Positions 1-64,000 of a stretch of 64,000 nt of DNA are shown here, piece after piece; the stretch's first letter is position 1, and the number at the start of each line of letters is the position of its first letter. This stretch comes from a virus, in IMG/VR virus record IMGVR_UViG_3300045988_154761, positions 96,001-160,000 of that record. One strand, written 5' to 3'. The notes under the pieces were generated by a model that was given only the letters and a program-made list of their open reading frames with translations, was not told the origin of the DNA and did no database searches. The position numbers and the translations under genes were made by a program.

Positions 1-252
1 GAAAAGCGTTTACAGGAAGCAACTAAGTATTTTAATCAGCAGATGGAAGCTCTTGGTATCACTCTTGATGCAGATGAAGTTCGTAAGGCTATTGAAGCCG
101 CTGTTTATGAGGTAAATCGTGAACTTCATGATGAAAAGTTGAAGGAGAGCCAGCTTCAGAATACCAATCCTGTTCCTTCGAATGACAAGATTGATAACAC
201 TGGTAATGTTATCCCTGATGAAGATACTGTAACTGAAGAAGCAGTAGGCTAA
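1..252 (+). CDS. hypothetical protein, 3' end of a gene starting upstream of the window
   Basis: frame 1 is open from nt 1 to TAA at 250-252. Confidence 0.55.
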   Translation, partial: EKRLQEATKYFNQQMEALGITLDADEVRKAIEAAVYEVNRELHDEKLKESQLQNTNPVPSNDKIDNTGNVIPDEDTVTEEAVG

Positions 253-287
253 GATAATTTTCCTTTCTTATCTTAATAAAGGTGTTG

Positions 288-316
288 TTGAGACGTAATT
301 ACTCAGCGTCTATAAA
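288..316 (+). promoter_or_regulatory. weak sigma70-like promoter candidate upstream of the tRNA island
   Basis: TTGAGA (288-293), 17 nt spacer, TATAAA (311-316); spacer flanked by inverted repeat GAGACG/CGTCT. Confidence 0.35.
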
Positions 317-387
317 TAAGTTAAGTAACGTGAGGTTTGTTGGTAAAATACGAAAGTCCTTTCGGGAATGGAAAACCAATATTATAT

Positions 388-465
388 GGGAGTATAGTTC
401 AACTGGTTAGAATGCTGCTTTTACACGGCGGAGGCTTACAGGTTCGAGTCCTGTTATTCCCACCA
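388..465 (+). tRNA. tRNA-Val(TAC)
   Basis: hand fold: acceptor GGGAGTA/TATTCCC, anticodon loop TTTACAC, T arm ACAGG-TTCGAGT-CCTGT, encoded CCA. Confidence 0.85.
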
Positions 466-488
466 TCAGACTTAAATTTAAACAAAAG

Positions 489-610
489 TTGACACTCACA
501 GCAAATTTATTTTATGTTTTTGGAATAACGTCGTGTAAGGTTCGACTCCTTATTAACAAATCCCTTGAGCAAGGAATAGTTAACCGTGGATGGCTAGAAA
601 AAAGTGTCAA
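489..610 (+). ncRNA. ACAGCAA closing-helix RNA element, copy E1 (tRNA-mimic core)
   Basis: TTGACAC (489-495) pairs with GTGTCAA (604-610); ACAGCAA at 498-504; core has T-arm-like TAAGG-TTCGACT-CCTTA plus hairpins. Confidence 0.6.
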
Positions 611-623
611 GATTGCTCATTAT

Positions 624-714
624 GGAGTAGTAAGCCTAATTGGTAAGGCACCAGTTTGCTAAATTGGTAGTAGCTTGAAAGAGCGTACTGGTTCGAGTCC
701 AGTCTACTTCGCCA
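624..714 (+). tRNA. tRNA-Ser(GCT)
   Basis: acceptor GGAGTAG/CTACTTC, loop TTGCTAA, long variable arm, T arm ACTGG-TTCGAGT-CCAGT, G73, CCA. Confidence 0.85.
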
Positions 715-1540
715 CTAAATCCTTGAAAGAAAAAGTATAACAAGGACTTTCTTTTAAAAACACAGCAATGACCCGCCACCTTGTTTGTATAAGGGGAAAC
801 CTGTGAGTTATAGTTAAAAGGTCTATAACATTTATATCCCCATTAGTGTAATGGAGCATTCTCGTTAACTGATGTTGAGTAAACACTAAGGTAGCTCTTT
901 AGCGATAACAGCCACATTGGGAGAGGAAGTTGGTTCGAATCCAATTATAGGGTCCAGTAACTACGATACCGTCTTATAAAGATGGAAGTTCGCCTAACAG
1001 ATGGAGTATCGCTTAATGTTAGGATGTGTATATGGCGCAACTAAGTTCAGACCGTCCAGAACCTACAACCATATTAGCGGTGACAGCTTGGAGAGACAGC
1101 AAATATGCGGCAACTGGTGTAATAATAAAAGTAGCCATGGACAATATTTTTATTATGTTTGGAGTTCGATTCTTCTCTGCCGCTCCAAAAGACAGAATGG
1201 TTAGATATTTCTTGATGTCTTTTCAAAAAACAAGAAATCCGTAAGATATAGTACGAAACTTATCTTGGAATACAGTTTAGCTGGTTACAATGTATTCGAC
1301 ACTAAACCGCCCTCCAAGTCTGATGGACTGGTAACAATAGAAAGACCGCTGTTTACTCAATCGGGTGCGTTAAGCCCTTATACAATAAACAAGACTGATG
1401 ATGAAAATGACCAAGATAATTGGGTGCAAGTTTGCTGAAATATTTCTGTAGACCTCTCCCTAATCGAACCGAGGGCAGATAAGTGGAAAGCTGGTCTGTC
1501 AGTAATCATTAGTTCTTGTTTTATGTACCTTTAATAAGAA
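715..1540 (+). other. ORF-free, GC-elevated, hairpin-rich block (unclassified structured RNA candidates)
   Basis: only short spurious ORFs; many 6-7 bp hairpins (CCGTCTT/AAGATGG, CCTAACA/TGTTAGG, GAATACA/TGTATTC); an orphan tRNA-like D arm (~845) and T arm plus CCA (921-957) that I could not join into a tRNA. Confidence 0.3.
1088..1188 (+). ncRNA. ACAGCAA closing-helix element, divergent copy E12
   Basis: TTGGA (1088-1092) pairs with TCCAA (1184-1188); ACAGCAA at 1096-1102; second helix GCGGC (1107-1111)/GCCGC (1179-1183). Confidence 0.4.
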
Positions 1541-1561
1541 TAAAAATAAAAAGGTGTTTTT

Positions 1562-1882
1562 ATGGATTACATTGATAAGCAGTTTGCTAAACGTGGGTAT
1601 AAATTAGTACGTCAAAATGAATATGGCGCTTATTATGAAAGAAAAGATAATAAGTTTAATTATACAAGTGAACTTTGTATTATAGCTAAAGCAAATGGTA
1701 AACATCTTATTCAGTGTTATGATGCCCAAGTAGTTTATGGTCATCCTGAAAAGGATTCTAATAACTATCGTGTTATGAATCAAGTTGATGGAATTGATGC
1801 TTCTCTTTCTTTTTGGATTTGGTTAAAGTTTCATCAGCTTAAACACAAATATAAGTGGGATAAGGTGAAGAAACATGATTAA
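1562..1882 (+). CDS. hypothetical protein (106 aa)
   Basis: ATG preceded by AAAGGTG; overlaps the next gene by 8 nt. Confidence 0.7.
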   Translation: MDYIDKQFAKRGYKLVRQNEYGAYYERKDNKFNYTSELCIIAKANGKHLIQCYDAQVVYGHPEKDSNNYRVMNQVDGIDASLSFWIWLKFHQLKHKYKWDKVKKHD

Positions 1883-2147
1883 GAAATATATTAAGAAGCC
1901 AGTTACCATTGAAGCTATTATTTGGGATGGTGCTAATGAAACTGAAATTATGGAGTTCGTTGGTGCTCATTGCTGTGTTACTACTCAGCATACTATTAAT
2001 GGTACTGTAACTAATCTTATCATTAATACTCTTGAGGGAGACTATTATGCGTCTGTTGGCGATTATATCGTTAAGGGAATTAAAGGTGAGTTCTATCCTG
2101 TTAAACCTGATATCATGAAATTGACTTATGATGAGGTTATGGAGTAA
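1875..2147 (+). CDS. hypothetical protein (90 aa)
   Basis: ATG preceded by AAGGTGA; TAATG junction with the next gene. Confidence 0.7.
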   Translation: MIKKYIKKPVTIEAIIWDGANETEIMEFVGAHCCVTTQHTINGTVTNLIINTLEGDYYASVGDYIVKGIKGEFYPVKPDIMKLTYDEVME

Positions 2148-2563
2148 TGGATACTTCTTCATTTAAAATTATTGGTCATTATTCTATTTGTACTGGTGAA
2201 GTAGGCGAGTTTGAAACCAATGATATTTTAAAAGATAAAGAATTTAATTATTGGTATAAGAAAGATTCTGAAACTATTAAATATCCTTGGGAGTCTCGTA
2301 TCTTAGATGCTACTCAAGTTTGGACTAATGCTGATTGTTATCAAGATAGTACATCAGGTAAATGGATTTATAGATGTATTCCTTATGATGGTTTAATTTT
2401 TACTCTAGAAGCTAATTCTATGACAGAATTAGTAGAACTTATTAGAGATTTTGTTGAGCCTCCTGTAGAGGTTTTTGAAGAGCTTATTAAAAGTCAAAAT
2501 TATACAATTTTTGCTAATCATTTCAAAGAAGAAATTTCTAATAAAGACTTGACAAAGATTTAA
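2147..2563 (+). CDS. hypothetical protein (138 aa)
   Basis: translationally coupled start (TAATG); TAA stop. Confidence 0.7.
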   Translation: MDTSSFKIIGHYSICTGEVGEFETNDILKDKEFNYWYKKDSETIKYPWESRILDATQVWTNADCYQDSTSGKWIYRCIPYDGLIFTLEANSMTELVELIRDFVEPPVEVFEELIKSQNYTIFANHFKEEISNKDLTKI

Positions 2564-2577
2564 AAATATGGTAAGAT
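2549..2577 (+). promoter_or_regulatory. sigma70/sigmaA-like promoter
   Basis: TTGACA 2549-2554, 17 nt spacer, TGG-TAAGAT 2569-2577. Confidence 0.5.
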
Positions 2578-2661
2578 AAATACATCTTAAGAGAAGAGAA
2601 AAATAAAAATTTCTTAAAAATATAACAAGCAAAAAAGCAAAAAGAAAATTTTAATAAATGG

Positions 2662-2690
2662 TTGACATCTTAAAGATGATATGCTATAAT
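2662..2690 (+). promoter_or_regulatory. sigma70/sigmaA-like promoter driving E2 and tRNA-Glu
   Basis: TTGACA 2662-2667, 17 nt, TGC-TATAAT (2685-2690). Confidence 0.7.
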
Positions 2691-2722
2691 AAGTGCATAA
2701 ATAAAACCTCCTGAATAATAAA

Positions 2723-2840
2723 GTAGACTCTTACAGCAAATTCTTAAAAAGGTTAACACAATTGTCTTGAAAACAATCATTAGCGAGTTCGATTCTCGTC
2801 AGAGGGCGCTCTGTGGTGAATAATACGCAAAAGAGTCTAG
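2723..2840 (+). ncRNA. ACAGCAA closing-helix element, copy E2 (tRNA-mimic core)
   Basis: TAGACTCTT (2724-2732) pairs with AAGAGTCTA (2831-2839); ACAGCAA 2733-2739; core has anticodon-arm-like ATTGT-CTTGAAA-ACAAT, T arm GCGAG-TTCGATT-CTCGT and capped hairpin CAGAG-GGCG-CTCTG. Confidence 0.65.
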
Positions 2841-2852
2841 GCTAATTAATTT

Positions 2853-2928
2853 GGTCGGTTAGTCAAGTGGGCTAAGACACTGGCCTTTCACGTCAGTAGC
2901 ACGGGTTCGAACCCCGTACCGACTACCA
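2853..2928 (+). tRNA. tRNA-Glu(TTC)
   Basis: acceptor GGTCGGT/ACCGACT, loop CTTTCAC, T arm ACGGG-TTCGAAC-CCCGT, CCA. Confidence 0.85.
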
Positions 2929-3102
2929 TTATTCAAATCAGAAATCCATTCTTATGATAGTGAGAGTAAGTTTTATCGGATTTAAATGAGGGGAACTTAA
3001 ATCTATCGAAGGGTTAAGAAATAATTGTTTGACGAAAAGTTGTTTCTCCTTTCTCTCTATCTGAGATGAATAATTTCCTTTCTGTAAGATGATATTTATA
3101 AA

Positions 3103-3236
3103 GTAGAGACTAACAGCAATTTTGAAAATATGTTAAAAAGCCAAACTCCCATTCTTCGGTTCGAATCCGAACGTCTTCAGTTGAAGTATGTAGCCAAGTG
3201 GTTTAAGGCAGGAGTCCATAACAACAATGTCTCTAG
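3103..3236 (+). ncRNA. ACAGCAA closing-helix element, copy E3 (tRNA-mimic core)
   Basis: TAGAGAC (3104-3110) pairs with GTCTCTA (3229-3235); ACAGCAA 3113-3119; core T arm TTCGG-TTCGAAT-CCGAA and D-arm-like GCC-AAGTGGTTTAA-GGC. Confidence 0.6.
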
Positions 3237-3243
3237 TATTTAT

Positions 3244-3386
3244 GCTCGTGTAACTCAGTTGGCAGAGTAGCGGCCTTGATGGAGTAGTATAAGAAATATG
3301 TCCTGTAAAGGAAGATGTGAGTTCAAATCTCATTTTCATCACAATTAAGCCGTTTGTCGAGAGTTCGAATCTCTCCACGGGCACCA
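3244..3386 (+). tRNA. tRNA gene with a 67 nt insertion in the anticodon loop (identity unresolved; Lys, Thr or other)
   Basis: acceptor GCTCGTG/CACGGGC, D arm ACTC-AGTTGGCA-GAGT, anticodon stem GCGGC (3270-3274)/GCCGT (3349-3353) separated by 74 nt, T arm GAGAG-TTCGAAT-CTCTC, CCA. Confidence 0.6.
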
Positions 3387-3421
3387 ATAGCAGAAATGCT
3401 TATTTTGTAATGACTTCAATA

Positions 3422-3486
3422 GTAGATGCTTACAGCAATTTTAATTGTACTTATCTGTTAAATAAGAATACACAAAAAGCGTCTAT
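3422..3486 (+). ncRNA. ACAGCAA closing-helix element, copy E4 (short form)
   Basis: TAGATGCTT (3423-3431) pairs with AAGCGTCTA (3477-3485, one G:U); ACAGCAA 3432-3438; lies in the leader of the endonuclease gene. Confidence 0.6.
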
Positions 3487-3508
3487 CCCCTTTCTAAATG
3501 GAGGAATT

Positions 3509-3916
3509 ATGTAGATAGAAAATAATCGAGATAGAGGTAGAGCAGGATTAAGTTTAGCTATTGCTTATTTTGGTAGCAATGGTTATACTGTTAATCTTCC
3601 TATTAATGATACTCAATGGTATGATTTAGTAATTGAAAAAGATGGTAAATTTGAAACTGTTTAGTGTAAATTCACGGGAAGTAAAGAGAATGAAGTTAAC
3701 TTGACTTCTTGTGGTGGCACAAATGGTTCAAGATATGATTCAGTTTTAAATCATCCTTTAGATTGGTTATTTTGTGCGGATAAAGATAAAAATCTTTATC
3801 TGATTCCGATGGAAGATTTAAGAAAAGCTGGAAATACAAAAGCTATTTCTTTAAGAAAAGCTCCCAATTCTAATAAGCAAGGTTTTAATACTTATACTTA
3901 TTTGGTAGAAATTTAA
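3509..3916 (+). CDS. PD-(D/E)XK endonuclease of the group I intron-associated / homing type; 2 in-frame TAG
   Basis: ATG after GGAGGAA; TAG at codon 2 and at 3662-3664; motifs YDLVIEKDG and V-TAG-CK match the D...(E/Q)xK core. Confidence 0.7.
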
Positions 3917-3918
3917 AT

Positions 3919-4003
3919 GGGTGAGTAGTGAATCGGCAAACACGACAGACTGTAAATTTGTTTCCTAACGGAGTAGAAGGGTCGGCACCTTCCTCACCCA
4001 CCA
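3919..4003 (+). tRNA. tRNA-Tyr(GTA)
   Basis: acceptor GGGTGAG/CTCACCC, loop CTGTAAA, long variable arm, CCA; atypical T loop GTCGGCA. Confidence 0.75.
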
Positions 4004-4026
4004 ATAAAATTTTTGTTTTAAAACTC

Positions 4027-4055
4027 TTGACAAAATGAAAATCTTATGCTATAGT
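4027..4055 (+). promoter_or_regulatory. sigma70/sigmaA-like promoter driving E5, E6 and tRNA-Leu
   Basis: TTGACA 4027-4032, 17 nt, TGC-TATAGT (4050-4055). Confidence 0.7.
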
Positions 4056-4132
4056 AAAAATATGATAAAGATACAAATTTATTTGTAAGCTAATTGTTCA
4101 TTTTTTATTGTTCATAAAAGCATTCCTTTCAG

Positions 4133-4263
4133 GTAGACTCTAACAGCAACTTTACAATCACAAATGCTATGGGTCTGTTTGTTGGAGGTTCGAATCCTTC
4201 ACTCCCGACCATCGGGAGTTAGCTCAACGGATAGAGCAATAGATTTTGTAAAAATGAGTCTAG
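4133..4263 (+). ncRNA. ACAGCAA closing-helix element, copy E5, enclosing a circularly permuted tRNA-like body
   Basis: TAGACTC (4134-4140) pairs with GAGTCTA (4256-4262); ACAGCAA 4143-4149; order is TCTGT, variable region, T arm GGAGG-TTCGAAT-CCTTC, ACTCCCG-A-CCA-T-CGGGAGT, D arm GCTC-AACGGATA-GAGC, ATAGA. Confidence 0.65.
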
Positions 4264-4324
4264 TCAATAAATTAATAAATTGACGCTCCTATTTTTCTAA
4301 TAGGCAAATATAAATTCCTTTCAA

Positions 4325-4442
4325 GTAGACACGTACAGCAAAATTACTTGATGCTTTAATATGGAAAATTAACGATAAGGTTCGACTCCTTAATCTTCTT
4401 TGGAAGATGCGTGGTTGCTGGAAATCAAAAAACGTGTCTAGG
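4325..4442 (+). ncRNA. ACAGCAA closing-helix element, copy E6 (tRNA-mimic core, related to E1)
   Basis: TAGACACGT (4326-4334) pairs with ACGTGTCTA (4432-4440); ACAGCAA 4335-4341; T arm TAAGG-TTCGACT-CCTTA and capped hairpin ATCTTC-TTTG-GAAGAT. Confidence 0.65.
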
Positions 4443-4457
4443 TTAAGTATTAATTAT

Positions 4458-4542
4458 GCAGGATTGGCGGAATTGGCAGACGCGACGGATTCAAGTCCCG
4501 TTTCCTAATGGAGTAAGAGTTCAAGTCTCTTATCCTGCACCA
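4458..4542 (+). tRNA. tRNA-Leu(CAA)
   Basis: acceptor GCAGGAT/ATCCTGC, loop TTCAAGT, long variable arm, T arm AGAG-TTCAAGT-CTCT, CCA; A31:C39 mismatch. Confidence 0.8.
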
Positions 4543-4991
4543 TAGTCTTGATGATAGACTAACAAAACATCATCCCCCAACGCCCGTCCGAAGTCTTGGA
4601 GTAGAGAACAAGTGAATGGTTCTCGAACGCAAAGTAAGCTGTCATAAGCTGAAAAAGGCTATAAGCCGCACATGGGTAGAACACAGATATATGGTGAGAG
4701 ATGTTAGGGTGCGAATGTAACATCAAAAGCCTACAGCGAAAAGCTATACGGAGAAGTCTGTGCCGTGTTTACGGGAATAGGTGGTTGCGTACCTATTCAA
4801 ACAAAAACTCTGATTACTGCAACTAAATCGGGGTAGGTATTGAGGTTATGGGTCATATAACCTTAAAACACAATAAGCCGAGCATACTGCTTATTGCTCC
4901 TAACGGGTGGTGCTGAGGATGAACAACAAAAGCCAAGTTATAGAGTTCTTGTAAAAAACTCTGTTGCTATTTGAAAGAATAGCTCAATTAT
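4543..4991 (+). ncRNA. unclassified ~450 nt GC-rich structured spacer (U1) between complete tRNAs
   Basis: no ORF; many hairpins (ATGTTA/TAACAT, ATAGGT/ACCTAT, GGTTAT/ATAACC, ATAAGC/GCTTAT, AGAGTT/AACTCT, GCTATT/AATAGC). Confidence 0.35.
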
Positions 4992-5067
4992 GGGCCTGTA
5001 ACTCAGTTGGGAGAGTGTCTGCTTTGCACGCAGGAAGTCGCAAGTTCAAGTCTTGTCAGGTCCACCA
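4992..5067 (+). tRNA. tRNA-Ala(TGC)
   Basis: acceptor GGGCCTG/CAGGTCC with G3:U70, loop TTTGCAC, T arm TTCAAGT, CCA. Confidence 0.85.
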
Positions 5068-5521
5068 TAAGAGTTAGTTGCTCTCTTAGAATAAAAAGCA
5101 CCGTATTAACACAAGTTTACGATAATTAACTGGCCCTCGTCTGCGGGTAAACAGCAGTTTTAGGCTACTATAAGCCGAAGTTTTAAGGGCAGTTTCTTTA
5201 AAAAACATGCATATGGTTTTTCTTGTTATCTCTTTTTTATCCTAAAAATAAGACGTAGCAGCATGACTTGAGGCTATACATCAAGCTCCTGAGACCGAAG
5301 AAAAAAAGCTTCCTGTATGTCAATGGGAAAATAATCTATCTGTTTCTTAATAACAGGTGGGAGGGAGTATTTTAGGTCGGCAAGACCATGAGAGGATAGC
5401 GCTGTTCTCTCAACCCTTTGCAAAGGTTGCTGATGGGTTTTCCAAACGGATGTGGAAATTAAATGAATGGAAGGGTATAATTCAGCCCAAAATCAGCTCT
5501 AAAATTCAAGAAAATATATTT
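5068..5521 (+). ncRNA. unclassified ~450 nt structured spacer (U2)
   Basis: only a spurious 65-aa ORF; three-way junction GCCCT/AGGGC enclosing CTGC-GGGTAAACA-GCAG and GGCT-ACTATA-AGCC near 5140-5205. Confidence 0.3.
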
Positions 5522-5599
5522 GGGTGTGTAGTTCAGTCTGGTCAGAACACTTGACTGTTAATCAAGGAGTCGAAGGTTCAAATCCTTCCATACCCGCCA
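5522..5599 (+). tRNA. tRNA-Asn(GTT)
   Basis: acceptor GGGTGTG/CATACCC, loop CTGTTAA, T arm GAAGG-TTCAAAT-CCTTC, G73, CCA. Confidence 0.85.
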
Positions 5600-5952
5600 A
5601 AAGTGGAGAGTGTAGGTTCGAGTCCTGCCCCGCTCGTGGGAAACCCTTGCAGGAAGCTGTTAGGTACAGCGCCACTTAGAATTTCTTTCACCTTATTACG
5701 CGAAATATGGGATTGAGATGTTGCTTTAGTCGGGTTCTTTTACAGCAGAAAATAAGAACGCACCTGTTTAATTGGGTTTTTCAGTTCAGTAAAAACAAGA
5801 AAAACCTCGGTTGTTTAGAAATTTTCTTCTGATATTGAATGAAAACAAATAGAGAATTCTCTCATTGCAATGCCGAAAGGTAGTAAGTTACGAATTTACC
5901 CATGATAAATTACGAACTTGCTACCGAGTAGGGATAAGAGAGAATTAAACAT
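5600..5952 (+). ncRNA. unclassified ~350 nt structured spacer (U3)
   Basis: ORF-free; AAGTGG (5601-5606)/CCACTT (5672-5677) closes a 77 nt module; 10 bp stem GTAGTAAGTT/AACTTGCTAC; CC-GAAA-GG tetraloop hairpin. Confidence 0.3.
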
Positions 5953-6028
5953 GCTTTGGTAGCTCAATTGGTAGAGCAGTGGACTGAAAATCCACGTGTA
6001 GCCAGTTCAATTCTGGCCTAAAGCACCA
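5953..6028 (+). tRNA. tRNA-Phe(GAA)
   Basis: acceptor GCTTTGG/CTAAAGC, D arm GCTC-AATTGGTA-GAGC, loop CTGAAAA, T arm GCCAG-TTCAATT-CTGGC, CCA. Confidence 0.9.
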
Positions 6029-6029
6029 T

Positions 6030-6113
6030 TGCTGGCGAGTGAAACGGATATATAAATCACGCTTGGCTCATACCCAAGTAATAGTGGGTTCGACTCCCAT
6101 GCTTCAGCAACCA
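6030..6113 (+). tRNA. tRNA with CAT anticodon (Met or Ile2 type), irregular acceptor and oversized D loop
   Basis: anticodon arm CTTGG-CTCATAC-CCAAG, D stem GTGA/TCAC with 14 nt loop, T arm GTGGG-TTCGACT-CCCAT, CCA; acceptor needs a bulge or a mismatch. Confidence 0.55.
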
Positions 6114-6137
6114 AAAAACAAAAGGAAGTAAATTCTA

Positions 6138-6443
6138 ATGACTGATTTTAAGACTTACATTTATTAGACAGCAAGTAATAAAAAGTTTGTTTATAGATGT
6201 CCTCATTGTAATAAAGGGATAATGCAAGTAGCAGAAATTAAAACTGTTAAAGATGAAACTAATATTTTATCTTGGAATTATACTTGTCCAGTTTGTAAGA
6301 AACAAATGGTTTCTATTGAAAAAGATGGTTGTTCTTCTTTTAAAAGTGTGTTCCCTCCAATGACTCAAATTAGTGATAAAGAATTTACTGATATTAAAAA
6401 GGATGTAGGAGAAAAAGGTATCTATCTGTTCTCTGAAATATAA
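6138..6443 (+). CDS. small zinc-ribbon protein (101 aa), 1 in-frame TAG
   Basis: ATG 6138 after AAAGGAAG; TAG at codon 10; CPHC...CPVC; the track ORF 6222-6443 is its 3' part. Confidence 0.6.
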
Positions 6444-6450
6444 AATAAAT

Positions 6451-6545
6451 GCTAGCGTACAGAAGTGGTCATAACTGCCATCACTTGAAATGATGTGTGA
6501 CGGCTTGTATCCGTCTCGTGAGTTCGAATCTTACCGCTAGTGCCA
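6451..6545 (+). tRNA. tRNA-Ser(TGA)
   Basis: acceptor GCTAGCG/CGCTAGT, anticodon arm CATCA-CTTGAAA-TGATG, long variable arm, T arm GTGAG-TTCGAAT-CTTAC, G73, CCA. Confidence 0.85.
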
Positions 6546-6565
6546 TTAAAAACGGAGTCTTTAAT

Positions 6566-6769
6566 ATGAAAATCTGGAATGGAAATGATTTTGAATATCT
6601 TGGTTATTTTGTAAAAAACAACAAGAAAGCTAAATATTTTGAGGTTTTTGACAAGAATGGCAATCTTCTTTTTAGACAAACTAATTGGGGTCATGCTTGT
6701 GTGACTTCAGTTAAACATAAGATTGAAGACTTTCATAAAAAATATAGACAGGAGATAAAAAATGAGTAA
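6566..6769 (+). CDS. hypothetical protein (67 aa)
   Basis: first ATG downstream of tRNA-Ser; the longer track ORF (6497) would overlap the tRNA. Confidence 0.6.
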   Translation: MKIWNGNDFEYLGYFVKNNKKAKYFEVFDKNGNLLFRQTNWGHACVTSVKHKIEDFHKKYRQEIKNE

Positions 6770-7277
6770 TAATAATTCAATCGAAATCGAACGTAAGTTT
6801 TTAATTTCTGGTTTTCCTAAAGTTGATTTTGACGAAGTTGGAATTGTTAAAACTATTTATATTAATATCAAATATAATTCTGATGGAAAAATTTTACAGG
6901 AAATTCGTATAAGACGTTGGTTTGAAAGTGGCAAAGGTTATCGTCCAGATACTCTTACTTTCAAATCTGGTGGTACTTTAACTCGCACTGAAATTGAAAC
7001 AAATCTTACAGATAATTCTTTGTTTGACTGTTTTAATGAACTTGGTTATAATCCTATTGTAAAAGATTATAGAGGTCTTTACAATAATGGTTATTTAATT
7101 GAATTCAATCTTGTAGATGGTGGAAGTGAGACTGCTTTCTATTATGCCGAAGTTGAATTCAATTCTGAGGAAGAAGCCAATAGTTTTGTTTGGCCTTTTC
7201 CTGAAGTATTTATTGAGGAAGTTACTAATAAGCCTGAATACAAAATGGCGAATTATTGGAAACGTACTCGTGGATAA
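6762..7277 (+). CDS. CYTH-domain (triphosphate tunnel metalloenzyme) protein
   Basis: N-terminal IEIERKFLI (ExExK signature) and YYAEVEF near the C-terminus. Confidence 0.75.
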   Translation: MSNNNSIEIERKFLISGFPKVDFDEVGIVKTIYINIKYNSDGKILQEIRIRRWFESGKGYRPDTLTFKSGGTLTRTEIETNLTDNSLFDCFNELGYNPIVKDYRGLYNNGYLIEFNLVDGGSETAFYYAEVEFNSEEEANSFVWPFPEVFIEEVTNKPEYKMANYWKRTRG

Positions 7278-7301
7278 GGACTATTATTTAGTCCTTTATT
7301 T
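7277..7301 (+). terminator. intrinsic terminator-like hairpin
   Basis: AGGACT/AGTCCT stem followed by TTTATTT. Confidence 0.5.
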
Positions 7302-7377
7302 GCTGGATTAGTTCAGTTGATAGAACGTATGATTTGTAATCATAATGTCAGGGGTTTGAGTCCCTTATCCAGCTCCA
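7302..7377 (+). tRNA. tRNA-Thr(TGT)
   Basis: acceptor GCTGGAT/ATCCAGC, anticodon arm TATGA-TTTGTAA-TCATA, T arm AGGGG-TTTGAGT-CCCTT, CCA. Confidence 0.85.
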
Positions 7378-7414
7378 TGAACTTTTTTATAAAATAAAAA
7401 AGAGGATTTTTATT

Positions 7415-7606
7415 ATGGACGAATTTTTAATCTCCGAAATCTTTGAGCTGATTAAAACTTTAAAGAAAGACAAGTATACCAAGTATACCATGAAAGATGT
7501 TAATACCATTTGCGATTTGCTTGGTATTGAATTATTTTGGTATCAAAAGTTTGTTCTTCTTCGTCAGCTTAATGATAAAAATTATATGAGGTATATATGC
7601 CGATAA
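7415..7606 (+). CDS. hypothetical protein (63 aa)
   Basis: ATG after AAAGAGGA; overlaps the next gene by 10 nt. Confidence 0.6.
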   Translation: MDEFLISEIFELIKTLKKDKYTKYTMKDVNTICDLLGIELFWYQKFVLLRQLNDKNYMRYICR

Positions 7607-7866
7607 GAAACGGAAACAATGATATTTATAGTGACATTTTCTTCCAATATTTGAATGAGAATGAAGAGAAGATGATTAATGAAACCGCTTCTAAGATGGA
7701 AGAACGAAATCCGATTCTTTATCCTAAAGATGTTTCAGTAGCAATTTTGAAATCCATCTATAGTGATTATAAGAAATATCTTTATGAGCACGGATATACT
7801 TTTAAGAAAGAATACTTAGAAGAATACTTTAAAAATTTATCAGAAGAAATTTTAAAAAGTACTTGA
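7597..7866 (+). CDS. hypothetical protein (89 aa)
   Basis: track ORF; its TGA stop lies inside the next promoter -35. Confidence 0.65.
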   Translation: MPIRNGNNDIYSDIFFQYLNENEEKMINETASKMEERNPILYPKDVSVAILKSIYSDYKKYLYEHGYTFKKEYLEEYFKNLSEEILKST

Positions 7867-7891
7867 CAAGATGATGAGTATGTGGTATACT
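7863..7891 (+). promoter_or_regulatory. sigma70/sigmaA-like promoter ahead of tRNA-Arg and tRNA-Gln
   Basis: TTGACA 7863-7868, 17 nt, TGG-TATACT (7886-7891). Confidence 0.7.
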
Positions 7892-7932
7892 TAAGATGTA
7901 GTTGAGATAAGAAATAAGTAAATCTTTGATAT

Positions 7933-8007
7933 GTGGACGTAGTTTAATGGCTAAAACGGTGGCCTCCGGTTCCGCAGATAGGGTTTCGATTACCCCCGTC
8001 CACTCCA
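7933..8007 (+). tRNA. tRNA-Arg(CCG)
   Basis: acceptor GTGGACG/CGTCCAC, loop CTCCGGT, T loop TTCGATT, CCA; one mismatch each in the anticodon and T stems. Confidence 0.7.
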
Positions 8008-8058
8008 GAAAAACAAATGTCTCTCTCTTGTAGACAGACAAGATTTCCTTTTTTGTGT

Positions 8059-8165
8059 ACTTCGTGGTGGTAACAGTACGATAAATAAAATAAGCCATGT
8101 CCTGTCGGACTCAGAAATGAGATGGATGTCCTCTGTGGAGAATCGGGATTCAGGGGCGAAGTACA
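8059..8165 (+). ncRNA. unclassified ~107 nt structured element between tRNA-Arg and tRNA-Gln
   Basis: 8 bp closing helix GTACTTCG (8059-8066)/CGAAGTAC (8158-8165); internal hairpins GTCC-TGTC-GGAC and CCAT...ATGG. Confidence 0.35.
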
Positions 8166-8172
8166 AAAATAT

Positions 8173-8246
8173 TGAGCATTAGAATAATGGTAGTTCATTA
8201 GGCTTTGACCCTAATGGTGGGGGTTCGAATCCCTCATGCTCAGCCA
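8173..8246 (+). tRNA. tRNA-Gln(TTG)
   Basis: acceptor TGAGCAT/ATGCTCA (U1:A72), anticodon arm TTAGG-CTTTGAC-CCTAA, G73, CCA. Confidence 0.85.
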
Positions 8247-8260
8247 ATTAAAGGAGATAT

Positions 8261-9232
8261 ATGGATATTTTAATTGATTAGTACACAAAAGAAGAGTTAT
8301 AGCAAATTTTAAATAATAGTTCTTCTTATTCTGACGCTTTAAGAAAATTAGGATATAATTCTACATCAAACGCTAATCGTCGGCATTTAAAGAGAATTAT
8401 AAAAGAAAAAAACTTAGAAGTTAATTTTCTTCCAAAGACATACATAAAGAAATTATCTGATGAAGAAATTTTCAAAGAAGATTCTCATGTTAGTTAGAGT
8501 TGTGTGCGAGAACATTTTTTAGCTTTAAATATAGTTGAGTATAAATGTTCTATATGTGGATAGGAACCGTTTTGGAATGGAAAACCTTTAACTTTAACAT
8601 TAGACCACATTAATGGTAAAAACCGAGATAACAGACTTGATAATTTAAGGTGGGTTTGTCCTAATTGCGATAGATAGCTTCCTATTTTTGGGCGGAAAAA
8701 TAAAACAGAGTTAAAAAAGAAGAAGTTAAAAAAATTTGATTTGGTAAAAAACAACAAACCAAAATCTTACAAAAAATATTTTAAAATTTACAAAGATAAC
8801 AAAAGATTTTGTTTGGGTTGTGGAAAAGAAATTACCAATAATTCTCTATATTGTTTTGATTGTGCTAATAAGCATAGAAGAAAACAAAAAGATAGACCAA
8901 CCAAAGAAGAGTTAGAAAAAATGTTAAAAGAAGAAAAGGGTAATTTTTCAAAAATAGCTAACCAATTTGGTATTTCTGATAATGCAGTTAGAAAATGGTG
9001 TAATAATTATGGTTTATCCTGTAAATCATCTGCTTATAAAGCACCAAAAAAAGAAAAACAACAACGAATTGAGAAACCTGTAAAGCAATTAGATTTAAAT
9101 GGTAATTTAATTAAAAGCTATTCTTCTATTAATCAAGCTTATGTTGAAACTAAAATAGAGCATATTTCTCAATGTGCGAACGGGTTAAGGAAAACAGCTC
9201 GGGGTTATAATTGGGAATTTGAAAAAGATTAA
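8261..9232 (+). CDS. HNH homing endonuclease with C-terminal HTH/NUMOD-like modules; 5 in-frame TAG
   Basis: ATG after AAGGAGA; frame checked end to end (TAG only); LDHINGKNRDNRLDNLRWVCPNCDR-TAG-LP; the track ORF 8741-9232 is its 3' part. Confidence 0.8.
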
Positions 9233-9251
9233 AAATTTTTTAACAATTAAC

Positions 9252-9373
9252 GTAGACGCTTACAGCAAACAATAATAAAATCAAATTCTATTAAAAAAGA
9301 TTTAGGGTATTGTTCCTTGCTAATTAGTTTATGATGCTTTCATGATTCTCCTTTGTTAGTATTATGCGTCTAG
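9252..9373 (+). ncRNA. ACAGCAA closing-helix element, copy E7
   Basis: TAGACGC (9253-9259) pairs with GCGTCTA (9366-9372); ACAGCAA 9262-9268; no T arm in the core. Confidence 0.55.
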
Positions 9374-9380
9374 TTTATAA

Positions 9381-9447
9381 GTGCCGTACCAAGGTTGGAG
9401 TCACTCGACGGAGGGCTTAAGAAGGGGTTCGAATCCCCCACGGTGCA
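9381..9447 (+). ncRNA. tRNA-like fragment (acceptor-like stem plus T arm, no foldable D or anticodon arms, no CCA)
   Basis: GTGCCGT/ACGGTGC stem and GGGG-TTCGAAT-CCCC; the middle 36 nt do not fold as a cloverleaf. Confidence 0.3.
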
Positions 9448-9503
9448 AGATTGAATTGTTTGGAGTACTACAAACAAGATGGTAAGTTATTGATGATTTA
9501 AAA

Positions 9504-9568
9504 GTAAACCCTTACAGCAATTTAACTATTTAATTTTTGCTTGAAAAAAGATTAAGGATAGGGTTTAG
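9504..9568 (+). ncRNA. ACAGCAA closing-helix element, copy E8 (short form)
   Basis: TAAACCCT (9505-9512) pairs with AGGGTTTA (9560-9567); ACAGCAA 9514-9520. Confidence 0.55.
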
Positions 9569-9584
9569 TCCTGTAATGTTGAAA

Positions 9585-9671
9585 GTAGACACTAACAGCA
9601 ATTAAAATAAAAATACTGGGAAATATATTTAATTGGAATAAATACTTTTTTAGATTTTTAAAGTGTCTAGG
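9585..9671 (+). ncRNA. ACAGCAA closing-helix element, copy E9 (short form)
   Basis: TAGACAC (9586-9592) pairs with GTGTCTA (9663-9669); ACAGCAA 9595-9601. Confidence 0.6.
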
Positions 9672-9680
9672 ATTTTATAT

Positions 9681-9816
9681 GGGGATGTATCTCAATTGGT
9701 CAGAGGGCCCGACTTATGTTTTAGTAGTTTAAAAGTAAAACTTTTAATGCAAGTGCAAGACTTGTCTAAAACACCAAATCGGGAAGTTGAGTGTTCGAGC
9801 CACTCCATTCCCACCA
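9681..9816 (+). tRNA. tRNA gene with a 59 nt insertion in the anticodon loop (Ile-UAU if excised at 37/38)
   Basis: acceptor GGGGATG/CATTCCC, D arm TCTC-AATTGGTCA-GAGG, anticodon stem CCCGA (9708-9712)/TCGGG (9779-9783) separated by 66 nt starting CTTATG, T arm GAGTG-TTCGAGC-CACTC, CCA. Confidence 0.65.
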
Positions 9817-9837
9817 ACGGTAGCAAATTCAAATAAA

Positions 9838-9907
9838 GTAGACTCTTACAGCAATTACTTAGAGACTTGTGATTTGGGATTACATATGTTTTGAAAAATG
9901 AGTCTAG
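9838..9907 (+). ncRNA. ACAGCAA closing-helix element, copy E10 (short form)
   Basis: TAGACTC (9839-9845) pairs with GAGTCTA (9900-9906); ACAGCAA 9848-9854. Confidence 0.6.
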
Positions 9908-9915
9908 CTTTATTA

Positions 9916-9992
9916 GCGCCTGTAGTCTAATTGGATAAAACCGCACTCTTCTAAAGTGTATCTTATGAGTTCGAATCTCGTCAGGCGTGCCA
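9916..9992 (+). tRNA. tRNA-Arg(TCT)
   Basis: acceptor GCGCCTG/CAGGCGT, anticodon arm GCACT-CTTCTAA-AGTGT, T arm ATGAG-TTCGAAT-CTCGT, CCA. Confidence 0.8.
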
Positions 9993-10018
9993 ATGAAGTT
10001 TCAAACTTCATTTAATTT
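9993..10018 (+). terminator. intrinsic terminator-like hairpin
   Basis: ATGAAGTT-TCA-AACTTCAT followed by a T-rich tract. Confidence 0.55.
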
Positions 10019-10022
10019 ATTA

Positions 10023-10333
10023 TTGCGGAGTAGTGTAACGGTTAGCACAGCGGTCTTGAATTAGGGACTCCTATTTGGAAACGAATAGGTAATAAAGAGG
10101 GCTAAAACGGTTGACATCTTATTATTAAGTTAGTAAGACTATCCCGTGCTAAATCAGTTCAAAAAACTGTAAATGTGTAGAGAGCATAGACTCTCCACCT
10201 AAACCGAAAGGCAAGGTGATAATGTGCTCCAGACTACAACGATTTTTATCGGCTATGGTGACATAGAGTAGCAAGCTAAAACCGTACCATTCTGAGTGGG
10301 TTAGATTGAGTTCGAATCTCAACTCCGCTGCCA
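10023..10333 (+). tRNA. split tRNA gene interrupted by a 220 nt group I-like intron; predicted spliced anticodon CTA (amber suppressor), alternative TGA
   Basis: 5' part TGCGGAG-TA-GTGT-AACGGTTA-GCAC-A-GCGGT-CT (10023-10055); 3' part CTAAA-ACCGT, 20 nt variable region, TTGAG-TTCGAAT-CTCAA-CTCCGCT-G-CCA (10276-10333). Confidence 0.55.
10056..10275 (+). ncRNA. group I-like intron candidate inside the split tRNA
   Basis: 5' exon ends in U, intron ends in G; P1 GGTCT (10051-10055) with GGACT (10064-10068) including the U:G pair; P10 TTAG (10060-10063) with CTAA (10276-10279); P2 CCTATT/AATAGG; R-like TCCAGACTACAA (10228-10239); GAAA-capped hairpin; the P3/P7 core was not resolved. Confidence 0.45.
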
Positions 10334-10438
10334 ATTTAAAAGTAAAGGGAACATTGGAGTAATTAACCAATGAGATAATGATACCTTCGCTGTCAAGCTT
10401 TACTTTTTTTAAATAAATCTGTGAAGGAGATTTTGTTT

Positions 10439-11410
10439 ATGCAAGGAAGTATTTATATTATTCATAATTCAATAAACGATAAAAAGTATATTGGATAGAC
10501 TTCAAGAACAGTTGAAATTCGTTGGAAAGAGCATTTACAAGAAGCTCAAAATTTAGATTGCCATTATGCAATTTATAATGCTATAAGAAAATATGGGGTT
10601 GAAAATTTTTGGGTAGAAGAAATAGAAAAATGTGAAACGAAAGATTTAGATGAAAGAGAAAAATATTGGATAAAATATTATAATTCTTTTAAAAAAGGTT
10701 ATAATTCAACTCTTCGGGGAACCACAAATTTCAATTGTTTTTATAATAAATTAACTTTTGAAAATTCAAACTGTGTTTTTGATTCAATAGAGAATTTTTC
10801 AAGAATATATAGTTAGTATCATAATATATCATTGAGTCAAGTAAAAGACAAAATATTAAGAGCAATAAATAATGATAAAACTTTTTATGGTAAAAAGCCT
10901 GTAATTTTAAATTGGGATGTAGATGTATCTTCAGATAAAGACAAAGAAAAATTTGTTAAATAGTTTGAAGATATATATTAGAATAAAAGTGTAAGATGTA
11001 TTGAACTTAAAAAAAATTTTAATACTGTTGGGCAAGCGGCAAAGTATTTTGTTGAAAAAGAAATATATACTGGAAAATCTAGTAATCCTCTTCAAGCTGT
11101 TACAGTTTTAATTACTAAATCAATAAAAGACAATAAAGCTTGTAAATCTTTGAATAATTATCACTTTAAATATACATAGAAAAATAAAAAGATATTAAAC
11201 AAATCCTCTTTAAATCCTTATCAAAAAGTTCCAGTAAAATGTAATGAATTGAATTTAGTTTTTAATTCATAGGTTGAAGCTGCTTAGTATATGATAGATA
11301 ACAAATTGTGGGATGTTAGTTTAAAAACTGCACGATTAAGAATAACTGACTTAGTAAATAATAAGATAGAAAAATATAAAGGTTATTCTTTTTGTAAAAT
11401 ACAAACTTAA
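10439..11410 (+). CDS. GIY-YIG homing endonuclease with repeated NUMOD/IENR-like DNA-binding modules; 7 in-frame TAG
   Basis: ATG after GAAGGAGA; all 323 codons checked, TAG is the only interruption; GSIYIIHNSINDKKYIG-TAG-TSRTVEIRWKEH, KYWIKYYNS. Confidence 0.85.
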
Positions 11411-11444
11411 ATTAAAAGACAAAAATTAAAGGAGACAAAAAATT

Positions 11445-11900
11445 ATGTGTGACAACTGCAAGAATGACATTTCCCGACCGTCTAACTCTTCCATTGCTTA
11501 TGGTGTTTATGAGAGTGGTGGCGTAGTCAAGGCTGAGGTAACTGATACTGCATTTGATGCAATGCATGTTATTACTCGTCTTTGTGAAAAGGCTGATATG
11601 AAGACTATTTCTCTTGAAGGCATTTGGGAGAACACTCTTCTTGAAAACAGCTATCGTGGTAAGGCAAAGGTAAACCATGCTGATGGTGATAAGTTCGTTG
11701 AGGACATTGGTAAGGAGTTTGCTCGTGGCAAGGCTCTTGAAAAGTATCATCGAGCATTTGACCGTAAGATTCTTGCAATGCTTCTTGATGCACGAGTTCT
11801 GGTTGCAACCATTGAACATTATTGTGCCAAGAAGAGTATCAACACTGAAAAGATTCCTTCGATTGAAGCGATTTCCAAGAAGCGCTTTGGTTGTAAGTAA
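11445..11900 (+). CDS. hypothetical protein (151 aa)
   Basis: ATG after AAAGGAGA; followed by a terminator. Confidence 0.75.
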   Translation: MCDNCKNDISRPSNSSIAYGVYESGGVVKAEVTDTAFDAMHVITRLCEKADMKTISLEGIWENTLLENSYRGKAKVNHADGDKFVEDIGKEFARGKALEKYHRAFDRKILAMLLDARVLVATIEHYCAKKSINTEKIPSIEAISKKRFGCK

Positions 11901-11952
11901 TCAATAATAAAAAGTAGTTCGTTTAAAATTTTCATAAATTCACTCCAAAAAG

Positions 11953-11984
11953 AGGAAGAGGTCAAATGGCTTCTTCCTTTTTTT
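11953..11984 (+). terminator. intrinsic terminator
   Basis: AGGAAGA (11953-11959)/TCTTCCT (11972-11978) followed by TTTTTT. Confidence 0.65.
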
Positions 11985-12016
11985 ACACGTTTTTGAAAGA
12001 AACTTTTAATAAACAC

Positions 12017-12045
12017 TTGACAAGAAAAAAGATGTATGGTAATAT
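12017..12045 (+). promoter_or_regulatory. sigma70/sigmaA-like promoter
   Basis: TTGACA 12017-12022, 17 nt, TGG-TAATAT (12040-12045). Confidence 0.7.
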
Positions 12046-12071
12046 TTAAACAAATAGAAAGGAGAGTTGAT

Positions 12072-12485
12072 ATGGCAATTAATAGTTCTATTACATATGG
12101 AGAAGTTGAGGAATTCTTCTCTACTCTTATGTCTCCTGAGATTCCTAAGATGCGTAAATATTATGTCTATGGGATGTATCAGAAAGAACAGGAAAATGAA
12201 AAGAAAGTTGCTGAGTTTGAAAAAGCCGCAGGAGGAACTAAGGGTACTTGGCGTTATTTTGGTACGATGATTGGCGAGGATATGTGTGTTCTTACCCTTA
12301 CTCAGCGTGAAGATACAGAATATTATTTTCCTGCTTATAAAGACAAAGACGGGAAAATTCATGTTGGTCTTGAAGGCTACAAAGAATTTGATTTTGCAGT
12401 TCTTGCTTGTGTAGCTTATAAGTATACAAATTCTACAAATTCAATTCCTTGGATTTGCAAATTAATTGATAAAGAGGTAAATTAA
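12072..12485 (+). CDS. hypothetical protein (137 aa)
   Basis: ATG 12072 after AAAGGAGAG; the longer track start (12036) lies inside the promoter. Confidence 0.7.
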   Translation: MAINSSITYGEVEEFFSTLMSPEIPKMRKYYVYGMYQKEQENEKKVAEFEKAAGGTKGTWRYFGTMIGEDMCVLTLTQREDTEYYFPAYKDKDGKIHVGLEGYKEFDFAVLACVAYKYTNSTNSIPWICKLIDKEVN

Positions 12486-12851
12486 ATGCGTAAGCTTAAT
12501 ACGATTCAGAAGAGGAACAACCTTAATACTGTGTATGCAGTAGATGAAAAGGGCATTGGTAATGCCAATCATGTTTACAATGTTGTTGTAACTGATGGTC
12601 AGGGTAATGAGACTCCCTATTCTATTGCTTTCCAGAATGGCCCTCGCAAGGAAATGGATTCAATTCATGGACTTCTTGACACAGACCTTCTTGAGATTGT
12701 TCGTGACCGTCTTCAGGGTTTTCAGTCTGGCGAGTTTGCTTGTCGTGAGAATGCGATTGCACTTACTCATCTCGAAGAGTGTTTGCTCTGGATGGACAAG
12801 AGAGTTGAAGACCGTGCAGAACGTGGAGTACTTGGTACTTCTAATAAGTAA
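12486..12851 (+). CDS. hypothetical protein (121 aa)
   Basis: abuts the previous stop; well-formed globular sequence, family not recognised. Confidence 0.7.
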   Translation: MRKLNTIQKRNNLNTVYAVDEKGIGNANHVYNVVVTDGQGNETPYSIAFQNGPRKEMDSIHGLLDTDLLEIVRDRLQGFQSGEFACRENAIALTHLEECLLWMDKRVEDRAERGVLGTSNK

Positions 12852-12856
12852 TTAAG

Positions 12857-13297
12857 ATGGATAGAAATAATCTTACTGTAATTAAAGGGGGGAAGGATGA
12901 AAATTCTTCTCCTTCTTTAGAAAATAGACCAATTCCAAAGTGCAAATTCTGTTCTCAGCCAATGATTGCTGGAGAGAAAGATACCTATTATTGCACTTGT
13001 AAGAATTATTTGTCTTATTTACGTTTATTAGAGCAAATGCAAAAGTTAGAAGAGACTTATAAAACCAATATGGCTACTTATCAATCTATTGCTCAAAAGC
13101 TTTTGCAGGACTCTGATTACTATAAAAAGGTAATTGCTCTTACAAGAAAGAGACAGGAAGAAGAAAAAGAAGAAAAAAATAATCCTAAGAAGCCAGTAAA
13201 GGTAATTGATTTTACAGAAATAAACAATAATAAAAACAAGACAAAAGCTGAGAACGATGATATTTTAGGATATTATTGGTTTCCTCCAATTAACTAA
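12857..13297 (+). CDS. hypothetical protein with N-terminal zinc ribbon and Lys/Glu-rich tail
   Basis: CKFC...CTC motif. Confidence 0.7.
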   Translation: MDRNNLTVIKGGKDENSSPSLENRPIPKCKFCSQPMIAGEKDTYYCTCKNYLSYLRLLEQMQKLEETYKTNMATYQSIAQKLLQDSDYYKKVIALTRKRQEEEKEEKNNPKKPVKVIDFTEINNNKNKTKAENDDILGYYWFPPIN

Positions 13298-13339
13298 ATT
13301 ATTAATAAAACAAAGTAAAAAGAAAGGAGACAAAGAAAT

Positions 13340-13621
13340 ATGCCCCAGTGGGAAAGATGGCAAGGAGAATTGCTTCACAGTCTCCAAGATATTACAACAT
13401 ATAGTCATTTAGGACTTGTATTTACTTTAATTCCAAACGATGAAATTTCTATAGACCAAGAAGAAAAAGATTTGCATTTGTCAATTAAAGCAATGGTTTA
13501 TAAGAAATATTATAATTCTATTTCGCCCCCAAGATGGACTTGGAATGATTCTTTAGCATCTGCAAAAAACAATTTAATGGTATTTATCAATGAATGGTTA
13601 AAGAGAAGGGGGTTATTGTAA
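13340..13621 (+). CDS. hypothetical protein (93 aa)
   Basis: ATG after AAAGGAGA. Confidence 0.65.
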   Translation: MPQWERWQGELLHSLQDITTYSHLGLVFTLIPNDEISIDQEEKDLHLSIKAMVYKKYYNSISPPRWTWNDSLASAKNNLMVFINEWLKRRGLL

Positions 13622-13992
13622 TACAAACGATGGAAAGTAATAATAAAAAGCTGCATGGTATTTTAGGATTAATTCTTAATGCTTTTTACTTTTTTATTGG
13701 AGCCCATTATTTAACTACTTGTCATACGACAAGTATATTGTCGTATATTGTTTTAGTAATAGCTTTCTCTGTTTATATTGGATATTGTTATACTTTTGGC
13801 GTTAAATGGGAGATTAAGCATATTCAATACAACGAAGAGAAAATTGAAAACATAGAAAAGAAAATTAAAACAATGGAGAAGAGTATCAATTATCTTATGG
13901 AACACTCTCCTTTAGATGAGGAAAAATATAATAGATATTTAGATATTTCTGAACAAGAGGGATTTGACCCAATTACACATCAGCGACTTTAA
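13594..13992 (+). CDS. membrane protein (2 predicted TM helices); start uncertain (13594 or 13630)
   Basis: hydrophobic stretches LGLILNAFYFFIGAHYL and ILSYIVLVIAFSVYIGYCY. Confidence 0.55.
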   Translation: MVKEKGVIVIQTMESNNKKLHGILGLILNAFYFFIGAHYLTTCHTTSILSYIVLVIAFSVYIGYCYTFGVKWEIKHIQYNEEKIENIEKKIKTMEKSINYLMEHSPLDEEKYNRYLDISEQEGFDPITHQRL

Positions 13993-14021
13993 AAAAATTT
14001 TGAAAAGTATGTAATAAGTAC

Positions 14022-14050
14022 TTGACAAAATGAAAGTTAAGTGCTATTAT
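14022..14050 (+). promoter_or_regulatory. sigma70/sigmaA-like promoter
   Basis: TTGACA 14022-14027, 17 nt, TGC-TATTAT (14045-14050). Confidence 0.7.
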
Positions 14051-14329
14051 ATAACTAAGCTAAAGGTAACACTTTAGCGAACTAGAAAAGGCTTAAGACA
14101 AGATGTAGCAAGCATTCAATAATTGATTTGGTTGTAAGGCGTTTCACCAACGCAGATTGCTACGACGAACTAAACTTGCTTAAAGGTAGCGGGAGCAATC
14201 CTCTAAAAGATTTCCGATGGTGGTTTGGAACTTCTATATTTGGAGTAAGAAGGTAAATGGATAAGGCAACATTCGTGTTAGCGTTTATCGTGTAGGAAAT
14301 TTTAGAGCAGATAAAAGAAGGGAAATACA
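14051..14329 (+). ncRNA. long (~280 nt) GC-elevated structured leader or ncRNA candidate
   Basis: ORF-free stretch between the promoter and the 14330 gene; helices GCTAAAG/CTTTAGC, GTAGCAA/TTGCTAC, TTGCT/AGCAA. Confidence 0.35.
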
Positions 14330-14692
14330 ATGTCTACTAAAATTTACGAAATCATTCCTTATGAAGTAGAAGCTTTGAAGTGGGAAAAAGATAATTGGAA
14401 CGAAGTTGTAGAATTCTTTAAAGCTCATAATACTGAAATTAAGAATATTATTAAATATTCTGAAAAGGCACTTGAAAGATTTAAAAATCTTAACAAAACT
14501 TGGTTTGAAAATAATCTTGATAATGAAGGTAGAAATGCTTTTGTTGCTTATAGACCAGAAGATGATTCTCATGATGAATATGAAGAATTTGTTGACCTTG
14601 GAGATTATTTTGTAATTGGAAAAGATGGTTTAGTTTATGTAAAACAGGGGCTCAATTTTGAAAAGATGTTTAGGGAGAAAGAAAATGTTTGA
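14330..14692 (+). CDS. hypothetical protein (120 aa)
   Basis: track ORF; ATG after GAAGGGAAA. Confidence 0.7.
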   Translation: MSTKIYEIIPYEVEALKWEKDNWNEVVEFFKAHNTEIKNIIKYSEKALERFKNLNKTWFENNLDNEGRNAFVAYRPEDDSHDEYEEFVDLGDYFVIGKDGLVYVKQGLNFEKMFREKENV

Positions 14693-15062
14693 AGTTAAGT
14701 TTCTTCGTCATAATAAAGCAAAATACAGAAGTAATGTTTCTCAAGAGTATTCTTTCAAGAAAACTTTTAATACTGTAACAGAGCTTATGCAGTATTTAGA
14801 TAAAGCTCCACGAACCTCTGTTTCAGTAGTTGATTATAGTGGTCTTAGTCATTCTGAATGGTATGCTTTTTGTCAAAAAAGACATCAGAAGATTTGGAAT
14901 GATAGACTTAAATATAAGAAAGAGCATCCTGAATTTTCTTGGATTGACCAATATCTTACACCTGAACATAAGAGATTAGAATTCTATAATTTGTTAAAAG
15001 GTGGAATGTCTGAACCTGCGCATAGACTTCCAAGGAAGTATTACAAGAAACATGATTTGTAA
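14685..15062 (+). CDS. hypothetical protein (125 aa)
   Basis: ATG 14685 after GGGAGA; overlaps the upstream stop by 8 nt. Confidence 0.7.
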   Translation: MFEVKFLRHNKAKYRSNVSQEYSFKKTFNTVTELMQYLDKAPRTSVSVVDYSGLSHSEWYAFCQKRHQKIWNDRLKYKKEHPEFSWIDQYLTPEHKRLEFYNLLKGGMSEPAHRLPRKYYKKHDL

Positions 15063-15081
15063 TTAAATTAACAAGTTGCTG

Positions 15082-15133
15082 CAAAGTTGTCAAGAAAAAA
15101 GTTTTTAGAACTTCTTGACAACTTTGTTTTTTT
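15082..15133 (+). terminator. intrinsic terminator whose 3' arm carries the next promoter -35
   Basis: 13 bp stem CAAAGTTGTCAAG (15082-15094)/CTTGACAACTTTG (15114-15126) followed by TTTTTTT. Confidence 0.65.
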
Positions 15134-15143
15134 ATGCTATACT
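15115..15143 (+). promoter_or_regulatory. sigma70/sigmaA-like promoter
   Basis: TTGACA 15115-15120, 17 nt, TGC-TATACT (15138-15143). Confidence 0.7.
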
Positions 15144-15175
15144 TTATTTATAAAAATATTCAAGGAGTTTTTGAA

Positions 15176-15421
15176 ATGGAAAAAACTTTTAATATTAAGT
15201 GTACCATGGAAGAAAGATGGATTGATTCTTTTCTTTCTATGTTACGTTATATGGAAGTCTGTGGAAAAATTGGACATTCTACTTTAATTGGTTTCTATAG
15301 TGATGGTGATGGAGATTTCCGACCTCTATTTGAGCCTGATGTACAATTTAATAGAGATGATGGCTATGTTCCTGAAAAGGATAGTGGCAAAATCCCTTCG
15401 AGGATTTATGATGCTGGCTAA
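15176..15421 (+). CDS. hypothetical protein (81 aa)
   Basis: ATG after CAAGGAG; the longer track start lies inside the promoter. Confidence 0.65.
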   Translation: MEKTFNIKCTMEERWIDSFLSMLRYMEVCGKIGHSTLIGFYSDGDGDFRPLFEPDVQFNRDDGYVPEKDSGKIPSRIYDAG

Positions 15422-15450
15422 AAGTTAGCCAAGATTGGAGACTTTAATGA

Positions 15451-15666
15451 TTGGAAGTATTGGAAAGTAAAACAGTTGTTCCTTTTACGCCAGAAGAATT
15501 TGCTGAAAGAGCACAAGAGATTGTAAATTTATGCCAAGGTGATGCAACTCTTTTAAATGGTTGGGGACATAGAGCGATGGATAGTTTAATGGAAGATGTG
15601 TTATGGTCTTTAGGTTTTGATAAGCGGATTGAAATTTTTGACCAGTTACGTCGGGTGAGGTATTAA
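15451..15666 (+). CDS. hypothetical protein (71 aa), TTG start
   Basis: TTG 9 nt after TTGGAGA; TAATG junction with the next gene. Confidence 0.5.
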   Translation: MEVLESKTVVPFTPEEFAERAQEIVNLCQGDATLLNGWGHRAMDSLMEDVLWSLGFDKRIEIFDQLRRVRY

Positions 15667-16214
15667 TGAAGCAACTTAGGAAAAATGTTTTTGAGACTAA
15701 TTCTTCAAGTGTTCATTCATTGAGTATTAGTAGTAAAGATAATTATGATTATACTCAGTTAGATGATTATATTGAAGAAGATTATGGCCACAATGGTTAC
15801 GGTAAGTATCTAAAATTAAATTTTGAAGCCTTTGGATGGGGTTGGGATTCTGATTTAGATGACAATAGCGCAATAGCTAAACTTGAATATATTTTAACTG
15901 CTATAACTTGTTTCCAAGGTTATAATGTTAATTGGAGCAGCAAAGAAGATAAAGAAGAAGCTATTAAAGAAGTTATGGAATCTGATGATTTCCAAAAGTT
16001 TGAAGATGATGTAAAGTACGCTCTTTCTAAGCATGATATTCACATTACAGGAATTGAAATTAGTCCTGATGAAGATGGTTATGTAGACCATCAAAGTCTT
16101 GATTATTATGTTTCTGATGGAATGTATTATATTTTTGCAAGAGATGGAATTACATTAGAAGATTATATTTTTAATAAATGTTATAGTTTGATTATCGACA
16201 ATGACAATCACTAA
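15666..16214 (+). CDS. FETNSSS-family protein, paralog 1 (function unknown)
   Basis: N-terminus MKQLRKNVFETNSSSVHSLSI; C-terminal GYVDHQS motif. Confidence 0.75.
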   Translation: MKQLRKNVFETNSSSVHSLSISSKDNYDYTQLDDYIEEDYGHNGYGKYLKLNFEAFGWGWDSDLDDNSAIAKLEYILTAITCFQGYNVNWSSKEDKEEAIKEVMESDDFQKFEDDVKYALSKHDIHITGIEISPDEDGYVDHQSLDYYVSDGMYYIFARDGITLEDYIFNKCYSLIIDNDNH

Positions 16215-16354
16215 CACAAAAATAAAATAAAATAAGATAGAATAAAAGTGAAATTTTATCGTATCAATTTTTATTAAAAAATTAACAATTTTTCTTGTTT
16301 TTTAATAAAAAAGCTGCAAAAACAGGGTGAAAAAACAATTAAGGAGTAATTAAA

Positions 16355-16561
16355 ATGTCTAATAATAATAGTTGTATGTTTAAGTGTAAGAAGAAGAACT
16401 CAATTGATGGAAAGATTTATCGTGTATATCAGATTATGCCTCTTCCTAATCAGTTTGGTGCTCTTGGTCTTGTGGGTATTATGTATTGTGAGCAGGACAA
16501 GAAGTTTGATGCTAATGATTTGAGCCAGTTTGAAATTATTGAAGAGATTTCCCTTCAGTAA
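16355..16561 (+). CDS. hypothetical protein (68 aa)
   Basis: ATG after AAGGAG. Confidence 0.6.
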   Translation: MSNNNSCMFKCKKKNSIDGKIYRVYQIMPLPNQFGALGLVGIMYCEQDKKFDANDLSQFEIIEEISLQ

Positions 16562-16598
16562 TTAAATCAAAAAACTAACGAAATAATTTAATAAACAC

Positions 16599-16627
16599 TT
16601 GACATTTACCTCTCCTTATGATATTCT
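16599..16627 (+). promoter_or_regulatory. sigma70/sigmaA-like promoter inside an anti-SD/SD hairpin
   Basis: TTGACA 16599-16604, 17 nt, TGA-TATTCT; spacer ACCTCTCCTTA (16608-16618) is complementary to TAAGGAGAGGT (16642-16652). Confidence 0.65.
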
Positions 16628-16658
16628 TTTAGTAGAAAAAATAAGGAGAGGTGTTTTT

Positions 16659-17453
16659 ATGAACCTTTGCAATCAGTATAATCGTTTCGTTCGTTTTGTT
16701 GGTGATATTCTCATTACTGACCCTTGTTATATTATCCGCGAAGACCGCAAGATGAATTATAATGCTTATCCTAAGATGGAAGATTATTATTCCAAATATA
16801 AGATTATTGGGGATGGACACAAAGGTTATCCTACTCCTGATATGTATGAAGATGTTATTTATATTGAAATGAAGAAACCTCTTCGTATCTACGACCTTCC
16901 TGAAAGTCATCGTACTCCTGAGAGAGAAGCGAAGCTTGTTGATGCTTATGAAACGTGGATTAGAGGGACAAGAACAAAAGACCCTAATATTCACGTGATT
17001 CCTCTTTCTCCCACTTACGAAACTGAAAATGAAGCTTACAACAAAGCTGTAGCAAAGTGGGATTCTGAACAGGAAGATGACTGGGGAAAGTGCTGCTGCG
17101 GAGAAGCCATGGAAAAGCTTGGCCTTAATACTTTTATCGTCTGCGACACTATTTATGGTGATTGGTCTTGCACTGTTTTTAATTCTTTGACCAAGGAAAA
17201 GATGGGAGAGTTCTGTGCTGATTCTGGTCAGGTTGGTATTTTCCTTATGAGCGAAGTTCTTAAATATAACCCTAATCTTGACCTTCCTAAGCATTGTGCT
17301 ACTATTATTAAAAATTTTGATGGACATGTTCGTGTCAACAAGAAGAATAATGGTAAGTATACTTATGATGGCGAAGAATATGATGATATTGTTGCAGAGG
17401 TTGAAGGTGTCAGCAACACCTTAAATTTCAAAAGTGCTCAGACTGGATTTTAA
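16659..17453 (+). CDS. hypothetical Cys-containing protein (264 aa)
   Basis: ATG 16659 after TAAGGAGAGG; the track start 16599 is the promoter -35. Confidence 0.75.
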   Translation: MNLCNQYNRFVRFVGDILITDPCYIIREDRKMNYNAYPKMEDYYSKYKIIGDGHKGYPTPDMYEDVIYIEMKKPLRIYDLPESHRTPEREAKLVDAYETWIRGTRTKDPNIHVIPLSPTYETENEAYNKAVAKWDSEQEDDWGKCCCGEAMEKLGLNTFIVCDTIYGDWSCTVFNSLTKEKMGEFCADSGQVGIFLMSEVLKYNPNLDLPKHCATIIKNFDGHVRVNKKNNGKYTYDGEEYDDIVAEVEGVSNTLNFKSAQTGF

Positions 17454-17462
17454 GGAGATAAT

Positions 17463-18098
17463 ATGAAGCAGATTAGACGTAATGTTTTTGAAACTAATAG
17501 TAGCTCAAGTCATTCTCTTGTAATTACGACTGATAATGAACATTATACGAGAAAAGAAATCAACGATGAGTTTTATCTTACCAGAGAGGGCAAGGTAAGA
17601 TTGTGGGAATCTTCTCTTGAGTTTTACCGTTCACCTTTTGATATGCTGACAACTTTTAAGGGTAAATTGAGATATGCTATTGCTTCTTCTAACGGCAATC
17701 TTGTAGATGAACTTCGAGAAATTTGCAAGAAGTATATTGATGGATTCATAGATTTTGAATTTGATACAAAAGATTATGTTTGGGATTCAAATGTTAAAGA
17801 TTATGTAGAAGCAAAAAGTCCTGTCCCCAACTATGGTGGTACTGATGACTATCAAATTGAGGGCTGGCTTAAGCATTATAATATTTCTCTTGAGGAATTT
17901 TTAATTAATAAGAGATATATTGTAGTTGTTGATGGCGATGAATACACCATTTATGACCACATCAAAAAATCGGGTCTTTTTGACACATCAAAAATTATTC
18001 ATGATAGTTATGCTGAAGAACAAGAAAAATGGCACAAGCAATATTTAGCTCAACTGGAAAAGGAGAAAAAAGATGCAGACTCCAAACATGAAGACTAA
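17463..18098 (+). CDS. FETNSSS-family protein, paralog 2
   Basis: MKQIRRNVFETNSSSSHSLVI; ATG after AAGGAGA. Confidence 0.75.
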   Translation: MKQIRRNVFETNSSSSHSLVITTDNEHYTRKEINDEFYLTREGKVRLWESSLEFYRSPFDMLTTFKGKLRYAIASSNGNLVDELREICKKYIDGFIDFEFDTKDYVWDSNVKDYVEAKSPVPNYGGTDDYQIEGWLKHYNISLEEFLINKRYIVVVDGDEYTIYDHIKKSGLFDTSKIIHDSYAEEQEKWHKQYLAQLEKEKKDADSKHED

Positions 18099-18522
18099 AC
18101 GCAAAATGAAGCGTTATGAATTATCTGACTATTTTCTTTCTTTAAATACAGCAGAACAAATTGTTCTTCTTACTGACGCAGGGTTTAAAGAGGGATTTTG
18201 GAGAGAATCTAAAAAGTCTGACCATTATTGGATGACTTATCATTTTTGTCTTTTCAACTCCAAAATAGAAAGAATTTCGTATGAATTTAGCTTTGATGTA
18301 GCAATTGACCTTGATGACCTTAAGTCTTGGAATGATTTTGATAATCTTGAAGTCATTGATGATGATTTTGGTCAGCCGTACAATGCTTTTTTCAAAGCTC
18401 AAGATAGTGGACATAGTTTTTCTTTTCTTGATATGATTATTAAGAAGTATGAAAATAAAATGAACAAACTGGTAGAATCCAAAATTTTAGAAGAGGTAAA
18501 ATTAAATGAAACAAATCCGTAA
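18073..18522 (+). CDS. hypothetical protein (149 aa)
   Basis: ATG after AAGGAGA; overlaps both neighbours. Confidence 0.65.
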   Translation: MQTPNMKTKRKMKRYELSDYFLSLNTAEQIVLLTDAGFKEGFWRESKKSDHYWMTYHFCLFNSKIERISYEFSFDVAIDLDDLKSWNDFDNLEVIDDDFGQPYNAFFKAQDSGHSFSFLDMIIKKYENKMNKLVESKILEEVKLNETNP

Positions 18523-18943
18523 AAACGTATTTGAAACGAATTCTTCTTCTACTCACACTCTTGCTATTTGTACCGAGGATGAATATAAAAAATGGCAAGA
18601 AGGTAAAATGCTTTTTAACAAATGGAATGAAACTTTTATTAAAAACTCCATTAATATTACTAAGCAAGATAAAGTAGAAGCTGAAGAAAGATATAACACA
18701 TATAAAGGGAAGTACTATAAAGACTGGTCTGAACTTACAGAGGCAGAAAGAGACGAGTATACTTATAATTATATTGCCCAGCAACGCAGACAGGAAAAGA
18801 GCTTTTCTTTTGAAGAGGATGGTTTGACCTATCAAGAATTTATGCAAGATTGTAGTAACGGGGGACTTGAAACCGAAACTTCTCGCTATACTTCCCCGAG
18901 CGGAGACAAGCTTGTTATTACTTGTGCTTATGGTTATAACTAA
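18506..18943 (+). CDS. FETNSSS-family protein, paralog 3 (shorter)
   Basis: MKQIRKNVFETNSSSTHTLAI. Confidence 0.7.
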   Translation: MKQIRKNVFETNSSSTHTLAICTEDEYKKWQEGKMLFNKWNETFIKNSINITKQDKVEAEERYNTYKGKYYKDWSELTEAERDEYTYNYIAQQRRQEKSFSFEEDGLTYQEFMQDCSNGGLETETSRYTSPSGDKLVITCAYGYN

Positions 18944-18992
18944 TAGTTAAAAATATTTTAATAGGTCAAGGAGATTATTTTTTATTAACTCC

Positions 18993-19021
18993 TTGACTTA
19001 TCTCTTTTTATAGAGTATAAT
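18993..19021 (+). promoter_or_regulatory. sigma70/sigmaA-like promoter flanked by hairpins
   Basis: TTGACT 18993-18998, 17 nt, TATAAT 19016-19021; upstream hairpin GTCAAGGAG (18966-18974)/CTCCTTGAC (18989-18997) overlaps the -35; the spacer pairs with the downstream SD. Confidence 0.65.
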
Positions 19022-19047
19022 TTAGTTACTCGAAAGGAGAGATGATT

Positions 19048-19446
19048 ATGCTCGAAGGAATTAATATTATTAGTACAGAAGTAACTAAAGATGTAGATGT
19101 TCCTCTTTTTATTTTTATTTGTGGAATTGCTTGTGTTTTAATGTTTTGTTCAATCCAACTTCTAAAAGTTGGTTTTGGAATTACAAAATCCACTTCGCAC
19201 AAACTTTTTAAAATTGTTTTTAACAGTTTAAATATTGTTATTTTAGGAGTTTGCTTATTCTTTTCTTCTATTATAGTAAGCAAAGCTCTTAATGATTGTT
19301 TTTTCAATCCAATTTATTATAATGAATACACTGTAACGATTTCCGATGAAGTTAGTTACAATGAATTTACTAAGAAATATGAAATTCTTGAATACAATGA
19401 AAAAGATAGCACTTATGTAATTAGGGAGAAAGAAAATGTCGATTGA
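19048..19446 (+). CDS. small membrane protein, tandem paralog 1 of 4
   Basis: MLEGINIISTE, TM segments, ...KYEILEYNEKDSTYVIREKEN; alternative ATG at 19042. Confidence 0.7.
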   Translation: MLEGINIISTEVTKDVDVPLFIFICGIACVLMFCSIQLLKVGFGITKSTSHKLFKIVFNSLNIVILGVCLFFSSIIVSKALNDCFFNPIYYNEYTVTISDEVSYNEFTKKYEILEYNEKDSTYVIREKENVD

Positions 19447-19822
19447 AAATAACCCAGCCATTGAAGTACTTAATACAGTTACAACTACAAGTAACGGAAA
19501 CATGTTTGTTCTTATTGTGTCTGTTGCTATTGTTGTTGTTGGAATTGCTGGTATATGCACATTTATTGTAGATTGGGTTAAAAGAAACGGGTCAATGGAT
19601 GGATTTTGTGCTATTGTTATCGCAACAATTATCTTCTGCGTGATTGCAGGATTCAATGTTTATGCAATGAAGCATCCAGTTGAAACTATTTCTTATGAAA
19701 TTAGATTTACTGACCCCGACCATTTTTCTTTAACTGATTATGAAAAACTTGAAGAAGACTATATTGTTTCCAGAAAAGGGAAAATTTACACATTAAAAGA
19801 AAGGGTTGACAAAGATGATTGA
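19436..19822 (+). CDS. small membrane protein, tandem paralog 2 of 4 (most divergent)
   Basis: AIEVLNT, TM segments, ...YIVSRKGKIYTLKERV; 11 nt overlap with the upstream gene. Confidence 0.65.
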   Translation: MSIENNPAIEVLNTVTTTSNGNMFVLIVSVAIVVVGIAGICTFIVDWVKRNGSMDGFCAIVIATIIFCVIAGFNVYAMKHPVETISYEIRFTDPDHFSLTDYEKLEEDYIVSRKGKIYTLKERVDKDD

Positions 19823-20171
19823 TGGTGTTAATCTAATTACTACTGAGACTATTTGTATTTCTGGTAGTTTTTTGAGTAATCTGTTTCCTGCTATTATTGG
19901 AGTCGTAGGCTGTATTGCTGCAATTGTTGTAGCAATTCTTTGTGTTAAGGAAGAAGAATGGGGAGCTTTCTTCTTTGGTTTATCTATGGGCTTTCTTTTA
20001 GCTTTGGTTGCTTTTTTCTGTTTCAAGGATGCCTTTAATCCAAGATATGAAGAGCGATATCTTGTCCAGTTAGATGATAAAATTTCTTCTGAATTTATTG
20101 ACAAATATGATATTGTAGAACGAAAAGATAATAATGTCTATATAATTAAAGAGAGGAATACAAATGATTAA
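19815..20171 (+). CDS. small membrane protein, tandem paralog 3 of 4
   Basis: MIDGVNLITTE...KYDIVERKDNNVYIIKERN; ATG 19815 chosen by paralog alignment. Confidence 0.7.
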   Translation: MIDGVNLITTETICISGSFLSNLFPAIIGVVGCIAAIVVAILCVKEEEWGAFFFGLSMGFLLALVAFFCFKDAFNPRYEERYLVQLDDKISSEFIDKYDIVERKDNNVYIIKERNTND

Positions 20172-20517
20172 GGGTGTTGAAGTTTTAACCTCCGAAATGG
20201 TTAGAACATCTCCTGAATTTGATGGTTTAATTTTTACTGGGGTTCTTTTTATAGGTTTCACCTTAGTTCTATTTTGTTATTTCATCGACTGCGTTAAAAA
20301 CAAACTTGGTTGGACAACTCTTGTTTGTGCTATAGGTGTTATTTTACTTAGTTTGGTTGCTGGTAAAATGTTTAGAAATGCTTTCTTTCCAACCTATGAA
20401 GAAAGATACATGGTACAATTAAAAGAAGAAGTTCCTTTAGATTTTATAAAGAATTATGAGATTCTTGAAGATAAAGGAAATGACATTTATATTGTTAGAG
20501 AGAAAGGAAACGAATAA
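20164..20517 (+). CDS. small membrane protein, tandem paralog 4 of 4
   Basis: MIKGVEVLTSE...NYEILEDKGNDIYIVREKG. Confidence 0.7.
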   Translation: MIKGVEVLTSEMVRTSPEFDGLIFTGVLFIGFTLVLFCYFIDCVKNKLGWTTLVCAIGVILLSLVAGKMFRNAFFPTYEERYMVQLKEEVPLDFIKNYEILEDKGNDIYIVREKGNE

Positions 20518-20519
20518 AA

Positions 20520-20690
20520 ATGAAGATTTATTGTGCATATGACCACCTGAATTGTGAGTCTGCTCCAAAGTCTCAGGAAGAGGTTCATGCTTGTGAATAT
20601 TATGGTTCTTACCTTTGTAATGCTTGTCCCTCTCGTTATGATGGTGACAAAGTAAAGAAGTATATGGAGGATAATCCTCGTGAACACTAA
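20520..20690 (+). CDS. small Cys-rich protein (56 aa), below the track cutoff
   Basis: ATG 20520 two nt after the previous stop; MKIYCAYDHLNCES...HACEYYGSYLCNACPSRYDG; TAA at 20688-20690. Confidence 0.5.
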   Translation: MKIYCAYDHLNCESAPKSQEEVHACEYYGSYLCNACPSRYDGDKVKKYMEDNPREH

Positions 20691-20937
20691 TGGAGTTAAA
20701 CTGTATAATGAACGTGTAACAAAAGAATTTCTTAAGTATCGCAAGGTTCATCGTATTTATTGCAGTGATTGTAATGTTGAAATGAAGCGAAGTGGAATGG
20801 TTTATGCTACTTATCCACCCCTTTATGAGTATGTATGTCCTAAGTGTAATCACAAAATGACTTCTTCTGTTATTTATCCTGCAATTGAAGAAGTTTGGGA
20901 AAATGAAGATGATATGAGAAGAGAGGTAATGGACTAA
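20680..20937 (+). CDS. zinc-ribbon protein (85 aa), GTG start
   Basis: GTG 8 nt after GGAGGA; CSDC...CPKC. Confidence 0.55.
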   Translation: MNTNGVKLYNERVTKEFLKYRKVHRIYCSDCNVEMKRSGMVYATYPPLYEYVCPKCNHKMTSSVIYPAIEEVWENEDDMRREVMD

Positions 20938-21896
20938 TGAGCAATATTAAGACTTATCAGAATGGCAACTATATGGTTTCCATCGACTTGGCAAATGGAA
21001 CCAAGACTCGTGAAAATGATTTGAGCTTTTTCAAGGCTGATTTTCCAGAGTGCTGTGATTATAAAATTACTAATAATTGCGCACAGGGTTGTAGCTTTTG
21101 TCATGAGAACAGTACTCCAAATGGTAAGCATGGTGACATTCTTGGTGAACAGGGTATCAAGGTTCTTGAAAGTTTCCATGAATACACCGAGCTTGCAATC
21201 GGAGGTGGAGACCCTCTTTCTCATCCTGATTTGATTCCTTTCCTTCGTAAGTGTAAGGAGCTGAATCTTATCCCTAACATGACTGTTCACCAGTTTTCCT
21301 TTATGAAGAATCAGGAGCTTATTGAACAGCTTGTTAATGAGAAGCTTATTTATGGTATTGGTGTCTCTCTTGTTGACCCTCTTCAGCCGCAGTTCCTTAA
21401 GACTATTTCTAAGTATCCTAATCTTGTTCTTCATGTTATTAATGGCATTGTAACGATGGATACTCTTCGTGCTCTTAAGAATCGTGGGCTTAAGATTCTT
21501 ATTCTTGGCTATAAGACTGTTCGTCGTGGTGAAGAGTATGTTAAGGAAGATTGGGCTAAGGAACTTGTAACAAATAAGCAGAAGGCAATCTATGATAATC
21601 TTGGTCGTATGATTGATGAAAAGTGGTTCTCTGTTATTAGTTTTGACAATCTTGCTATTAAACAGCTTGAGCCTAAACGTCTTATGTCTGAGGAAGATTG
21701 GAATACTATGTATATGGGCGAAGACTATGATAATATGTCTAGTGCTTCTATGTACATTGATGCAGTAGAAATGCAGTTTGCTTGTAACTCTTGTGATGTA
21801 AATCATCGTTATGATGTTGGCAATAAGACTGTTACTGAAATGTATCAATTCTTGAGAGATTTAAATGGAGGAAACAACGATGAAACAAATTCGTAA
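20937..21896 (+). CDS. radical SAM enzyme (substrate unknown)
   Basis: CAQGCSFC (CxxxCxxC) near the N-terminus and AIGGGDPLSHPD (GGE-like SAM motif). Confidence 0.8.
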   Translation: MSNIKTYQNGNYMVSIDLANGTKTRENDLSFFKADFPECCDYKITNNCAQGCSFCHENSTPNGKHGDILGEQGIKVLESFHEYTELAIGGGDPLSHPDLIPFLRKCKELNLIPNMTVHQFSFMKNQELIEQLVNEKLIYGIGVSLVDPLQPQFLKTISKYPNLVLHVINGIVTMDTLRALKNRGLKILILGYKTVRRGEEYVKEDWAKELVTNKQKAIYDNLGRMIDEKWFSVISFDNLAIKQLEPKRLMSEEDWNTMYMGEDYDNMSSASMYIDAVEMQFACNSCDVNHRYDVGNKTVTEMYQFLRDLNGGNNDETNS

Positions 21897-22464
21897 AAAC
21901 GTATTTGAAACTAATTCAAGTTCTTGCCATTCTCTTGTTATTTCAAAGGATAATTATGGTTCAGAACATATTCCAGCTTATTTAAATTTTAATGCAGATG
22001 AAGATTATGGTTGGGACACACGTTGCTACTCTTCCACAGAAGATAAGGCTTCTTATCTTTACACCGCCATGCTTAATTGTGATATGTTTGCTCAAGCGAA
22101 AGATTTTAAGCGTAAACTTGAAGAAGATTTTAAGATTAAAATTTTCGTTCCAGCCTATAAAAGAGAAAAAAGTACATATGGTGGTTGGGAATTTTGGGAT
22201 AATGGCGGTTCTGTAGACCATGCAGGAGAACTTGTTCCCTTCATTAATGAAATTCTTGAAGATGATGACAAGTTAAAGCGTTTTCTTTTCGACCCAAGAA
22301 GTTGTATTTATACTGGCAATGATAATGGTTGCGACCCTGATGATAATTGTTATGTTGCTGATGCAGATGAAAATGGCGAATATTACGATTGGCGCACCGA
22401 AAAAAATATTAAGCATCCTCTTTGGGACGGAGAACATTATGAATATTACTTTAAGGGGAATTAA
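21880..22464 (+). CDS. FETNSSS-family protein, paralog 4
   Basis: ATG 21880 after GGAGGA; MKQIRKNVFETNSSSCHSLVI; GGSVDHAG. Confidence 0.75.
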   Translation: MKQIRKNVFETNSSSCHSLVISKDNYGSEHIPAYLNFNADEDYGWDTRCYSSTEDKASYLYTAMLNCDMFAQAKDFKRKLEEDFKIKIFVPAYKREKSTYGGWEFWDNGGSVDHAGELVPFINEILEDDDKLKRFLFDPRSCIYTGNDNGCDPDDNCYVADADENGEYYDWRTEKNIKHPLWDGEHYEYYFKGN

Positions 22465-22466
22465 TA

Positions 22467-22841
22467 ATGACTAATACAGGTGATTATCATCCCGTTAAAG
22501 GGTATTGCAATGAAAAAGGCATTTGGTGTGAATATGCCAATATTAGAGGGTATTGTAGCTTAACTGCATGTTTAAAGCACAATCCTGTTCAATTGAATAA
22601 CGCATCTGATTTCAGCTTAAATTTTTCTCGCTCTGAAAAATCTAAGATGTTTGTTAAATTTGAGCTAAAAGAATTTAACATGGAGAAAAATTTCGATGAT
22701 ACAGTTAATTTAAATTTTACTCTACCTATTGTAAATCAGGATTCTAATGAAGAAACTGGTACTTTAAAAGTAAAAATTCCTCGTGCTAAATATGAATTCG
22801 AGGAAGGTGGAATTAAAATTTCTGTTTTAAAATCTGAGTAA
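22467..22841 (+). CDS. hypothetical protein (124 aa) with Cys-rich N-terminus
   Basis: CNEKGIWCEYANIRGYCSLTAC. Confidence 0.65.
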   Translation: MTNTGDYHPVKGYCNEKGIWCEYANIRGYCSLTACLKHNPVQLNNASDFSLNFSRSEKSKMFVKFELKEFNMEKNFDDTVNLNFTLPIVNQDSNEETGTLKVKIPRAKYEFEEGGIKISVLKSE

Positions 22842-22842
22842 A

Positions 22843-22870
22843 GGGTATAACTGGGTATAAAAGGGTATAA
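22843..22870 (+). repeat. three direct GGGTATAA repeats at exact 10 bp spacing
   Basis: copies at 22843-22850, 22853-22860 and 22863-22870, immediately upstream of ATG 22873. Confidence 0.8.
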
Positions 22871-22872
22871 TT

Positions 22873-23343
22873 ATGGTTGATATTAAGTGGCTTTAGACTC
22901 AAGAAGGATAGAAAGCTTATTAGACTTGGATAAGAAAGTTAGCAAATCGAGCAGAAGATAGAACAGATATTCCAATTTTAGTAGACACCAATGGAGAAAT
23001 TTAGGTTTGGGTAACAATAAATAAAAAATATCTATCTAAAGAGCAATTTGAAAAACTTTCTGACAAATCTGATGGTGAAATTACTACAAAATTAGAATTT
23101 AAAACAAAAGATATTATTATAAGAGAGCTTACTTCTATTGCAAAAAGTAGAGATGCTTTAGCGGATAATGAAGATGAAAGAGAACTTTTATGTCCCCTCG
23201 TTTCATTGTTTCAGGGAATAGAAGATGCTATTACTAATGATATTTGCTATAAAGCTCAAAATGCTAAACAGCTTTTTATAAACAATTTCGAAAAAAATTT
23301 AGGAAAAGACGAAAATAATTCTAATAACCTCTTGACAAACTAA
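22873..23343 (+). CDS. hypothetical protein (156 aa), 4 in-frame TAG
   Basis: frame checked line by line; TAG at codons 8, 13, 17 and 44; TAA stop at 23341-23343. Confidence 0.55.
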
Positions 23344-23360
23344 GATACATCTGTTATAGT
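23332..23360 (+). promoter_or_regulatory. sigma70/sigmaA-like promoter
   Basis: TTGACA 23332-23337, 17 nt, TGT-TATAGT (23355-23360). Confidence 0.7.
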
Positions 23361-23378
23361 ATCTATTGTCATAAGTAG

Positions 23379-23440
23379 TTAGACTCTCACAGCAAACTAC
23401 AAAAAACTTTTATTTTGAAAAAAGGACAAAAAGAGTCTAG
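23379..23440 (+). ncRNA. ACAGCAA closing-helix element, copy E11, in the 5' leader of the vWA protein gene
   Basis: TAGACTCT (23380-23387) pairs with AGAGTCTA (23432-23439); ACAGCAA 23389-23395. Confidence 0.6.
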
Positions 23441-23462
23441 TCCTTTAGAAAAGGAGAAAATT

Positions 23463-25181
23463 ATGTATAACTACAACAATCCTAACAAGAAGAATAACAC
23501 TAAGGCTTGGGCTCCTAAGCCTGAAAAGCCTGTTACTAAGTCCAACCGAGTTAGCCGTAAGGCTTCTTTCATGGACAAGGTTGAGAATACTGCTAAGGGT
23601 TACTACACTCAGATTGCAGTTCCTTCTCTTCCTGCTGATAAGCAGTACACTTCTAACGGTGCTATTGCATACAAGTCCTCTGGTTCTGCTCTTCTTGACA
23701 TCAACACTTCCATCTCTGCTCTTCGTAGCCTGCCCGATGGTGATATTGTGAAGAAGTTCCGTGCAGCTTATTGTGAGAATCCTCGTCTCGCTATTCGTTG
23801 GCTGTTCTATGCTGGCGATATCCGTGAGGGTCAGGGTGAGCGCCGTCTCTTCCAGATTTGCCTTAAGGATATGATGAACAATGGTGGTGCTCAGATTGTG
23901 GCGAACCTGATTCCTATGATTCCTGAGTATTCTCGTTGGGATTATATCTATGTTGTCATGGATAATCCTACTACTAAGCCTGTTGTTCGTGAACTGATTC
24001 GTAAGCAGTGGAAGGAAGATATGGCTAATATGAAGAAGGGCAAGTCCATTAGCCTTATGGCGAAGTGGCTTGATAGTGCTTCTTCTCACAGCCATGATAC
24101 TCGTAAGCGTGGTCTTAAGACTATGGATATGCTCGGTCTGACTGAGCGTGAGTATCGCAAGGGTCTGTCTGCTCTTCGTAAGCACCTTGACGTTGTTGAG
24201 CGTAAGATGTCTTCTCAGAATTGGCAGAGCATTGATTATGAGACTGTTCCCTCTAAGGCAAACCTTAATTACAATAAGGCTTTCCTTCGTAATGATGAGG
24301 AGCGCCGTCGTGCCTATCTGAACGCTCTTACTAAGGGCGAGGCAAAGATTAATTCTTCTGTATCTAATCCTTGTGACATTGTTCACAAGTATTGCGAGAA
24401 TGATTGGGGTACTTCTCCTCATTCTTATGATGCCGCCCTTGAAGGCATGTGGAAGGCTCTTCCCAATCTTGTAACCGATGATAGTTCCACTATTGTTGTT
24501 GCCGATGGCTCTGGTTCTATGTGCGCTACTGTTGGTCGTACTCGTATGACTGCTCTTGAGGTTGCTAACTCTCTTGCAATTTACTTTGCAGAGCGTGCTA
24601 AGGGTGCATATAAGGGTCGTTACATTACTTTCTCTGCACGTCCTCAGATGGTTAATGTTAATCATGACTCTTTGCGTGCAAATCTTAGGGAAGCTGCTCG
24701 TCATAGTGAGATTGCTAATACCAACCTTGAAGCAGTATTTGACCTGATTCTTGATACTGCAATTAAGAATCATTCTCCTCAGAGTGATTTGCCAAAGAAT
24801 ATTCTGATTATCAGTGATGGTGGTTGGGATTCTATGGTAAATATTCGTACTCTTAATACTGGCAGTGGTTATGGTTATTGGGGCTATAACAGCACTCGTG
24901 CTACTGCTAAGGAAGCTCCTGCTTTCCTTAAGTCCATTGAGCAGAAGTACAAGAACGCTGGATATGAGATGAGCAAAATTTGTTATTGGAATGTTTGCGG
25001 AAACGGTACTACTGGTAACGGTCTTCCCATGACTAAGAATGATTATGGTATCATGGTCAGCGGGTTTAGTATCCAAACTTTGAAAATGATTCTCAGCGGC
25101 AAGACTAATCCTTGGGATGCACTTATGGAAGTGGTTTTGGATAAGCGTTACGACAAGATTGAAGAGCTAGCTTTTAAGTAA
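23463..25181 (+). CDS. DUF2828-like protein: helical N-terminal region plus C-terminal vWA domain with MIDAS
   Basis: ATG 23463 after AAGGAGA; NGAIAYKSSGSALLD, RLAIRWLFYAGDIREGQGERRLF, VVADGSGSM (DxSxS). Confidence 0.7.
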   Translation: MYNYNNPNKKNNTKAWAPKPEKPVTKSNRVSRKASFMDKVENTAKGYYTQIAVPSLPADKQYTSNGAIAYKSSGSALLDINTSISALRSLPDGDIVKKFRAAYCENPRLAIRWLFYAGDIREGQGERRLFQICLKDMMNNGGAQIVANLIPMIPEYSRWDYIYVVMDNPTTKPVVRELIRKQWKEDMANMKKGKSISLMAKWLDSASSHSHDTRKRGLKTMDMLGLTEREYRKGLSALRKHLDVVERKMSSQNWQSIDYETVPSKANLNYNKAFLRNDEERRRAYLNALTKGEAKINSSVSNPCDIVHKYCENDWGTSPHSYDAALEGMWKALPNLVTDDSSTIVVADGSGSMCATVGRTRMTALEVANSLAIYFAERAKGAYKGRYITFSARPQMVNVNHDSLRANLREAARHSEIANTNLEAVFDLILDTAIKNHSPQSDLPKNILIISDGGWDSMVNIRTLNTGSGYGYWGYNSTRATAKEAPAFLKSIEQKYKNAGYEMSKICYWNVCGNGTTGNGLPMTKNDYGIMVSGFSIQTLKMILSGKTNPWDALMEVVLDKRYDKIEELAFK

Positions 25182-25196
25182 GTTTTAAATATGAAA

Positions 25197-25230
25197 GGGG
25201 AAGAGAATTATTCTCTTCTCCTTTTTATTT
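25197..25230 (+). terminator. intrinsic terminator
   Basis: GAAGAG/CTCTTC stem followed by CTTTTTATTT. Confidence 0.6.
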
Positions 25231-25244
25231 ATAAAGGAGATATA

Positions 25245-26477
25245 ATGTCTTAGTATATTAGTTAGGTTTCATCTTTAATGGAACAATGGGATTTTGATAA
25301 AAATACTGTTTAGCCTAATGAAATAACAACAGGAGCGCATCAAAAAGTATTTTGGAAATGTCCTGTTTGCAAAGGTAAATGGAGTAATATTCCCCATACA
25401 GCAGGAAAAAATAGTTGCCCATATTGTAATAAAAGAAAAGTTTTAAAAGGTTTTAATGATTTAAAAACTAAAAATCCAGAATTACTTTGTGATTGGGATT
25501 ATTCTTTAAATCAAATTTTACCAGAAGAAGTTACTTTTTATTCAAATAAGAAAGTTTTTTGGAGATGTCACAAATGCGGATATTCATGGGAAGCAACTAT
25601 TAATAGTAGGACAAGACTTCATGCAGGATGCCCAAATTGTGCAAAAGGACATAAAACGAGTTTTCCCGAACAAGCAATATTTTTTTATTTAAGTAAACAT
25701 TTCTTTTGTATTAACAATTATAAATATGATAATACAAAAAAAGAAATAGATATATATATTCCATCTTTGCGTATCGGAATAGAATATAATGGAAGTTATT
25801 ATCATTCAAAATCTTAGACTAAGGATGAGAAAAAGAAAAAAGATTTGCAAAATTTAGATATTTAGTTAATTACAATAAAAAATAGCAAAGAGGACAAAAA
25901 CAACAACAATCTTATAGAACATAAATTAAATGATTCTTCTTTAGAATGGGCCATAAAACAACTTTTAAAAAATTTATATCTGGAAGATAATATTTCTTTA
26001 AACAAAGATTATCAAGATATTTTAAAATAGTATAAACAAAAAGAATATCAAAATTCTTTGGGAGAATTATATCCAAATTTATTAGAAGAATGGGATTATG
26101 ATAAAAATGTTTTAAATCCTTTATTAATATCTCCAAATTCTAACAAAAAAGCTTGGTGGAAATGTAAAAAATGCGGACGCAGTTGGCAAGCTGCTATTAA
26201 TAGTAGAACCCCTCCTCGTAGTAATGGTTGTAAAAAATGCGTGGGAGTTTATGAAAAAGCTGTTCTTTGTTTAGAAAACAGAAAAATTTATATCGGACTT
26301 AACAAACTTTGTAAAAAGTTAAACGTTTCAAGTGGAGCAATAACAACTTGCATAAAAAGAAGTAAAAACAAAATCGGACATTGTAAAGGATATCATTGGA
26401 AAATATATATTTTACATAAAGAGAAAAATTTTTCTTGGCCTTTCTCTGATGAGTTAACTTACGAAAGAGAGGGGTAA
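25245..26477 (+). CDS. homing-endonuclease-like protein: repeated treble-clef zinc ribbons flanking a nuclease-like core; 6 in-frame TAG
   Basis: ATG after AAGGAGA; frame checked; three W(D/E)xDKN...W.C..C...W......R.....C..C modules; EIDIYIPSLRIGIEYNGSYYH core; the track ORF 26058-26477 is its 3' part. Confidence 0.65.
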
Positions 26478-26493
26478 TTCCCTCTCTTTTTTT
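26466..26493 (+). terminator. intrinsic terminator overlapping the stop codon
   Basis: AGAGAGGG/CCCTCTCT followed by TTTTTTT. Confidence 0.65.
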
Positions 26494-26504
26494 GTTGTTT
26501 TCTA

Positions 26505-26533
26505 TTGACAAGCAAGAAAAATTGTGTTATCCT
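26505..26533 (+). promoter_or_regulatory. sigma70/sigmaA-like promoter
   Basis: TTGACA 26505-26510, 17 nt, TGT-TATCCT. Confidence 0.55.
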
Positions 26534-26575
26534 TTATATACAATCATAAGCATATTAAGTGAAAGGTGTATTATT

Positions 26576-26818
26576 ATGGGCTATTTTCGTAATTTAACTA
26601 ATGCAGAACTTTGGTCGGCTTGTTCAGAGCTAAAAGAGATTGAAAAAAAGAATCCTCCAAAAAACAAAGAGAATTGGCCTATTAAGTACGGAAGCTATTT
26701 TTCTAAGGCAGTAGATTATTATGACCATTTCGTATCTATGCCAGTTACAGTAGCAGTAAGCGAACTTAAATTTGAGGTAGAAAGACGAGGTATTATTAAT
26801 GACTGTAAAAGAGTATAA
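26576..26818 (+). CDS. hypothetical protein (80 aa)
   Basis: ATG 26576 after GAAAGGTG; the track start 26492 precedes the promoter. Confidence 0.6.
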   Translation: MGYFRNLTNAELWSACSELKEIEKKNPPKNKENWPIKYGSYFSKAVDYYDHFVSMPVTVAVSELKFEVERRGIINDCKRV

Positions 26819-27230
26819 TGAATGGCGTAAAGAGTTTGGTCGTGTTCAAGTTTTACTTTATGCTTTTCCTAATGTTTTAAAGAAAATTGGCAATGAAGAT
26901 TTAATCAAAGAACTTAAGATTTTAGGTTATGATGAGCATACTCTTGACTTTCTTAACTCAGCTATGGATGCTTGGGAGAAAGTTGAAAAAGAAGAGCTTA
27001 TGAAAGATATGAATGTTCAACCTGACCCAGATACTATTCCAGTTCCTAAGAAAGCACCTGTTGCACCTGAAGAGCCTAAAAATCCTTCTATTTCTAATTA
27101 TCATTTTCAACCTGCTTGGTGTAGTAATTGTATTCATAGTTGGGGAATAGACTGTTTTAGAGACCCTCTAAATGATATACCTTGTCCTAATTATAGAAGA
27201 GACCCGCCCGATGGAGGTTTTTACGGATAA
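26799..27230 (+). CDS. hypothetical protein (143 aa)
   Basis: track ORF; overlaps both neighbours. Confidence 0.65.
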   Translation: MTVKEYNEWRKEFGRVQVLLYAFPNVLKKIGNEDLIKELKILGYDEHTLDFLNSAMDAWEKVEKEELMKDMNVQPDPDTIPVPKKAPVAPEEPKNPSISNYHFQPAWCSNCIHSWGIDCFRDPLNDIPCPNYRRDPPDGGFYG

Positions 27231-28171
27231 TGAGAGTTTTATCTTTGTTTGATGGTATTAGTTGCGGTCATCTTGCACTTGAGAGAGCTGAAATTAAGAT
27301 TGATTCTTATGATGCTTATGAAATTGAAAAGAACGCAATTAAAGCTACAGAAACAAATTTCCCTGATGTGATTCAGCATGGAGATGTAACCATAGAAGAT
27401 TTTACCAAATATAAAGGTAAAATTGATTTACTTATTGGGGGTTCACCTTGTACAAATTTGAGCATGGCTGGTAATGGTCAAGGATTAAAAGGTTCTCAAA
27501 GTAAATTGTTTTATGAATATGCTCGTGCAATAAAAGAAGTCCAACCCAAATATTTTTTACTTGAAAATGTAATTATGAAAAAAGAATGGGAAGATATTAT
27601 TACAAATATTCTTGGAGTAGAACCCATTGAAATTAATTCTTCTCTTGTTTCAGCACAGAACAGACGTAGACTTTATTGGACTAATATCCCTAATGTAACA
27701 CTTCCCGAAGATAAAAATATTACTCTGGAAGATATTCTTGAAGATATTGAATTTCCCAATCCTGCGGCAATTAGAGGTCGTAGATTAAATAAAGCCACTA
27801 TTGTTGGTCGCAGATTAGATAAAAACGGGCATAGAAAAGATACTGATAAAACAATTCCTATTACACAATGTCTCGAAGTCCGCGCTACAAACACAGACAA
27901 ATCAAATTGTCTCACTACTGTAGACAAGGATAATGTTCTTACGCCACTTCCTATTGGTAGACATCCAGATGCTTTTAAAAATAATTTACCTTTTAGATAT
28001 TATACTACTAAAGAAATGTGTCGTTTACAGACTGTTCCTGATGATTTTCTTAATATGATTCCAGATAGTGCAGCAAGAAAGGCATTAGGTAATGGATGGA
28101 CAGTAGATGTAATTGCTCATATTTTTAGTTTTCTTCCAGATGAATATAAAGAGGACAAAATAAATGATTAA
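27230..28171 (+). CDS. dcm: DNA (cytosine-5)-methyltransferase
   Basis: motifs LFDGISCG (I), GGSPCTNLS (IV), ENV (VI), QNRRRLYW (VIII), GNGWTVDV (X). Confidence 0.9.
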   Translation: MRVLSLFDGISCGHLALERAEIKIDSYDAYEIEKNAIKATETNFPDVIQHGDVTIEDFTKYKGKIDLLIGGSPCTNLSMAGNGQGLKGSQSKLFYEYARAIKEVQPKYFLLENVIMKKEWEDIITNILGVEPIEINSSLVSAQNRRRLYWTNIPNVTLPEDKNITLEDILEDIEFPNPAAIRGRRLNKATIVGRRLDKNGHRKDTDKTIPITQCLEVRATNTDKSNCLTTVDKDNVLTPLPIGRHPDAFKNNLPFRYYTTKEMCRLQTVPDDFLNMIPDSAARKALGNGWTVDVIAHIFSFLPDEYKEDKIND

Positions 28172-28346
28172 GATTGGTGAAAAAGAATTTGTTAATGGAG
28201 ATATCTATTACAATCCTTTCTTTGGGGATTTGTGGATAATTCAAAATAACACCGAGATACGTAAAATCAATGACACGTATACTACTGATGTTAACGATGT
28301 TGTTGGCTTTGTGCATGTAGGTCACATTGATTTAGAGGTTAATTAA
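28164..28346 (+). CDS. hypothetical protein (60 aa)
   Basis: track ORF; 8 nt overlap with dcm. Confidence 0.55.
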   Translation: MIKIGEKEFVNGDIYYNPFFGDLWIIQNNTEIRKINDTYTTDVNDVVGFVHVGHIDLEVN

Positions 28347-28712
28347 ATGAGCTACGATATTAGTTATAGAGTCCAATGTAAAGATAACCCTAAACTTTGG
28401 GCTGATGTTGGAAACTGTGAAGCAAATATAACTTACAATTTGAGAGAAATGATTCAAAAGTCAACAGGTTTAGAATGGAAGAACGAAGAAGATAACGGTC
28501 TTGTAAAAGATGTTATTCCATTTATCATTCATGGCTTAGAAGAACTTGAAAGATTTCCAGATAAATATAAACAGTATGAATCTCCTAATGGATGGGGAAC
28601 AATCAGTGGATGTAAGAGCTTCTTTACTCGATGTATTTTAGATTGGACTAATTTTACAGAAGATAGTTGGACTTCTCCTTATAAAGACATTGTTCATTTT
28701 TGGATTGTATGA
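28347..28712 (+). CDS. hypothetical protein (121 aa)
   Basis: starts directly after the previous stop. Confidence 0.7.
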   Translation: MSYDISYRVQCKDNPKLWADVGNCEANITYNLREMIQKSTGLEWKNEEDNGLVKDVIPFIIHGLEELERFPDKYKQYESPNGWGTISGCKSFFTRCILDWTNFTEDSWTSPYKDIVHFWIV

Positions 28713-28909
28713 AATCAAATCAATATTTAATAAATCTAAATTTGGCAAATTGTTTATTTTATTTATATTATTTTATTTTAATTGGAATGGCAGGATTAGA
28801 TAATTCCACTGGAGAAATATTAACTCCTTTTTGTTTATTTATAAGTGGTTGTTTATTTATGATTGCTGTTCATTTTTTCAAACTTTATTTAAAGGACAAA
28901 GAAAAATGA
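28709..28909 (+). CDS. small membrane protein (66 aa)
   Basis: ATGA overlap with the upstream stop; two hydrophobic segments. Confidence 0.55.
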   Translation: MKSNQYLINLNLANCLFYLYYFILIGMAGLDNSTGEILTPFCLFISGCLFMIAVHFFKLYLKDKEK

Positions 28910-29133
28910 CGATTGAAAGACTAAGAGATATTCTCAATGATGTAGCAAACGGTGCAAATTGGGAACTATACAAAAACTCATTAGTAGTAATTAGCGTAGA
29001 AGATTCTAGAAACACTGTGGGAAGTAGACCTTACACAAAAGTTCGCTCAGTAGGCATGGGCTTTGATTGGGAAACAGGTCAATTTAGAATTGAACCTGAA
29101 AATAAATTAATGGAGGTTAGTAAAAGAAAATGA
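28906..29133 (+). CDS. hypothetical protein (75 aa)
   Basis: ATGA overlap with the upstream stop. Confidence 0.6.
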   Translation: MTIERLRDILNDVANGANWELYKNSLVVISVEDSRNTVGSRPYTKVRSVGMGFDWETGQFRIEPENKLMEVSKRK

Positions 29134-29402
29134 ACACTACTCAAGTTGCTTTGTGCATCATTCTTGCTATCGGAGTTTTAACAATTTTCTTTTTAGCAGG
29201 AACTATTATTGGTGGTATCCACGCTTATTCAAAAGCTTTTGCAGAAGCCGAAGAAACTCATAAAAATTTAGATGAGGCTAAAGAAAGTCTTATTAAATCT
29301 TTAGAGGGGAAAGCAGAAGCACAAAAAGAACTTATTGAATCCTATGAAGAGCTGGTAAAAACTCTTCAAGAAAAAAATAATAAACCCTTGACAGGAAACT
29401 AA
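29130..29402 (+). CDS. membrane-anchored coiled-coil protein (90 aa)
   Basis: N-terminal TM helix VALCIILAIGVLTIFFLAGTIIGGI followed by a Lys/Glu-rich helix. Confidence 0.65.
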   Translation: MNTTQVALCIILAIGVLTIFFLAGTIIGGIHAYSKAFAEAEETHKNLDEAKESLIKSLEGKAEAQKELIESYEELVKTLQEKNNKPLTGN

Positions 29403-29416
29403 TCTTATGGTATATT
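29388..29416 (+). promoter_or_regulatory. sigma70/sigmaA-like promoter of the large ncRNA
   Basis: TTGACA 29388-29393, 17 nt, TGG-TATATT (29411-29416). Confidence 0.7.
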
Positions 29417-29422
29417 AAGATT

Positions 29423-30195
29423 GTCCCAAGGGAAAGGACGAAAAAAGTGCGGAAGAGATTCCCATTGGTTTGCACTACTCGGGCCTGATAGACAAATCAC
29501 GCTCTTACCTGTAAGACACACAATTGAATATTCAATAATAGCTGAGATGCAATGACTTCGAAAGAAGCACCCTTCATAGGAATAGGAACTATGAAGATAC
29601 TAAGAGCATCTAGCTCTCCACCTGAAAGTTAATGGTGGAAAATTCTTGCAAGAATCACGAAATCCTACCCTCCGAATTCTTGCTCGGTGGTGCAGGTTGA
29701 TTGCCAACTAAAGATGTTGGACAAAGAGCGAGATACCTTTTAAGTGTAATGGTTAGAGGCTTATAGTAGGGTGAATACACCTATTCCCTACAAATGACTT
29801 GCTGGTGAAGAGTATCAGCCAAAGAGCGTCGCATTGTCCAGAGTACTGTAGTATAGGACCAAAGGCTCGTAGTGAGTCCAGATGCTAGGACCAGAGGCTC
29901 ATAGTGAGGCGAACGTTGTCTATTCCTCACCTTTAATAAGAATCCGATGGGGGTCGGAGCGCTTATTATCGTATTTGAATAACCTACGGGTAGGTTGTTC
30001 GCAGTTTTACAGAAGACTTGTAGATTTATAATCACTTGTCCGTCGAAATGGATAGCCGCAAACGGGAAAGTTTCAATGAGTGTAGGAAGTAATGTAACGG
30101 GGAATAACTTCCAAGTCTTCACAATTTATTGAATTAGCTAATTTAATAAAAGGTCTCATAATTAATTTAATATTGATTATGAGACTTTTATTTTT
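29423..30195 (+). ncRNA. large (~770 nt) structured noncoding RNA candidate with its own promoter and terminator
   Basis: no plausible ORF (only a 113-aa antisense one); visibly higher GC than the flanks; many helices (CTTCATAG/CTATGAAG, CCAAC/GTTGG, AACCTA-CGGG-TAGGTT, GGAAGT/ACTTCC, GTGAGG/CCTCAC); internal duplicated module GGACCA(A/G)AGGCTC(G/A)TAGTGAG. Confidence 0.6.
30153..30195 (+). terminator. intrinsic terminator of the large ncRNA
   Basis: 10 bp stem GTCTCATAAT (30153-30162)/ATTATGAGAC (30177-30186) followed by TTTTATTTTT. Confidence 0.75.
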
Positions 30196-30211
30196 ATAAT
30201 AGAGGTGTAAC

Positions 30212-30730
30212 ATGGAAAACATTTGGAAAACGTCATTGGAAAATAAGAAGAAAGAATGGAAGACGGTACTCGAAAATAAGAAGAAAGAACTTTCTGAGAT
30301 TAACAAAGATTTAAACAATCTTACGAGAAAATCTTATGATGAATATATTATGAAAGAACTCGCTCCAAAGCTGATTGGAAAATGTTATATTCATCAGGGA
30401 CATTATATTATGATTATTCAACCTCCTAAGTTGTTAGAAGGAAGATGTGATGTTAACTATTCTTCTTCATGGGGTTGTATTGAAATTAACAATTTTGAAG
30501 ATGAAACACCTTATGGTTGTTATACAGATTCAGAAATTGATGTAGCTCCTTATTATAATGAAGACATTGATTTGTTTTTCCTTTTAAATTATCCGAAAAA
30601 TTTTGACCATTTTCAACCTATTTCTCGTGATGAATTTAATGTAAGAATGGATGAAGCGGTTAGGAAATCTAGGGAACTAATTGAAAAAATGGAGAAAAAT
30701 ATTACTCCTCGTAAATTTTATAGATTTTAA
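30212..30730 (+). CDS. hypothetical protein (172 aa) with duplicated N-terminal ENKKKE(W/L) motif
   Basis: ATG after AGAGGTG. Confidence 0.7.
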   Translation: MENIWKTSLENKKKEWKTVLENKKKELSEINKDLNNLTRKSYDEYIMKELAPKLIGKCYIHQGHYIMIIQPPKLLEGRCDVNYSSSWGCIEINNFEDETPYGCYTDSEIDVAPYYNEDIDLFFLLNYPKNFDHFQPISRDEFNVRMDEAVRKSRELIEKMEKNITPRKFYRF

Positions 30731-30746
30731 GAAAGGGGAATAAAAT

Positions 30747-31757
30747 ATGTTTTTTAAGAAGCCAGAAAAAAAGATTATTCTCGAATATGACTCTTACCCT
30801 GCATCTAGTGTAGATTTTGAAGAATCTTCCAGCGAATCTTACACGAATAATCTTCCTAACCACATAATTATCGACAATCATATTTGGGAATATGAAAAAA
30901 TGGAAGATGTACCTTTTCCTGTTGGAGAAGATTGGGAATGGATTGATTGTTACAAGGCTCTTTATAAGACCTATTATGAAAAAATAAAATATGTAGGTCC
31001 AAGTAGAAAGTTCGTATATGAACTTAACAAAGTTTATGCCTTACCAGAAGGAGAAGAAGAATTTAGCAAAGTGGATTACTGTGGCAATGGTTTTCATGCT
31101 TGCTTAACTGTAAAAGATGCTCTGAAATGGTATAATTATATTTCATATGTTTCAAATTATGGTTATACTTATTCTGTTAGTGTTAAATTAACCGTTGTTG
31201 CAAAAGCAAAACTTTTGGTTAATAAAAAAGATTTATCAAACTGCTATGGAAAGCAAAATCTTGATAAAGGCAAAATTGTTGGTAAAGCGATTGTATTAAC
31301 TGGTTTTGTTAGTCCAGAAGAAGTTTACTCTAATCGAGAACAAGATATGTATTGGACCAGTAGTATTCTTAATAGTAATGCTTGCGATTATTTAAAATCT
31401 GCTTGTAAAACTAAAGAGGTTAGTTTAAACACTCTCGAAAAACTGACAAAAAATCTTAATATCACTCTCTTTGATTATAAAAAAATGCTTAATCTTGTTG
31501 AGAATGGCAAACATTTTGATATGACTTATGCTCAATGTATGTTTGATGTATATATTGACGAAGATAAAAAAGTTTCTCAGTGTTTAAACATGAATTATGG
31601 TCATGTATTGGCAGAAGAAATCATCAGCCATCTTGATTATCGACTTGCTATAATTGCTATAAAATTGGCTGACAATGATGATGCTTATAACAGAAGTTTA
31701 TCCGTAGCAGAAAAGATGCAAATTCTTTATTCTCATCAGATGCTTTCTAAAAAGTAA
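30747..31757 (+). CDS. hypothetical protein (336 aa)
   Basis: ATG after AAAGGGGAA; family not recognised. Confidence 0.75.
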   Translation: MFFKKPEKKIILEYDSYPASSVDFEESSSESYTNNLPNHIIIDNHIWEYEKMEDVPFPVGEDWEWIDCYKALYKTYYEKIKYVGPSRKFVYELNKVYALPEGEEEFSKVDYCGNGFHACLTVKDALKWYNYISYVSNYGYTYSVSVKLTVVAKAKLLVNKKDLSNCYGKQNLDKGKIVGKAIVLTGFVSPEEVYSNREQDMYWTSSILNSNACDYLKSACKTKEVSLNTLEKLTKNLNITLFDYKKMLNLVENGKHFDMTYAQCMFDVYIDEDKKVSQCLNMNYGHVLAEEIISHLDYRLAIIAIKLADNDDAYNRSLSVAEKMQILYSHQMLSKK

Positions 31758-31769
31758 ATTAATAAGTAG

Positions 31770-31798
31770 TTGACAAACTCGAAAGAGTATGTTAATAT
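31770..31798 (+). promoter_or_regulatory. sigma70/sigmaA-like promoter of the hairpin sRNA
   Basis: TTGACA 31770-31775, 17 nt, TGT-TAATAT (31793-31798). Confidence 0.7.
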
Positions 31799-31804
31799 AA
31801 TAAT

Positions 31805-31930
31805 AAGAACTGTGGTACAATTTACCTCCTTATAATAGACTGAATTTGCTAATAAGGCCACCTCCTTTTTCGTATTTTGTTCATGTTTGTTTCCTCCAAA
31901 AACAAATTTTGTACCACAGTTCTTTTTTAT
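31805..31930 (+). ncRNA. ~125 nt hairpin RNA (sRNA or attenuator) carrying three CCUCC motifs
   Basis: 16 bp perfect arms AAGAACTGTGGTACAA (31805-31820)/TTGTACCACAGTTCTT (31909-31924) followed by a T-run; CCTCC at 31825-31829, 31861-31865 and 31893-31897; the predicted TSS coincides with the 5' arm. Confidence 0.55.
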
Positions 31931-31952
31931 TCCTTTGTAAAGGAGCTTGTTA

Positions 31953-32177
31953 ATGAGATTGAATGATGTATCTCTAATAAGTTTTGCTCTTTATCTTTTA
32001 TGCGGGTTTGCCGTAACATATAATGTTTATAATTGTCCTGCTAATAAAAATGATAAAGAAGTAACCTTGTTGCATTATTTAACTTTGATTTTTTGCTGGC
32101 CTATTGCTCTTGTTATGGCAGCAATTTATTGGTTTAAGATTCAAAGTGAAATAAGAAAACAGAAGAAAATTAAATAA
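31953..32177 (+). CDS. small membrane protein (74 aa)
   Basis: ATG 7 nt after AAAGGAG; two hydrophobic helices. Confidence 0.6.
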   Translation: MRLNDVSLISFALYLLCGFAVTYNVYNCPANKNDKEVTLLHYLTLIFCWPIALVMAAIYWFKIQSEIRKQKKIK

Positions 32178-32182
32178 AACTC

Positions 32183-32211
32183 TTGACAACAGACTCTTTT
32201 TGGTTTATACT
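32183..32211 (+). promoter_or_regulatory. sigma70/sigmaA-like promoter inside an anti-SD/SD hairpin
   Basis: TTGACA 32183-32188, 17 nt, TATACT 32206-32211; AGACTCTTTT (32191-32200) pairs with AAAGGAGTCT (32232-32241). Confidence 0.65.
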
Positions 32212-32248
32212 ATTGATAGTAAATTAGACTGAAAGGAGTCTTTTCTAT

Positions 32249-33070
32249 ATGTGCAAATGGTGTGAGAATTATAGATTCACTATTAACGCTACGAGCAAAA
32301 AGAATCTTATTAACCATGGTGATTTTTATGTTCATGTTAATTATTGTCCTGTATGTGGTACTTTACTAAATGAAAATCTCAAAAAGGACAATGATTTAAA
32401 CAAACGCTATATTATTCGTATTAAGCCTAATGTAACAGGACTGGGTGTCCCTGTAAATGGACAAAACTATTATTATACTGCGGAAGGTATGACCCGCGAA
32501 GAGGTCATTTTTGAAACAAAAAATGAAGCTTGTCCTTTTAAGACTTACTTCGAAGCAAAATGCACTGCTGATTGGTTTTTCAATGAAGAAGATTATGAAA
32601 TTGAAGAAATTGTAAGCCCTAATACACCAAAAGAATCCTCAACAAAAAAAAGCAAAGAGCGAGTTTATTTTGCTAAAATTAAAGTTCCTATTGGAAGCAA
32701 AGAAGACCAAGAAAGAAAAGTTTTTTATAAGGGGGCCACTCATTTTGGTGATAAACCTATCCTTACAGATGAAGATGGAGCAAAATATTTTAGCTCTACC
32801 AAAGCTCTTAAAGAAGAATTGGATTGGTTTTATAAACCAGAAGATTATATTGTTATTTTCAAAGATATTGTCAAAATGGAATTGCCTGACCATAAAGATG
32901 AAAAGAAAGAAAAACTTCCTCATTTTACGAAGGAAGATTTTTACTATAAGTCTGATTCTGGTAGTGTAATTAGTACAATTTACGATAGAAACACGAACAA
33001 AAAATACGAATTTTCTTCTAAGACAATTGATAAATTTAATCAAATCATAGATAAACTTAACAGTTTATAA
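32249..33070 (+). CDS. hypothetical protein (273 aa) with N-terminal zinc ribbon
   Basis: CKWC...CPVC. Confidence 0.75.
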   Translation: MCKWCENYRFTINATSKKNLINHGDFYVHVNYCPVCGTLLNENLKKDNDLNKRYIIRIKPNVTGLGVPVNGQNYYYTAEGMTREEVIFETKNEACPFKTYFEAKCTADWFFNEEDYEIEEIVSPNTPKESSTKKSKERVYFAKIKVPIGSKEDQERKVFYKGATHFGDKPILTDEDGAKYFSSTKALKEELDWFYKPEDYIVIFKDIVKMELPDHKDEKKEKLPHFTKEDFYYKSDSGSVISTIYDRNTNKKYEFSSKTIDKFNQIIDKLNSL

Positions 33071-33096
33071 TTAAAACAAAGTAAAGGAATGATAAT

Positions 33097-33591
33097 ATGA
33101 TTAGTCCGACATATGGACGAGTAAATATGAAACAAATAGCCAAAATTATTTTTGACTATATTAGAGAACGTACAGATGTAGCAGAACATAATCATATTGT
33201 CATTGGTACTGATAGTCAAAATCACAAAGATGAAACAAAAGCCGTCATTGTCATTGCTGTCTATACCGATGGCAAAGGTGGTAAGTTCTTCTATGAGATT
33301 CAAAAACTACCCATTATTTTAAATTTAAAGGTTAAAATTCACAAAGAAACTGAATTAAGCATTGCTTATGCTGACCAGTTAATTGATGAATTAACAACTT
33401 TGTCTATTCAAGAGAATTTTAACTATGAAAAGTATACTAGCATTGGGATTCATGTAGATGCTGGATATGCTGGACCAAGTGGTCAAGTAATTCCAGAAAT
33501 TGTTGGATGGTTGAAAGGTGCTGGTTACGAACCAACTGTTAAACCAGATAGTTTTGTAGCAAGTACGATTGCAGACAGGATTAGTAAATGA
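33097..33591 (+). CDS. YkuK/DUF458-family RNase H-like protein
   Basis: IVIGTDSQ, HVDAGYAGPSG and GYEPTVKPDSFVAS...ADR match B. subtilis YkuK as I recall it. Confidence 0.8.
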   Translation: MISPTYGRVNMKQIAKIIFDYIRERTDVAEHNHIVIGTDSQNHKDETKAVIVIAVYTDGKGGKFFYEIQKLPIILNLKVKIHKETELSIAYADQLIDELTTLSIQENFNYEKYTSIGIHVDAGYAGPSGQVIPEIVGWLKGAGYEPTVKPDSFVASTIADRISK

Positions 33592-33890
33592 AAAGTTCAA
33601 AAGATTTTTATTCTAATTGTTTACTTGAAGTTATTAAAGCTAAAATAAAAAATCCTAAAATTAAAATAATGTATCTTCCTGCTTTCTTGAATGAAGTTCC
33701 TTGCCCACATTGGATGTGGCTTGATGAGGAAGGAGAGCATGATTTTCATTACAAAGAATGCTTACCTTGGTATAAATGGGTTTGGCATAAAGGTCATATA
33801 AGGACAGTTCATCGAGGTTGTTATAAAGGCTGTATTAACCAGATGATTGAAAAGAAATACTACAAAGGAGAAAAACAAAATGGCAACTAA
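33588..33890 (+). CDS. hypothetical protein (100 aa)
   Basis: ATGA overlap with the upstream stop. Confidence 0.65.
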   Translation: MKSSKDFYSNCLLEVIKAKIKNPKIKIMYLPAFLNEVPCPHWMWLDEEGEHDFHYKECLPWYKWVWHKGHIRTVHRGCYKGCINQMIEKKYYKGEKQNGN

Positions 33891-34065
33891 ATGTTTTTGT
33901 GATAGATGCGGAATGCCTATTTCAAGTCTTTTCAATATGAAGGTTTTGAAAATTAAAAGACATTTTGAACGAGGCGGCGAAATTTGGGATGATTTTCAAT
34001 CTTATGATTTATGTAGTGATTGTTTAAAGAAAGTGGATGAATTTCTTCAAGAAAGTAAAATTTAA
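33880..34065 (+). CDS. zinc-ribbon protein (61 aa)
   Basis: ATG 33880 after AAAGGAG; CDRC...CSDC. Confidence 0.6.
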   Translation: MATKCFCDRCGMPISSLFNMKVLKIKRHFERGGEIWDDFQSYDLCSDCLKKVDEFLQESKI

Positions 34066-34080
34066 AAATACTTTCAAATA

Positions 34081-34398
34081 ATGGGAAAAGAAGCCATGAA
34101 AAATTTTAAAAATAAACTTCTTGGTTTTTGGTATTATATTAAATTCTATTATATTCATCCTAATAAACCTTATATGGATAAATTAAAACGAGCAAGTGAA
34201 GTAATGAAAGCAAGTCCTTATTCATATAAGCAGTGGGCTGAATTTTTAAATAGGTCAGAAAAAGATGTAAGAAAAATTTTTCATAAGAGATTTTTCTTAA
34301 CATGGAGAGATTACCAAATTATTGCAAATAAAACTAATACTACAGTAGCATATTTAATGCAAGGGACTACTGCTAGTATATATATTAAAAGGAGTTAA
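34081..34398 (+). CDS. hypothetical protein (105 aa)
   Basis: track ORF. Confidence 0.6.
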   Translation: MGKEAMKNFKNKLLGFWYYIKFYYIHPNKPYMDKLKRASEVMKASPYSYKQWAEFLNRSEKDVRKIFHKRFFLTWRDYQIIANKTNTTVAYLMQGTTASIYIKRS

Positions 34399-34404
34399 TT
34401 TAAA

Positions 34405-34788
34405 GTGAATTTGAAGAAAAGCTATACTTATTATATTGTATATATGGGCTTGAAACCTGAAGCAACTATTACAACTTATGGTAATGAAGAACGCACTCTT
34501 GATAAAGAGATTGACAGCATGGATGATATTGTTGCAATTCAAACAAAGCTCAATGAAGAATACGGCTTTGCTGATTGCGTAATTATGTTTTATAAACTCC
34601 TTAGAACTTCTTATAACACTGTTCAGAATAATCCTAGTGGTATGGCTGATATGATGAGCGCTATGGCAGGAATGATGGGTAGTGGACTTCCTCAGACTGC
34701 TACAAAAGTTTCTGCTGAAGCTGAAGTAAAGGATGAAAAAAATGTCGAAGAAGCAAAGGAAGAAGATACGACAAGCAAAATTCAGTGA
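34405..34788 (+). CDS. hypothetical protein (127 aa), GTG start uncertain
   Basis: GTG 10 nt after AAAGGAG. Confidence 0.5.
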   Translation: MNLKKSYTYYIVYMGLKPEATITTYGNEERTLDKEIDSMDDIVAIQTKLNEEYGFADCVIMFYKLLRTSYNTVQNNPSGMADMMSAMAGMMGSGLPQTATKVSAEAEVKDEKNVEEAKEEDTTSKIQ

Positions 34789-35131
34789 TTATCAATACAA
34801 CGATAGCGACCCTCGTTTTAAAGTTTTATTTCGCAATGGAGATTGGCTTGTAATTAAATTTATCAATGATGGAGCTTTTTATTCTTACTGCTTAAATTGT
34901 AGAGAATATCTTCATGCTACCTCCACTTTGTCTAATTCAGAATTTATTACAAGATACTCTCTTGAAAGAGAATTTACTTATTGCCCTTATTGCGGAAGTA
35001 AAAATCTTAAAGATAAAAAATCAGCAAAAAAGAAAAATTATTCTTATCTAATTGAAGAAAAAGCTATCCAATACAAAGACTTACCAGAAGAATTAAAATT
35101 GTATCCTTATAAAATTGGTAAGAAAACTTAA
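34733..35131 (+). CDS. zinc-ribbon protein (132 aa)
   Basis: CLNC...CPYC. Confidence 0.6.
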   Translation: MKKMSKKQRKKIRQAKFSDYQYNDSDPRFKVLFRNGDWLVIKFINDGAFYSYCLNCREYLHATSTLSNSEFITRYSLEREFTYCPYCGSKNLKDKKSAKKKNYSYLIEEKAIQYKDLPEELKLYPYKIGKKT

Positions 35132-35138
35132 TAACCAC

Positions 35139-35167
35139 TTGACAACTCTCTTTGCTTGTAGTATTAT
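35139..35167 (+). promoter_or_regulatory. sigma70/sigmaA-like promoter inside an anti-SD/SD hairpin
   Basis: TTGACA 35139-35144, 17 nt, TATTAT 35162-35167; CAACTCTC (35143-35150) pairs with GAGAGTTG (35192-35199). Confidence 0.65.
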
Positions 35168-35206
35168 ATAAATACAAATCGAAAAAGTAAGGAGAGTTGT
35201 TAAATT

Positions 35207-35743
35207 ATGTTTACTAAACAGGAATATCTTGAAGAATATAAAAACAATAATAAAAAAGCCAACATTACTAAACTTTTTGGCTATATTGAGGAACGTCTTG
35301 ACCATAATTCCAGTTTAGGCTGTAACGTGGCTTGTTTTGAAAATTTCCAGCTCAGTCCGACTTTATGGAAAATTCTAACCAATGATAAACAATTTAAAGT
35401 GATTTGTAAATGTAGAGGATACGACCTTGCTTTTCAGAAGAATGAAGATGGTTCTTGGGTTGATATTACCAGCGCCAAAGCAAAAGAAAACGCAGAAATT
35501 TGGAATCAGCTTTTTAAAGATAATGATGTAAGTTATTTCTTTAATGTTATTATGGGGCGTCTTTTTGCTGTTGGTCGTAAAAAGAACATCAAACATCCTT
35601 ATTATACTATTCATAAAGATTGCTGTAGTTCTATTGTTTGGGAATTGGCAAACAATAAAACTTTTCTTGAAAAGATTGTTGAAAATGGATGGGACTTTGA
35701 TTGTGGTCCTGATTCTATTCCTTATATTCAAATTAAGGGATAA
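35207..35743 (+). CDS. hypothetical protein (178 aa)
   Basis: ATG after AAGGAGAG. Confidence 0.7.
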   Translation: MFTKQEYLEEYKNNNKKANITKLFGYIEERLDHNSSLGCNVACFENFQLSPTLWKILTNDKQFKVICKCRGYDLAFQKNEDGSWVDITSAKAKENAEIWNQLFKDNDVSYFFNVIMGRLFAVGRKKNIKHPYYTIHKDCCSSIVWELANNKTFLEKIVENGWDFDCGPDSIPYIQIKG

Positions 35744-35768
35744 TTAAATAATATGTGTAGGAGAGAAA

Positions 35769-35984
35769 ATGTATATTCCAAAAAGTGATAGATAGATATC
35801 TTTACTTCCTTTTACTGGCTGTGATGAAAAGAAATGCCCATGGAAGGATTGTGTAAGACATCCTGAAAGTGGATTTACCTATAATTCCATGGGACATTTA
35901 TCTTATCTTTGTAAAAAATTTAAAGAAGTCCCGAAAGAAGTTGAAGAAACGAAGGAGAAAGAAACAAAGACAAATGATTCTTAA
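35769..35984 (+). CDS. small Cys-containing protein (71 aa), 1 in-frame TAG
   Basis: ATG after TAGGAGAG; TAG at 35793-35795; frame checked to TAA at 35982-35984. Confidence 0.45.
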
Positions 35985-36330
35985 AATTATTATTAACCTT
36001 TGGCGATTTGTTTTTATTCTGGATGTTTTAGTTTTCTTTTATCTTGTCAGAGAAGTTACAAAATATGTAAACGATTTCTTTGACGCGAGAAATGTTAAGA
36101 TTGAAGTATCCAATACTGGTTCTGTAATTCCAATTATTCAAATTCTTATTCTAAGTGCTCTTCCAATCATTAATATTATTTTAGGTTGGACATGGATATT
36201 TAATTACGAAAAATTTATGAAATTAGCTTGCATTAAACTAAATGAACATCTTTATAAGATGGGCATCATTTCTGATGAATTAAAAGATGAATTTTATTAT
36301 AAAGTAATTAAAGATTTTGAAGGGTCTTAA
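35974..36330 (+). CDS. membrane protein (118 aa)
   Basis: internal ATG of track ORF 35869; hydrophobic N-terminus; 11 nt overlap with the previous gene. Confidence 0.5.
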   Translation: MILKIIINLWRFVFILDVLVFFYLVREVTKYVNDFFDARNVKIEVSNTGSVIPIIQILILSALPIINIILGWTWIFNYEKFMKLACIKLNEHLYKMGIISDELKDEFYYKVIKDFEGS

Positions 36331-36335
36331 TTGAT

Positions 36336-36824
36336 ATGAAAACTGAAAAAGAAGTAATTCCTGCTCAAGAAAAAACATATTGGGTTGCAGATGACGGTCG
36401 TAGATTTTCTACCGAAGAAGAATGTTTCGCTTATGAAAAAAGAGCAAGTATTCGTGATGTAATGGTTGAGCGCTCCTTCTTGGTTCCTAACCTTTACGAA
36501 GATAAAGTAGAGTTTTGGTTTATTTTAGGCGAAGAAGCTACTCCTACTTATCTTATTAGTTATATCGAATATTTTTTAAGAATTTATATCAGCACTTGGC
36601 AAAAAAAGACTTTAACTCAAGCTTGTTTAGAACAGAAAAAAGACCAGAAGTATTATCTTATCGGTTTAAAAATTGATAATAACGGAGATAATTCTACTTT
36701 TGAAGTTCTTACCATTGATTCCGCAGAAGAAGAAACAAAAGAAGCCATCACTGATTACGAAAAAATCTTGAAAGAATACTCTGCTCTTAGAGAAAGATTA
36801 GCTGTATTCCCAAACTCAATTTAA
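36336..36824 (+). CDS. hypothetical protein (162 aa)
   Basis: track ORF. Confidence 0.7.
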   Translation: MKTEKEVIPAQEKTYWVADDGRRFSTEEECFAYEKRASIRDVMVERSFLVPNLYEDKVEFWFILGEEATPTYLISYIEYFLRIYISTWQKKTLTQACLEQKKDQKYYLIGLKIDNNGDNSTFEVLTIDSAEEETKEAITDYEKILKEYSALRERLAVFPNSI

Positions 36825-36831
36825 TAAACAC

Positions 36832-36860
36832 TTGACAACTCCTTTTAAGTTTGGTATACT
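36832..36860 (+). promoter_or_regulatory. sigma70/sigmaA-like promoter inside an anti-SD/SD hairpin
   Basis: TTGACA 36832-36837, 17 nt, TATACT 36855-36860; CAACTCCTTT (36836-36845) pairs with AAAGGAGTTG (36884-36893). Confidence 0.7.
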
Positions 36861-36901
36861 TTAAACATGAAGTGAATCCATTGAAAGGAGTTGTTTAATA
36901 A

Positions 36902-37240
36902 ATGTATAATCGTAATTTTCATAATAAAATTGGTTCGGATAAAATCAAGCTCACTTTCCACTCTCGTGACCGTGGTTTGGAAAGATTGGGTATTAAGAAT
37001 GAAAGAGAGCTTCGTCAGTTAGCTTGCAATGCTCGTAACAAAGGTATCAATCTTGATGCTTTAACTATTTACAATTATGAAAAGAATGGGCTAACCAGTG
37101 AAGAAATGTATGCTTTTAAGCGTCGTTTCCATACCAAGTCTAACAGTGAACGTATTTATTACCACAAAGGTTTTGTCTTTGTATTCGCTGGTAAAAATGC
37201 TTGCACACTTAAAACTGTAATCGAATTAAAAAATATTTGA
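36902..37240 (+). CDS. hypothetical protein (112 aa)
   Basis: ATG after AAAGGAG. Confidence 0.7.
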   Translation: MYNRNFHNKIGSDKIKLTFHSRDRGLERLGIKNERELRQLACNARNKGINLDALTIYNYEKNGLTSEEMYAFKRRFHTKSNSERIYYHKGFVFVFAGKNACTLKTVIELKNI

Positions 37241-37249
37241 GGTGAAATT

Positions 37250-37654
37250 ATGAATTATAAAACTGGAAATAATGTAGTAGAAAACAAAATTGTTACCTAT
37301 TATCCTGTTCTTGTAGTTAAGTTTAATCAATATAAATGTGCTTATTATATTAAACGCGACCTTTTGTATTCTGTTCCTAATTATTTTTTCACTCAAGACA
37401 CAGAAGAAGATAATATTCTTTGCGCGAATTCTGAGGGAGGAGCTTTGGCATTGGTTGGAGAATTTAAATCTGACCCAAACAGCGAAAGTTTAATTAACAC
37501 TTTCGTTAAAGCAGTTAAATCTTATAATAATCCCATCCATCTCCCAGAGGCTCCTCAATATATTGAACATTACTTTTCTGTTATTTGCAAAAAGCACGTT
37601 TTTACTACTTCTCTAATGGACAATAAATATCATACTTCCCCTGAAAATTTTTAA
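37250..37654 (+). CDS. hypothetical protein (134 aa)
   Basis: ATG after GAGGTGA. Confidence 0.7.
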   Translation: MNYKTGNNVVENKIVTYYPVLVVKFNQYKCAYYIKRDLLYSVPNYFFTQDTEEDNILCANSEGGALALVGEFKSDPNSESLINTFVKAVKSYNNPIHLPEAPQYIEHYFSVICKKHVFTTSLMDNKYHTSPENF

Positions 37655-37665
37655 GGAGATAAATT

Positions 37666-38175
37666 ATGGATAATTATGAAGCTATGAAGCCATGGGAGCA
37701 TGGAAAGATTGTTGAAATTCATCATGATATCAAGTCTCTTTCTGTGTATCCTATCGTTTATGAAAACAAAGACCTTTATGTATGCCGAGTATCAGGTTCT
37801 ACAGAAGTAATTATAATTAGAAAAAATTCTTATCAAAATTACGTCTTTGAATCTCACGAAAAGTATATGAGTTGGAGACAAAACAACCCTCTTGCTAGTC
37901 TTAATAGCAGACATTTCTTTGTATATATCCCCAAGGATGGGAAAATTTCTTTCGCTGATAATTTTCCTGTTAGAGATTCTCTTGATGAAGCATTGGCTAA
38001 AGCTGAACACGCTTATGATGAAGAGGAGAAATCTTTTAAGCGTTTGCAAACCAGCTTTGAATATTATGCCAATAGAATTGAAGACACAAAAGAAACTTTA
38101 AGACAGAAAATGTCACGTATTGAAAATATTAAGGCTCAAATTGCGGAAAGGGATAAGAATAAAAATGGTATTTAA
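37666..38175 (+). CDS. hypothetical protein (169 aa)
   Basis: ATG after AAGGAGA. Confidence 0.7.
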   Translation: MDNYEAMKPWEHGKIVEIHHDIKSLSVYPIVYENKDLYVCRVSGSTEVIIIRKNSYQNYVFESHEKYMSWRQNNPLASLNSRHFFVYIPKDGKISFADNFPVRDSLDEALAKAEHAYDEEEKSFKRLQTSFEYYANRIEDTKETLRQKMSRIENIKAQIAERDKNKNGI

Positions 38176-38497
38176 TATTACTGATAACGGTCTTGCTCAT
38201 TCTAATATGGAAACCTATTATTGTATTGGTATTCCTCGCAAGAAGCTTCCTCTTAATTATGGTGAATCACCTTCTTATGGTTTTGCTAATAGAGGTTGGG
38301 CAAATATCCCTTATCTCATTGCAGAACAATTTACTCTTTCTTGTTATTCTTTTGATACCGAAAAAGATGCTAAGGAATGGTGGAGTAAGAACAAGAAGTT
38401 TTTCCTTGAAAACAAAACTTATACCAAGGAATATGACTTTAATTATGCGAAGATTATCAAGGTAGAAATTGGTAGTAAGTATACTATCATGCATTAA
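38165..38497 (+). CDS. hypothetical protein (110 aa)
   Basis: internal ATG of track ORF 38120; overlaps the upstream stop. Confidence 0.55.
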   Translation: MVFNITDNGLAHSNMETYYCIGIPRKKLPLNYGESPSYGFANRGWANIPYLIAEQFTLSCYSFDTEKDAKEWWSKNKKFFLENKTYTKEYDFNYAKIIKVEIGSKYTIMH

Positions 38498-38508
38498 AGG
38501 AGAATATT

Positions 38509-38895
38509 ATGCTTCCTCTTAAGAATCACCCTGCTTACTATATTACTATTAAGGCTAATCGAGATTCTGAAATTAAAACTCTTTTTGCAGGAGAAGATTA
38601 TCTTGGTCTTGCTGGCTTCTTTGTTGATTTTGATAAGGCAAGACGTTTTAATTGTCCCCTTTCAGCAGAAAAGTGGTTTAAATTTCATTTTGATGAGGAA
38701 ACCCTTCCTCCTGAATATTATGACTGGACAAGCATTACCATTGAAGAGCTTAAGCTCGTTCCTGTTATGAATATCTATCTTTCCAAAGAAGATACTGTTA
38801 CTAACAATGCAACTCTTGAAACTACCAAGAAGCGTACATATAATAAGAAGAAAAAGGTAGATGTTCCTATTACAGAACCTTATAAAGAAGTATAA
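38509..38895 (+). CDS. hypothetical protein (128 aa)
   Basis: ATG after AAAGGAGA. Confidence 0.7.
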   Translation: MLPLKNHPAYYITIKANRDSEIKTLFAGEDYLGLAGFFVDFDKARRFNCPLSAEKWFKFHFDEETLPPEYYDWTSITIEELKLVPVMNIYLSKEDTVTNNATLETTKKRTYNKKKKVDVPITEPYKEV

Positions 38896-38921
38896 TTCAT
38901 AAAAATTTAACAACTTAAATA

Positions 38922-38950
38922 TTGACAAGTATCTTTTTTTATGTTAAACT
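38922..38950 (+). promoter_or_regulatory. sigma70/sigmaA-like promoter enclosed by a 14 bp inverted repeat
   Basis: TTGACA 38922-38927, 17 nt, TAAACT 38945-38950; GACAAGTATC (38924-38933) pairs with GATACTTGTC (38964-38973). Confidence 0.6.
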
Positions 38951-39026
38951 AATAATAGAAAAGGATACTTGTCCTTTATTTTAATTTAAATAAATCTGTT
39001 GAAATACACAGAAGAATGGAGATAAT

Positions 39027-40058
39027 ATGGCAACTGTTTAGTATCATTATGGTAAAAATAATTCTTTGCTTCGTTGGTATCATCCTATTGTAAGAGGTGT
39101 GACTTATAATAATGTGGTGGTAATTGATTGGCCTAAGAGTGAACTAAAGAGCGCAAGTATTGATATGTGTACGCAACCAAAGCTTAGTCCTGAAAAGATG
39201 TATAGTCTTTATGGGTATAAGCCAGACGTTGTTACAAACGCTTTCTTTTTTGATACTGCAAGCGGAACTTCTATCTGGAATTTGAAAAGTAATAATACCA
39301 TTTATGCTCAGGATGGTAATTTCTCTAATGGTTGGGGTATTACAAATTCTGGAAAGATTATGAATGGCGTATTTAATAATGGTGTTGGTTGGAGAGATTT
39401 TGGCACAGAATATCCTGCTTTGTTTAAAAATAAACAACCTCAATCTGTAAAAAACTATGCTGACATTGATTATGAAGCCAAAAGACAGATGTTCGGTTGG
39501 ACAAAGACAGATGGTAATCCTAAAAACGAAAAGTATTTTATTGTTTCTGTTGTATCTGGTGGTATGAAACTTTCCGTTGCTCAGAATCTTATTAAATCTC
39601 TTTTTCCTGATGTAGATTATTGTTGCAATCAAGATGGCGGAAATTCTACTTACACAAACTTTGAAGGAAAGCGTCTTTCTGCGTCTGGTTGGTTAAGACC
39701 TGTTGATTCTATTCTTGCTTTCTGGCTTCGCTCTAATGCTGAAAGAGAAAAAGCAGAAATAGAAGAAAAAAAGCAAGACAAGGCTAACAAGAAAGAAGAA
39801 AACCGTCCTAAGAAAACTGGTTATCGTTGTCAGTTAGGAGCATTTAGTAATTCAACTCGCGCAATTACTTATAGAAATGAAATTAGAACTCTTACTGGCG
39901 TAATTGATTATTCAACTGCTTTTTGTATTCAAGACCCCAAGACCAAGCTCTATAAAGTTCAAGTAGGATTCTTTGCTAAAAAATCTGGCGCTGAAAAAGT
40001 TAAAGCTGATTTAGCTGAAAAGGGATATAATTGTTATATCTGCTATGTGGAGGAATAA
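39027..40058 (+). CDS. putative cell-wall lysin: phosphodiester-glycosidase (NAGPA/DUF2233)-like domain plus C-terminal SPOR domain; 1 in-frame TAG
   Basis: ATG after GGAGATA; TAG at codon 5; VVTNAFFFD and NQDGGNSTY motifs; C-terminal YRCQLGAFSN...YKVQVGFF SPOR-like repeat. Confidence 0.65.
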
Positions 40059-40061
40059 ACA

Positions 40062-40445
40062 ATGTCTACCATATTTACTATGCGAGAAATAACTGAAAAA
40101 TTAGATAAAATAGCTCAAGATTATAATTCGTTAATTATTTCAGCTTATCAAAATAATGATGAGTAGAAACAAAAGTATTACAAGGCGGAATTCTACAGGT
40201 TAACTTTTGCTTCATCCGAATTGAAGAAATTTGAAGATTGGGGATTCTGTGCTATAACTTATATTCCTATCTTCCAAAGATGGGCTTGTCTATTCCCTAG
40301 AAACTATAAATATATAGGTGGCAGAAGCTATCCTTATTCCGAAGATGACCCTCCTATTCTTTTTGTTAGTGGAGTGGTTGACGGAATTTTAGACGAATAT
40401 TTATATAAGGAGTACACTCAAGGACATGAACGAGAAGAAGTATGA
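40062..40445 (+). CDS. hypothetical protein (127 aa), 1 in-frame TAG
   Basis: ATG 4 nt after the lysin stop; TAG at 40164-40166; frame checked. Confidence 0.55.
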
Positions 40446-40446
40446 A

Positions 40447-40731
40447 GTGATTTCTGATATTACCTCTCCTATTGATTAGGAAATTGCAGATTTTATTCAA
40501 CGTATTATTGACAACGATGAAACTCTGGCTACTTTAACTGATACTTTCTTTATCAGTTATGATTATGAATATGAAAATGTTTATATTTGTACTACCTATC
40601 CACAGTATTTAACTGTAATTAATCACCAACTTTTTAAAGATTTGTGTGATATAATTAATGAGTATTATGGATTTTCTGTCTTTGTTAGAAAAGTTGACTC
40701 AATTATTAGCATTAAATCCAAGGAAAACTAA
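40447..40731 (+). CDS. hypothetical protein (94 aa), GTG start, 1 in-frame TAG
   Basis: 94 codons interrupted only by one TAG; start assignment tentative. Confidence 0.4.
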
Positions 40732-40751
40732 CAATTTAATTTAATAAATAG

Positions 40752-40780
40752 TTGACAACACCTCTCTTTTATGGTATATT
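40752..40780 (+). promoter_or_regulatory. sigma70/sigmaA-like promoter inside an anti-SD/SD hairpin
   Basis: TTGACA 40752-40757, 17 nt, TATATT 40775-40780; CACCTCTCTTTT (40759-40770) pairs perfectly with AAAAGAGAGGTG (40794-40805). Confidence 0.7.
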
Positions 40781-40810
40781 AACTATACTAAAAAAAAGAG
40801 AGGTGCTTTT

Positions 40811-41371
40811 ATGTTTAAAATTTTGTGTATTGTTGGCGGATTCTTTTTTATTGCACTTGTTGTATTTGTTTGTCATTTTGCTTGTATTATTTATAAAGAT
40901 GAAGATGATGGATACAAAAATACAATAATTGATTGGATTAAACAATATCACAAAGATTGGCGTAATTGGGCGCATTTAAAGTTTAACGAATGGAAAAAAT
41001 ATTATATTTTAGCTCCTGATGAATGGAGATTAACATGGTTTTCTCCTAAGCGAACCATTAGAGATAAAAAAGGTCTTTGGGATACAGTTTATATTAACTT
41101 TGGTTTTATTGGAAATATTAGATATGTCCTTTTTAAGCATAACATGGACAATAAGTATGAAAAGAATAAAGCTGCTCAAAGTTCTCAAGATAATTTAAGA
41201 TATGTTCTTGAAGCTGTTCAAGGAGATATTGATAAAATTCAAAAGAAAGCCGAAGAAGAAATTAATAAAGCCAAAGAAGAAACAAATAAGATTCGAGAAT
41301 CTTATTTAAACGAAGAATCTTATTTAAATAAAGAAATTGAATTAAAATCTACTGATAAATGGGAGAATTGA
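40811..41371 (+). CDS. membrane-anchored protein, paralog of 41373-42002
   Basis: N-terminal TM helix; shared VYINFGFIGNIRY motif and C-terminal coiled coil. Confidence 0.7.
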   Translation: MFKILCIVGGFFFIALVVFVCHFACIIYKDEDDGYKNTIIDWIKQYHKDWRNWAHLKFNEWKKYYILAPDEWRLTWFSPKRTIRDKKGLWDTVYINFGFIGNIRYVLFKHNMDNKYEKNKAAQSSQDNLRYVLEAVQGDIDKIQKKAEEEINKAKEETNKIRESYLNEESYLNKEIELKSTDKWEN

Positions 41372-41372
41372 T

Positions 41373-42002
41373 ATGCCACTATTAAAAATTGCTATGATTT
41401 TACTTTTAGTTGCTTTAGCAGGATTTTTTATTTCGTTTCTTTGGTATCTTTTGCTTGGCCCACTTATTTTTAAAGGAATCTTTAAGGCTGATTTAGATGA
41501 TATCAATGAAAAGCGCAAAGGCGAAGAATGTACCAAGATGGATTTTGATAAGTGGTACGACATTTTTTGTTTAAACAATGAGAAATGGAATTTGGGCTGT
41601 CTTCCGTATTGTCGTCTTGATACAACAAGACAAAGATTTGGAGAAATTATTATTACTTCAAATTATTGGAATCATAATTATTGTGTTAAAAATATTTATG
41701 TGGATTTTGGTTTTATTGGCAATCTAAAATATTCTCGTTGGCGTCATAAATATCTTAAAAATAAAAAGACCCAAGAAATTCAAGAAAGAGAAGTAAAAAA
41801 TCTTAAATTTATTCTTGAAAGCGCTCAGGAAGATATTGAAATTCTCAAAAAGCAATCCAAAGAAGAAATTAGCCAAGCAGCAGAAACCACTAAAAAAGTC
41901 AAAGAGAATCTTGACAAACAAAAGTTACGAAAGATGAAAACAGGGTATGATAATGACCCTCCAATGTACTCCATCTTTAGATATGATGACGTAGAGTTTT
42001 AA
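41373..42002 (+). CDS. membrane-anchored protein, paralog of 40811-41371
   Basis: N-terminal TM helix; IYVDFGFIGNLKY; coiled-coil tail. Confidence 0.7.
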   Translation: MPLLKIAMILLLVALAGFFISFLWYLLLGPLIFKGIFKADLDDINEKRKGEECTKMDFDKWYDIFCLNNEKWNLGCLPYCRLDTTRQRFGEIIITSNYWNHNYCVKNIYVDFGFIGNLKYSRWRHKYLKNKKTQEIQEREVKNLKFILESAQEDIEILKKQSKEEISQAAETTKKVKENLDKQKLRKMKTGYDNDPPMYSIFRYDDVEF

Positions 42003-42049
42003 ATAAAAGATTTCTTTTATTTAATTAAAAATGTTAAGGAGAACAATTA

Positions 42050-42271
42050 ATGTTTATTACTTGGAATAATACTTTGGTTAACGCTGATAATATTTCTTAT
42101 ATGATGGCTAAAAACAAAACTATTTTATTTGCTCTGCAAAGTAGAAATTATCTTATTGAATATGGAAGTGAAGATTTGGCAAAAAAAGCTCTTTCTAAGG
42201 TTCGTGTTGCTATTGCCAAAGGTTCTTCTATTGTAGACATCTCTGAAAGCAAAATTCAGGAGGTAATCTAA
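42050..42271 (+). CDS. hypothetical protein (73 aa)
   Basis: ATG after AAGGAGAA. Confidence 0.6.
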   Translation: MFITWNNTLVNADNISYMMAKNKTILFALQSRNYLIEYGSEDLAKKALSKVRVAIAKGSSIVDISESKIQEVI

Positions 42272-42580
42272 ATGATTATTAGTTACGATAACCAAATTAT
42301 CAATTTGTATATGGGTTGGAGAGCTATTCATCTTGACGCTGGAGGCTTTGATATCGCATATCCGCTGGATACACCAACTTATACTATCACTATCGAGCTT
42401 AACGATAAATCTTCTTGCAATTTGGGTGTTTTTGGAGAAAATGAGCTTTGTTTGGCAAAAATGATGATAGATAAAATTAAAGAGGGTTTAGCTAATAATA
42501 CTTCTTTCCTTGACCTTGATGATTACTTGAAAATGTGGAAGAAGAAATTAGAAAAAGAAAAGGAAACTAAGAATGGATAA
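42272..42580 (+). CDS. hypothetical protein (102 aa)
   Basis: starts directly after the previous stop. Confidence 0.65.
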   Translation: MIISYDNQIINLYMGWRAIHLDAGGFDIAYPLDTPTYTITIELNDKSSCNLGVFGENELCLAKMMIDKIKEGLANNTSFLDLDDYLKMWKKKLEKEKETKNG

Positions 42581-43262
42581 TGGATTTAATTTAAAAAAAG
42601 ATAGAATTACTTTTGACTGTATGTCAGAAGATATGCAAATGAGTGATGCAGGATTTAACGCCCTTATGGGATGTACTATCCTGTGGGGATTGATTTGTAA
42701 TTTCTTCATCTGTATGTTCCTTGAAACACAAGTCTTTAGCTTTGTATTGTCTCATCCTCTTCTCTTTATTCTAGGTTATTTCGCTCTTGCTTTTCTCGGG
42801 GCTATGATTACTAGTGGCACAGAAAACGCTGTAGTTGCTTTCCTTGGGTTTAATCTTATTTGTTTACCCATTGGAGCACTTCTAAGCGTTTATGTGGGCC
42901 AGTATACAGCGTTGAGTATTAGCTATGTATGTCTTCTTACTGCTATTATTGTAGTAATTATGATTATTGTTAGTACAGTATTTCCAGAGTATTTTTGTTC
43001 TCTTGGACATATCCTTCTTGTATCTTTAATTAGTATTATTTTTATTGAGGGAGTTTTAGTATTCTTCCTTGGATACGAAGGTCATGTAATTGATTATCTT
43101 GTAGTAGCACTGTTTTCTCTTTATATTGGGTATGATTGGTATTGTTCTCAGAGCTATGCTGCTACACCTTATAATGCCATCAGTTGTGCAACAGACCTTT
43201 ATCTTGATATTATTAATATCTTTGTTCGTTTGCTTGCAATTCTTGGCAAGAAAAAAGATTAA
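42573..43262 (+). CDS. Bax inhibitor-1/YccA-like multi-pass membrane protein
   Basis: 6-7 hydrophobic helices and C-terminal ATDLYLDIINIFVRLLAILG, typical of the BI-1 family. Confidence 0.65.
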   Translation: MDNGFNLKKDRITFDCMSEDMQMSDAGFNALMGCTILWGLICNFFICMFLETQVFSFVLSHPLLFILGYFALAFLGAMITSGTENAVVAFLGFNLICLPIGALLSVYVGQYTALSISYVCLLTAIIVVIMIIVSTVFPEYFCSLGHILLVSLISIIFIEGVLVFFLGYEGHVIDYLVVALFSLYIGYDWYCSQSYAATPYNAISCATDLYLDIINIFVRLLAILGKKKD

Positions 43263-43266
43263 ATAC

Positions 43267-43295
43267 TTGACAACTCCTTATTTTTTTGGTATTAT
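43267..43295 (+). promoter_or_regulatory. sigma70/sigmaA-like promoter inside an anti-SD/SD hairpin
   Basis: TTGACA 43267-43272, 17 nt, TATTAT 43290-43295; ACAACTCCTTA (43270-43280) pairs with TAAGGAGTTGT (43310-43320). Confidence 0.7.
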
Positions 43296-43325
43296 TTAAG
43301 TATCAAGAATAAGGAGTTGTTTTTT

Positions 43326-43583
43326 ATGGAAAAGAAAAAGTATACTTACGATTTAACTTTTGAGGAAGTCCTTGAAGAAATTTGGTTTGAAGATTGTTGG
43401 TATTAGGGTAATAATTTTGGTGATGGTACTATCATTTATGCCAATGTTGATAAAGAACTTTGCATGAATACTTTTGGTGGAGCTATGGGTGGACATACTC
43501 ATCACCTTATTCTTACTGAGAGAATTTATGAACAAATGTATCGTCGTGTATATACTCAACCTGATGCTGAAAGGAGAGCGTAA
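43326..43583 (+). CDS. hypothetical protein (85 aa), 1 in-frame TAG
   Basis: ATG after TAAGGAG; TAG at 43404-43406; frame checked to TAA at 43581-43583. Confidence 0.55.
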
Positions 43584-43978
43584 TGTTATATCATCTCTCT
43601 CGTGACCCCAATCTTACTATATTAACTCCACAAATTCCAGAGACAGCAATTCCTTATAATGAGGATGTATCTATTCCAAGAGTTTGCTTTGCTCCTACTA
43701 TTGAAGGTTGTCTTTCAGCTTTGGGAGATATTGGCATGGAGTATTATGTTTATACTCCTGTTAATCAAAAGCTCAAAGGTTACTCTTGCAGAAGTCATGT
43801 ATGTGATGCTCCCGCTACAGGAGAAAGATGGATTAGAAAACCTGTTGCAGTTAAAAAGATTGGAAAAATCAAATCTCGTGATACAGGTATTTCCAAGCCT
43901 ATGACTATTAAATATAAAGGTCGTACAGAACAGATTTGGTATCTTAAGTATGTCTATAAATGGAAGGAGCGCTATTGA
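43583..43978 (+). CDS. hypothetical protein (131 aa)
   Basis: TAATG junction. Confidence 0.7.
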
Positions 43979-44292
43979 TGGAGCGTATTAAAAAGGGACG
44001 TAAACCCCCTACTCGTGATAAGAGAGAGAACTGTGGTATTGTAACTTCTCTTCTTGATGCCAATGGTAATAATATTATCACTGGTAATCTTTATGAGTTT
44101 AAAAGTCAGAAGTATCATTATATGGGAAAGGTTTTTTATAATAGATATCAGAAGGCTTTTGGTATTTTTATGGGGTGCTGGTATGGAGATAGGAATCCTA
44201 ACAATCCCGAAAACTATGGCAAGTTTGTAGCCATCCCTAAAGATAATGGCATGAAGAATCAAATTTTTCCTGTTGAAGAAATGGAGGTTTAA
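43978..44292 (+). CDS. hypothetical protein (104 aa)
   Basis: TGATG junction; ATG after GGAAGGAG. Confidence 0.65.
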   Translation: MERIKKGRKPPTRDKRENCGIVTSLLDANGNNIITGNLYEFKSQKYHYMGKVFYNRYQKAFGIFMGCWYGDRNPNNPENYGKFVAIPKDNGMKNQIFPVEEMEV

Positions 44293-44293
44293 T

Positions 44294-44500
44294 ATGAAAA
44301 TCACACACGTTAAATCCAAAGTTGTCTTACCAGAAGAAAACTATTGGTATGACATTAATTATAACACAGAAATTGCAACTTGTTCTCATTGTAACCGTAG
44401 AGGAAAAATTAGACTCAAAATTACTAAGGAGGGTGTCTACGCAATCAGTAATCCTTATTGTCCCGCTTGTGGAGCTTTTATGAAAAACGGCTGTAATTGA
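44294..44500 (+). CDS. zinc-ribbon protein (68 aa)
   Basis: ATG after TGGAGG; CSHC...CPAC. Confidence 0.6.
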   Translation: MKITHVKSKVVLPEENYWYDINYNTEIATCSHCNRRGKIRLKITKEGVYAISNPYCPACGAFMKNGCN

Positions 44501-44508
44501 GGTATAAT

Positions 44509-44811
44509 ATGTCAAAAATTGTTTGTGCTGCTATTAAATTTACAAGCAAAGCAGATGAAGACAACATTATTGTTCTTCCTTGTATTCGTCATGGTGATGG
44601 ATACAAGCAGTTTGTTTATCTTAATTTTGTATTAGCTGGAAATTATTCTCGTGGCGATTGGAACAAAGAAGAAGGTTTTGTTGACAGCGATGGAAAATTT
44701 CATTCAAGAGAAGAAGCTTTTAAAATTGTAAAAGATTCTCTTCCTGCTTCTCTTATTTACTTTAAAGAACAGCATAAAGAAACCGAACTTTACTCGGAGG
44801 ACTTATATTAA
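44509..44811 (+). CDS. hypothetical protein (100 aa)
   Basis: ATG after TGAGGT. Confidence 0.65.
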   Translation: MSKIVCAAIKFTSKADEDNIIVLPCIRHGDGYKQFVYLNFVLAGNYSRGDWNKEEGFVDSDGKFHSREEAFKIVKDSLPASLIYFKEQHKETELYSEDLY

Positions 44812-45080
44812 TGAATAATAAAAAACATCCTGATACCGTTTCTTATGATGTCTATGAACAAGTTGCGTGGGAGAGAGACCTCGTAGAAGACCAGTTGAAT
44901 ACACTTGGGTTTGGAGTAGGTAGTAAAGTAACATGCAGGAAGAAACTTGTAGCTACATATCAAAAAGACGGACGCTATAATGTTGCTCGAACCTTTGAGG
45001 TTTGTTCTGAATGTGGAGAACAGTTACATTCAGATATGAATTTCTGTCCTTATTGCGGAAGGAAAATTTTAGATGACTAA
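44811..45080 (+). CDS. hypothetical protein (89 aa) with C-terminal zinc ribbon
   Basis: TAATG junction; CSEC...CPYC. Confidence 0.65.
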   Translation: MNNKKHPDTVSYDVYEQVAWERDLVEDQLNTLGFGVGSKVTCRKKLVATYQKDGRYNVARTFEVCSECGEQLHSDMNFCPYCGRKILDD

Positions 45081-45450
45081 TAATATTTTTGCTATGCCTA
45101 TTGGTCTTAGAGGGACAAGCACTGTTTGGCATAACGACACTAAAATTGGTATTTGTTTAACTTCTAATAATTCTCCTTTGCTTGGAAACTTTGTTCCTTT
45201 AAATGAAATTTCTGTTATGGATAATAAAGGGGATAATCCGTTGTCTGAAAATGAACTTAAAACCATTACAGAAATTAGAACAGATATTTATGAAATTAGC
45301 CCTGAACATGAGAGATATATGTTACTTAATGCAGACGAAGAAATTTATCTTGGGGAAAGAATAATTCATTTATTTTATCTTTCTCATCGTGATGAATTTC
45401 TTGTAGTTGGTATTAATTATTCCATTGCTGACCCTGAAAAAATTTGTTAA
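45073..45450 (+). CDS. hypothetical protein (125 aa)
   Basis: 8 nt overlap with the upstream gene. Confidence 0.65.
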   Translation: MTNNIFAMPIGLRGTSTVWHNDTKIGICLTSNNSPLLGNFVPLNEISVMDNKGDNPLSENELKTITEIRTDIYEISPEHERYMLLNADEEIYLGERIIHLFYLSHRDEFLVVGINYSIADPEKIC

Positions 45451-45457
45451 TAAACCC

Positions 45458-45486
45458 TTGAAATAATCCTTTTATTTTGATATAAT
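45458..45486 (+). promoter_or_regulatory. sigma70/sigmaA-like promoter
   Basis: TTGAAA 45458-45463, 17 nt, TATAAT 45481-45486; inverted repeat TTTTGATA/TATCAAAA straddles the -10. Confidence 0.6.
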
Positions 45487-45520
45487 TACTGTATCAAAAT
45501 TGAAAGGAGATAAAGCTGAT

Positions 45521-46345
45521 ATGAGCTTTTATCTGAAAGAAACCACAACTAACTCTTATGTTCAGTTTGTTGGTAATCAGTACAGCTATATTTCAAATCC
45601 TGACAAGAAACATTTGTTTAAGGATGTTGACAAAGCTGCCAACATTGTTCTCAATCATTCTCTTGTTGACAAGTTTTTGTCAAATCGCGTATTTTCCATC
45701 TATCACGCCGAAACTGGCAATCTGGTATATGATAAACTTGTCTCTAATGTGGCAAATAAAGGATTGATTCTCTCAAGTGTTTCTAAAGCGGTTCTTAACT
45801 TGCAAGAAAGCTTAGGTGAAGCACCTGTCACAAATGAGAATCCTATCGAAATGAAATTTAAAGATTCAGTTTTGCCTGTTGTTTCTCATTCCAATTGCGC
45901 AAAAGCAATGATTGATGGTGATGAACTTCCTGTCAAAGATTCAACCAAAAGATATCAAGCAAGCGAATATTCCAGAAATAAGATTCTTCCTCCTTTGGAA
46001 GCCATGTCAAAAACTTTTGAAAATATCACTTCTGCTATTAATTCTCTTCCGTCCAATGAAGACTTAGCTACACAACTGGGTGATTACAATGCTCAGGTAG
46101 TTGATATTCTTCATTATATCGAGTTCTCTCACCTTGATGCTTGCAATGGTTATCTTATCTTTAAAAAGCTTCAAGATGTCCTTATTGCAAGACGTACTGT
46201 TAAGGAACAAATGGAAATTATCAACAAGCTTGAAAATTGCGGTTTGATTGTTGAAAAAATTAATGCCGCTAACAATCGAGCTAAGAAAACACTTGAAGAA
46301 TCTCGTTCCTATTGTCCTCGTAGTGACATTGATATTTTTGATTAA
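45521..46345 (+). CDS. hypothetical protein (274 aa)
   Basis: ATG after AAAGGAGA; the track start 45500 lies in the leader. Confidence 0.7.
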   Translation: MSFYLKETTTNSYVQFVGNQYSYISNPDKKHLFKDVDKAANIVLNHSLVDKFLSNRVFSIYHAETGNLVYDKLVSNVANKGLILSSVSKAVLNLQESLGEAPVTNENPIEMKFKDSVLPVVSHSNCAKAMIDGDELPVKDSTKRYQASEYSRNKILPPLEAMSKTFENITSAINSLPSNEDLATQLGDYNAQVVDILHYIEFSHLDACNGYLIFKKLQDVLIARRTVKEQMEIINKLENCGLIVEKINAANNRAKKTLEESRSYCPRSDIDIFD

Positions 46346-46372
46346 AGTTTTTGATTAAAATTTAATAAACAC

Positions 46373-46401
46373 TTGACAGCTTCTTTCTTACTTGCTATAA
46401 T
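46373..46401 (+). promoter_or_regulatory. sigma70/sigmaA-like promoter inside an anti-SD/SD hairpin
   Basis: TTGACA 46373-46378, 17 nt, TATAAT 46396-46401; 14 bp pairing of 46376-46389 with 46414-46427 (contains AAAGGAG). Confidence 0.7.
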
Positions 46402-46433
46402 GTAGCTACAGTAAAGAAAGGAGCTGTTATTTT

Positions 46434-46676
46434 ATGAAAAAGATTGATAAAGTCCTCTGCTATTCTCAGGAAGATTTAAGAAAAGATATCGTCAAGGCTC
46501 TCTTTGGTGAGAATGCAATTCTTGGCGGAGACTATGTTGATTTTCATTACACACCTGAAAATGATGCTGGTCTTGTTGTTAAATTTTATGATAAAGACTC
46601 GCCTTTTATATCTAAGACCTTTATTATTAGAATTGAAGATGCCGACAACAAGGAAGTTACAAAGGAGGAAATCTAA
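46434..46676 (+). CDS. hypothetical protein (80 aa)
   Basis: ATG after AAAGGAG. Confidence 0.65.
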   Translation: MKKIDKVLCYSQEDLRKDIVKALFGENAILGGDYVDFHYTPENDAGLVVKFYDKDSPFISKTFIIRIEDADNKEVTKEEI

Positions 46677-46798
46677 TGGCTAATAAACCTGATTAAATTT
46701 TAATTCTGATTCTATTGCTACTGAAAAAGAAAGAGCGCGTAATAATTATTACAATTACTGGATTTAAAATAAATTAATTTAAAAAGGAGAAAACTATA

Positions 46799-47239
46799 AT
46801 GCCTAAATCTCGTATGGCACGCAATTTTAAAGCTCGAAAGGGTATTTCTCGTAATTACACACTTCTTGCTCGTCAAAAGGAGTTTCCCAAGTTGACCTGT
46901 AAAAAGAACCTTCCTACTCCTGATACTAAAGATAGTGACAATCCTAATAATGTTAAGTACATTCTTAAGGAAAATGATACTCAATGCGCTATCTTCTCTA
47001 CAGAGCTTAAATCTCAGAATAATCATAAAGACTCTCTTTATTTGATTGTAGGCGCTCTTACTGGTGCTCTTCTTCTTACTGAAAAGGAGATTGAAGAGTA
47101 TTTTGATTTAACCCCTATGATTGATAAGAAACTCACTCTTAAGGACGCTCCTTATAAGAACACTGGTGTTAAGATTGAGTATGACACAAATGATATTCCT
47201 ACAGATATTGTTGATTTCAAGGGTGCTCCCATTAAGTAA
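46799..47239 (+). CDS. hypothetical protein (146 aa)
   Basis: ATG after AAAGGAGAA. Confidence 0.7.
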   Translation: MPKSRMARNFKARKGISRNYTLLARQKEFPKLTCKKNLPTPDTKDSDNPNNVKYILKENDTQCAIFSTELKSQNNHKDSLYLIVGALTGALLLTEKEIEEYFDLTPMIDKKLTLKDAPYKNTGVKIEYDTNDIPTDIVDFKGAPIK

Positions 47240-47250
47240 AGGAGAATAAT

Positions 47251-48936
47251 ATGAAAAAGAATGATTTCCCCACTAACCCCGTAGCTTTTGCTCAATATGT
47301 TTGGGAAAATATTGAAATTAAAGACATATTAGTTGATAGATTTGGAAAATTTTGGAAAGTAACTTCTTATAAAATTTGCAATGGTCGTAAAATAAGAATT
47401 GAAATTCGTTGTATTAGGGACTCTGGCACAGACTACAAAAATGAAGGTTGCAAAAAATTAACTCGTTACGACCTTGCTAGCAAATATTATTTTTATATTA
47501 ATAATATTGCTGTTAAGATTCCTGATGTTGAAGATTGGGATGTTAAAACTTTCGTCCAAAATTATAATACGCTTTGGTATATTCTTGATACAATGGTTCC
47601 TATTACAAAAGAAGAAACAACAGATATGTATGCTTTGTTTCTTTTAACTCAAGAAGCAGATAAGATTTACGAAGAAAAAGACAAAAAGATTTCTACTATT
47701 AGGGATTTAAATGAATTAAAGAACAAATTTGAAAAACGTGATTATTATGATGGAGACAAGATTCGAGAAAAATGTGTTAATTGTCTCCCAAAAGAGGACA
47801 CAAAAATGACAGAAAACGAAAAAAATTACTTCCTTAAAAATAAGGAAAAAACGGGTGTCGATAACCAATTAAAATCCGCATTTTATTCGCAGGAAGATTT
47901 GGATGCCGCTATTGAAAAAATTGGTGACTTCCTTGAAACCCATACAAATACTGCTAAAAACAAGTGTAAAGAATCCGTTAAGAAATTTGCTGGCTTATCT
48001 GATGAAGATTTAGATGAAATTTGTACACGAGTGGTGGACACTTTTTATTCGGCTTCCGATTTTTCTAAGAAAACTTTCGACGAATTTAAGAGTTGGATGA
48101 AAGAAAAGTACAAGGATTACACAAAAGAAGTTAAAGAAGAACCTAAAACTAAGACTGAAACTGTTAAAGTAAACAATAATCAGTCTGTTATTACCGTTGA
48201 TAATAATGATACGGATACTGGAACGCATAAGGTTGATAATATTGACAAATTATTCCCTAATTTTAATAAATATTTTAATAACAACACCAATACAAAAGAT
48301 GATGATAAGGAAGTAGATGATAAGGAAGTAGATGATTTCATTAACAGACCTTTCCATATCGGAGATATTGTAATTGATAAAAATGGAAACGTAGGTTATA
48401 TTTCTGAAATTTGTTCCAGAGACAATACTTGGTTTTATTATTATGTTCCTGTTGTTATTAAATCTAACCATATCACTTTTAAGGTTCAAAAACCTCTCGA
48501 TTCTACCCTTGAGAATTATATTCAAATTGGAGCATGGGATTTAACTTATAGTGGAGCAAGAAAAAATCTCTCTGGCTTTAAAGAATTTAAGAATTTATCT
48601 TTAACTTATAACAAGGAACTCCCCGAAGAACTTCTTAAAGAATTTCTTGACAGAAACAAAGAATCCCTTAGTAAAAAGAAGACCGATGAAAAAGATAATA
48701 ATACATCTACAACAGATAATGCAACACCTCCATCCAGCAGAAAAGTTGTTAGTGCTGATTCACTTCCTAATTATCTTAGTAAGCTTCATCTTACTGATTC
48801 TGCTTATAGCTATGAAGTAAATACTAAACTTACTACCGACATTGTTCGTAAGCTGAATGAAGTTATCGAAACTCTTGATGATATTATTCGGTATCTTCAA
48901 GAAGAAGAACACAAGAGACAGCTTGAAGAAAGATAA
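47251..48936 (+). CDS. large hypothetical protein (561 aa) with low-complexity acidic linker
   Basis: ATG after AAGGAGAA; contains the DDKEV tandem repeat. Confidence 0.75.
   Translation: MKKNDFPTNPVAFAQYVWENIEIKDILVDRFGKFWKVTSYKICNGRKIRIEIRCIRDSGTDYKNEGCKKLTRYDLASKYYFYINNIAVKIPDVEDWDVKTFVQNYNTLWYILDTMVPITKEETTDMYALFLLTQEADKIYEEKDKKISTIRDLNELKNKFEKRDYYDGDKIREKCVNCLPKEDTKMTENEKNYFLKNKEKTGVDNQLKSAFYSQEDLDAAIEKIGDFLETHTNTAKNKCKESVKKFAGLSDEDLDEICTRVVDTFYSASDFSKKTFDEFKSWMKEKYKDYTKEVKEEPKTKTETVKVNNNQSVITVDNNDTDTGTHKVDNIDKLFPNFNKYFNNNTNTKDDDKEVDDKEVDDFINRPFHIGDIVIDKNGNVGYISEICSRDNTWFYYYVPVVIKSNHITFKVQKPLDSTLENYIQIGAWDLTYSGARKNLSGFKEFKNLSLTYNKELPEELLKEFLDRNKESLSKKKTDEKDNNTSTTDNATPPSSRKVVSADSLPNYLSKLHLTDSAYSYEVNTKLTTDIVRKLNEVIETLDDIIRYLQEEEHKRQLEER
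48301..48336 (+). repeat. 15 bp tandem repeat (2.4 copies) inside the 47251 gene
   Basis: GATGATAAGGAAGTA repeated, encoding DDKEVDDKEVDD. Confidence 0.85.
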
Positions 48937-48951
48937 TTAAATACTTATAAT

Positions 48952-48996
48952 AAACTTGTTTATCTTATATCGGATAAACAAGTTTATTTTTATTTT
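48952..48996 (+). terminator. intrinsic terminator
   Basis: 13 bp stem AAACTTGTTTATC/GATAAACAAGTTT followed by a T-run. Confidence 0.75.
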
Positions 48997-49005
48997 AGAT
49001 TGTAC

Positions 49006-49034
49006 TTGACACCTTGACTTTTATGTGTTATACT
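49006..49034 (+). promoter_or_regulatory. sigma70/sigmaA-like promoter
   Basis: TTGACA 49006-49011 (a second TTGACT at 49014), 17 nt, TGT-TATACT (49029-49034). Confidence 0.65.
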
Positions 49035-49075
49035 ATATATGGGTTAATAGACTATTAAAGAAAGGAGATATTATT

Positions 49076-50041
49076 TTGAAAGAATTTCAAGAATTTAAAG
49101 ATTTAGAATAGTTTTATTTAAAAGCACAAGAGATATTTAAAGATAGAAAAAGAGTGGATAGTTACAAAGAAATGTGTAAGCTTTTAGATGAACCTTGTTA
49201 TGCTTCACCTTCTTGTAAAGAACGTCAAAAAATACAATTTACCACTTGGAAAAAATGTTTTACATGGCGCAAATCAAAATAGAAGTTTATTAATATTAAA
49301 ATGATTCCGAAAGAAATTTTTGACGAAAATCTTTAGGAACTTAAGATTAAACGAGAAGAAAAATCAAAAGCGCAATCTGAAAAAACTCTTCAAAATTATA
49401 TTAAGAATTATAAACTTAATCATTTATTAACTGGAAGATGGCCTTCTCGTCCCTGCTCTTGGGATAAGAGAGGTGTATATATAGTTTATAATAAATCTAA
49501 CAAAAATTCTTACAAAGGTCCTGTTTGTTATATTGGTAGTACTGCTGTTGCTTTTTATAAAAGATTTAATAACCATTTACATCCTTCTCAAACCATGTCT
49601 CAAGAAATAAGAGATTTAATGGAAGAGAAAGATACTCATATTAACTTTTTGTGGTTCGCTCCTGATGATGCAACAGAAGATGAAATACATGAGGAAGAAG
49701 CCGAGTTCTGGTCTATATATCAGAAAAAAGGATATCATATGCTTAATAAGCATATTCCTCAATATCATAGAACTTTAAAAAATCCTAATAAAAAGAAAAT
49801 TGCTCCCCATGGTTCTTATTTAACAGATAAAGACTGGGTTCAATATAAAAAGATTAGTGCGAAAATTCCTTCTGACAAGATTCCACTTTTAATTAAATTC
49901 TTACAAAAAGATTTGAAATTAGAATTTTCAGAAGATTTTAATATGTGGACTGAACCTGACATGATTCCCAAAATACAAAAGTTTGTAGAAGAAAATAAAA
50001 AGAAAGTAGAAATACGAGAGGTTGATAAAGATGACGAATAA
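49076..50041 (+). CDS. GIY-YIG-domain endonuclease-like protein with an N-terminal domain shared with the next gene; TTG start, 3 in-frame TAG
   Basis: TTG 8 nt after AAAGGAGA; frame checked; GVYIVYNKSN...VCYIGSTAVAFYKRFNNHL...EAEFWSIYQKKGYHMLN. Confidence 0.65.
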
Positions 50042-51392
50042 TTAGCTTTATAAAAAATGCCAATAGAAATTAAAGAATGTTACAGAGGTAGAATCTTATA
50101 AAGCTATGTGTGCTTTATTAAATGAAGAATACTTCAAGTACAAGAAAAGTAAAGATAGATAGCTTGAAGTTTGGAAAACCTGTTTTAGCTATGATTTACT
50201 TAAAAGTGGTAAGTTTATTAATATTAGACTTCTTTCGGAATCAGAACATTTCCAGACCCTTACGGAACTGTTTAAAACAGATTCCATTTCTTACTCCCTT
50301 TGTGGCTTGCTTAACCAATATAGTGATGAAACAAATGAAAGTATTGTTTATATAACTAAATCTGAACTTGCTTTTTGTTTAGGATTTTTTAATGAATCTT
50401 ATAGCACAGTAAAAAAATATCCTGAAGTGTATTCTTATCAAGTTGAAAATGATATTTTAGCCCTTAGAAATAGTCGATATCCGTTTATTAAAGAACATAA
50501 AGATTCTATTAAAGGTTGGAGAAAAGTAAAAGAAAATTCTTCTAAACCATCTAATGACACTCTTCAAAAAGTAGAAGATTTTACTATCCATTATTCATCT
50601 AATTATGAATATAAAGTTGAAAATGCCTTAAAGAATCTTGCTGATAGTGGTTATATTACTTTACATGAAGTCTATATGGGTGCTTTTGTTGATGATAACT
50701 TTAACTGGATTCCTAATATAGACAATATTTCAAATAAAGATGGCAGATATTATTTTAAAAGTGATGAAACAACTACTTTGGTTATTCCATATAAAGATAG
50801 AGAGCTTACACCAGAAGAAGAAGTTAAATATATTCAAATTACCAATGAAATTTTCAGACAAATGAATCTTGATGGAATTCAAGATGTTTTTAAACAAAAT
50901 AAACAACTTAAATTTAGACAACAATTATTTCCTCAATTACTTTCTAATATGGGATGCTTATATATTTATAAAGCATATCGTATTGGATTTTCTTCTGAAC
51001 ATATTGGAGACAAAGAAACAAAAGTAAAAACTAAATTACAATCTACTTTTGATATAGCTTCTTTAAAGAAAGCATTAGCAGATAATAATAGTACAGCTAC
51101 TAAAGCCAATCTTAAAAATGCTCAAAAACGTATTGAAGATAATATTTCTTCTAAGCATACTTTAGGTAATACTTTATCTGAAAGTCAAAAATTAGAACAA
51201 GAATATTCTACTTTTATATTAAAAAAGTTATCAAAAGAATTACTTAATATAGATGTTGATTCCTATTTTCCATCCACTTCTGATTCTTCTAACGCAATTC
51301 AATTTATTAATTCAAAGAAAAAAGCTATTTTTAACAATAGTTTACGACGTTTAAATAATAAAAGATAGTATGATGAAAAAGCTCAAAAATAA
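50031..51392 (+). CDS. hypothetical protein (453 aa) sharing a ~60-aa N-terminal domain with 49076; 4 TAG read as sense
   Basis: ATG 50031 overlaps the upstream gene by 11 nt; TAG at 50043, 50064, 50160 and 51366; first TAA at 51390-51392. Confidence 0.55.
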
Positions 51393-51418
51393 ATTCCTTT
51401 ATTTTACTACCCAAAATC

Positions 51419-51611
51419 CAAAAACGTACATTTTAAAAAATTGATGATTTTTTAAACCCTTATTTTATATGGCTTTAAATGAGGTCAGGTCAAAATTTGT
51501 CTGTAGATATATTATATATTATTCTTAGGACGAATTTTGACCTGACCCTCTTAAAACCCTTATATTTACTGTATTTAAAAATTTGCTAAAATTTCAAAAT
51601 GTACGTTTTTG
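51419..51611. repeat. 193 bp nested inverted-repeat element
   Basis: outer 16 bp perfect arms CAAAAACGTACATTTT (51419-51434)/AAAATGTACGTTTTTG (51596-51611); inner 15 bp arms GGTCAGGTCAAAATT (51483-51497)/AATTTTGACCTGACC (51533-51547); direct repeats AAACCCTTAT. Confidence 0.8.
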
Positions 51612-51779
51612 AAAAAGTCCCTCAACAGGAGAGTTTCTAACTTCATACTTCGCTTACGCTCGTATTCACTAAGAAACTCTATCATTTCTGCAAACTTTAT
51701 TTCTATAACTTTTATTTCAACAATTCATATATAAATAAGTAATACTTCCATGTTTCATTTAAAAACCACACGACAGAAA

Positions 51780-52015
51780 ATGAAAGAAAGGTTAGAGTTT
51801 GTTGAAGTGAGCCTTGCGAACGATTACAAACTCTTATTCCTTTCTTCATTTGGCAGTCGTAACCGCGAGAGGATGTTTGCATTATGAAAGAGAGAGCATT
51901 AGCGACGGACGGAGCGTAATGCGACCATCTTTCATAATGATACAAACACCGCATCACGGTGGATTATCGGCGAAGCACCATTGTAATGAAATACCATTAC
52001 AATGAAGCGCCTTCG
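51780..52015. ncRNA. GC-elevated, strongly structured noncoding segment (strand unknown)
   Basis: 12 bp stem CATTATGAAAGA (51880-51891)/TCTTTCATAATG (51928-51939); 10 bp stem CATTGTAATG (51979-51988)/CATTACAATG (51995-52004); ~20 bp imperfect stem 51781-51802/51826-51848. Confidence 0.4.
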
Positions 52016-52078
52016 TAATAATAAATTATTACTCAAAAACACCTTTCGTAATAATAACAAGAAATCTTTATTAAACTA

Positions 52079-52107
52079 TTGACTTTTTGCTCTATATCTG
52101 TTATTAT
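52079..52107 (+). promoter_or_regulatory. sigma70/sigmaA-like promoter
   Basis: TTGACT 52079-52084, 17 nt, TGT-TATTAT (52102-52107). Confidence 0.65.
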
Positions 52108-52245
52108 ATCTATGCTGAGAAAGATAATTGATAAAATATAAATATCTTTCTTTCGTAACGCCAAAATTCTGGAAGTTCTTATGTGAAGTGGAGTGCTTGC
52201 ACGAACACTGAACTTAGAACTTCCCCTGTAAATGAAGTTTGTATT

Positions 52246-52572
52246 ATGAAGTCTATTTTGCTTAATAAAAATATGATGAGTACTTTAAAAGATAAAAAAT
52301 ATAAGATTACTTCTCTTAAGCATGTTAATCCTAATAATACTTCTGTTCTTGCTCATTATAAGTGTAATGTGTTTAAAGATAACGTTGACAGAATGTATAT
52401 CTTCTTTAAAGTGTCTTGTAATAATATTACTTCTTCTATTCTTTGTGAAGACCTTAATTTGGGTATTTGTATCATTAATGACCCTATTTCCTTTAAAACT
52501 CTTATGAAGTGTTTTAATGAGAATGCTTATTATTTTTTAAAAAGAAAATATCCTGAAAATAAGAAAAAATAA
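52246..52572 (+). CDS. hypothetical protein (108 aa), paralog of 52616-52933
   Basis: start ATTATGAAGTCTAT is shared with the next gene; the track GTG start 52183 is rejected. Confidence 0.6.
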   Translation: MKSILLNKNMMSTLKDKKYKITSLKHVNPNNTSVLAHYKCNVFKDNVDRMYIFFKVSCNNITSSILCEDLNLGICIINDPISFKTLMKCFNENAYYFLKRKYPENKKK

Positions 52573-52615
52573 GAAATATAAAATATAAATATTCTTTTAA
52601 AAGAAAGGTAATATT

Positions 52616-52933
52616 ATGAAGTCTATGAAGCTTAATACCTCTGCTAAGTATAAAAACAATAAGTTCCAGATTAAGTATCTTAAATATAAGAGATATAATA
52701 TGGTCTTATTTGCCACTTACTCTACAGGATATAATAACAATAATATCTTTTTACATAGATATGAACCTTTTATCTATTTTGATAGAACTTCAAGAACTCT
52801 TCATTATGTAAGTGATATTGACTATATTACTTACTATGGAGCTGATATTAACATTAGACCTCTTATGATTCGTTTTGGTATTAATGCTTGGAGATATCTT
52901 ACTCAGGAATATAATGAGAATAATCGTGAGTAA
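52616..52933 (+). CDS. hypothetical protein (105 aa), paralog of 52246-52572
   Basis: MKSMKLN...; GC-rich hairpin CGTGAG-TAATG-CTCACG spans its stop. Confidence 0.65.
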   Translation: MKSMKLNTSAKYKNNKFQIKYLKYKRYNMVLFATYSTGYNNNNIFLHRYEPFIYFDRTSRTLHYVSDIDYITYYGADINIRPLMIRFGINAWRYLTQEYNENNRE

Positions 52934-52983
52934 TGCTCACGTAACAATAATGTGCTTGATTAAAAAATAAAGGATGTGTAATT

Positions 52984-53460
52984 ATGGGTTCTATTCTTAC
53001 TCATACGTTTGGTACTTATACTGTATTTCGTACTATTCATTCTATCTATGAGAATACTAATGAGGTCGCTCCTTGTATCGTAGCTTTTACTCCTTGTGAT
53101 GATATGATGTTAAGTACTATTACTATGGAGTATGAACTTCAAGATGTATTCGATACTTTTGATTATCTTTTGAAAAATCAGTTTGACTCTTTTGCTAAAT
53201 GCGAGCAACGCTCGCGCGTTGAATCTGCTATTTATGATGGTAATTCTTCTCCTTTGAATATCTCTGAACTTGTTGATGAAGTTATTGAAATTATGGAAAA
53301 GAATTATAATTTTTATAGATGTAGTATTGAAATTGTTAAGTCTGTTGAAGATGTTTACCTTGAAGAACTAACTGGTATTAGGAGCAGCGCTCCCGCGCTA
53401 ATTCGTGATATCAATAAGACTAAGGAAATTCGTAAAGTAGATATTAAATTTGTTGATTGA
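52984..53460 (+). CDS. hypothetical protein (158 aa)
   Basis: ATG after AAAGGATG; TGA stop; contains two GC-rich hairpins. Confidence 0.7.
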   Translation: MGSILTHTFGTYTVFRTIHSIYENTNEVAPCIVAFTPCDDMMLSTITMEYELQDVFDTFDYLLKNQFDSFAKCEQRSRVESAIYDGNSSPLNISELVDEVIEIMEKNYNFYRCSIEIVKSVEDVYLEELTGIRSSAPALIRDINKTKEIRKVDIKFVD

Positions 53461-53565
53461 GAGCAGTGCTCCCGCACTAATGGTATGGTTACTGACAAAG
53501 ATAAAGCTAAGGCTAAGAAGTTAGAAGAGGAATATAACTCTAAAAAATAAGGAGCAAATTAAATT

Positions 53566-54057
53566 ATGATTACTTATTTTAAATTCAAAGATATGATTGA
53601 TATTGCTTATCATAGTAATAATGATACTTTGTATTTTTCTTTTTCTGATGATTATCTTCAAAAACATTCTCCTTTTAAGAATTCTAAGGACTATATGCTT
53701 GAATATGAAAAGCGTACCACTGATAATCTTGATGACTTAGAAAATAATATTGTCAGTATTATTCTTAAGTTACATCCCAATGATATCTTTGGTTATAACT
53801 CTGGTTGCTATGTTGAATATTTTATTAGTAAATTCAATAAAAAAATTGGGATTAATGACTATGACTGGGATAGCTTCTTGAGAGTCTTTAAGAAACAACC
53901 TTTGCTTAAGTTTACTAAACTTATGATTGATAACAGTGATGATATCAATGATGAGTATGCTGTTATTTCAGCTTTATATCTCATGTGCAAGAATCCTAAC
54001 TTTGCTACATTGGCAGATGCAGGGTTTAAGTTTGTTAATATGACAGGAGAGAATTAA
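53566..54057 (+). CDS. hypothetical protein (163 aa), paralog of 54060-54581
   Basis: shared C-terminal pattern L.KFT.L......D..YAVIS.LY..C...........GFK. Confidence 0.7.
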   Translation: MITYFKFKDMIDIAYHSNNDTLYFSFSDDYLQKHSPFKNSKDYMLEYEKRTTDNLDDLENNIVSIILKLHPNDIFGYNSGCYVEYFISKFNKKIGINDYDWDSFLRVFKKQPLLKFTKLMIDNSDDINDEYAVISALYLMCKNPNFATLADAGFKFVNMTGEN

Positions 54058-54059
54058 AA

Positions 54060-54581
54060 ATGTCTGAACGTGTTTATAATTTTCAGGATATTCTTTATTT
54101 TAATTATTATACCGAAGAAGATAGCGAACATCACTTGATTGTTGATAATTTGGCTATTGATATGACTTGGGAATATTCTCGTGAAAATGCTCCTTATGAT
54201 TTGCTTGCGTCCTGCAAACGGGGTGATTTGAGTAATGCTGTTGAATTTTGTAATCGTGTAGACAATGTTGTTTATAGAGGGTATAAGTATAATCAAGATA
54301 GCAGTGTTACTTTTACTACTGGCGTTACTCTTTTGAATTTTACACAGACTGTTCAAGATGCTATTGATAATAAGAATGGTTGGACTATGAAGACTCTGGC
54401 TGAGTTGTTTGAATCTCTTCCTTTGTCTAAGTTTACTTCTCTTATTCAAGTTTGTAGTGACGGATTTTTTCTTGATAGTACTTATGCTGTTATCTCTTGC
54501 CTATATACTTTATGTAATGGCTTGAGTGTTCCTTTGGTTACTGAGAGCGGGTTTAAGTTGGAAAAGTTTACTATTTCCTAA
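54060..54581 (+). CDS. hypothetical protein (173 aa), paralog of 53566-54057
   Basis: see the previous entry. Confidence 0.7.
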   Translation: MSERVYNFQDILYFNYYTEEDSEHHLIVDNLAIDMTWEYSRENAPYDLLASCKRGDLSNAVEFCNRVDNVVYRGYKYNQDSSVTFTTGVTLLNFTQTVQDAIDNKNGWTMKTLAELFESLPLSKFTSLIQVCSDGFFLDSTYAVISCLYTLCNGLSVPLVTESGFKLEKFTIS

Positions 54582-54624
54582 GTGATATTAAAGATTCTTT
54601 TAAATTATTTAAGGAGATACTTTT

Positions 54625-55437
54625 ATGAAGTGGTTTGTTGATGGATATATTCTCAATATTCATTTTGTTTATGATGCATTATCTGATACTTTAACTTTTG
54701 ACGGACAGAGCAACAGTATTGGTTTAATTGGCGATAAAAGTCATGTGTGTGACGTTGTGAAAGAAAAAATTTATTGCGGTACTAAGTATGTACGTGATGT
54801 TGAAATTAGTAGCGTTGACGTTACTATGGAGAATTTTGCTTTTAATACTGCTAAGACTGTCACTATTACTAAGGCTATGCAGATTAATAATTTTGTAAAT
54901 ACTTTATATAGTAGATGGCAGAAACTCGGAATAATTAGGTCTCTTGAAAATCCTATCAATGAATCTTGGACCGATTATTATAATTATTGTAAATGGTACA
55001 CTTCTTTAGTAACTACCTTTAGTAATTTTATTGTGCAAAACTATATTAAAGTACAGGGTCAGAAGCCTTTGAAAGATATTGATGGCGGCATCAATAAATG
55101 GCTTGCTTATATTAAAGAGAAGTATAGACTTGATTTATATGGAAGATATGATAAGTCCTTTAATAAAATTATGAATATTGAAGATTTCTTTAAAACTTTG
55201 ATGTTCTTCTGTTCTGATTTTAAAATTTCTGGCTACATTGATGGCGGCAACGCCATCGTTTCGCCTATCGTTGATACAGAAAATAGAAAAAAGTATGTTC
55301 TTCCTTTACGTTATGGTAAAGTCGCTGATATTCCTGCTTCTTTTTTGGAAACTCTTTCTAACTTGGAAAATTCAGATAATTATACAGAAGAAGAATTTTT
55401 TGTTGTTGATAGTATTGATTTTCCTGTAAAAAAGTGA
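54625..55437 (+). CDS. hypothetical protein (270 aa)
   Basis: ATG after AAGGAGA. Confidence 0.7.
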   Translation: MKWFVDGYILNIHFVYDALSDTLTFDGQSNSIGLIGDKSHVCDVVKEKIYCGTKYVRDVEISSVDVTMENFAFNTAKTVTITKAMQINNFVNTLYSRWQKLGIIRSLENPINESWTDYYNYCKWYTSLVTTFSNFIVQNYIKVQGQKPLKDIDGGINKWLAYIKEKYRLDLYGRYDKSFNKIMNIEDFFKTLMFFCSDFKISGYIDGGNAIVSPIVDTENRKKYVLPLRYGKVADIPASFLETLSNLENSDNYTEEEFFVVDSIDFPVKK

Positions 55438-55455
55438 AGAGGTGTATAATTGTAA

Positions 55456-56043
55456 ATGAACAAGAAAGAAAATAAATATCGCTTACGCGATGAGTATATT
55501 AAACATAAAAAAGAACAGTTTGAGAAAAATCTTGAAAGGGCTTTTGATGAAAATAATTTACATGTAGTTATTTTTACTGATAATCAGCAGTCTTCTTGTT
55601 ATGGGCATCATGAGTACTGTGATATGTATGGTGGTTGTGATAACACTTGGAGAGATAACATTAGAAATTTATTGACAGGAAAACTTAAATATTATAAGAT
55701 GACTGTTAATAAGTGGATTACTTATAAATGTGATTGTGGTTGTAATACTTTTTATATTTATAAGGATTGGTTTGTGTGTTCTGAATGTTTTTCTGAACAT
55801 ATTATGAATGACTTTGTTATTACTTATAAAACTAAAGAAGATGCTGAAAAAGTAACTATGCCGATGACTGGAACAGTTGGAATGAATACATGGCATAGAT
55901 TTGGTTTAATTAGTAAATATGAGTTTGATAAATTTATGAAGAACTGTACTAACCCTGAACAAGTTGTATACTAGCAAATAAATTTACCAGAAGTATACTA
56001 GCAAATAAATTTACCAGAACAGGAGGTTTTTGGTAATGGATAA
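55456..56043 (+). CDS. zinc-ribbon protein, paralog of 56036-56800; extended through 2 TAG codons
   Basis: the track ORF ends at TAG 55972-55974; reading TAG as sense gives VYQQINLPE twice and a TAA at 56041-56043. Confidence 0.55.
55966..56019 (+). repeat. 27 bp perfect tandem duplication, each copy carrying a TAG
   Basis: GTATACTAGCAAATAAATTTACCAGAA at 55966-55992 and 55993-56019. Confidence 0.9.
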
Positions 56044-56800
56044 GATTACTTATTTAAGAAAGACTAAAGAGAAAATTGAAAATGATTATCTTGAAAAGCT
56101 TAATGAACTTGATAAAAGTTTTAAGAGTGATAATGTCATGATTACTGTTTATATTGAGAAGATTATTTTTGAAAATCTTGATTATAAGGTCAATAATGGT
56201 GACTTAGAACTTGATAATTATGATTTGAAGACATTGCTGAGAGGAAAGTTGCGCTTTCCTATTAATAGTCGCTATGCTGATGGAAAATATGTTACTCAGT
56301 GGTTTGTGGATAGATGTCCTAAGTGTGGTTGCTATTTATATTATCCTAAATACAATCCTAATTTTGGATATACTGGGGTATGTGCTAATTGTTTTGAGGA
56401 AAGAATTTTAGAGAGATTAAAAGCTATTAATTTTCCTACTGAAAAGTCTGGTCAGCTTGTGAATTATAAGTATTACACTGTTGCTGGTACTATGAATAGA
56501 AATGAACTTGAACAGTTTATGAGTGAACTTGGGATTGAAAAGTATTGCAATGGCACTTTAATGAGTATTGATAAGGATTTAAATATATTAGAATTAGGTG
56601 ATATTATTGATAGTGGCAATGCTATCAGTTCGTGTAGCATTGATAGTGACAATAAAGAAAAAGACACTTCTGAAAAGGACACTTCTGAAAAGGACACTTC
56701 TGAAAAAGATATTTCTGCTCGTGATGATATTGAAAAAACCATGAAGAATTTCTTTGGTAATATTTGGGATAATCTTTATCAAGATAAACAATCTTCCTAA
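56036..56800 (+). CDS. zinc-ribbon protein with C-terminal EKDTS repeats, paralog of 55456
   Basis: ATG after AGGAGG; CPKCGC...CANC. Confidence 0.7.
   Translation: MDKITYLRKTKEKIENDYLEKLNELDKSFKSDNVMITVYIEKIIFENLDYKVNNGDLELDNYDLKTLLRGKLRFPINSRYADGKYVTQWFVDRCPKCGCYLYYPKYNPNFGYTGVCANCFEERILERLKAINFPTEKSGQLVNYKYYTVAGTMNRNELEQFMSELGIEKYCNGTLMSIDKDLNILELGDIIDSGNAISSCSIDSDNKEKDTSEKDTSEKDTSEKDISARDDIEKTMKNFFGNIWDNLYQDKQSS
56657..56716 (+). repeat. 15 bp tandem repeat, 4 copies, in-frame (EKDTS)
   Basis: GAAAA(A/G)GACACTTCT x3 plus one degenerate copy. Confidence 0.85.
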
Positions 56801-56934
56801 AGGGTAATAAGAAAAATGGAGTGAAATATAGCTAACAAGATTCTTGTGAAAGGTTGAATAAATTACAAGAAAGTTGTAAAGTTTGAGAGTGAATTATTGT
56901 TAAACGATAATTTTGTTTGAGAAAAAACGTAATC

Positions 56935-57003
56935 TGGAACGTTATGGTACATTTGGAACATTTAAAGGAATGTTTGGAACATTCTTGGAATATTTGGTAC
57001 ATT
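56935..57003 (+). repeat. array of six 9 bp direct repeats TGG(A/T)A(C/T)(A/G)TT (iteron-like)
   Basis: copies at 56935, 56945, 56954, 56975, 56986 and 56995 in an intergenic region. Confidence 0.75.
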
Positions 57004-57185
57004 AGCTCTGACGTACCGAAGGCCAATTTTGCCCATTTTCCTATTCTGGTGCTCTTTTAGATAAGGAGAGGTAGGCACAAACACAATTCTTTTTTCAAAA
57101 AAAATTTACAAAAAGTTCATAATCTGTTCACAATTTAAACAAACTGCCCTCAAATGTAAGAATTGTTACAATCTGTAATAACTTC

Positions 57186-57214
57186 TTGACAACACCTCCT
57201 TCCTATGTTATAAT
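57186..57214 (+). promoter_or_regulatory. sigma70/sigmaA-like promoter
   Basis: TTGACA 57186-57191, 17 nt, TGT-TATAAT (57209-57214); followed by a ~165 nt leader. Confidence 0.7.
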
Positions 57215-57381
57215 ACTCTCATGGTTGTATAAAGTAGGTAATAAACATTATTGCCAACGACCTAAGCGTTAAGGGTGAGTAATCTATTAAGAATCCGTAT
57301 CTTAATATAAGTTATTCATCATATAGACTTAAGGAAGGAAAGAGCTTTGCCTTAATCAAGGTTAAGCCAAAAAAGCGATAA

Positions 57382-58296
57382 ATGAAAAACAAGAAATATA
57401 CAATTAAATATAGCAAGCCTAACCATAGCAACACAAACACAAACACAAACACCCCCACACATGAAGCACAGCTCACAAATACACATCCTCTAATTAAGAC
57501 AAGTATTTGTAAAGCGATTGCAACTTGTCTCACATTCAGTTTAGTGGTAAGTATAGTAGGGTATGCTCAAGCCTTAAATAAAACAGGCAAAGATAATACT
57601 TCAACCTTGAGTGAAACTGAAATCTCATCTCCTCATTATATTGCCATTAAAAACTTTCAAACACACAAAGAAAATTATTGGGACATAAACAACATTGGAA
57701 ATGTTAGTCCTGATAGAATTTTTTATGTGGACATGAGTAAAATGGTTGAGAATAATGCTGAAAATAATGATGAACCTGTTTATATTTTTTCAGACATGAG
57801 CGTACAGTATTCCGAAGGTCAAATTTCTGAAAGCAAGACTTCTGAACCTGAACATACAGAACCTAAGACCTCAACTTATCGCTACGCATATTTAATTCAT
57901 CTGACTGATTCTGAACGTTATACAGTTTATTCTGTTTTAGCAGGAGAAGTTGGAAATGCTTCTTATCGAGATAAACTTTTAGTAGCTCAATGTTTTTATG
58001 ATGGCTTAGTATATAATAAATGTACTCCTAAACAGTTAGCCAATAGTCAATATGATGGCTATAAAGATTTTAACAAATTTAAGGAAGAGTGTATTAAATG
58101 TAACAAAAACTATTATGAAGACATTGTAAAAGCTGTTGAAGAAGTTTTTGATAAGGGTAATGTTCCAGTAGATGAATTTATTCTTTATTTTTATGGTTAT
58201 AAAGGCTATACTTCTAAATGGCATGAAACTCAAAAATTAGTTGAACAAACAGATGTACATAAATATTTTGCTCAGTGGAAGGAACCGCAAATATAA
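57382..58296 (+). CDS. membrane-anchored protein with possible SleB-like cell-wall hydrolase domain
   Basis: NTNTNT low-complexity N-terminus, TM helix, C-terminal region SERYTVYSVLAGEVGNAS...LLVAQCFYD reminiscent of Hydrolase_2. Confidence 0.45.
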   Translation: MKNKKYTIKYSKPNHSNTNTNTNTPTHEAQLTNTHPLIKTSICKAIATCLTFSLVVSIVGYAQALNKTGKDNTSTLSETEISSPHYIAIKNFQTHKENYWDINNIGNVSPDRIFYVDMSKMVENNAENNDEPVYIFSDMSVQYSEGQISESKTSEPEHTEPKTSTYRYAYLIHLTDSERYTVYSVLAGEVGNASYRDKLLVAQCFYDGLVYNKCTPKQLANSQYDGYKDFNKFKEECIKCNKNYYEDIVKAVEEVFDKGNVPVDEFILYFYGYKGYTSKWHETQKLVEQTDVHKYFAQWKEPQI

Positions 58297-59102
58297 TGGG
58301 AAAATTTTAGGATTTAACAGGTCAAACTTTTGGAAACTTAAAAGTAATTGGTAAAACAACTGACCCAATAAAAAGTAAAAAAGGCAAGGGAGTATATTGG
58401 GATTGTGAATGTAAATGTGGAAAAATTACACAAGTTCACACAAGAGATTTAAAAAGTAACCATATACAATCTTGTGGTTGTTCTTACAGACCTGAACATA
58501 ACGATTATGAAGAATATGATGAAAACACTTATAAATTCTGGAATCGTGAACATACTGATTATTTTTTAAGTGACAAAAAAAATCTACAGAAGATTTTAAA
58601 TTATTATTGGAGAAAAGATTCTCTTGGATATTGGCTAACTCGAAAAATAATTAACGGAGAAAGGAAAATTATTAGACTCCACAAATATTTAAAAGATATT
58701 GATGACCCTAAAATTGTTGTTGACCACAAAGACGGAAACAAAGACAATAATAGGGACAATAATCTCAGAATAACCACCCAACAAAACAATACTTTAAATA
58801 AAAGTATTAGAACTGATAATAGTTCAAATATTTGTGGTGTAGAATTCATCAAAAGAATTAATCGTTGGAAAGCCACTATACAATATTCAGGTAAAAGAAT
58901 TACTTTAGGAGAGTATCCAAATTTTGACCAAGCCAAATTTGCCCGTTATTATGGAGAAGTCCAAATATTCAAAGAATTTGCTAGAGATTATGAAAGCAAA
59001 ATAAATTATCTAAAAGAAAATAAAGATGGAAATAAAGATATTATAGAAAAGCTTACAAAAAGAATTAAAAAGTATTATGATATCGAATGTGAAAACATCT
59101 GA
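58296..59102 (+). CDS. HNH endonuclease with AP2-type DNA-binding domain; 1 in-frame TAG
   Basis: TAATG junction; TAG at codon 5; VVDHKDGNKDNNRDNNLRITTQQNN and RWKATIQYSGKRITLGEY; TGA stop at 59100-59102. Confidence 0.75.
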
Positions 59103-59520
59103 TTGTTTTAATTTGTAAGCAAGCTTAGGACTTGAGTACGGTCTGAATATAATTTGGATATATTTTAATTCTAAAATATGGCAAATTTAATTTAGACTGA
59201 AAAGTAATAATAATTATAATTAAATTAAAAGAAAAAGCAAAAGAAATAGGAAAAAATAAAAAAATAAATAGTCAAAAGGCTATTAATAATTTAATTATAA
59301 TACATTACAAATACAAAAGTACAAAGCTACTAAAAATTAGTAGTATACTTTTACCTAAATGATGATGCAACAAAAAACAGAACGAAATTTATAAGTAATT
59401 AATATATAATTAATCCATAATTTTGTTTAGTTGTATATCTATTGCTCAAGTATGCTTTATATGACCTAATGATGTCTGTAGTAAGTCAAGAAATATTATT
59501 AGTGAAATACTATTAAACTC

Positions 59521-59549
59521 TTGACAAGCTACAGGCATTTTGTTATAAT
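59521..59549 (+). promoter_or_regulatory. sigma70/sigmaA-like promoter
   Basis: TTGACA 59521-59526, 17 nt, TGT-TATAAT (59544-59549). Confidence 0.7.
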
Positions 59550-59585
59550 AATTAATGTAAAGAGATGTAAAGAGAGGTGTATGTA

Positions 59586-60074
59586 ATGCCGAGAGGTAGA
59601 CCGAGGAAGAAGCCATTGCCTACAACTGATACTGTCGCAACAAACTCTAGTGGGGATGTTGTAAAGGAAGCCTCTAGTGAGACTACCAAGACAGAAGATG
59701 TTAATGAAATGGGAGTAGAAGTAGAGTCTGTAAATAAGGGCAGACCCAAGAAGGATGATGATAACACCCCCTCTTCTAAAAGAAGAGAGGATACACCTCG
59801 ATGTGTATGTTGCAAAGAACCTGTTTATTCAGGGCGTAGATTAAATCTATCTTTGCTTACAACACTTGCATCTTATCATTTTGCTGTAGAGGAAATGCAG
59901 CCTTACATTTGTAGTAGATGTGCTTCTGATTTAGGTGAGGTTATTAATAAATGGCTTATTAATCATGGAGCAGAAGTTAAACCATACTACAAGCCAGAAT
60001 ATATGGCTAAGAAGTATGATGAGAATTTAAATAATCCAAACAAAAATTCTAAGGAGGATAATTTAAATGGCTGA
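59586..60074 (+). CDS. AT-hook plus Cys4 zinc-finger DNA-binding protein
   Basis: ATG after AGAGAGGTG; PRGRPRKKP and KGRPKK AT-hook cores; CVCC...CSRC. Confidence 0.65.
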   Translation: MPRGRPRKKPLPTTDTVATNSSGDVVKEASSETTKTEDVNEMGVEVESVNKGRPKKDDDNTPSSKRREDTPRCVCCKEPVYSGRRLNLSLLTTLASYHFAVEEMQPYICSRCASDLGEVINKWLINHGAEVKPYYKPEYMAKKYDENLNNPNKNSKEDNLNG

Positions 60075-60366
60075 AACCAGTATTGATTTTATTCATGGAG
60101 AAGATGTTGCAGTATGGAGTTCTGATTATTTCACTGTAATTAGAACTATGGAGGAATATCTCAAGAATTATCCTGACGAAGTAAGCATTGTATCTGATTA
60201 CAGTGACAGTGATGGGCAGAACAGATGTTTGACTATTAAGATTCCTGCTAAGTGGATGAGGAATCCTAAGCCTCCCAAGAGTCGCAATTTGACTGAGGAA
60301 CAGAGAGAAGCCATGGTAGAACGTGGCAAGAGAATTGCTGCTTCAAGATGGGGAAACAAGGAATAA
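60067..60366 (+). CDS. hypothetical protein (99 aa)
   Basis: 8 nt overlap; last + strand gene. Confidence 0.65.
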   Translation: MAETSIDFIHGEDVAVWSSDYFTVIRTMEEYLKNYPDEVSIVSDYSDSDGQNRCLTIKIPAKWMRNPKPPKSRNLTEEQREAMVERGKRIAASRWGNKE

Positions 60367-60401
60367 CAAGTAGATACAATTATAAATATGTAGATATAAG
60401 A

Positions 60402-60433
60402 AGACCTAACTTTCATAAGTTGGGTCTTTTTTG
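60402..60433 (+). terminator. intrinsic terminator ending the + strand block
   Basis: AGACCTAAC/GTTGGGTCT stem followed by TTTTTT. Confidence 0.7.
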
Positions 60434-60579
60434 TTTTGCTTGGTGGACTTATAAATAAATTATCTATATTTGAGCTTCAATTTTGAAAGATGGAAGTAAG
60501 GTGGTGTAATTTAATGGTGGAAATTGAAATTGATTTTGAGATGAAATTTATAAAGAATTGTTTATAAATGAAATGGGGG

Positions 60580-60975
60580 AATATTTGCTGAATATTTCTT
60601 GGGAAGAGTTATGAGAAGCGAAGCGGGAAAAAGGGAGCTCCTCGGTGGTTTAAAAAGACTTCCCCCCGTTGCGCTTTAAAAAGGGTGGGTGGGTTGGGAG
60701 ATTAAAGTGAGAGAGAAACATAGTGGGACCTTCGCATCCGACGAACCTAAAAAAGTTTTGCCCTTTGACGAGGGTTTATTGAAAAGAAGGCGTTTTTCCT
60801 TTCGATTACCAATTTTTAATTTTCTGGGGTGGTGGTGGGGAAAACCAAAAAATTTCCCCCGTGGAAATTAGAAAAAATCTCCCCTTGAATAAGGAAAAAA
60901 TTCCCCATTAAAAGGGAAATAGATTCTCACTGAGTAAGAATCTTAACTTATAGCCACTGAGTAACTATAAGTGCT
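60580..60975. repeat. G/C-run-rich convergent intergenic region: G4-type motifs, AAAAAAT(T/C)TCCCC repeats, twin hairpins
   Basis: GGGTGGGTGGGTTGGG 60683-60698; GGGGTGGTGGTGGGG 60826-60840; A-run plus TCCCC units at 60652, 60847, 60871 and 60893; hairpins 60922-60942 and 60947-60971 share the loop CACTGAGTAA. Confidence 0.75.
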
Positions 60976-61011
60976 AAGAAGTCTAACCCACCCTCCCTAC
61001 CAAGACTTCAC

Positions 61012-61461
61012 TTAACGGACACAAATTGAACCAATGTCTTCATAACGAACGACTTTGTATTCTTCTCGATTATTGTCACGAAGATGAATTTCCTGAAGTC
61101 GTTCATTCCATGTTACATAATCACACCACATATCAGTGCCATCTTTAAGATAAACCTGAGTCACTGGATGCTCCCTCCTTATTTTCTTCCAAAAATATTT
61201 TTGTTGTTCACAGAAATGCTCATATTCATATTTTTCATCCCTTCGACGGTATTCCTCGTAATACTTTTTAGCCATAGCTAAAGAATCAATAGACTTACCA
61301 TCTTTGAATTTTCTTGCTGCTAAGATTGAAGTTTCATCCATTTTAGCAATTCCAATGAATGTGAGAATTGTAATAGGAATTACAATAAACCAAAACAAAG
61401 GAACTCCTGCAAACAGACGAATTAGAATTGCAATGGGAAGACCAATTGCGAAGTAAGCCAA
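61012..61461 (-). CDS. membrane-anchored hypothetical protein (149 aa), TTG start
   Basis: track ORF; two N-terminal hydrophobic helices. Confidence 0.6.
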   Translation of the reverse strand: MAYFAIGLPIAILIRLFAGVPLFWFIVIPITILTFIGIAKMDETSILAARKFKDGKSIDSLAMAKKYYEEYRRRDEKYEYEHFCEQQKYFWKKIRREHPVTQVYLKDGTDMWCDYVTWNERLQEIHLRDNNREEYKVVRYEDIGSICVR

Positions 61462-61494
61462 AGTATCACAACCTTTCTTTAATTTTGATTATAC

Positions 61495-61821
61495 TTAGGT
61501 TTCATCAGTAATTTTCCCTCCTCTCTTTTCTTTAACTACCTGAGCATAATCCATTTCATAACACCAAATAGAGCCATTGTCATACAAAGGCTTGACAGTG
61601 ACATTATCGGGATTTAACAAATTATCTCTAACATGATTTACTTCCTTCATAGAGAAGAAATAACGAGCGGTTTCATCCTTACGCTTGCGCATACAAACTT
61701 TGTTGAAATGACAGATACACTCTGTAAAGTAAGAGTCAAGCATTTCAGACATGACTTCGGCAAAAATAGCAGCAGAAGAGACAGGAATAGTATTGTTGTT
61801 AAGATTCTTTTTCATAACCAT
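61495..61821 (-). CDS. hypothetical protein (108 aa)
   Basis: ATG at 61819-61821 after GAAAGGA; the longer track start is rejected. Confidence 0.6.
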   Translation of the reverse strand: MVMKKNLNNNTIPVSSAAIFAEVMSEMLDSYFTECICHFNKVCMRKRKDETARYFFSMKEVNHVRDNLLNPDNVTVKPLYDNGSIWCYEMDYAQVVKEKRGGKITDET

Positions 61822-62037
61822 AAATCCTTTCTTAAATAAATAGTTTGATTGTTGAGGTTGATTTGTAAGAAAGGGGAGATTTCTCTCCCCAATCTTATTT
61901 TGCTCTACCAATGAGCCACAGGATTGCGATTGCAATCTCAAAACAAAGTAACACACCTTCGATGGTTATACACTTCACCTCCTTTCATTAAATTTTAAAG
62001 AATTTACATATACACCATCTCCTTTCTTATTATAACA

Positions 62038-62739
62038 TTAATGCTGCTGGAATACAACAGTTTTCACCTTCTTATTCCAACATTTCTGACAAACTGTACA
62101 AGTGACAGTCTTATCATGCTGATTAGGACAAGTCGTATAATTCTTGGGGAATTCAGGGTTCTTAGACTTGTCCTTGAAATCAACATAAGCCACAGGAAGA
62201 TTATACGGATTAGGAACAACCCAATCTTTATCCCATGCAGAGAAGATAACATTTAAGTTTTTGGGAAGCTTTTCATTTTCAGAAAGCCATTCGTTCACGA
62301 TAAAATACTTCTTCGTAAATGCCATAAACTTAATCTTGGGATTCTTCAAAGCAATGTTAACCATTCCATCGAAGAAATCGTAATCAGGAATATCACCAGC
62401 ATCGAAAAATCTGCAAAGACCAAGACCAGAATGTTTGAGCTTGAAATCAACCTGATTCCAGAAATCCTCGTGGTCGTTGTTATAAATACGAAGATTGCGC
62501 AGATATGAAGCCTGAACAACCGCAATCTGCTGACAACCTTTCATACAATAACAACCATCCTTCTTACAAGGAGCATCTTCACGACAACAACAAGTCGGAA
62601 CTGCCAAATCAATGACTCCCATCCCAGTCTTGGAGTTCTTGGTAGTCATGTGAATCTCATTCGTTCTCATAGAGAGATGCTGAATGTATTCCTCACGAGA
62701 CATGGTGAATTCCTTCTTGTTGTTAACAGATTTAGCCAT
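62038..62739 (-). CDS. Cys-rich protein, possibly GP88-like family
   Basis: ATG after AAAGGAAG; PTCCCREDAPCKKDGCYCMKG and a C-terminal CxxC; family call from memory only. Confidence 0.5.
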   Translation of the reverse strand: MAKSVNNKKEFTMSREEYIQHLSMRTNEIHMTTKNSKTGMGVIDLAVPTCCCREDAPCKKDGCYCMKGCQQIAVVQASYLRNLRIYNNDHEDFWNQVDFKLKHSGLGLCRFFDAGDIPDYDFFDGMVNIALKNPKIKFMAFTKKYFIVNEWLSENEKLPKNLNVIFSAWDKDWVVPNPYNLPVAYVDFKDKSKNPEFPKNYTTCPNQHDKTVTCTVCQKCWNKKVKTVVFQQH

Positions 62740-62794
62740 AGTTAAAACTTCCTTTCAAAAATAAAATGTTTGTCGGTATGTTAGGGACTATATG

Positions 62795-63325
62795 TTAGCA
62801 ATACTCATGGGTGGTTTTATTTTCATCCATAGCACTGATTGCCTTAGTAGAAAGGCATAAAAAGTCTTCGTTTGTAAAAGTATGAAGTTGATTTTGTGCT
62901 TTGTGCTTGGCATCGTCAAAACTTTTTGCTTCAACGACAACTTCGAGAGTACCTTTAATTTCAAGGTTAACTTCATACTTTTGAAGTTTAGAAGACAGCT
63001 TAAGTTCTGTTGCATAATACTCTTTAAGAGTTCTTGTCGCAGAAGCAAAGCTAGACCCAAAAGCAAGACCAGTCCAAAGAGTAATGTTTCTCTTAAGGTC
63101 AACAATCCAATAGACAGTAGGATGTTCAAGCTCTTCCTTCATTTCAGATTGCTCCTTGAGATACTTCATAAAGTCCCGAAGATACTCATACATATAGGCT
63201 TCTTTGATATGTTTGCCATCATACTGAGAAGTAGGCAAAGAAATGTTGTCATAATACTCAGGGTCTCCAAAAGCAATCATGACAACGGGCTTATTGATAT
63301 GGTCTCCACAGAAATAAGTTAACAT
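62795..63325 (-). CDS. hypothetical protein (176 aa)
   Basis: ATG at 63323-63325 after AAGGAG, TAATG junction with the upstream gene. Confidence 0.65.
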   Translation of the reverse strand: MLTYFCGDHINKPVVMIAFGDPEYYDNISLPTSQYDGKHIKEAYMYEYLRDFMKYLKEQSEMKEELEHPTVYWIVDLKRNITLWTGLAFGSSFASATRTLKEYYATELKLSSKLQKYEVNLEIKGTLEVVVEAKSFDDAKHKAQNQLHTFTNEDFLCLSTKAISAMDENKTTHEYC

Positions 63326-63651
63326 TACGCACACTCCTTTTCAATTTCTTTGATGTGAGACAGCATGGAATTTGTAGCAGGAACAAAGTTATGGATATAA
63401 GAAAGCGCATAGTGATTTTTCCAATCACGACTATCCCAAATCCATTTGATAGAAAGTTTTCCAGTTTCGGGGTTGTAGATAGTCATGATTCCAAGACATC
63501 TTTCAGGACTTTCATCAAGGATATCAACTTTGTACGGGTAAAACTCGATATAATATCTATGTTCTACGTTTGCCCAAGGGATAAAGATTTTAAACTTGCC
63601 ATACTCATTTTCGAGGTTGGTACGAACAGAATGAAGATTTAAAGTTGACAT
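63325..63651 (-). CDS. hypothetical protein (108 aa), paralog of the partial gene at 63696
   Basis: ATG after AAAGGAG. Confidence 0.65.
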   Translation of the reverse strand: MSTLNLHSVRTNLENEYGKFKIFIPWANVEHRYYIEFYPYKVDILDESPERCLGIMTIYNPETGKLSIKWIWDSRDWKNHYALSYIHNFVPATNSMLSHIKEIEKECA

Positions 63652-63695
63652 AATTATACTCCTTTCAAATTTAACCTACTTGATTTAAGATAACC

Positions 63696-64000
63696 TTATT
63701 CATACTCCCTTTCTAACTGTCTAATAATGCCTTCCAAATTTTCCACGACTCTCTGAAAACAATAAAAATAAGATTCATCCCAATGATAACATCTTTTCTT
63801 ATTGTCACGGACACAGGTAACTTTAAGAGATTCTATTTCTTCAATCCATGTAACATGAATATTATAAGAATCTCTTGGAAGCGTATCATCCCGCTCACCG
63901 ACAAAGTTGTACTGATATGGTGTAAACTGGATAAGATAACGATGATGAATATTTGTTTCATGGGACCAAATCTTGATATCACCATAAATAGATTCGACAG
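63696..64000 (-). CDS. hypothetical protein, 3' part (start lies beyond the window), paralog of 63325-63651
   Basis: open - strand frame ending ...IIRQLEREYE, stop complement at 63696-63698; shares the HRY.I.F.PY pattern. Confidence 0.55.
   Translation of the reverse strand, partial: VESIYGDIKIWSHETNIHHRYLIQFTPYQYNFVGERDDTLPRDSYNIHVTWIEEIESLKVTCVRDNKKRCYHWDESYFYCFQRVVENLEGIIRQLEREYE

Follow-up and report, generated by a model that had tools for sequence, protein, structure and literature searches.

A predicted ~770-nt structured noncoding RNA gene with repeated pseudoknot modules in an uncultivated human-gut phage clade

The locus and its noncoding character

The window analysed here, the whole 64,000-nt stretch taken from IMG/VR virus record IMGVR_UViG_3300045988_154761 (positions 96,001 to 160,000), has a GC content of 0.324. 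Between a 90-aa ORF and a 172-aa ORF it carries a segment of about 770 nt with a promoter at one end and a terminator at the other:

29388..29416, plus strand: sigma-70-type promoter (-35 TTGACA at 29388-29393, 17-nt spacer, extended -10 TGgTATATT at 29408-29416)
29423..30195, plus strand: predicted noncoding RNA transcript of ~773 nt, with homologues at the same locus and no conserved ORF
30149..30195, plus strand: intrinsic terminator (18-nt arms 30149-30166 and 30172-30189, 5-nt loop, then a U-run to 30195)
30201..30730, plus strand: downstream gene (172-aa ORF 30212-30730, SD AGAGGUG at 30201-30207)

The initial annotation had placed a consensus promoter over the stop of the upstream gene, and this was confirmed (TTGACA-17 nt-TG-n-TATATT), with the stop codon of the 90-aa ORF (29400-29402) falling inside it. 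With its extended -10 the promoter scored 11 of 12, joint best across the 6 kb from 27000 to 33000; two sites share this top score, and only the one at 29388..29416 has the TG. The 43 promoter nucleotides displayed 95.8% identity among relatives, and the sequence predicts transcription to start at about 29420-29423. A terminator had likewise been proposed at 30153-30195. It is present and kept in all full-length homologues, with arms that are 89% complementary, but its stem is not the 10 bp first described, the arms being 18 nt long and beginning at 30149.

Plus-strand ORFs in the segment reach at most 49 aa and none is conserved in the 37 homologues, in agreement with the earlier reading that no credible ORF is present, and no conserved coding frame of any kind was found among these 37. 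One 113-aa GTG ORF lies on the minus strand (29781-30122) and is intact in 2 of 37 homologues, and plus-strand ORFs of 58-90 aa occur in the 3′ domain of many relatives and are missing from the window and several others. Of the 28 distinct gap runs, only 5 have a length divisible by three, and runs of 1, 2, 5, 7, 8, 10 and 11 nt occur. No significant codon periodicity of substitutions was detected in the homologue alignment, and a Pfam search of the locus ORFs gave no match.

The GC content of the RNA was 0.42-0.45 when measured over 300-nt windows, with a maximum of 0.48 over 200-nt windows, compared to 0.29-0.33 in the flanks, so the GC enrichment noted earlier is real. The minimum free energy was -226.7 kcal/mol (z = -4.4 compared to dinucleotide shuffles); the z-score alone cannot assign the strand because the reverse strand also gave z = -4.8. 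The same helices were, however, 98-99% canonical on the plus strand compared to 88-92% on the minus strand, and the consensus folding energy also favours the plus strand. Mean identity was 95.5% in the 3′ domain and 90.8% in the 5′ domain compared to 79-87% (79.5-86.6%) at codon position 3 of the flanking genes. Nucleotide conservation of the RNA was higher than that of codon positions 1 and 2 of the downstream gene and equal to that of the same positions in the upstream gene. A check for covariation among homologues, which had been proposed from the sequence, found compensatory changes backing many helices and one pseudoknot. Over evolution entire hairpins were gained or lost and stems were altered by compensatory substitutions. 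The sequence and base-pairing of the segment are under purifying selection. The combination of its own promoter and terminator, no conserved ORF, covarying helices and strand asymmetry is that of a stand-alone structured noncoding RNA, and the large ornate RNA gene first suggested at this position is supported by conservation of promoter, body and terminator in 37 distinct homologues.

Three-part architecture of the RNA

The RNA falls into three parts: at the 5′ end a domain of several hairpins, then X and Y modules in a variable array, and last a near-invariant 3′ domain. The 5′ domain contains the following elements:

29423..29655, plus strand: 5′ domain, multi-hairpin, with optional hairpin extensions or insertions among relatives
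29523..29536, plus strand: 14-nt perfect palindrome AUUGAAUAUUCAAU, a hairpin with self-complementary loop AUAU, invariant in alignment A1
29539..29556, plus strand: 18-nt stretch UAGCUGAGAUGCAAUGAC, largely unpaired in the consensus fold
29554..29568, plus strand: GAAA-capped hairpin GACUUC-GAAA-GAAGC, identified from alignments
29572..29596, plus strand: 8-bp hairpin with conserved 9-nt loop GAAUAGGAA and covarying pairs
29618..29638, plus strand: optional hairpin CCACC-UGAAAGUUAAU-GGUGG, loop conserved and stem covarying
29642..29655, plus strand: 14-nt palindrome AUUCUUGCAAGAAU with loop UGCA, near-invariant

RNAalifold analysis of this domain (33 sequences) resulted in 78 pairs with 11 compensatory, whereas column shuffling gave 3.2 on average and never more than 7. 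Relatives displayed hairpin-sized indels of 26/27 and 50/52 nt, and at 29554..29568 most carry a hairpin 27 nt longer. Tetraloop-capped local helices had been noted by eye, and such caps do exist, e.g., the GAAA at 29560-29563. The unpaired UAGCUGAGAUGCAAUGAC was unchanged in all 14 IMG/VR-derived sequences of A1, with a single U-to-C change in the metagenome homologue L081, and exact-match scans of IMG/VR found it confined to the 15 contigs carrying the RNA. In the GAAUAGGAA hairpin, alignment pairs 232-250 and 233-249 are of CG/UA and AU/GC/GU types. The stem around UGAAAGUUAAU occurs as CCACC/GGUGG, CCCUC/GAGGG and CCUCC/GGAGG; the hairpin is missing in some relatives and deleted in the L001/L006 group. 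The 3′ half of AUUCUUGCAAGAAU is also complementary to the loop AAUUCUUGC (29675-29683), a pairing that, judged by complementarity, could possibly be a pseudoknot or a switch. All three substitutions observed yield G-U wobbles in the hairpin or the AAUUCUUGC pairing alike.

The middle region is rich in indels and contains two kinds of repeated module:

29664..29696, plus strand: junction helix CCUAC...GUAGG around hairpin CCUCCG-loop-CGGUGG, inner stem covarying
29701..29730, plus strand: X module copy 1, in which the invariant CAAAGAGCG follows a 5-bp hairpin whose 7-nt loop is rich in purines
29748..29791, plus strand: Y module copy 1, an H-type pseudoknot of variant type 2 (GGGU/ACCU, GUAGGG/CCCUAC)
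29799..29828, plus strand: X module copy 2, GCUGGU/AUCAGC stem followed by CAAAGAGCG
29854..29885, plus strand: truncated Y-like copy, the first arm of a 23-nt direct repeat (from the repeat search)
29886..29930, plus strand: Y module copy 2, an H-type pseudoknot (S1 GGAC/GUCU, S2 GUGAGG/CCUCAC, loops AGAGGCUCAUA and UGAAC)

The fifth pair of the junction helix occurs as C-G, A-U or U-A, with some mismatches. Covariation in the modules comes from few independent events (three Y types and four or five X types), with 95% of cells paired and compensatory changes at three of five pairs in the X hairpin (alignment A3), and 98.8% of cells paired and compensatory changes at 4 of 10 pairs in the Y pseudoknot (alignment A2); for each, none of 500 shuffles matched the observed score. 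Slid controls for the Y pseudoknot were only 40-63% paired. In full the Y module spans 45 nt, folded as an H-type pseudoknot whose loops are invariant. Covariance model R1 scored copy 2 at 70.9 bits, copy 1 at 55.6 bits (E 4e-16) and the truncated copy at 12.9 bits (E 0.02), and found no further Y copies elsewhere in the window. Copy 2 is present in nearly all homologues and its loops AGAGGCUCAUA and UGAAC are conserved. The initial annotation had described a ~27 nt duplication at 29866-29925; a duplication is indeed present, but its copies are 23 nt long, lie at 29854-29876 and 29886-29908 and share 91% identity. A third copy, also related, occurs at 29755-29775. In both modules the loops and tails are invariant on varying stems, and copy number differs between genomes (one to three per RNA).

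The 3′ domain was the most conserved part, with the following predicted helices:

29931..30148, plus strand: near-invariant 3′ domain, 95.5% mean pairwise identity
29934-29968, plus strand: predicted helix UAAUAAG/CUUAUUA around a UCCGA...UCGGA hairpin
29977-30000, plus strand: predicted AACCUA-CGGG-UAGGUU hairpin
30012-30019 with 30113-30120, plus strand: predicted 8-bp closing helix GAAGACUU/AAGUCUUC
30040-30051, 30056-30065 and 30085-30112, plus strand: small predicted hairpins inside the GAAGACUU/AAGUCUUC helix
30125-30150, plus strand: predicted palindromic hairpin with loop AGCU

RNAalifold gave 85 pairs here, with 0.7% non-pair cells and 3 compensatory pairs, the domain being too conserved for covariation testing. 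The divergent homologue L041 preserves the 3′ helices via U-A to C-G and A-U to G-C changes, and in a further variant, L040, the entire 3′ domain is missing. From 14 sequences RNAalifold also proposed pairing of 29509-29517 with 30113-30123; this long-range helix was rejected, as it had no covariation support (column pair 142/878: UA 7, CA 3, UG 3, CG 1) and competes with the local 8-bp helix.

Distribution, neighbourhood and comparison with known RNAs

The 37 distinct homologues (~630-850 nt) were all recovered at the same locus; every one of the 15 IMG/VR relatives has a copy there, as do many contigs from gut metagenomes. The carriers form one clade of 100-220 kb uncultivated human-gut phage contigs, whose hosts are probably Bacillota, and the family is narrow, with homologues ~90-95% identical. 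Distant-mode blastn against 50,697 GenBank phage records gave no match to the RNA, and scanning IMG/VR, GTDB genomes and JGI/ENA metagenomes with exact and degenerate DNA patterns recovered the same phage clade but no distant homologue; chance hits from these scans (Omnitrophota, Cardiobacteriales and Rhabdochlamydiaceae contigs, Ga0207964, Ga0247813) were unconfirmed by nhmmer and discarded. The close relative L042 (flanking gene 78% identical) has kept the promoter and lacks the RNA, indicating that the RNA is an accessory gene. In L042 this promoter sits ~45 nt upstream of the 172-aa gene with nothing of the RNA between, and L032-35 likewise lack the RNA.

Pfam and PHROGs searches of the immediate neighbours were uninformative, except for a C5 DNA methylase, and the AlphaFold2 model of the 172-aa protein (pLDDT 58.6) was too poor for a fold search. 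A restriction-alleviation gene (Lar_restr_allev) was observed nearby in L032. A DUF2828/VWA (Ro-like) gene lies 4.2 kb upstream in 15 of 15 IMG/VR relatives, and its protein gave no match to PDB sequences. An obligatory tie between this gene and the RNA was rejected, L032 having the gene without the RNA. Identity as a Y RNA, the partner of Ro60/TROVE, was rejected too, with no Rfam match and the co-occurrence with the Ro-like gene broken by L032. A search for antisense targets inside the window gave just short matches of a length expected by chance, led by a 15-nt direct match at 1527-1541.

A tRNA array is located at 388-9992, 19.4 kb and more than 30 ORFs from the RNA start at 29423; in the RNA region itself ARAGORN detected neither a tRNA nor a tmRNA. 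As the nearest tRNA is ~19 kb off, the RNA was counted as not tRNA-adjacent. GOLLD and ROOL are often, not universally, found beside or within tRNA gene clusters.

Rfam 15 gave no match at the gathering threshold over the whole window, nor at E ≤ 10 on 29100-30500, 29880-30200 and 29420-29900, and searches of slices (321-1401 nt) at E ≤ 10 returned noise alone, e.g., miRNA and snoRNA models. The Infernal search recommended at the outset thus found no GOLLD, ROOL, HEARO, OLE or raiA match at E ≤ 10. No published description of the RNA was found, although fragments of it may be listed among the short structured-RNA candidates (30-151 nt) catalogued from viruses (PMC10690425). The initial annotation had seen a likeness to GOLLD and ROOL, which holds for size, for origin in a phage and for the conserved 3′ part but not for a covariance-model match or tRNA adjacency; its other suggestion, a possible new class, describes the RNA better, with no Rfam family matching at E ≤ 10.

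Like GOLLD (RF01998), the RNA is a large (~800 nt), elaborately folded noncoding RNA of phage or prophage origin with strong 3′ conservation and insertion-tolerant, variable 5′ and middle parts, and it lies in a genome with a tRNA array; this is resemblance, not homology. It differs in that the GOLLD covariance model does not match it even at E ≤ 10, in its 19.4-kb distance from tRNA genes, in its X and Y repeat modules, which are undescribed for GOLLD, and in its restriction to a single gut-phage clade. With ROOL (RF03087) it shares a phage association, a large, highly structured and pseudoknot-containing fold, no known protein partner, Bacillota-type hosts and gut or rumen environments, whereas there is no covariance-model match, the length is 630-850 nt compared to ~580 nt for ROOL, and the architecture is one of modular repeats. 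OLE, HEARO (IscB omega RNA) and raiA are comparable in size class, structural complexity and GC enrichment in an AT-rich genome, but they too gave no covariance-model match, this RNA is phage-encoded, and none of the partner genes oapA/B/C or IscB was found near it.

The repeated small unit, in which a loop or single-stranded motif stays invariant while stems and copy number vary, recalls CsrB/RsmZ-type and ToxI-type RNAs, although here the units are non-tandem, no cognate protein gene is adjacent and there is a large non-repetitive invariant 3′ domain. CsrB/RsmZ-type sponges carry many GGA motifs in hairpin loops. A CsrA-sponge reading was dropped because the GGA count was no higher than expected (14 observed compared to 12.5 ± 3.1 in shuffles). 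ToxI-like type III antitoxins consist of head-to-tail tandem repeats of ~34-36 nt adjoining a toxin endoribonuclease gene. In this RNA the repeats are spaced 32 and 138 nt apart and other elements intervene, the neighbouring ORFs gave no toxin domain, and membership in this group was rejected.

Functional interpretation

We favour, at about even odds (roughly 0.5), a stand-alone structured noncoding RNA gene of ~770 nt whose product acts in trans as a multivalent scaffold or decoy. The cassette would be an accessory element in the early-gene region of this uncultivated human-gut phage clade, dispensable as a whole in some lineages, and host RNA polymerase would make the RNA early from the host-type sigma-70 promoter. 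Freed as a discrete, stable transcript, the RNA would then act in trans via its fold, with the conserved 3′ domain supplying a core. Because the repeats show identical loop surfaces on stems differing in sequence, we propose that the X and Y modules are multivalent binding sites, each RNA recruiting or sequestering more than one molecule of a single partner. This partner could be an RNA-binding protein, from host or phage, or a second molecule of the same RNA, and capacity would be tuned by the number of modules (one to three in each RNA). Against this, the repeats might serve the architecture of the RNA and not binding.

More tentatively, the RNA may be the founding member of an undescribed class of giant ornate phage RNAs, assembled from a conserved 3′ core and varying numbers of two new modules (the 45-nt H-type pseudoknot and the hairpin-CAAAGAGCG unit), and working as a self-assembling particle or as a multivalent host-factor decoy early in the infection of human-gut Bacillota. 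To our knowledge, very large folded RNAs of bacteria and phages are only a handful (GOLLD, ROOL, OLE, HEARO and raiA) with functions mostly unsolved, and another class, unrelated to these, from phages abundant in the human gut would enlarge this set. Relatives with and without the RNA, one-, two- and three-module variants and L040 without the 3′ domain provide natural experiments, and the compact Y pseudoknot with its invariant loops is a candidate new recognition motif.

The main rival to the scaffold or decoy reading is a self-assembling RNA-only particle of GOLLD/ROOL type, which we consider rather unlikely. By this account the 3′ domain and perhaps the palindromic loops would build a homo-oligomeric cage or ring, with the variable modules decorating it or sitting inside. 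Cryo-EM has revealed that several giant RNAs form RNA-only assemblies unprecedented among natural RNAs, and GOLLD likewise combines a conserved 3′ part with a more variable 5′ and middle part (PMC12286853). Size class and phage origin also match GOLLD and ROOL. In addition, three perfect-palindrome hairpins carry self-complementary tetraloops (AUAU at 29523-29536, UGCA at 29642-29655, AGCU at 30125-30150), and elements with such loops form symmetric kissing contacts in OLE and GOLLD (PMC12286853). Three self-complementary loops out of ~15 are, however, only weakly unusual (rough estimate p ~0.07), a closed symmetric assembly should be upset when the number of modules changes, the GOLLD and ROOL models give no sequence or structure match, and the nearest tRNA genes are 19.4 kb away.

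An anti-defence decoy, in which the pseudoknot modules mimic a host RNA (e.g., a type III antitoxin such as ToxI, or the RNA ligand of a different defence system) and neutralise an abortive-infection nuclease, is improbable. Blower and colleagues are said to have found, in 2012, that phages evade ToxIN using pseudo-ToxI repeats. The compact repeated pseudoknot units of variable copy number recall ToxI-type repeats, the RNA is accessory with lineage-dependent presence or absence, and it lies in an early accessory region, with Lar_restr_allev nearby in L032 and the C5 DNA methylase in the window. Yet the units are not head-to-tail tandem (spacings of 32 and 138 nt with intervening elements), we know of no toxin or defence-system homologue that binds such a module, and the large invariant 3′ domain is left unexplained.

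Marginally less probable again is a giant cis-acting leader, with the promoter in fact serving the 172-aa gene, the RNA and its terminator forming a regulated attenuator of that gene and the pseudoknots sensing a ligand or protein. The sole promoter-like site after the RNA body (30173-30200) would initiate within the SD of the downstream gene, which therefore has no usable promoter of its own past the terminator and probably relies on read-through; this apparent need leaves room for a cis role. The same promoter directly ahead of the gene in L042, where the RNA is absent, fits such a leader, and the repeated modules look like tandem aptamers. The length of ~770 nt, however, far exceeds known leaders, no antiterminator pairing with the terminator arms was seen on inspection by eye, and the terminator and its preceding hairpin are strong and nearly invariant. 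Conservation of the RNA is also higher than that of the gene it would regulate, and module number changes without change in the terminator region.

An element acting as DNA, either a packaging site or an origin of replication whose iterons and palindromes bind proteins, is very improbable. It would account for the 21-23 nt direct repeats, the three perfect palindromes and the ORF-free segment of unusual composition. The helices are nevertheless kept via G-U wobbles that are A-C mismatches on the other strand (98-99% compared to 88-92%), the compensatory changes maintaining the pseudoknot are meaningless in duplex DNA, a consensus promoter and a terminator bracket the segment on the same strand, and the segment is dispensable in a close relative. 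Least probable of all is a decaying or tiny coding region (a pseudogene or small ORFs), for which the 113-aa minus-strand and 58-90 aa plus-strand ORFs might be cited: neither is conserved, none has a Pfam match, gap runs disregard the reading frame, and the nucleotides are conserved above codon positions 1 and 2 of the downstream gene and on a par with those of the upstream gene.

The promoter-to-terminator segment

The elements of the predicted RNA gene were located as follows (A1 is an alignment of 14 IMG/VR-derived sequences of the RNA):

29388-29393, + strand: promoter -35, TTGACA (consensus scan)
ending at 29416, + strand: extended promoter -10, TG-n-TATATT, with a 17-nt spacer from the -35 (consensus scan)
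29423-29655, + strand: 5' domain of several hairpins
29523-29536, + strand: 14-nt perfect palindrome AUUGAAUAUUCAAU, invariant in A1
29539-29556, + strand: 18-nt stretch, mostly unpaired, invariant in A1; a single metagenome homologue differs, at one position
29642-29655, + strand: 14-nt perfect palindrome AUUCUUGCAAGAAU, near-invariant
29664-29930, + strand: variable middle in which X modules (hairpin and tail) and Y modules (pseudoknot) alternate
29781-30122, - strand: 113-aa GTG ORF
29931-30148, + strand: 3' domain, near-invariant
30125-30150, + strand: third palindromic hairpin, loop AGCU, ahead of the terminator
30149-30166 and 30172-30189, + strand: terminator arms (18 nt, 89% complementary) around a 5-nt loop, with a T-run to 30195

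The promoter scored 11/12 with an extended -10, joint top between 27000 and 33000 and the sole top-scorer having the TG, and it encloses the TAA codon (29400-29402) that ends the 90-aa ORF upstream, the overlap that the initial annotation had described. The terminator it had proposed is present with its T-run, on a larger stem than it had drawn. GC content was 0.42-0.45 in 300-nt windows and up to 0.48 in 200-nt windows, compared to 0.29-0.33 in the flanks and 0.324 over the whole window, in keeping with the GC excess over surrounding genes reported earlier. The internal duplication noted there is real at slightly different coordinates: its two 23-nt copies, 91% identical, are at 29854-29876 and 29886-29908, and 29755-29775 holds a third, related one. 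Folding of the single sequence gave z = -4.4 on the + strand against dinucleotide shuffles; the z-score by itself cannot assign a strand because the reverse strand was stable too (z = -4.8).

Relatives and distribution

No similar sequence was found among GenBank phages. Fifteen IMG/VR contigs (108-220 kb) encode relatives of the downstream 172-aa protein, and in all of them a homologue of the ORF-free segment lies immediately upstream of that gene. The set was enlarged via remoter homologues of the 172-aa protein and pattern scans of metagenomes and GTDB genomes, resulting in 59 full-length copies (37 distinct, ~630-850 nt excluding the promoter), nearly all from human-gut assemblies. Judged from these searches the RNA family is real but narrow, since out-of-clade pattern matches in metagenomes and GTDB genomes occurred in chance-level number, none confirmed by nhmmer, and a pattern scan for the pseudoknot module returned the same contigs and no others. 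Three observations suggest a Bacillota host: one contig is binned as 'uncultured Clostridium sp. UMGS1616', the promoter is of the TTGACA/extended -10 kind, and proteins are distantly similar to those of Bacillus and Enterococcus phages.

Comparison of relatives indicates that the RNA is an accessory cassette, dispensable in some lineages. On contig L042, from a close relative whose flanking gene shows 78% identity, the same promoter lies ~45 nt before the Shine-Dalgarno of a 160-aa gene with no RNA between (1491-1585), and the gap retains a short AT-rich stretch similar to the 3' side of the terminator, which suggests a deletion. In a more distant relative (L032-35) the two flanking genes overlap and the RNA was found nowhere in 10 kb. 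On the 1-kb Logan contig L040 (1-231) the RNA skips from where the last Y module begins to the terminator's 3' arm and the whole 3' domain is missing; this version may reflect a deletion in nature or an error of assembly. On another relative (L076, 1-1118) the C5 DNA methylase upstream of the RNA is split by an intein bearing a LAGLIDADG homing-endonuclease domain (660-aa product); the methylase in the window (27230-28171) has no intein.

Selection on sequence and pairing

The initial annotation had seen no credible ORF and had named a conserved protein-coding frame in homologues as the finding that would speak against it. The longest + strand ORF between promoter and terminator is 49 aa in the window, and no ORF in the segment is conserved across the 37 distinct homologues: only 2 of 37 retain the 113-aa - strand ORF intact, and a + strand ORF of 58-90 aa, present in many relatives, is missing from several others and from the window itself. 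Of 28 distinct gap runs, just 5 have a length divisible by three, and variable sites of the 3' domain fell by phase as 27, 16 and 16, codon periodicity not being significant. Mean identity was 95.5% in the 3' domain and 90.8% in the 5' domain; in the two flanking genes it was 79.5-86.6% at third codon positions and 92.8-95.7% at positions 1 and 2 (aligned columns phased on the window, with imperfect extraction of some flanking genes). The indels in the RNA are shaped like hairpins. Most relatives carry a hairpin 27 nt longer in place of the GAAA-capped hairpin at 29554-29568, one subgroup is missing the hairpin at 29618-29638, and some relatives have a branched 50-52-nt insertion in place of a small hairpin near the 5' end.

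Covariation analysis with metagenome homologues, a check the initial annotation had proposed, returned compensatory pairs in the 5' domain and in both modules. In the 5' domain (RNAalifold, 33 distinct sequences) 11 of 78 pairs were compensatory compared to a column-shuffle mean of 3.2 and maximum of 7, with 1.6% non-pair cells. The same helices paired canonically in 98-99% of cases on the + strand and 88-92% on the - strand, and consensus energies were better on the + strand (-102.9 vs -91.7 and -111.2 vs -88.2 kcal/mol). The 3' half of the palindrome at 29642-29655 is also complementary to the hairpin loop at 29675-29683, and a pseudoknot or switch is possible there because all three observed substitutions yield wobble pairs. 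The predicted helices of the 3' domain are plausible, with 0.7% non-pair cells, and the most divergent copy (L041) keeps them via double changes, but this fold is tentative, with only 3 compensatory pairs compared to ~1 in the null.

The X module is a hairpin of 5-6 bp with a conserved purine-rich 7-nt loop and the invariant tail CAAAGAGCG, and its stem varies freely in sequence (CCAAC/GUUGG, GCUGGU/AUCAGC, CUGAU/AUCGG, GAUAAUGU/ACAUUAUC). Over 16 variants 95% of cells were paired, 3 of 5 pairs were compensatory and 0 of 500 shuffles reached the observed score. The Y module, 44-45 nt long, is an H-type pseudoknot with conserved loops AGAGGCUYAUA and UGAAY, whose stems occur as GGAC/GUCU, GGGU/ACCU and GGGUC/GACCU (S1) and as GUGAGG/CCUCAC, GUAGGG/CCCUAC and GUGUGG/CCACGC (S2). 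Across 24 variants 98.8% of cells were paired compared to 40-63% in slid controls, 4 of 10 pairs were compensatory and again 0 of 500 shuffles reached the score. This support represents few independent events because the Y variants fall into just three types and the X variants into four or five. The middle domain holds one to three X modules per RNA, raw counts being inflated by unrelated matches close to the 5' end, and the number of full Y modules is one or two. In the window RNA there are two of each, plus a truncated Y. A 15-nt AT-rich string, ACCTTTAATAAGAAT, found where the last Y module meets the 3' domain (29929-29943), recurs identically at 1527-1541, just upstream of an ORF at 1562 (blastn-short E 0.036), and is probably a chance match.

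The segment bears the sequence features expected of a discrete + strand RNA gene and is under strong purifying selection on sequence and pairing, and we regard it as very probably a structured noncoding RNA gene.

Function and comparison with known families

We give about even odds (roughly 0.5) to the proposal that this structured RNA is an early, trans-acting multivalent scaffold or decoy. Host RNA polymerase would transcribe it early, it would work in trans via its fold, the X and Y modules would bind several copies of one partner and the invariant 3' domain would form the structural core. This is favoured because the modules share the same loops and tails, their stems are interchangeable and their copy number varies. 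A self-assembling particle like GOLLD or ROOL is unlikely, the three self-complementary loops being a lead but only weakly unusual, and a specific anti-defence mimic is distinctly less probable. Slightly less probable again is a cis-acting leader of the 172-aa gene. That gene has its Shine-Dalgarno (AGAGGTG) at 30201-30207 and a sole promoter candidate (30173-30200) that would start transcription within it; being without a usable promoter of its own, it presumably relies on read-through of the RNA terminator, which keeps a cis-regulatory reading alive. We rate that reading low, however, because the element is ~770 nt long and more conserved than the gene to be regulated, inspection of sequence and folds by eye revealed no antiterminator pairing, and module number varies while the vicinity of the terminator stays unchanged. 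A coding remnant and a DNA element are each very improbable, the G-U wobbles and covariation-supported pseudoknot arguing for RNA against the latter.

Searches of Rfam 15 gave no match in the RNA region at the gathering threshold, nor at E<=10 on 1401-, 481- and 321-nt slices, so membership of GOLLD, ROOL, OLE, HEARO, raiA (the families named for checking in the initial annotation) or Y RNA is not indicated. The likeness to GOLLD and ROOL suggested there holds in kind, all being large, ornate, phage-encoded RNAs of obscure function, and GOLLD likewise combines a conserved 3' part with more variable sequence elsewhere (PMC12286853). The RNA here differs in its repeated-module architecture and its lack of tRNA adjacency, the tRNA array (388-9992) being 19.4 kb off. 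A CsrB-like sponge is unlikely as GGA is not enriched, and a ToxI-like antitoxin does not fit, the repeats not being tandem and no toxin gene adjacent. No description of it was found in the literature searched. We regard the RNA, which is narrow in distribution, as a true candidate for the new class whose possibility the initial annotation had raised, one of large structured phage RNAs. It is of interest for RNA structural biology, and natural variants in module number and in presence or absence make it approachable experimentally in vitro.

The gene 4.2 kb upstream of the RNA (23415-25181) encodes a 588-aa protein with DUF2828, DUF7788 and weak VWA domains, labelled 'RNA-binding protein' in the annotation of certain Enterococcus phages. 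All 15 IMG/VR relatives have this gene, but so does the RNA-less L032, which rules it out as an obligatory partner. Its GC is about 0.50 in a 0.32 GC genome, with a 543-aa antisense ORF that is presumably a by-product of base composition. Related proteins occur in 695 phage records, at <60% identity, and the PDB gave no sequence match. Other early-region ORFs were unannotatable apart from a radical-SAM protein (20937-21896) and a SPOR-domain (peptidoglycan-binding) protein (39066-40058).

The tRNA array comprises 13 genes by ARAGORN and 14 by Rfam, and the lists are not identical: 3278-3341 and an unusually long 133-nt match (9681-9813) were called by Rfam alone and tRNA-Ser (6451-6545) by ARAGORN alone. 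Within it, 715-1560 is GC-rich (0.405) and ORF-poor with no Rfam or ARAGORN call, and contains tRNA-like T-arm/acceptor ends closing in CCA (e.g., GGTTCGAATCCAATTATAGGGTCCA near 925-948 and GGAGTTCGATTCTTCTCTGCCGCTCCA near 1160-1187) that may belong to intron-containing or degenerate tRNA genes. Finally, a 646-nt gap between convergent genes (60366-61012; GC 0.36, peaking at 0.47 around 60551-60850) had no Rfam match better than E 0.3 and could represent a terminator region or a further small RNA.

Follow-up and report, generated by a model that had tools for sequence, protein, structure and literature searches.

Small RNAs acting at Shine-Dalgarno sequences and the anatomy of a phage element

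In Listeria monocytogenes, the small RNA LhrC has three redundant CU-rich motifs, any one of which can bind the G-rich Shine-Dalgarno (SD) region of a target and block its translation (PMC4132741), the csRNAs of streptococci carry CCUCCU anti-SD stretches together with anti-start-codon stretches (PMC4438229), and in RsaE/RoxS and Staphylococcus aureus RNAIII unpaired C-rich motifs, several per molecule, pair with the SD (summarised in PMC4132741). A phage function acting on the same sites is T4 RegB which, with ribosomal protein S1, inactivates mRNAs at GGAG SD sites early in infection (PMC3014915). RegB is the closest functional analogy for a phage targeting SD sequences, but its likeness to the element described here is one of purpose only, as RegB is a protein endonuclease and the element an RNA, and the two share no homology. 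To our knowledge, virulent or large phages of Gram-positive gut bacteria have yielded few base-pairing small RNAs, and a search of the literature found no such phage small RNA made of repeated anti-SD copies.

The element lies in a 64,000 nt stretch of a viral genome (IMG/VR record IMGVR_UViG_3300045988_154761), the whole of which we refer to as the window. On the plus strand, a sigma-70-type promoter (31770-31798) combines a -35 TTGACA (31770-31775), a 17-nt spacer which holds the mini-palindrome ACTC-GAAA-GAGT, and an extended -10 TGtTAATAT (TG at 31790-31791, TAATAT at 31793-31798), scoring 10/12 plus the extended -10 in a consensus scan of the window. The predicted transcription start, 7 nt past the -10, is the first base of the 5' arm (AAGAACTGTGGTACAA, in RNA AAGAACUGUGGUACAA, 31805-31820) of a perfect 16 bp closing stem, for which an inverted-repeat search reported 19 nt at 95%. 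The 3' arm (TTGTACCACAGTTCTT, in RNA UUGUACCACAGUUCUU, 31909-31924) forms a terminator hairpin with the T-run directly 3' of it (TTTTATT, in RNA UUUUAUU, 31925-31931), the putative site of intrinsic termination and RNA 3' end. A small RNA of ~125 nt would run from this start to the U-run (31805-31929 on the plus strand, both ends predicted), its stem enclosing 88 nt in which CCTCC occurs on the plus strand at 31825, 31861 and 31893. An earlier, sequence-only reading of this DNA had named the promoter, the start about 7 nt after TAATAT, the perfect stem, the T-run and the three CCTCC copies, and all were found where it placed them.

The region 31800-31932 folds at a predicted -33.1 kcal/mol, against -14.8 +/- 2.9 for shuffled sequences (z = -6.25, with 0/200 shuffles equal). 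A stable 16 bp stem followed by a U-rich tract (UUUUAUU) is the form of an intrinsic terminator, albeit an atypical one, with an 88-nt 'loop' and an A-U rich stem base, and its termination efficiency is uncertain; a consensus terminator scan, which permits loops of up to 8 nt, made no call at the element. At the level of prediction, the element has its own promoter and intrinsic terminator, as a free-standing gene for a CU-rich/anti-SD small RNA would. An internal promoter candidate (TATAAT, 31831-31836) was rejected, having no -35 element and being lost in type C variants. Terminators with promoters embedded inside the hairpin are the usual intergenic design of this phage.

The element resembles LhrC as a G-poor RNA of ~100 nt, in a low-GC Gram-positive setting, with three CU-rich motifs in loops or single strands (PMC4132741). 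It differs in the motif itself, which is UCCC in LhrC and CCUCC(UU) here, with no sequence or Rfam match, and in architecture, as LhrC has separate stem-loops and a terminator whilst the element holds its motifs within one 16 bp terminal stem that also serves as the terminator. Whereas LhrC is a stress-induced, multicopy RNA of the chromosome, the element is phage-borne and single-copy with a constitutive-looking promoter, and target binding is demonstrated for LhrC and predicted for the element. With the csRNAs it shares the layout of the third motif, which has CAU eight nt upstream, but the csRNA promoter depends on CiaR (NTTAAG-N5-TTTAAG) and two stem-loops flank a ~40-nt unpaired stretch, whereas the element has a plain TTGACA / TGnTAATAT promoter and no Rfam match. 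The CiaR repeat is absent from 31740-31800, the csRNA combination of promoter and two stem-loops was not found, and the anti-AUG is not conserved, with CGU, CCU and CAUU variants. RsaE/RoxS and RNAIII likewise carry several unpaired C-rich motifs per molecule, but belong to other sequence families, are host-encoded with known regulons, and have no homology to the element. Searched against Rfam (release 15), 31770-31930 matched no family at gathering score; with the cut-off relaxed to E <= 10 it returned noise only (rli24, for which the gathering score is 100, at 13.8 bits, and mir-1814 at 13 bits). Our preferred reading, which we hold with about even confidence, is that the element is a self-contained small RNA gene, the product of which would be a discrete, trans-acting CU-rich/anti-SD RNA that blocks translation.

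Cassette behaviour among related gut phages

The unit was found in more than 40 related phage contigs from gut metagenomes, the carriers being a clade of large (~150-225 kb), low-GC human-gut phages, and DNA and protein BLAST returned no match among GenBank phages. Scanning IMG/VR for ACCTCCTT..CCTCCTTT..TCCTCC recovered this phage group only, plus chance matches (coding repeats and antisense ribosome-binding sites). The one match in a genome collection, to the phage contig itself under the bin name 'uncultured Clostridium sp. UMGS1616', gives a weak hint of the host. Overall identity among relatives is mostly 83-96% and the downstream gene, encoding a 74-aa membrane protein, is as conserved as the element, so conservation within type A alone is weak evidence.

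Among these relatives the unit is either whole or missing, as a plus-strand cassette (31758-31938, approximate limits) reaching from the stop of a 336-aa gene to the SD of the 74-aa gene. It is absent from the more distant relatives at loci L082-84, L086 and L119-121, where the two flanking genes lie 11-16 nt apart or overlap, and from L126, where a 59-aa open-reading frame follows 11 nt past the upstream gene; the promoter or core does not occur elsewhere in the examined DNA of any of these loci. L118 has lost the upstream 336-aa gene but keeps the cassette. In L050 and L094 the SD region is replaced by a 1.36-kb TnpB insertion lying between the element and the 74-aa gene, with sequence divergence beginning immediately past the U-run and the element left intact. 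This behaviour suggests that the unit is an independent, insertable cassette. A repeated or mobile element (a MITE or IS200-IS605 end) was considered and rejected, as stem arm and element are single-copy in the window, and the similarity of the element to the L050 TnpB insertion was not above shuffled controls.

The same loci bear on a role in cis, in which the hairpin and U-run would be a transcription attenuator, as the sequence-only reading had also entertained, or a 5'-terminal stabiliser, and would control how much of the transcription arriving from the strong promoter and from further upstream gets as far as the 74-aa gene at 31953. Wherever it is found, the cassette is upstream of this gene, with which the element makes up a single highly conserved block, and promoter scans detected no other promoter between 31757 and 31953, so any transcript of the gene has to traverse the hairpin. 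In Firmicute 5' stabilisers the start site coincides with the first stem base, a geometry that the predicted start of the element fits. The SD of the gene, AAAGGAG (31939-31945), is complementary to CUCCUUU in the second motif, and the CCUCC motifs could mask it in read-through RNA. However, the gene has homologues without a cassette in the first group of loci above, and L126 is also without one, such that the obligatory association with a regulated gene expected of an attenuator or riboswitch does not hold among relatives, whilst in L050 and L094 TnpB parts an intact element from the gene. The constant position of the cassette is equally expected from vertical inheritance of one insertion. 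Neither a ligand-binding fold nor an anti-terminator alternative was seen among the predicted folds, the interior, for the most part unstructured, differs between types and has no conserved structure beyond a weak 8-bp hairpin, and three conserved motifs exceed what one SD needs. The homologues lacking the element and the separation by TnpB disfavour an attenuator, and we regard action in cis as unlikely; if the element is merely a leader or terminator, it is ordinary. A type I/III toxin-antitoxin pair with the 74-aa membrane protein was also rejected, as the gene also occurs where the cassette is missing, the RNA does not run antisense to it, and true direct repeats are absent from the interior.

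The promoter is unchanged in nearly all relatives, the exceptions being ATGT to ATGC in L060 and one base each in L123 and L118. An identical promoter 22-mer also occurs in unrelated metagenome contexts and, in another phage (L087), lies directly upstream of two Rfam-called tRNAs, which implies that this promoter is used for stable RNAs. In L085 (type D) the identical promoter precedes a closed hairpin which is shorter and of another sequence, with a 13-bp stem containing two G.U pairs, a 44-nt open loop with UCUCCC and UCUCUCC, and then the U-run UUUAUUUU; its RNA carries UUCUCCCAAC at the place homologous to the third motif, after a common GUAUUUU..UUCA stretch. The architecture is preserved and the sequence replaced. 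The cassette behaviour, the pairing of the stem (see below) and the tRNA promoter lend good support from comparative genomics to the promoter-to-terminator unit, with a predicted discrete hairpin RNA, which the sequence-only reading had put forward.

The order of parts is relevant to a simpler explanation, that the locus is punctuation, with the hairpin and T-run terminating the 336-aa gene, the promoter being only a promoter, and the RNA a by-product. The phage is rich in compact intergenic terminator/promoter modules and the cassette marks a gene boundary amid many independent transcription units, but the order is wrong for an insulator, as the promoter comes before the terminator and its own transcripts would therefore terminate. 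The usual design in this phage places the promoter within the hairpin; here it is outside, such that its own transcript carries both arms, as expected if a short RNA is the product. Termination also needs no 88-nt G-poor interior with three conserved, accessible motifs, and L085 retains a long, open CU-rich loop despite its replaced stem. We consider punctuation quite improbable.

Pairing constraint and conservation of the CCUCC motifs

We compared the closing helix across 17 distinct sequences of types A, B and C, in which 98.9% of cells are paired. One stem pair varies between A-U (window), G.U (L124) and G-C (L123), and six single-base stem transitions lead to G.U in five cases and to A.C in one; L123 also has, on our reading, a single non-standard pair, G opposite A, at the top of the stem. 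The G.U pairs of the stem, including the two in L085, would be A.C mismatches on the other strand. The changes preserve pairing in the plus-strand RNA and point to constraint at the RNA level on that strand, although the statistic for strand bias is small (5/6 changes, or 7/8 with L085).

This preference of stem substitutions for plus-strand G.U pairs weighs against a feature of the minus strand or of the DNA itself, whether three GGAGG sites for tiny open-reading frames, a leftward CsrA/ribosome sponge, or protein-binding DNA repeats. On the minus strand GGAGG-N8-ATG does open an 11-codon frame (MNKIRKRRWPY), and two more GGAGG sites precede GTG and TTG frames, but we rejected these mini-frames as their start codons are not conserved: the ATG reads ACG in L053, L054 and L096, among others, and is altered in L090, and the start of the third frame is lost in type B. 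Promoter scans found no promoter-like site directed leftward into the element, the neighbouring genes are all on the plus strand, and the element has no second copy in the window. Such a feature is barely credible. An open-reading frame on the plus strand (31877-31966) was likewise rejected, as it has no SD and its ATG becomes GTG, CTG or ATT in variants.

Within the interior, motif 1 (CCUCCUUAU, 31825-31833, plus strand) has A as its preceding base in the window and in type C, and the stretch ACCUCCUUA found there is what we take to be the end of an E. coli-type 16S rRNA 3' tail. Motif 2 (CCUCCUUUUU, in the window CACCUCCUUU, 31861-31870, plus strand) is in its window form presumably identical over 10 nt to a Firmicute 16S 3' tail. 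Motif 3 (CCUCC, 31893-31897, plus strand) occupies the 7-nt loop of the weak 8-bp hairpin (31885-31892 / 31900-31907) and, together with CAU at 31882-31884, is the exact antisense of GGAGG-N8-AUG. Only 1/15 motif columns varies, compared with 40/76 other interior columns, when a one-column shift at motif 1 of type B is treated as an alignment artefact (4/15 as aligned). Motif 1 is preserved in types A, B and C despite diverging flanks, the spacer between motifs 1 and 2 is rewritten in types B and C with CCUCCUU kept, the base preceding motif 2 is A, U or G whilst its CCUCC is constant, and motif 3 is unchanged in 17/17 distinct type A/B/C sequences. Motifs conserved amid diverging surroundings are characteristic of CU-rich/anti-SD small RNAs, and the sole exception here is L118, in which motif 2 alone has decayed, to CCCCUCUU.

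Fold predictions place these SD-complementary, C-rich motifs in unpaired regions, as is also typical of that class of RNA. The probability of being unpaired is 0.89-0.98 for motif 1 and 0.6-0.88 for motif 2, and all three motifs come out as mostly unpaired in the predictions for types A, B and D (mean 0.6-1.0), so the earlier description of the CCTCC copies as partly in loops was right in kind and understated in degree. The interior contains 19 C and 9 G, against the genome-wide bias of G over C, and is in the top 2% of 88-nt windows; it is also the sole place in the window with three CCTCC within 75 nt. Taken alone the cluster is borderline, with 10/200 Markov-1 simulations reaching three on either strand (p ~0.05), and the real support for the element beyond chance is the comparative evidence.

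The likeness to 16S rRNA also raises the possibility that the RNA is a decoy of the 16S 3' tail, shown not to mRNAs but to a protein, for instance as competing substrate for a host abortive-infection nuclease that cleaves the anti-SD or as sponge for a factor which binds it. Motifs 1 and 2 match what we take to be the 16S tail beyond the core (in the two stretches given above), and the motifs are predicted to be exposed, several to a molecule. The cassette moreover belongs to an accessory region that varies, and some relatives carry it and others do not, as is often the case for counter-defence genes. Precedent exists in toxins which cut the anti-SD (MazF-mt3) and in phages which escape a toxin by antitoxin-like RNA (ToxI-like sequences) (review, PMC5408214). 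Against a decoy, the 16S-matching flanks of CCUCC are not conserved, with CA, CU, CG or UCU before motif 2, motif 3 and the motifs of L085 are unlike the 16S tail outside the core, and there is no candidate partner protein for a reading that is wholly inferential. We think it a doubtful explanation, of low probability.

Proposed action, candidate targets and the Ro60-like protein

If the element is a trans-acting anti-SD small RNA, as we prefer, host RNA polymerase would initiate at the strong extended -10 promoter and the first 16 transcribed bases would pair with the last 16 before the U-run, so that one helix would both terminate transcription and seal the two ends of the ~125-nt RNA. The closed stem would hold a G-poor, largely unstructured interior presenting three CCUCC motifs, two of which are CCUCCUU, the sequence of the mRNA-binding tail of 16S rRNA. 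In selected mRNAs of the host or the phage, these motifs would pair with GGAGG-type SD regions and keep the 30S subunit from binding, each molecule carrying several redundant seeds in the manner of LhrC. Pairing of CCUCC with SD sequences is plausible given the conservation of the motifs, their predicted accessibility and the precedents of LhrC, csRNAs and RsaE; the discrete transcript, its action in trans and the SD pairing are each steps that we infer here.

The sequence-only reading had assumed that this genome uses very strong GGAGG-type ribosome-binding sites, which is so for about 10 of the ~105 plus-strand open-reading frames, a further 35 having GGAG[ACU] and 17 GAGG, whilst most genes are without a full GGAGG. 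As only ~10% of the genes of the phage use the full GGAGG, global titration of all SD sequences is unlikely to be the aim. Complementarity of at least 8 nt to the RNA was present in 19/105 translation start regions of the window, compared with four in the control, but the best candidate is not conserved, and target prediction against the SD regions of the phage, which that reading had proposed as a check, yielded no conserved target among these start regions. A site at 21866-21885 (12+5 nt complementarity) was rejected because it varies among relatives with an unchanged small RNA, and ranking long duplexes with RNAduplex was uninformative, correlating weakly with SD strength.

A bolder version of the proposal, and one we think rather unlikely, is that the RNA is an early and abundant mimic of the 16S rRNA 3' tail, which would make it an RNA-only means of host takeover or counter-defence at the SD/anti-SD interaction. 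In one form of this idea, the strongest (GGAGG) host sites would be sequestered whilst the mostly GGAG[ACU] sites of the phage escape, re-programming translation globally.

If it is made and acts as we propose, the anti-SD small RNA would be an RNA counterpart of T4 RegB, acting at SD-dependent translation initiation, in a phage clade which occurs in many human-gut samples. It would also offer a compact natural scaffold, in which a closed stem doubles as terminator and exposes multi-seed loops, and the presence or absence of the cassette in close relatives provides a ready natural experiment.

The overall shape of the RNA invites one further comparison. Y RNAs are ~100-125 nt in length; their 5' and 3' ends pair with each other, the internal loop is rich in pyrimidines, the 3' end carries a U-tail, and the Ro60-binding helix is bulged. 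The element resembles Y RNAs and YrlA in its paired termini, pyrimidine-rich interior and U-tail, and the window encodes a Ro60-like protein (23415-25181), so the RNA could be a Y-RNA-like partner whose terminal stem binds the Ro60 ring whilst the loop tethers another factor. However, the stem is perfect, without a bulged Ro-binding helix, the element has no tRNA-like module, and neither a Y_RNA nor a YrlA model matched it even at E <= 10, the YrlA-like match of this phage being elsewhere (4157-4255). A distance of 6.6 kb and around ten genes separates the element from the Ro60-like gene, where a Ro60-adjacent gene would be expected, and Y RNA function leaves the conservation of CCUCC unexplained. 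We consider such a partnership very improbable.

The Ro60-like protein matches Pfam DUF2828 and DUF7788 and has a weak vWA domain, and each of its top eight fold matches in the PDB is a Ro60 structure aligned along the full length (E 4e-6 to 5e-5). The YrlA-like RNA lies within a tRNA cluster and scores 40.6 bits (E 2.6e-6). A repeated 18-nt motif is also present.

Anatomy, promoter and carriers of the hairpin cassette

A consensus promoter scan of the + strand placed a −35 TTGACA at 31770–31775, followed by a 17-nt spacer and an extended −10 (TG-t-TAATAT, 31790–31798, scoring 10/12 with the TG). The 5′ arm of a stem, AAGAACTGTGGTACAA (31805–31820), starts 7 bases past the −10, and its perfect complement, the 3′ arm TTGTACCACAGTTCTT (31909–31924), is followed by TTTTATT; the 88 nt enclosed by the stem carry CCTCC at 31825, 31861 and 31893 (motifs 1–3). 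Checked in the sequence, the promoter, stem, T-run and three CCTCC copies described by the sequence-only reading were all in place, and an inverted-repeat listing gave the stem pair as 19 nt at 95%. The RNA from 31800 to 31932 folds at −33.1 kcal/mol (z = −6.25), whereas dinucleotide-shuffled versions average −14.8 ± 2.9. The cluster of three CCTCC is unique in the window, yet three or more on either strand arose in 10 of 200 Markov simulations, so that taken alone its significance is only borderline. The interior holds 19 C and 9 G, though the genome has more G than C, and so ranks among the top 2% of windows. Rfam returned no family for the element, neither at gathering score nor at E ≤ 10.

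The window has 31% GC, 13 tRNAs by ARAGORN and numerous sigma-70-like promoters, the genes surrounding the element are all on the + strand, and GenBank phages gave no match to the window by DNA, nor by one large protein. The locus was found on 14 IMG/VR contigs of 116–220 kb from one dataset and on more than 20 additional contigs, of which two or more carry a human gut label. One element-bearing contig sits in the GTDB bin 'uncultured Clostridium sp. UMGS1616', which is the sole, and weak, pointer to a host. The 336-aa gene directly upstream (30747–31757, +) is hypervariable between conserved flanks; its family forms >100 clusters at 90% identity and falls to 41% identity within otherwise syntenic phages.

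The element's promoter is near-invariant among relatives, with one-base differences in only three loci (L060, L118 and L123). Its 22-mer TTGACAAACTCGAAAGAGTATG (31770–31791), the spacer of which contains the palindrome ACTC-GAAA-GAGT, recurs unchanged after A-rich tracts in metagenome sequences of unrelated context (L091, L092, L107, L110), and lies immediately 5′ of two Rfam-called tRNAs in another contig (L087, 9561–9861); we read it as a strong promoter which serves stable RNAs too. Elsewhere in the window many promoters follow another design, the −35 and spacer forming the 5′ arm of a hairpin whose 3′ arm, in the leader, holds the SD of the next gene, with a T-run and the start codon (ATG) after it, and the 5′ arm often including an anti-SD stretch such as ACAACTCCTTATT. 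Arm complementarity of at least 9 nt was present at 7 of 49 candidate promoters vs. 6 of 500 random positions. Such terminators lie at 16599, 35139, 36832, 38922, 40752, 43267 and 45666, with weaker cases at 32183, 46373 and 18993, and they recall T4 genes e, soc and I-TevI (PMC3014915). In these hairpins read-through RNA should terminate with the SD hidden, whilst internally started RNA should have it free. Transcripts from embedded promoters lack the 5′ arm, whereas the promoter at 31770 lies outside its hairpin, and therefore its own transcript has both arms and should terminate, as expected if a short RNA were the product.

Modularity and strand of the cassette

To follow the cassette, we traced homologues of the membrane protein encoded next to it (74 aa, two helices; downstream gene at 31953) to their contigs. 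In relatives whose membrane protein shares 80% (L082–L084, one 417-kb contig) or 73% (L086) amino acid identity, the cassette is absent between the flanking genes, and only 11–16 nt separate a 334–339-aa upstream gene from the membrane gene. In three further loci (L119–121) the two genes overlap, and in L126 a 59-aa ORF begins 11 nt past the upstream gene, again with the cassette absent; neither promoter nor RNA core was found elsewhere in the DNA examined around these cassette-less loci. Conversely, L118 keeps the cassette despite deletion of the 336-aa gene. In L050 (7178–8541) and L094, a 1.36-kb insertion begins directly past the T-run of an intact element and replaces window positions 31932–31951, including the SD of the membrane gene; it comprises a 383-aa TnpB gene (Pfam OrfB_IS605, Cas12f1-like TNB and HTH domains) and ~190 nt of 3′ sequence. 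Taken together, the cassette-less relatives, L118 and the TnpB-split loci indicate that the segment from ~31758 to ~31938 is gained or lost as one unit. The element had also been proposed as an attenuator of the gene at 31953, acting in cis as its leader, and transcription of that gene does have to cross the hairpin; however, the relatives without a cassette and the TnpB insertion disfavour this, and the element is therefore no obligatory leader. Three other readings were rejected: a mobile-element end, since element and insertion have no sequence in common, and, on comparing versions of the element, minus-strand ORFs and an internal promoter.

We gathered 19 distinct versions of the element. 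Type A, the majority form, resembles the window; in type B (L016, L098, L102) the stretch between the stem top and motif 2 is rewritten, and in type C (L123) spacers and stem top are also changed. In type D (L085) the promoter is identical base for base, followed by a different 13-bp stem, AAGGGUCAUGGUG / CACCAUGGCUCUU, and a U-run, with a 44-nt open loop that holds UUCUCCCAAC and UUCUCUCCA; the only stretch it has in common with type A is GUAUUUU..UUCA, running into a CU-rich motif. Across 17 distinct type A, B and C sequences, 98.9% of cells in the closing stem are standard pairs. One pair is A-U in the window, G.U in L124 and G-C in L123, and L123 has one non-standard pair, by our reading G opposite A, at the stem top. 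Single-base transitions within the stem number six, five yielding G.U on the + strand and one A.C, whilst the type D stem has two further G.U pairs; read on the minus strand, each variant G.U pair is an A.C mismatch. The stem changes (7 of 8, small numbers) point to a + strand RNA, in agreement with promoter and T-run. Covariation was not significant against control shuffles because most pairs are invariant; what argues for the stem is the direction of the changes together with the wholesale stem swap in type D.

Anti-SD motifs and candidate function

Only 1 of the 15 motif columns varies once type B, misaligned by one base, is corrected (4 of 15 as aligned), compared with 40 of the 76 remaining interior columns, and that single column lies in motif 2 and varies in L118, one low-coverage assembly. 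Types B and C retain CCUCCUUAU and CCUCCUUUUUCG amid rewritten spacers, and whether A, U or G precedes motif 2, CCUCC itself is constant. In partition-function folds of types A, B and D every motif is mostly unpaired (0.6–1.0); motif 3 falls in a 7-nt loop closed by a weak hairpin of 8 bp. Together with a CAU eight nt upstream, motif 3 is the exact antisense of GGAGG-N8-AUG, but this CAU varies (CGU, CCU, CAUU).

In the window motif 1 reads ACCUCCUUA and motif 2 CACCUCCUUU, both identical to the 16S rRNA 3′ tail, although the flanking bases which extend this match are not conserved. A decoy of the 16S tail aimed at a protein would be an attractive though less likely alternative; anti-SD-cutting toxins and phage RNA decoys are real (PMC5408214). 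We favour a small-RNA gene with a product of ~125 nt, in which the terminal helix would be terminator and end-protection in one and the G-poor interior would present three anti-SD seeds, redundant with one another. Among RNAs studied by experiment, those nearest to it are LhrC, which binds the lapB SD region through three redundant CU-rich sites (PMC4132741), the streptococcal csRNAs, with CCUCCU anti-SD and anti-AUG stretches (PMC4438229), RsaE and RNAIII. T4 RegB, by disabling early mRNAs at GGAG SD sites, offers a functional analogy for why a phage would act on SDs (PMC3014915). In sequence the element represents a family of its own, and its architecture and carrier are new for a kind of regulator already known. 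The discrete anti-SD-displaying RNA first proposed is partly supported: the analysis shows its anatomy, its modular behaviour, its strand and how conserved and accessible its motifs are, whilst we infer where the transcript starts and stops, that it works in trans, that it pairs with SDs and what it targets.

The accompanying claim that the genome uses strong GGAGG-type ribosome binding sites needs narrowing, as full GGAGG serves only ~10 of the 105 + strand window ORFs and GGAG[ACU] 35. Since full GGAGG is rare, the RNA is unlikely to titrate the phage's sites across the board; host GGAGG sites, or some phage sites, are more plausible targets. Complementarity of at least 8 nt to the interior occurs in 19 of 105 window translation start regions vs. 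4 in a control. One extended target candidate (21866–21885) was rejected, the site differing among relatives with an unchanged sRNA.

Ro60-like protein, YrlA-like RNA and other window features

The window encodes a 588-aa protein (23415–25181, +) with DUF2828, DUF7788 and a weak vWA domain, from a large family (>4,700 metagenome matches). The best eight PDB matches to its AlphaFold model (pLDDT 70) are all Ro60, full length (E 4e-6 to 5e-5), and by this predicted structure it is Ro60-like. Its presence prompted a test of the element as its Y RNA partner; the Rfam YrlA model, however, matches 4157–4255 (+) in the tRNA cluster (40.6 bits, E 2.6e-6, under the gathering score of 69) and not the element. 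In the matched region T-arm, acceptor-like hairpin and D-arm follow one another as in YrlA, and this YrlA-like RNA, rather than the element, is the likely partner.

An 18-nt motif, GTAGACNCTNACAGCAA(A/T), has 10 copies in the window vs. 0.06 expected, all on the + strand: nine in the tRNA cluster (488, 2723, 3422, 4133, 4325, 9252, 9504, 9585 and 9838) and one in the 5′ leader of the Ro60-like gene (23379). Several copies pair with a complement 60–110 nt downstream and lie ahead of T-arm-like sequences, and the motif may be a common signal of Y-like/tRNA-like RNAs, or a binding site. Rfam tRNAs of 125–135 nt, absent from the ARAGORN calls (window 9681–9813; L087 9598–9732 and 9737–9861), look like tRNA genes carrying long insertions. 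The ~880 nt 3′ of the Ro60-like gene (25182–26057) are variable among relatives, gave no Rfam match and lack + strand ORFs of ≥30 aa, those on the minus strand being short (≤74 aa). Finally, a 340-nt intergenic region of flat GC skew holds a nested pair of long inverted repeats at 51419–51611, one of 38 nt (79%) and the other of 36 nt (81%), as a possible replication origin or divergent control region.
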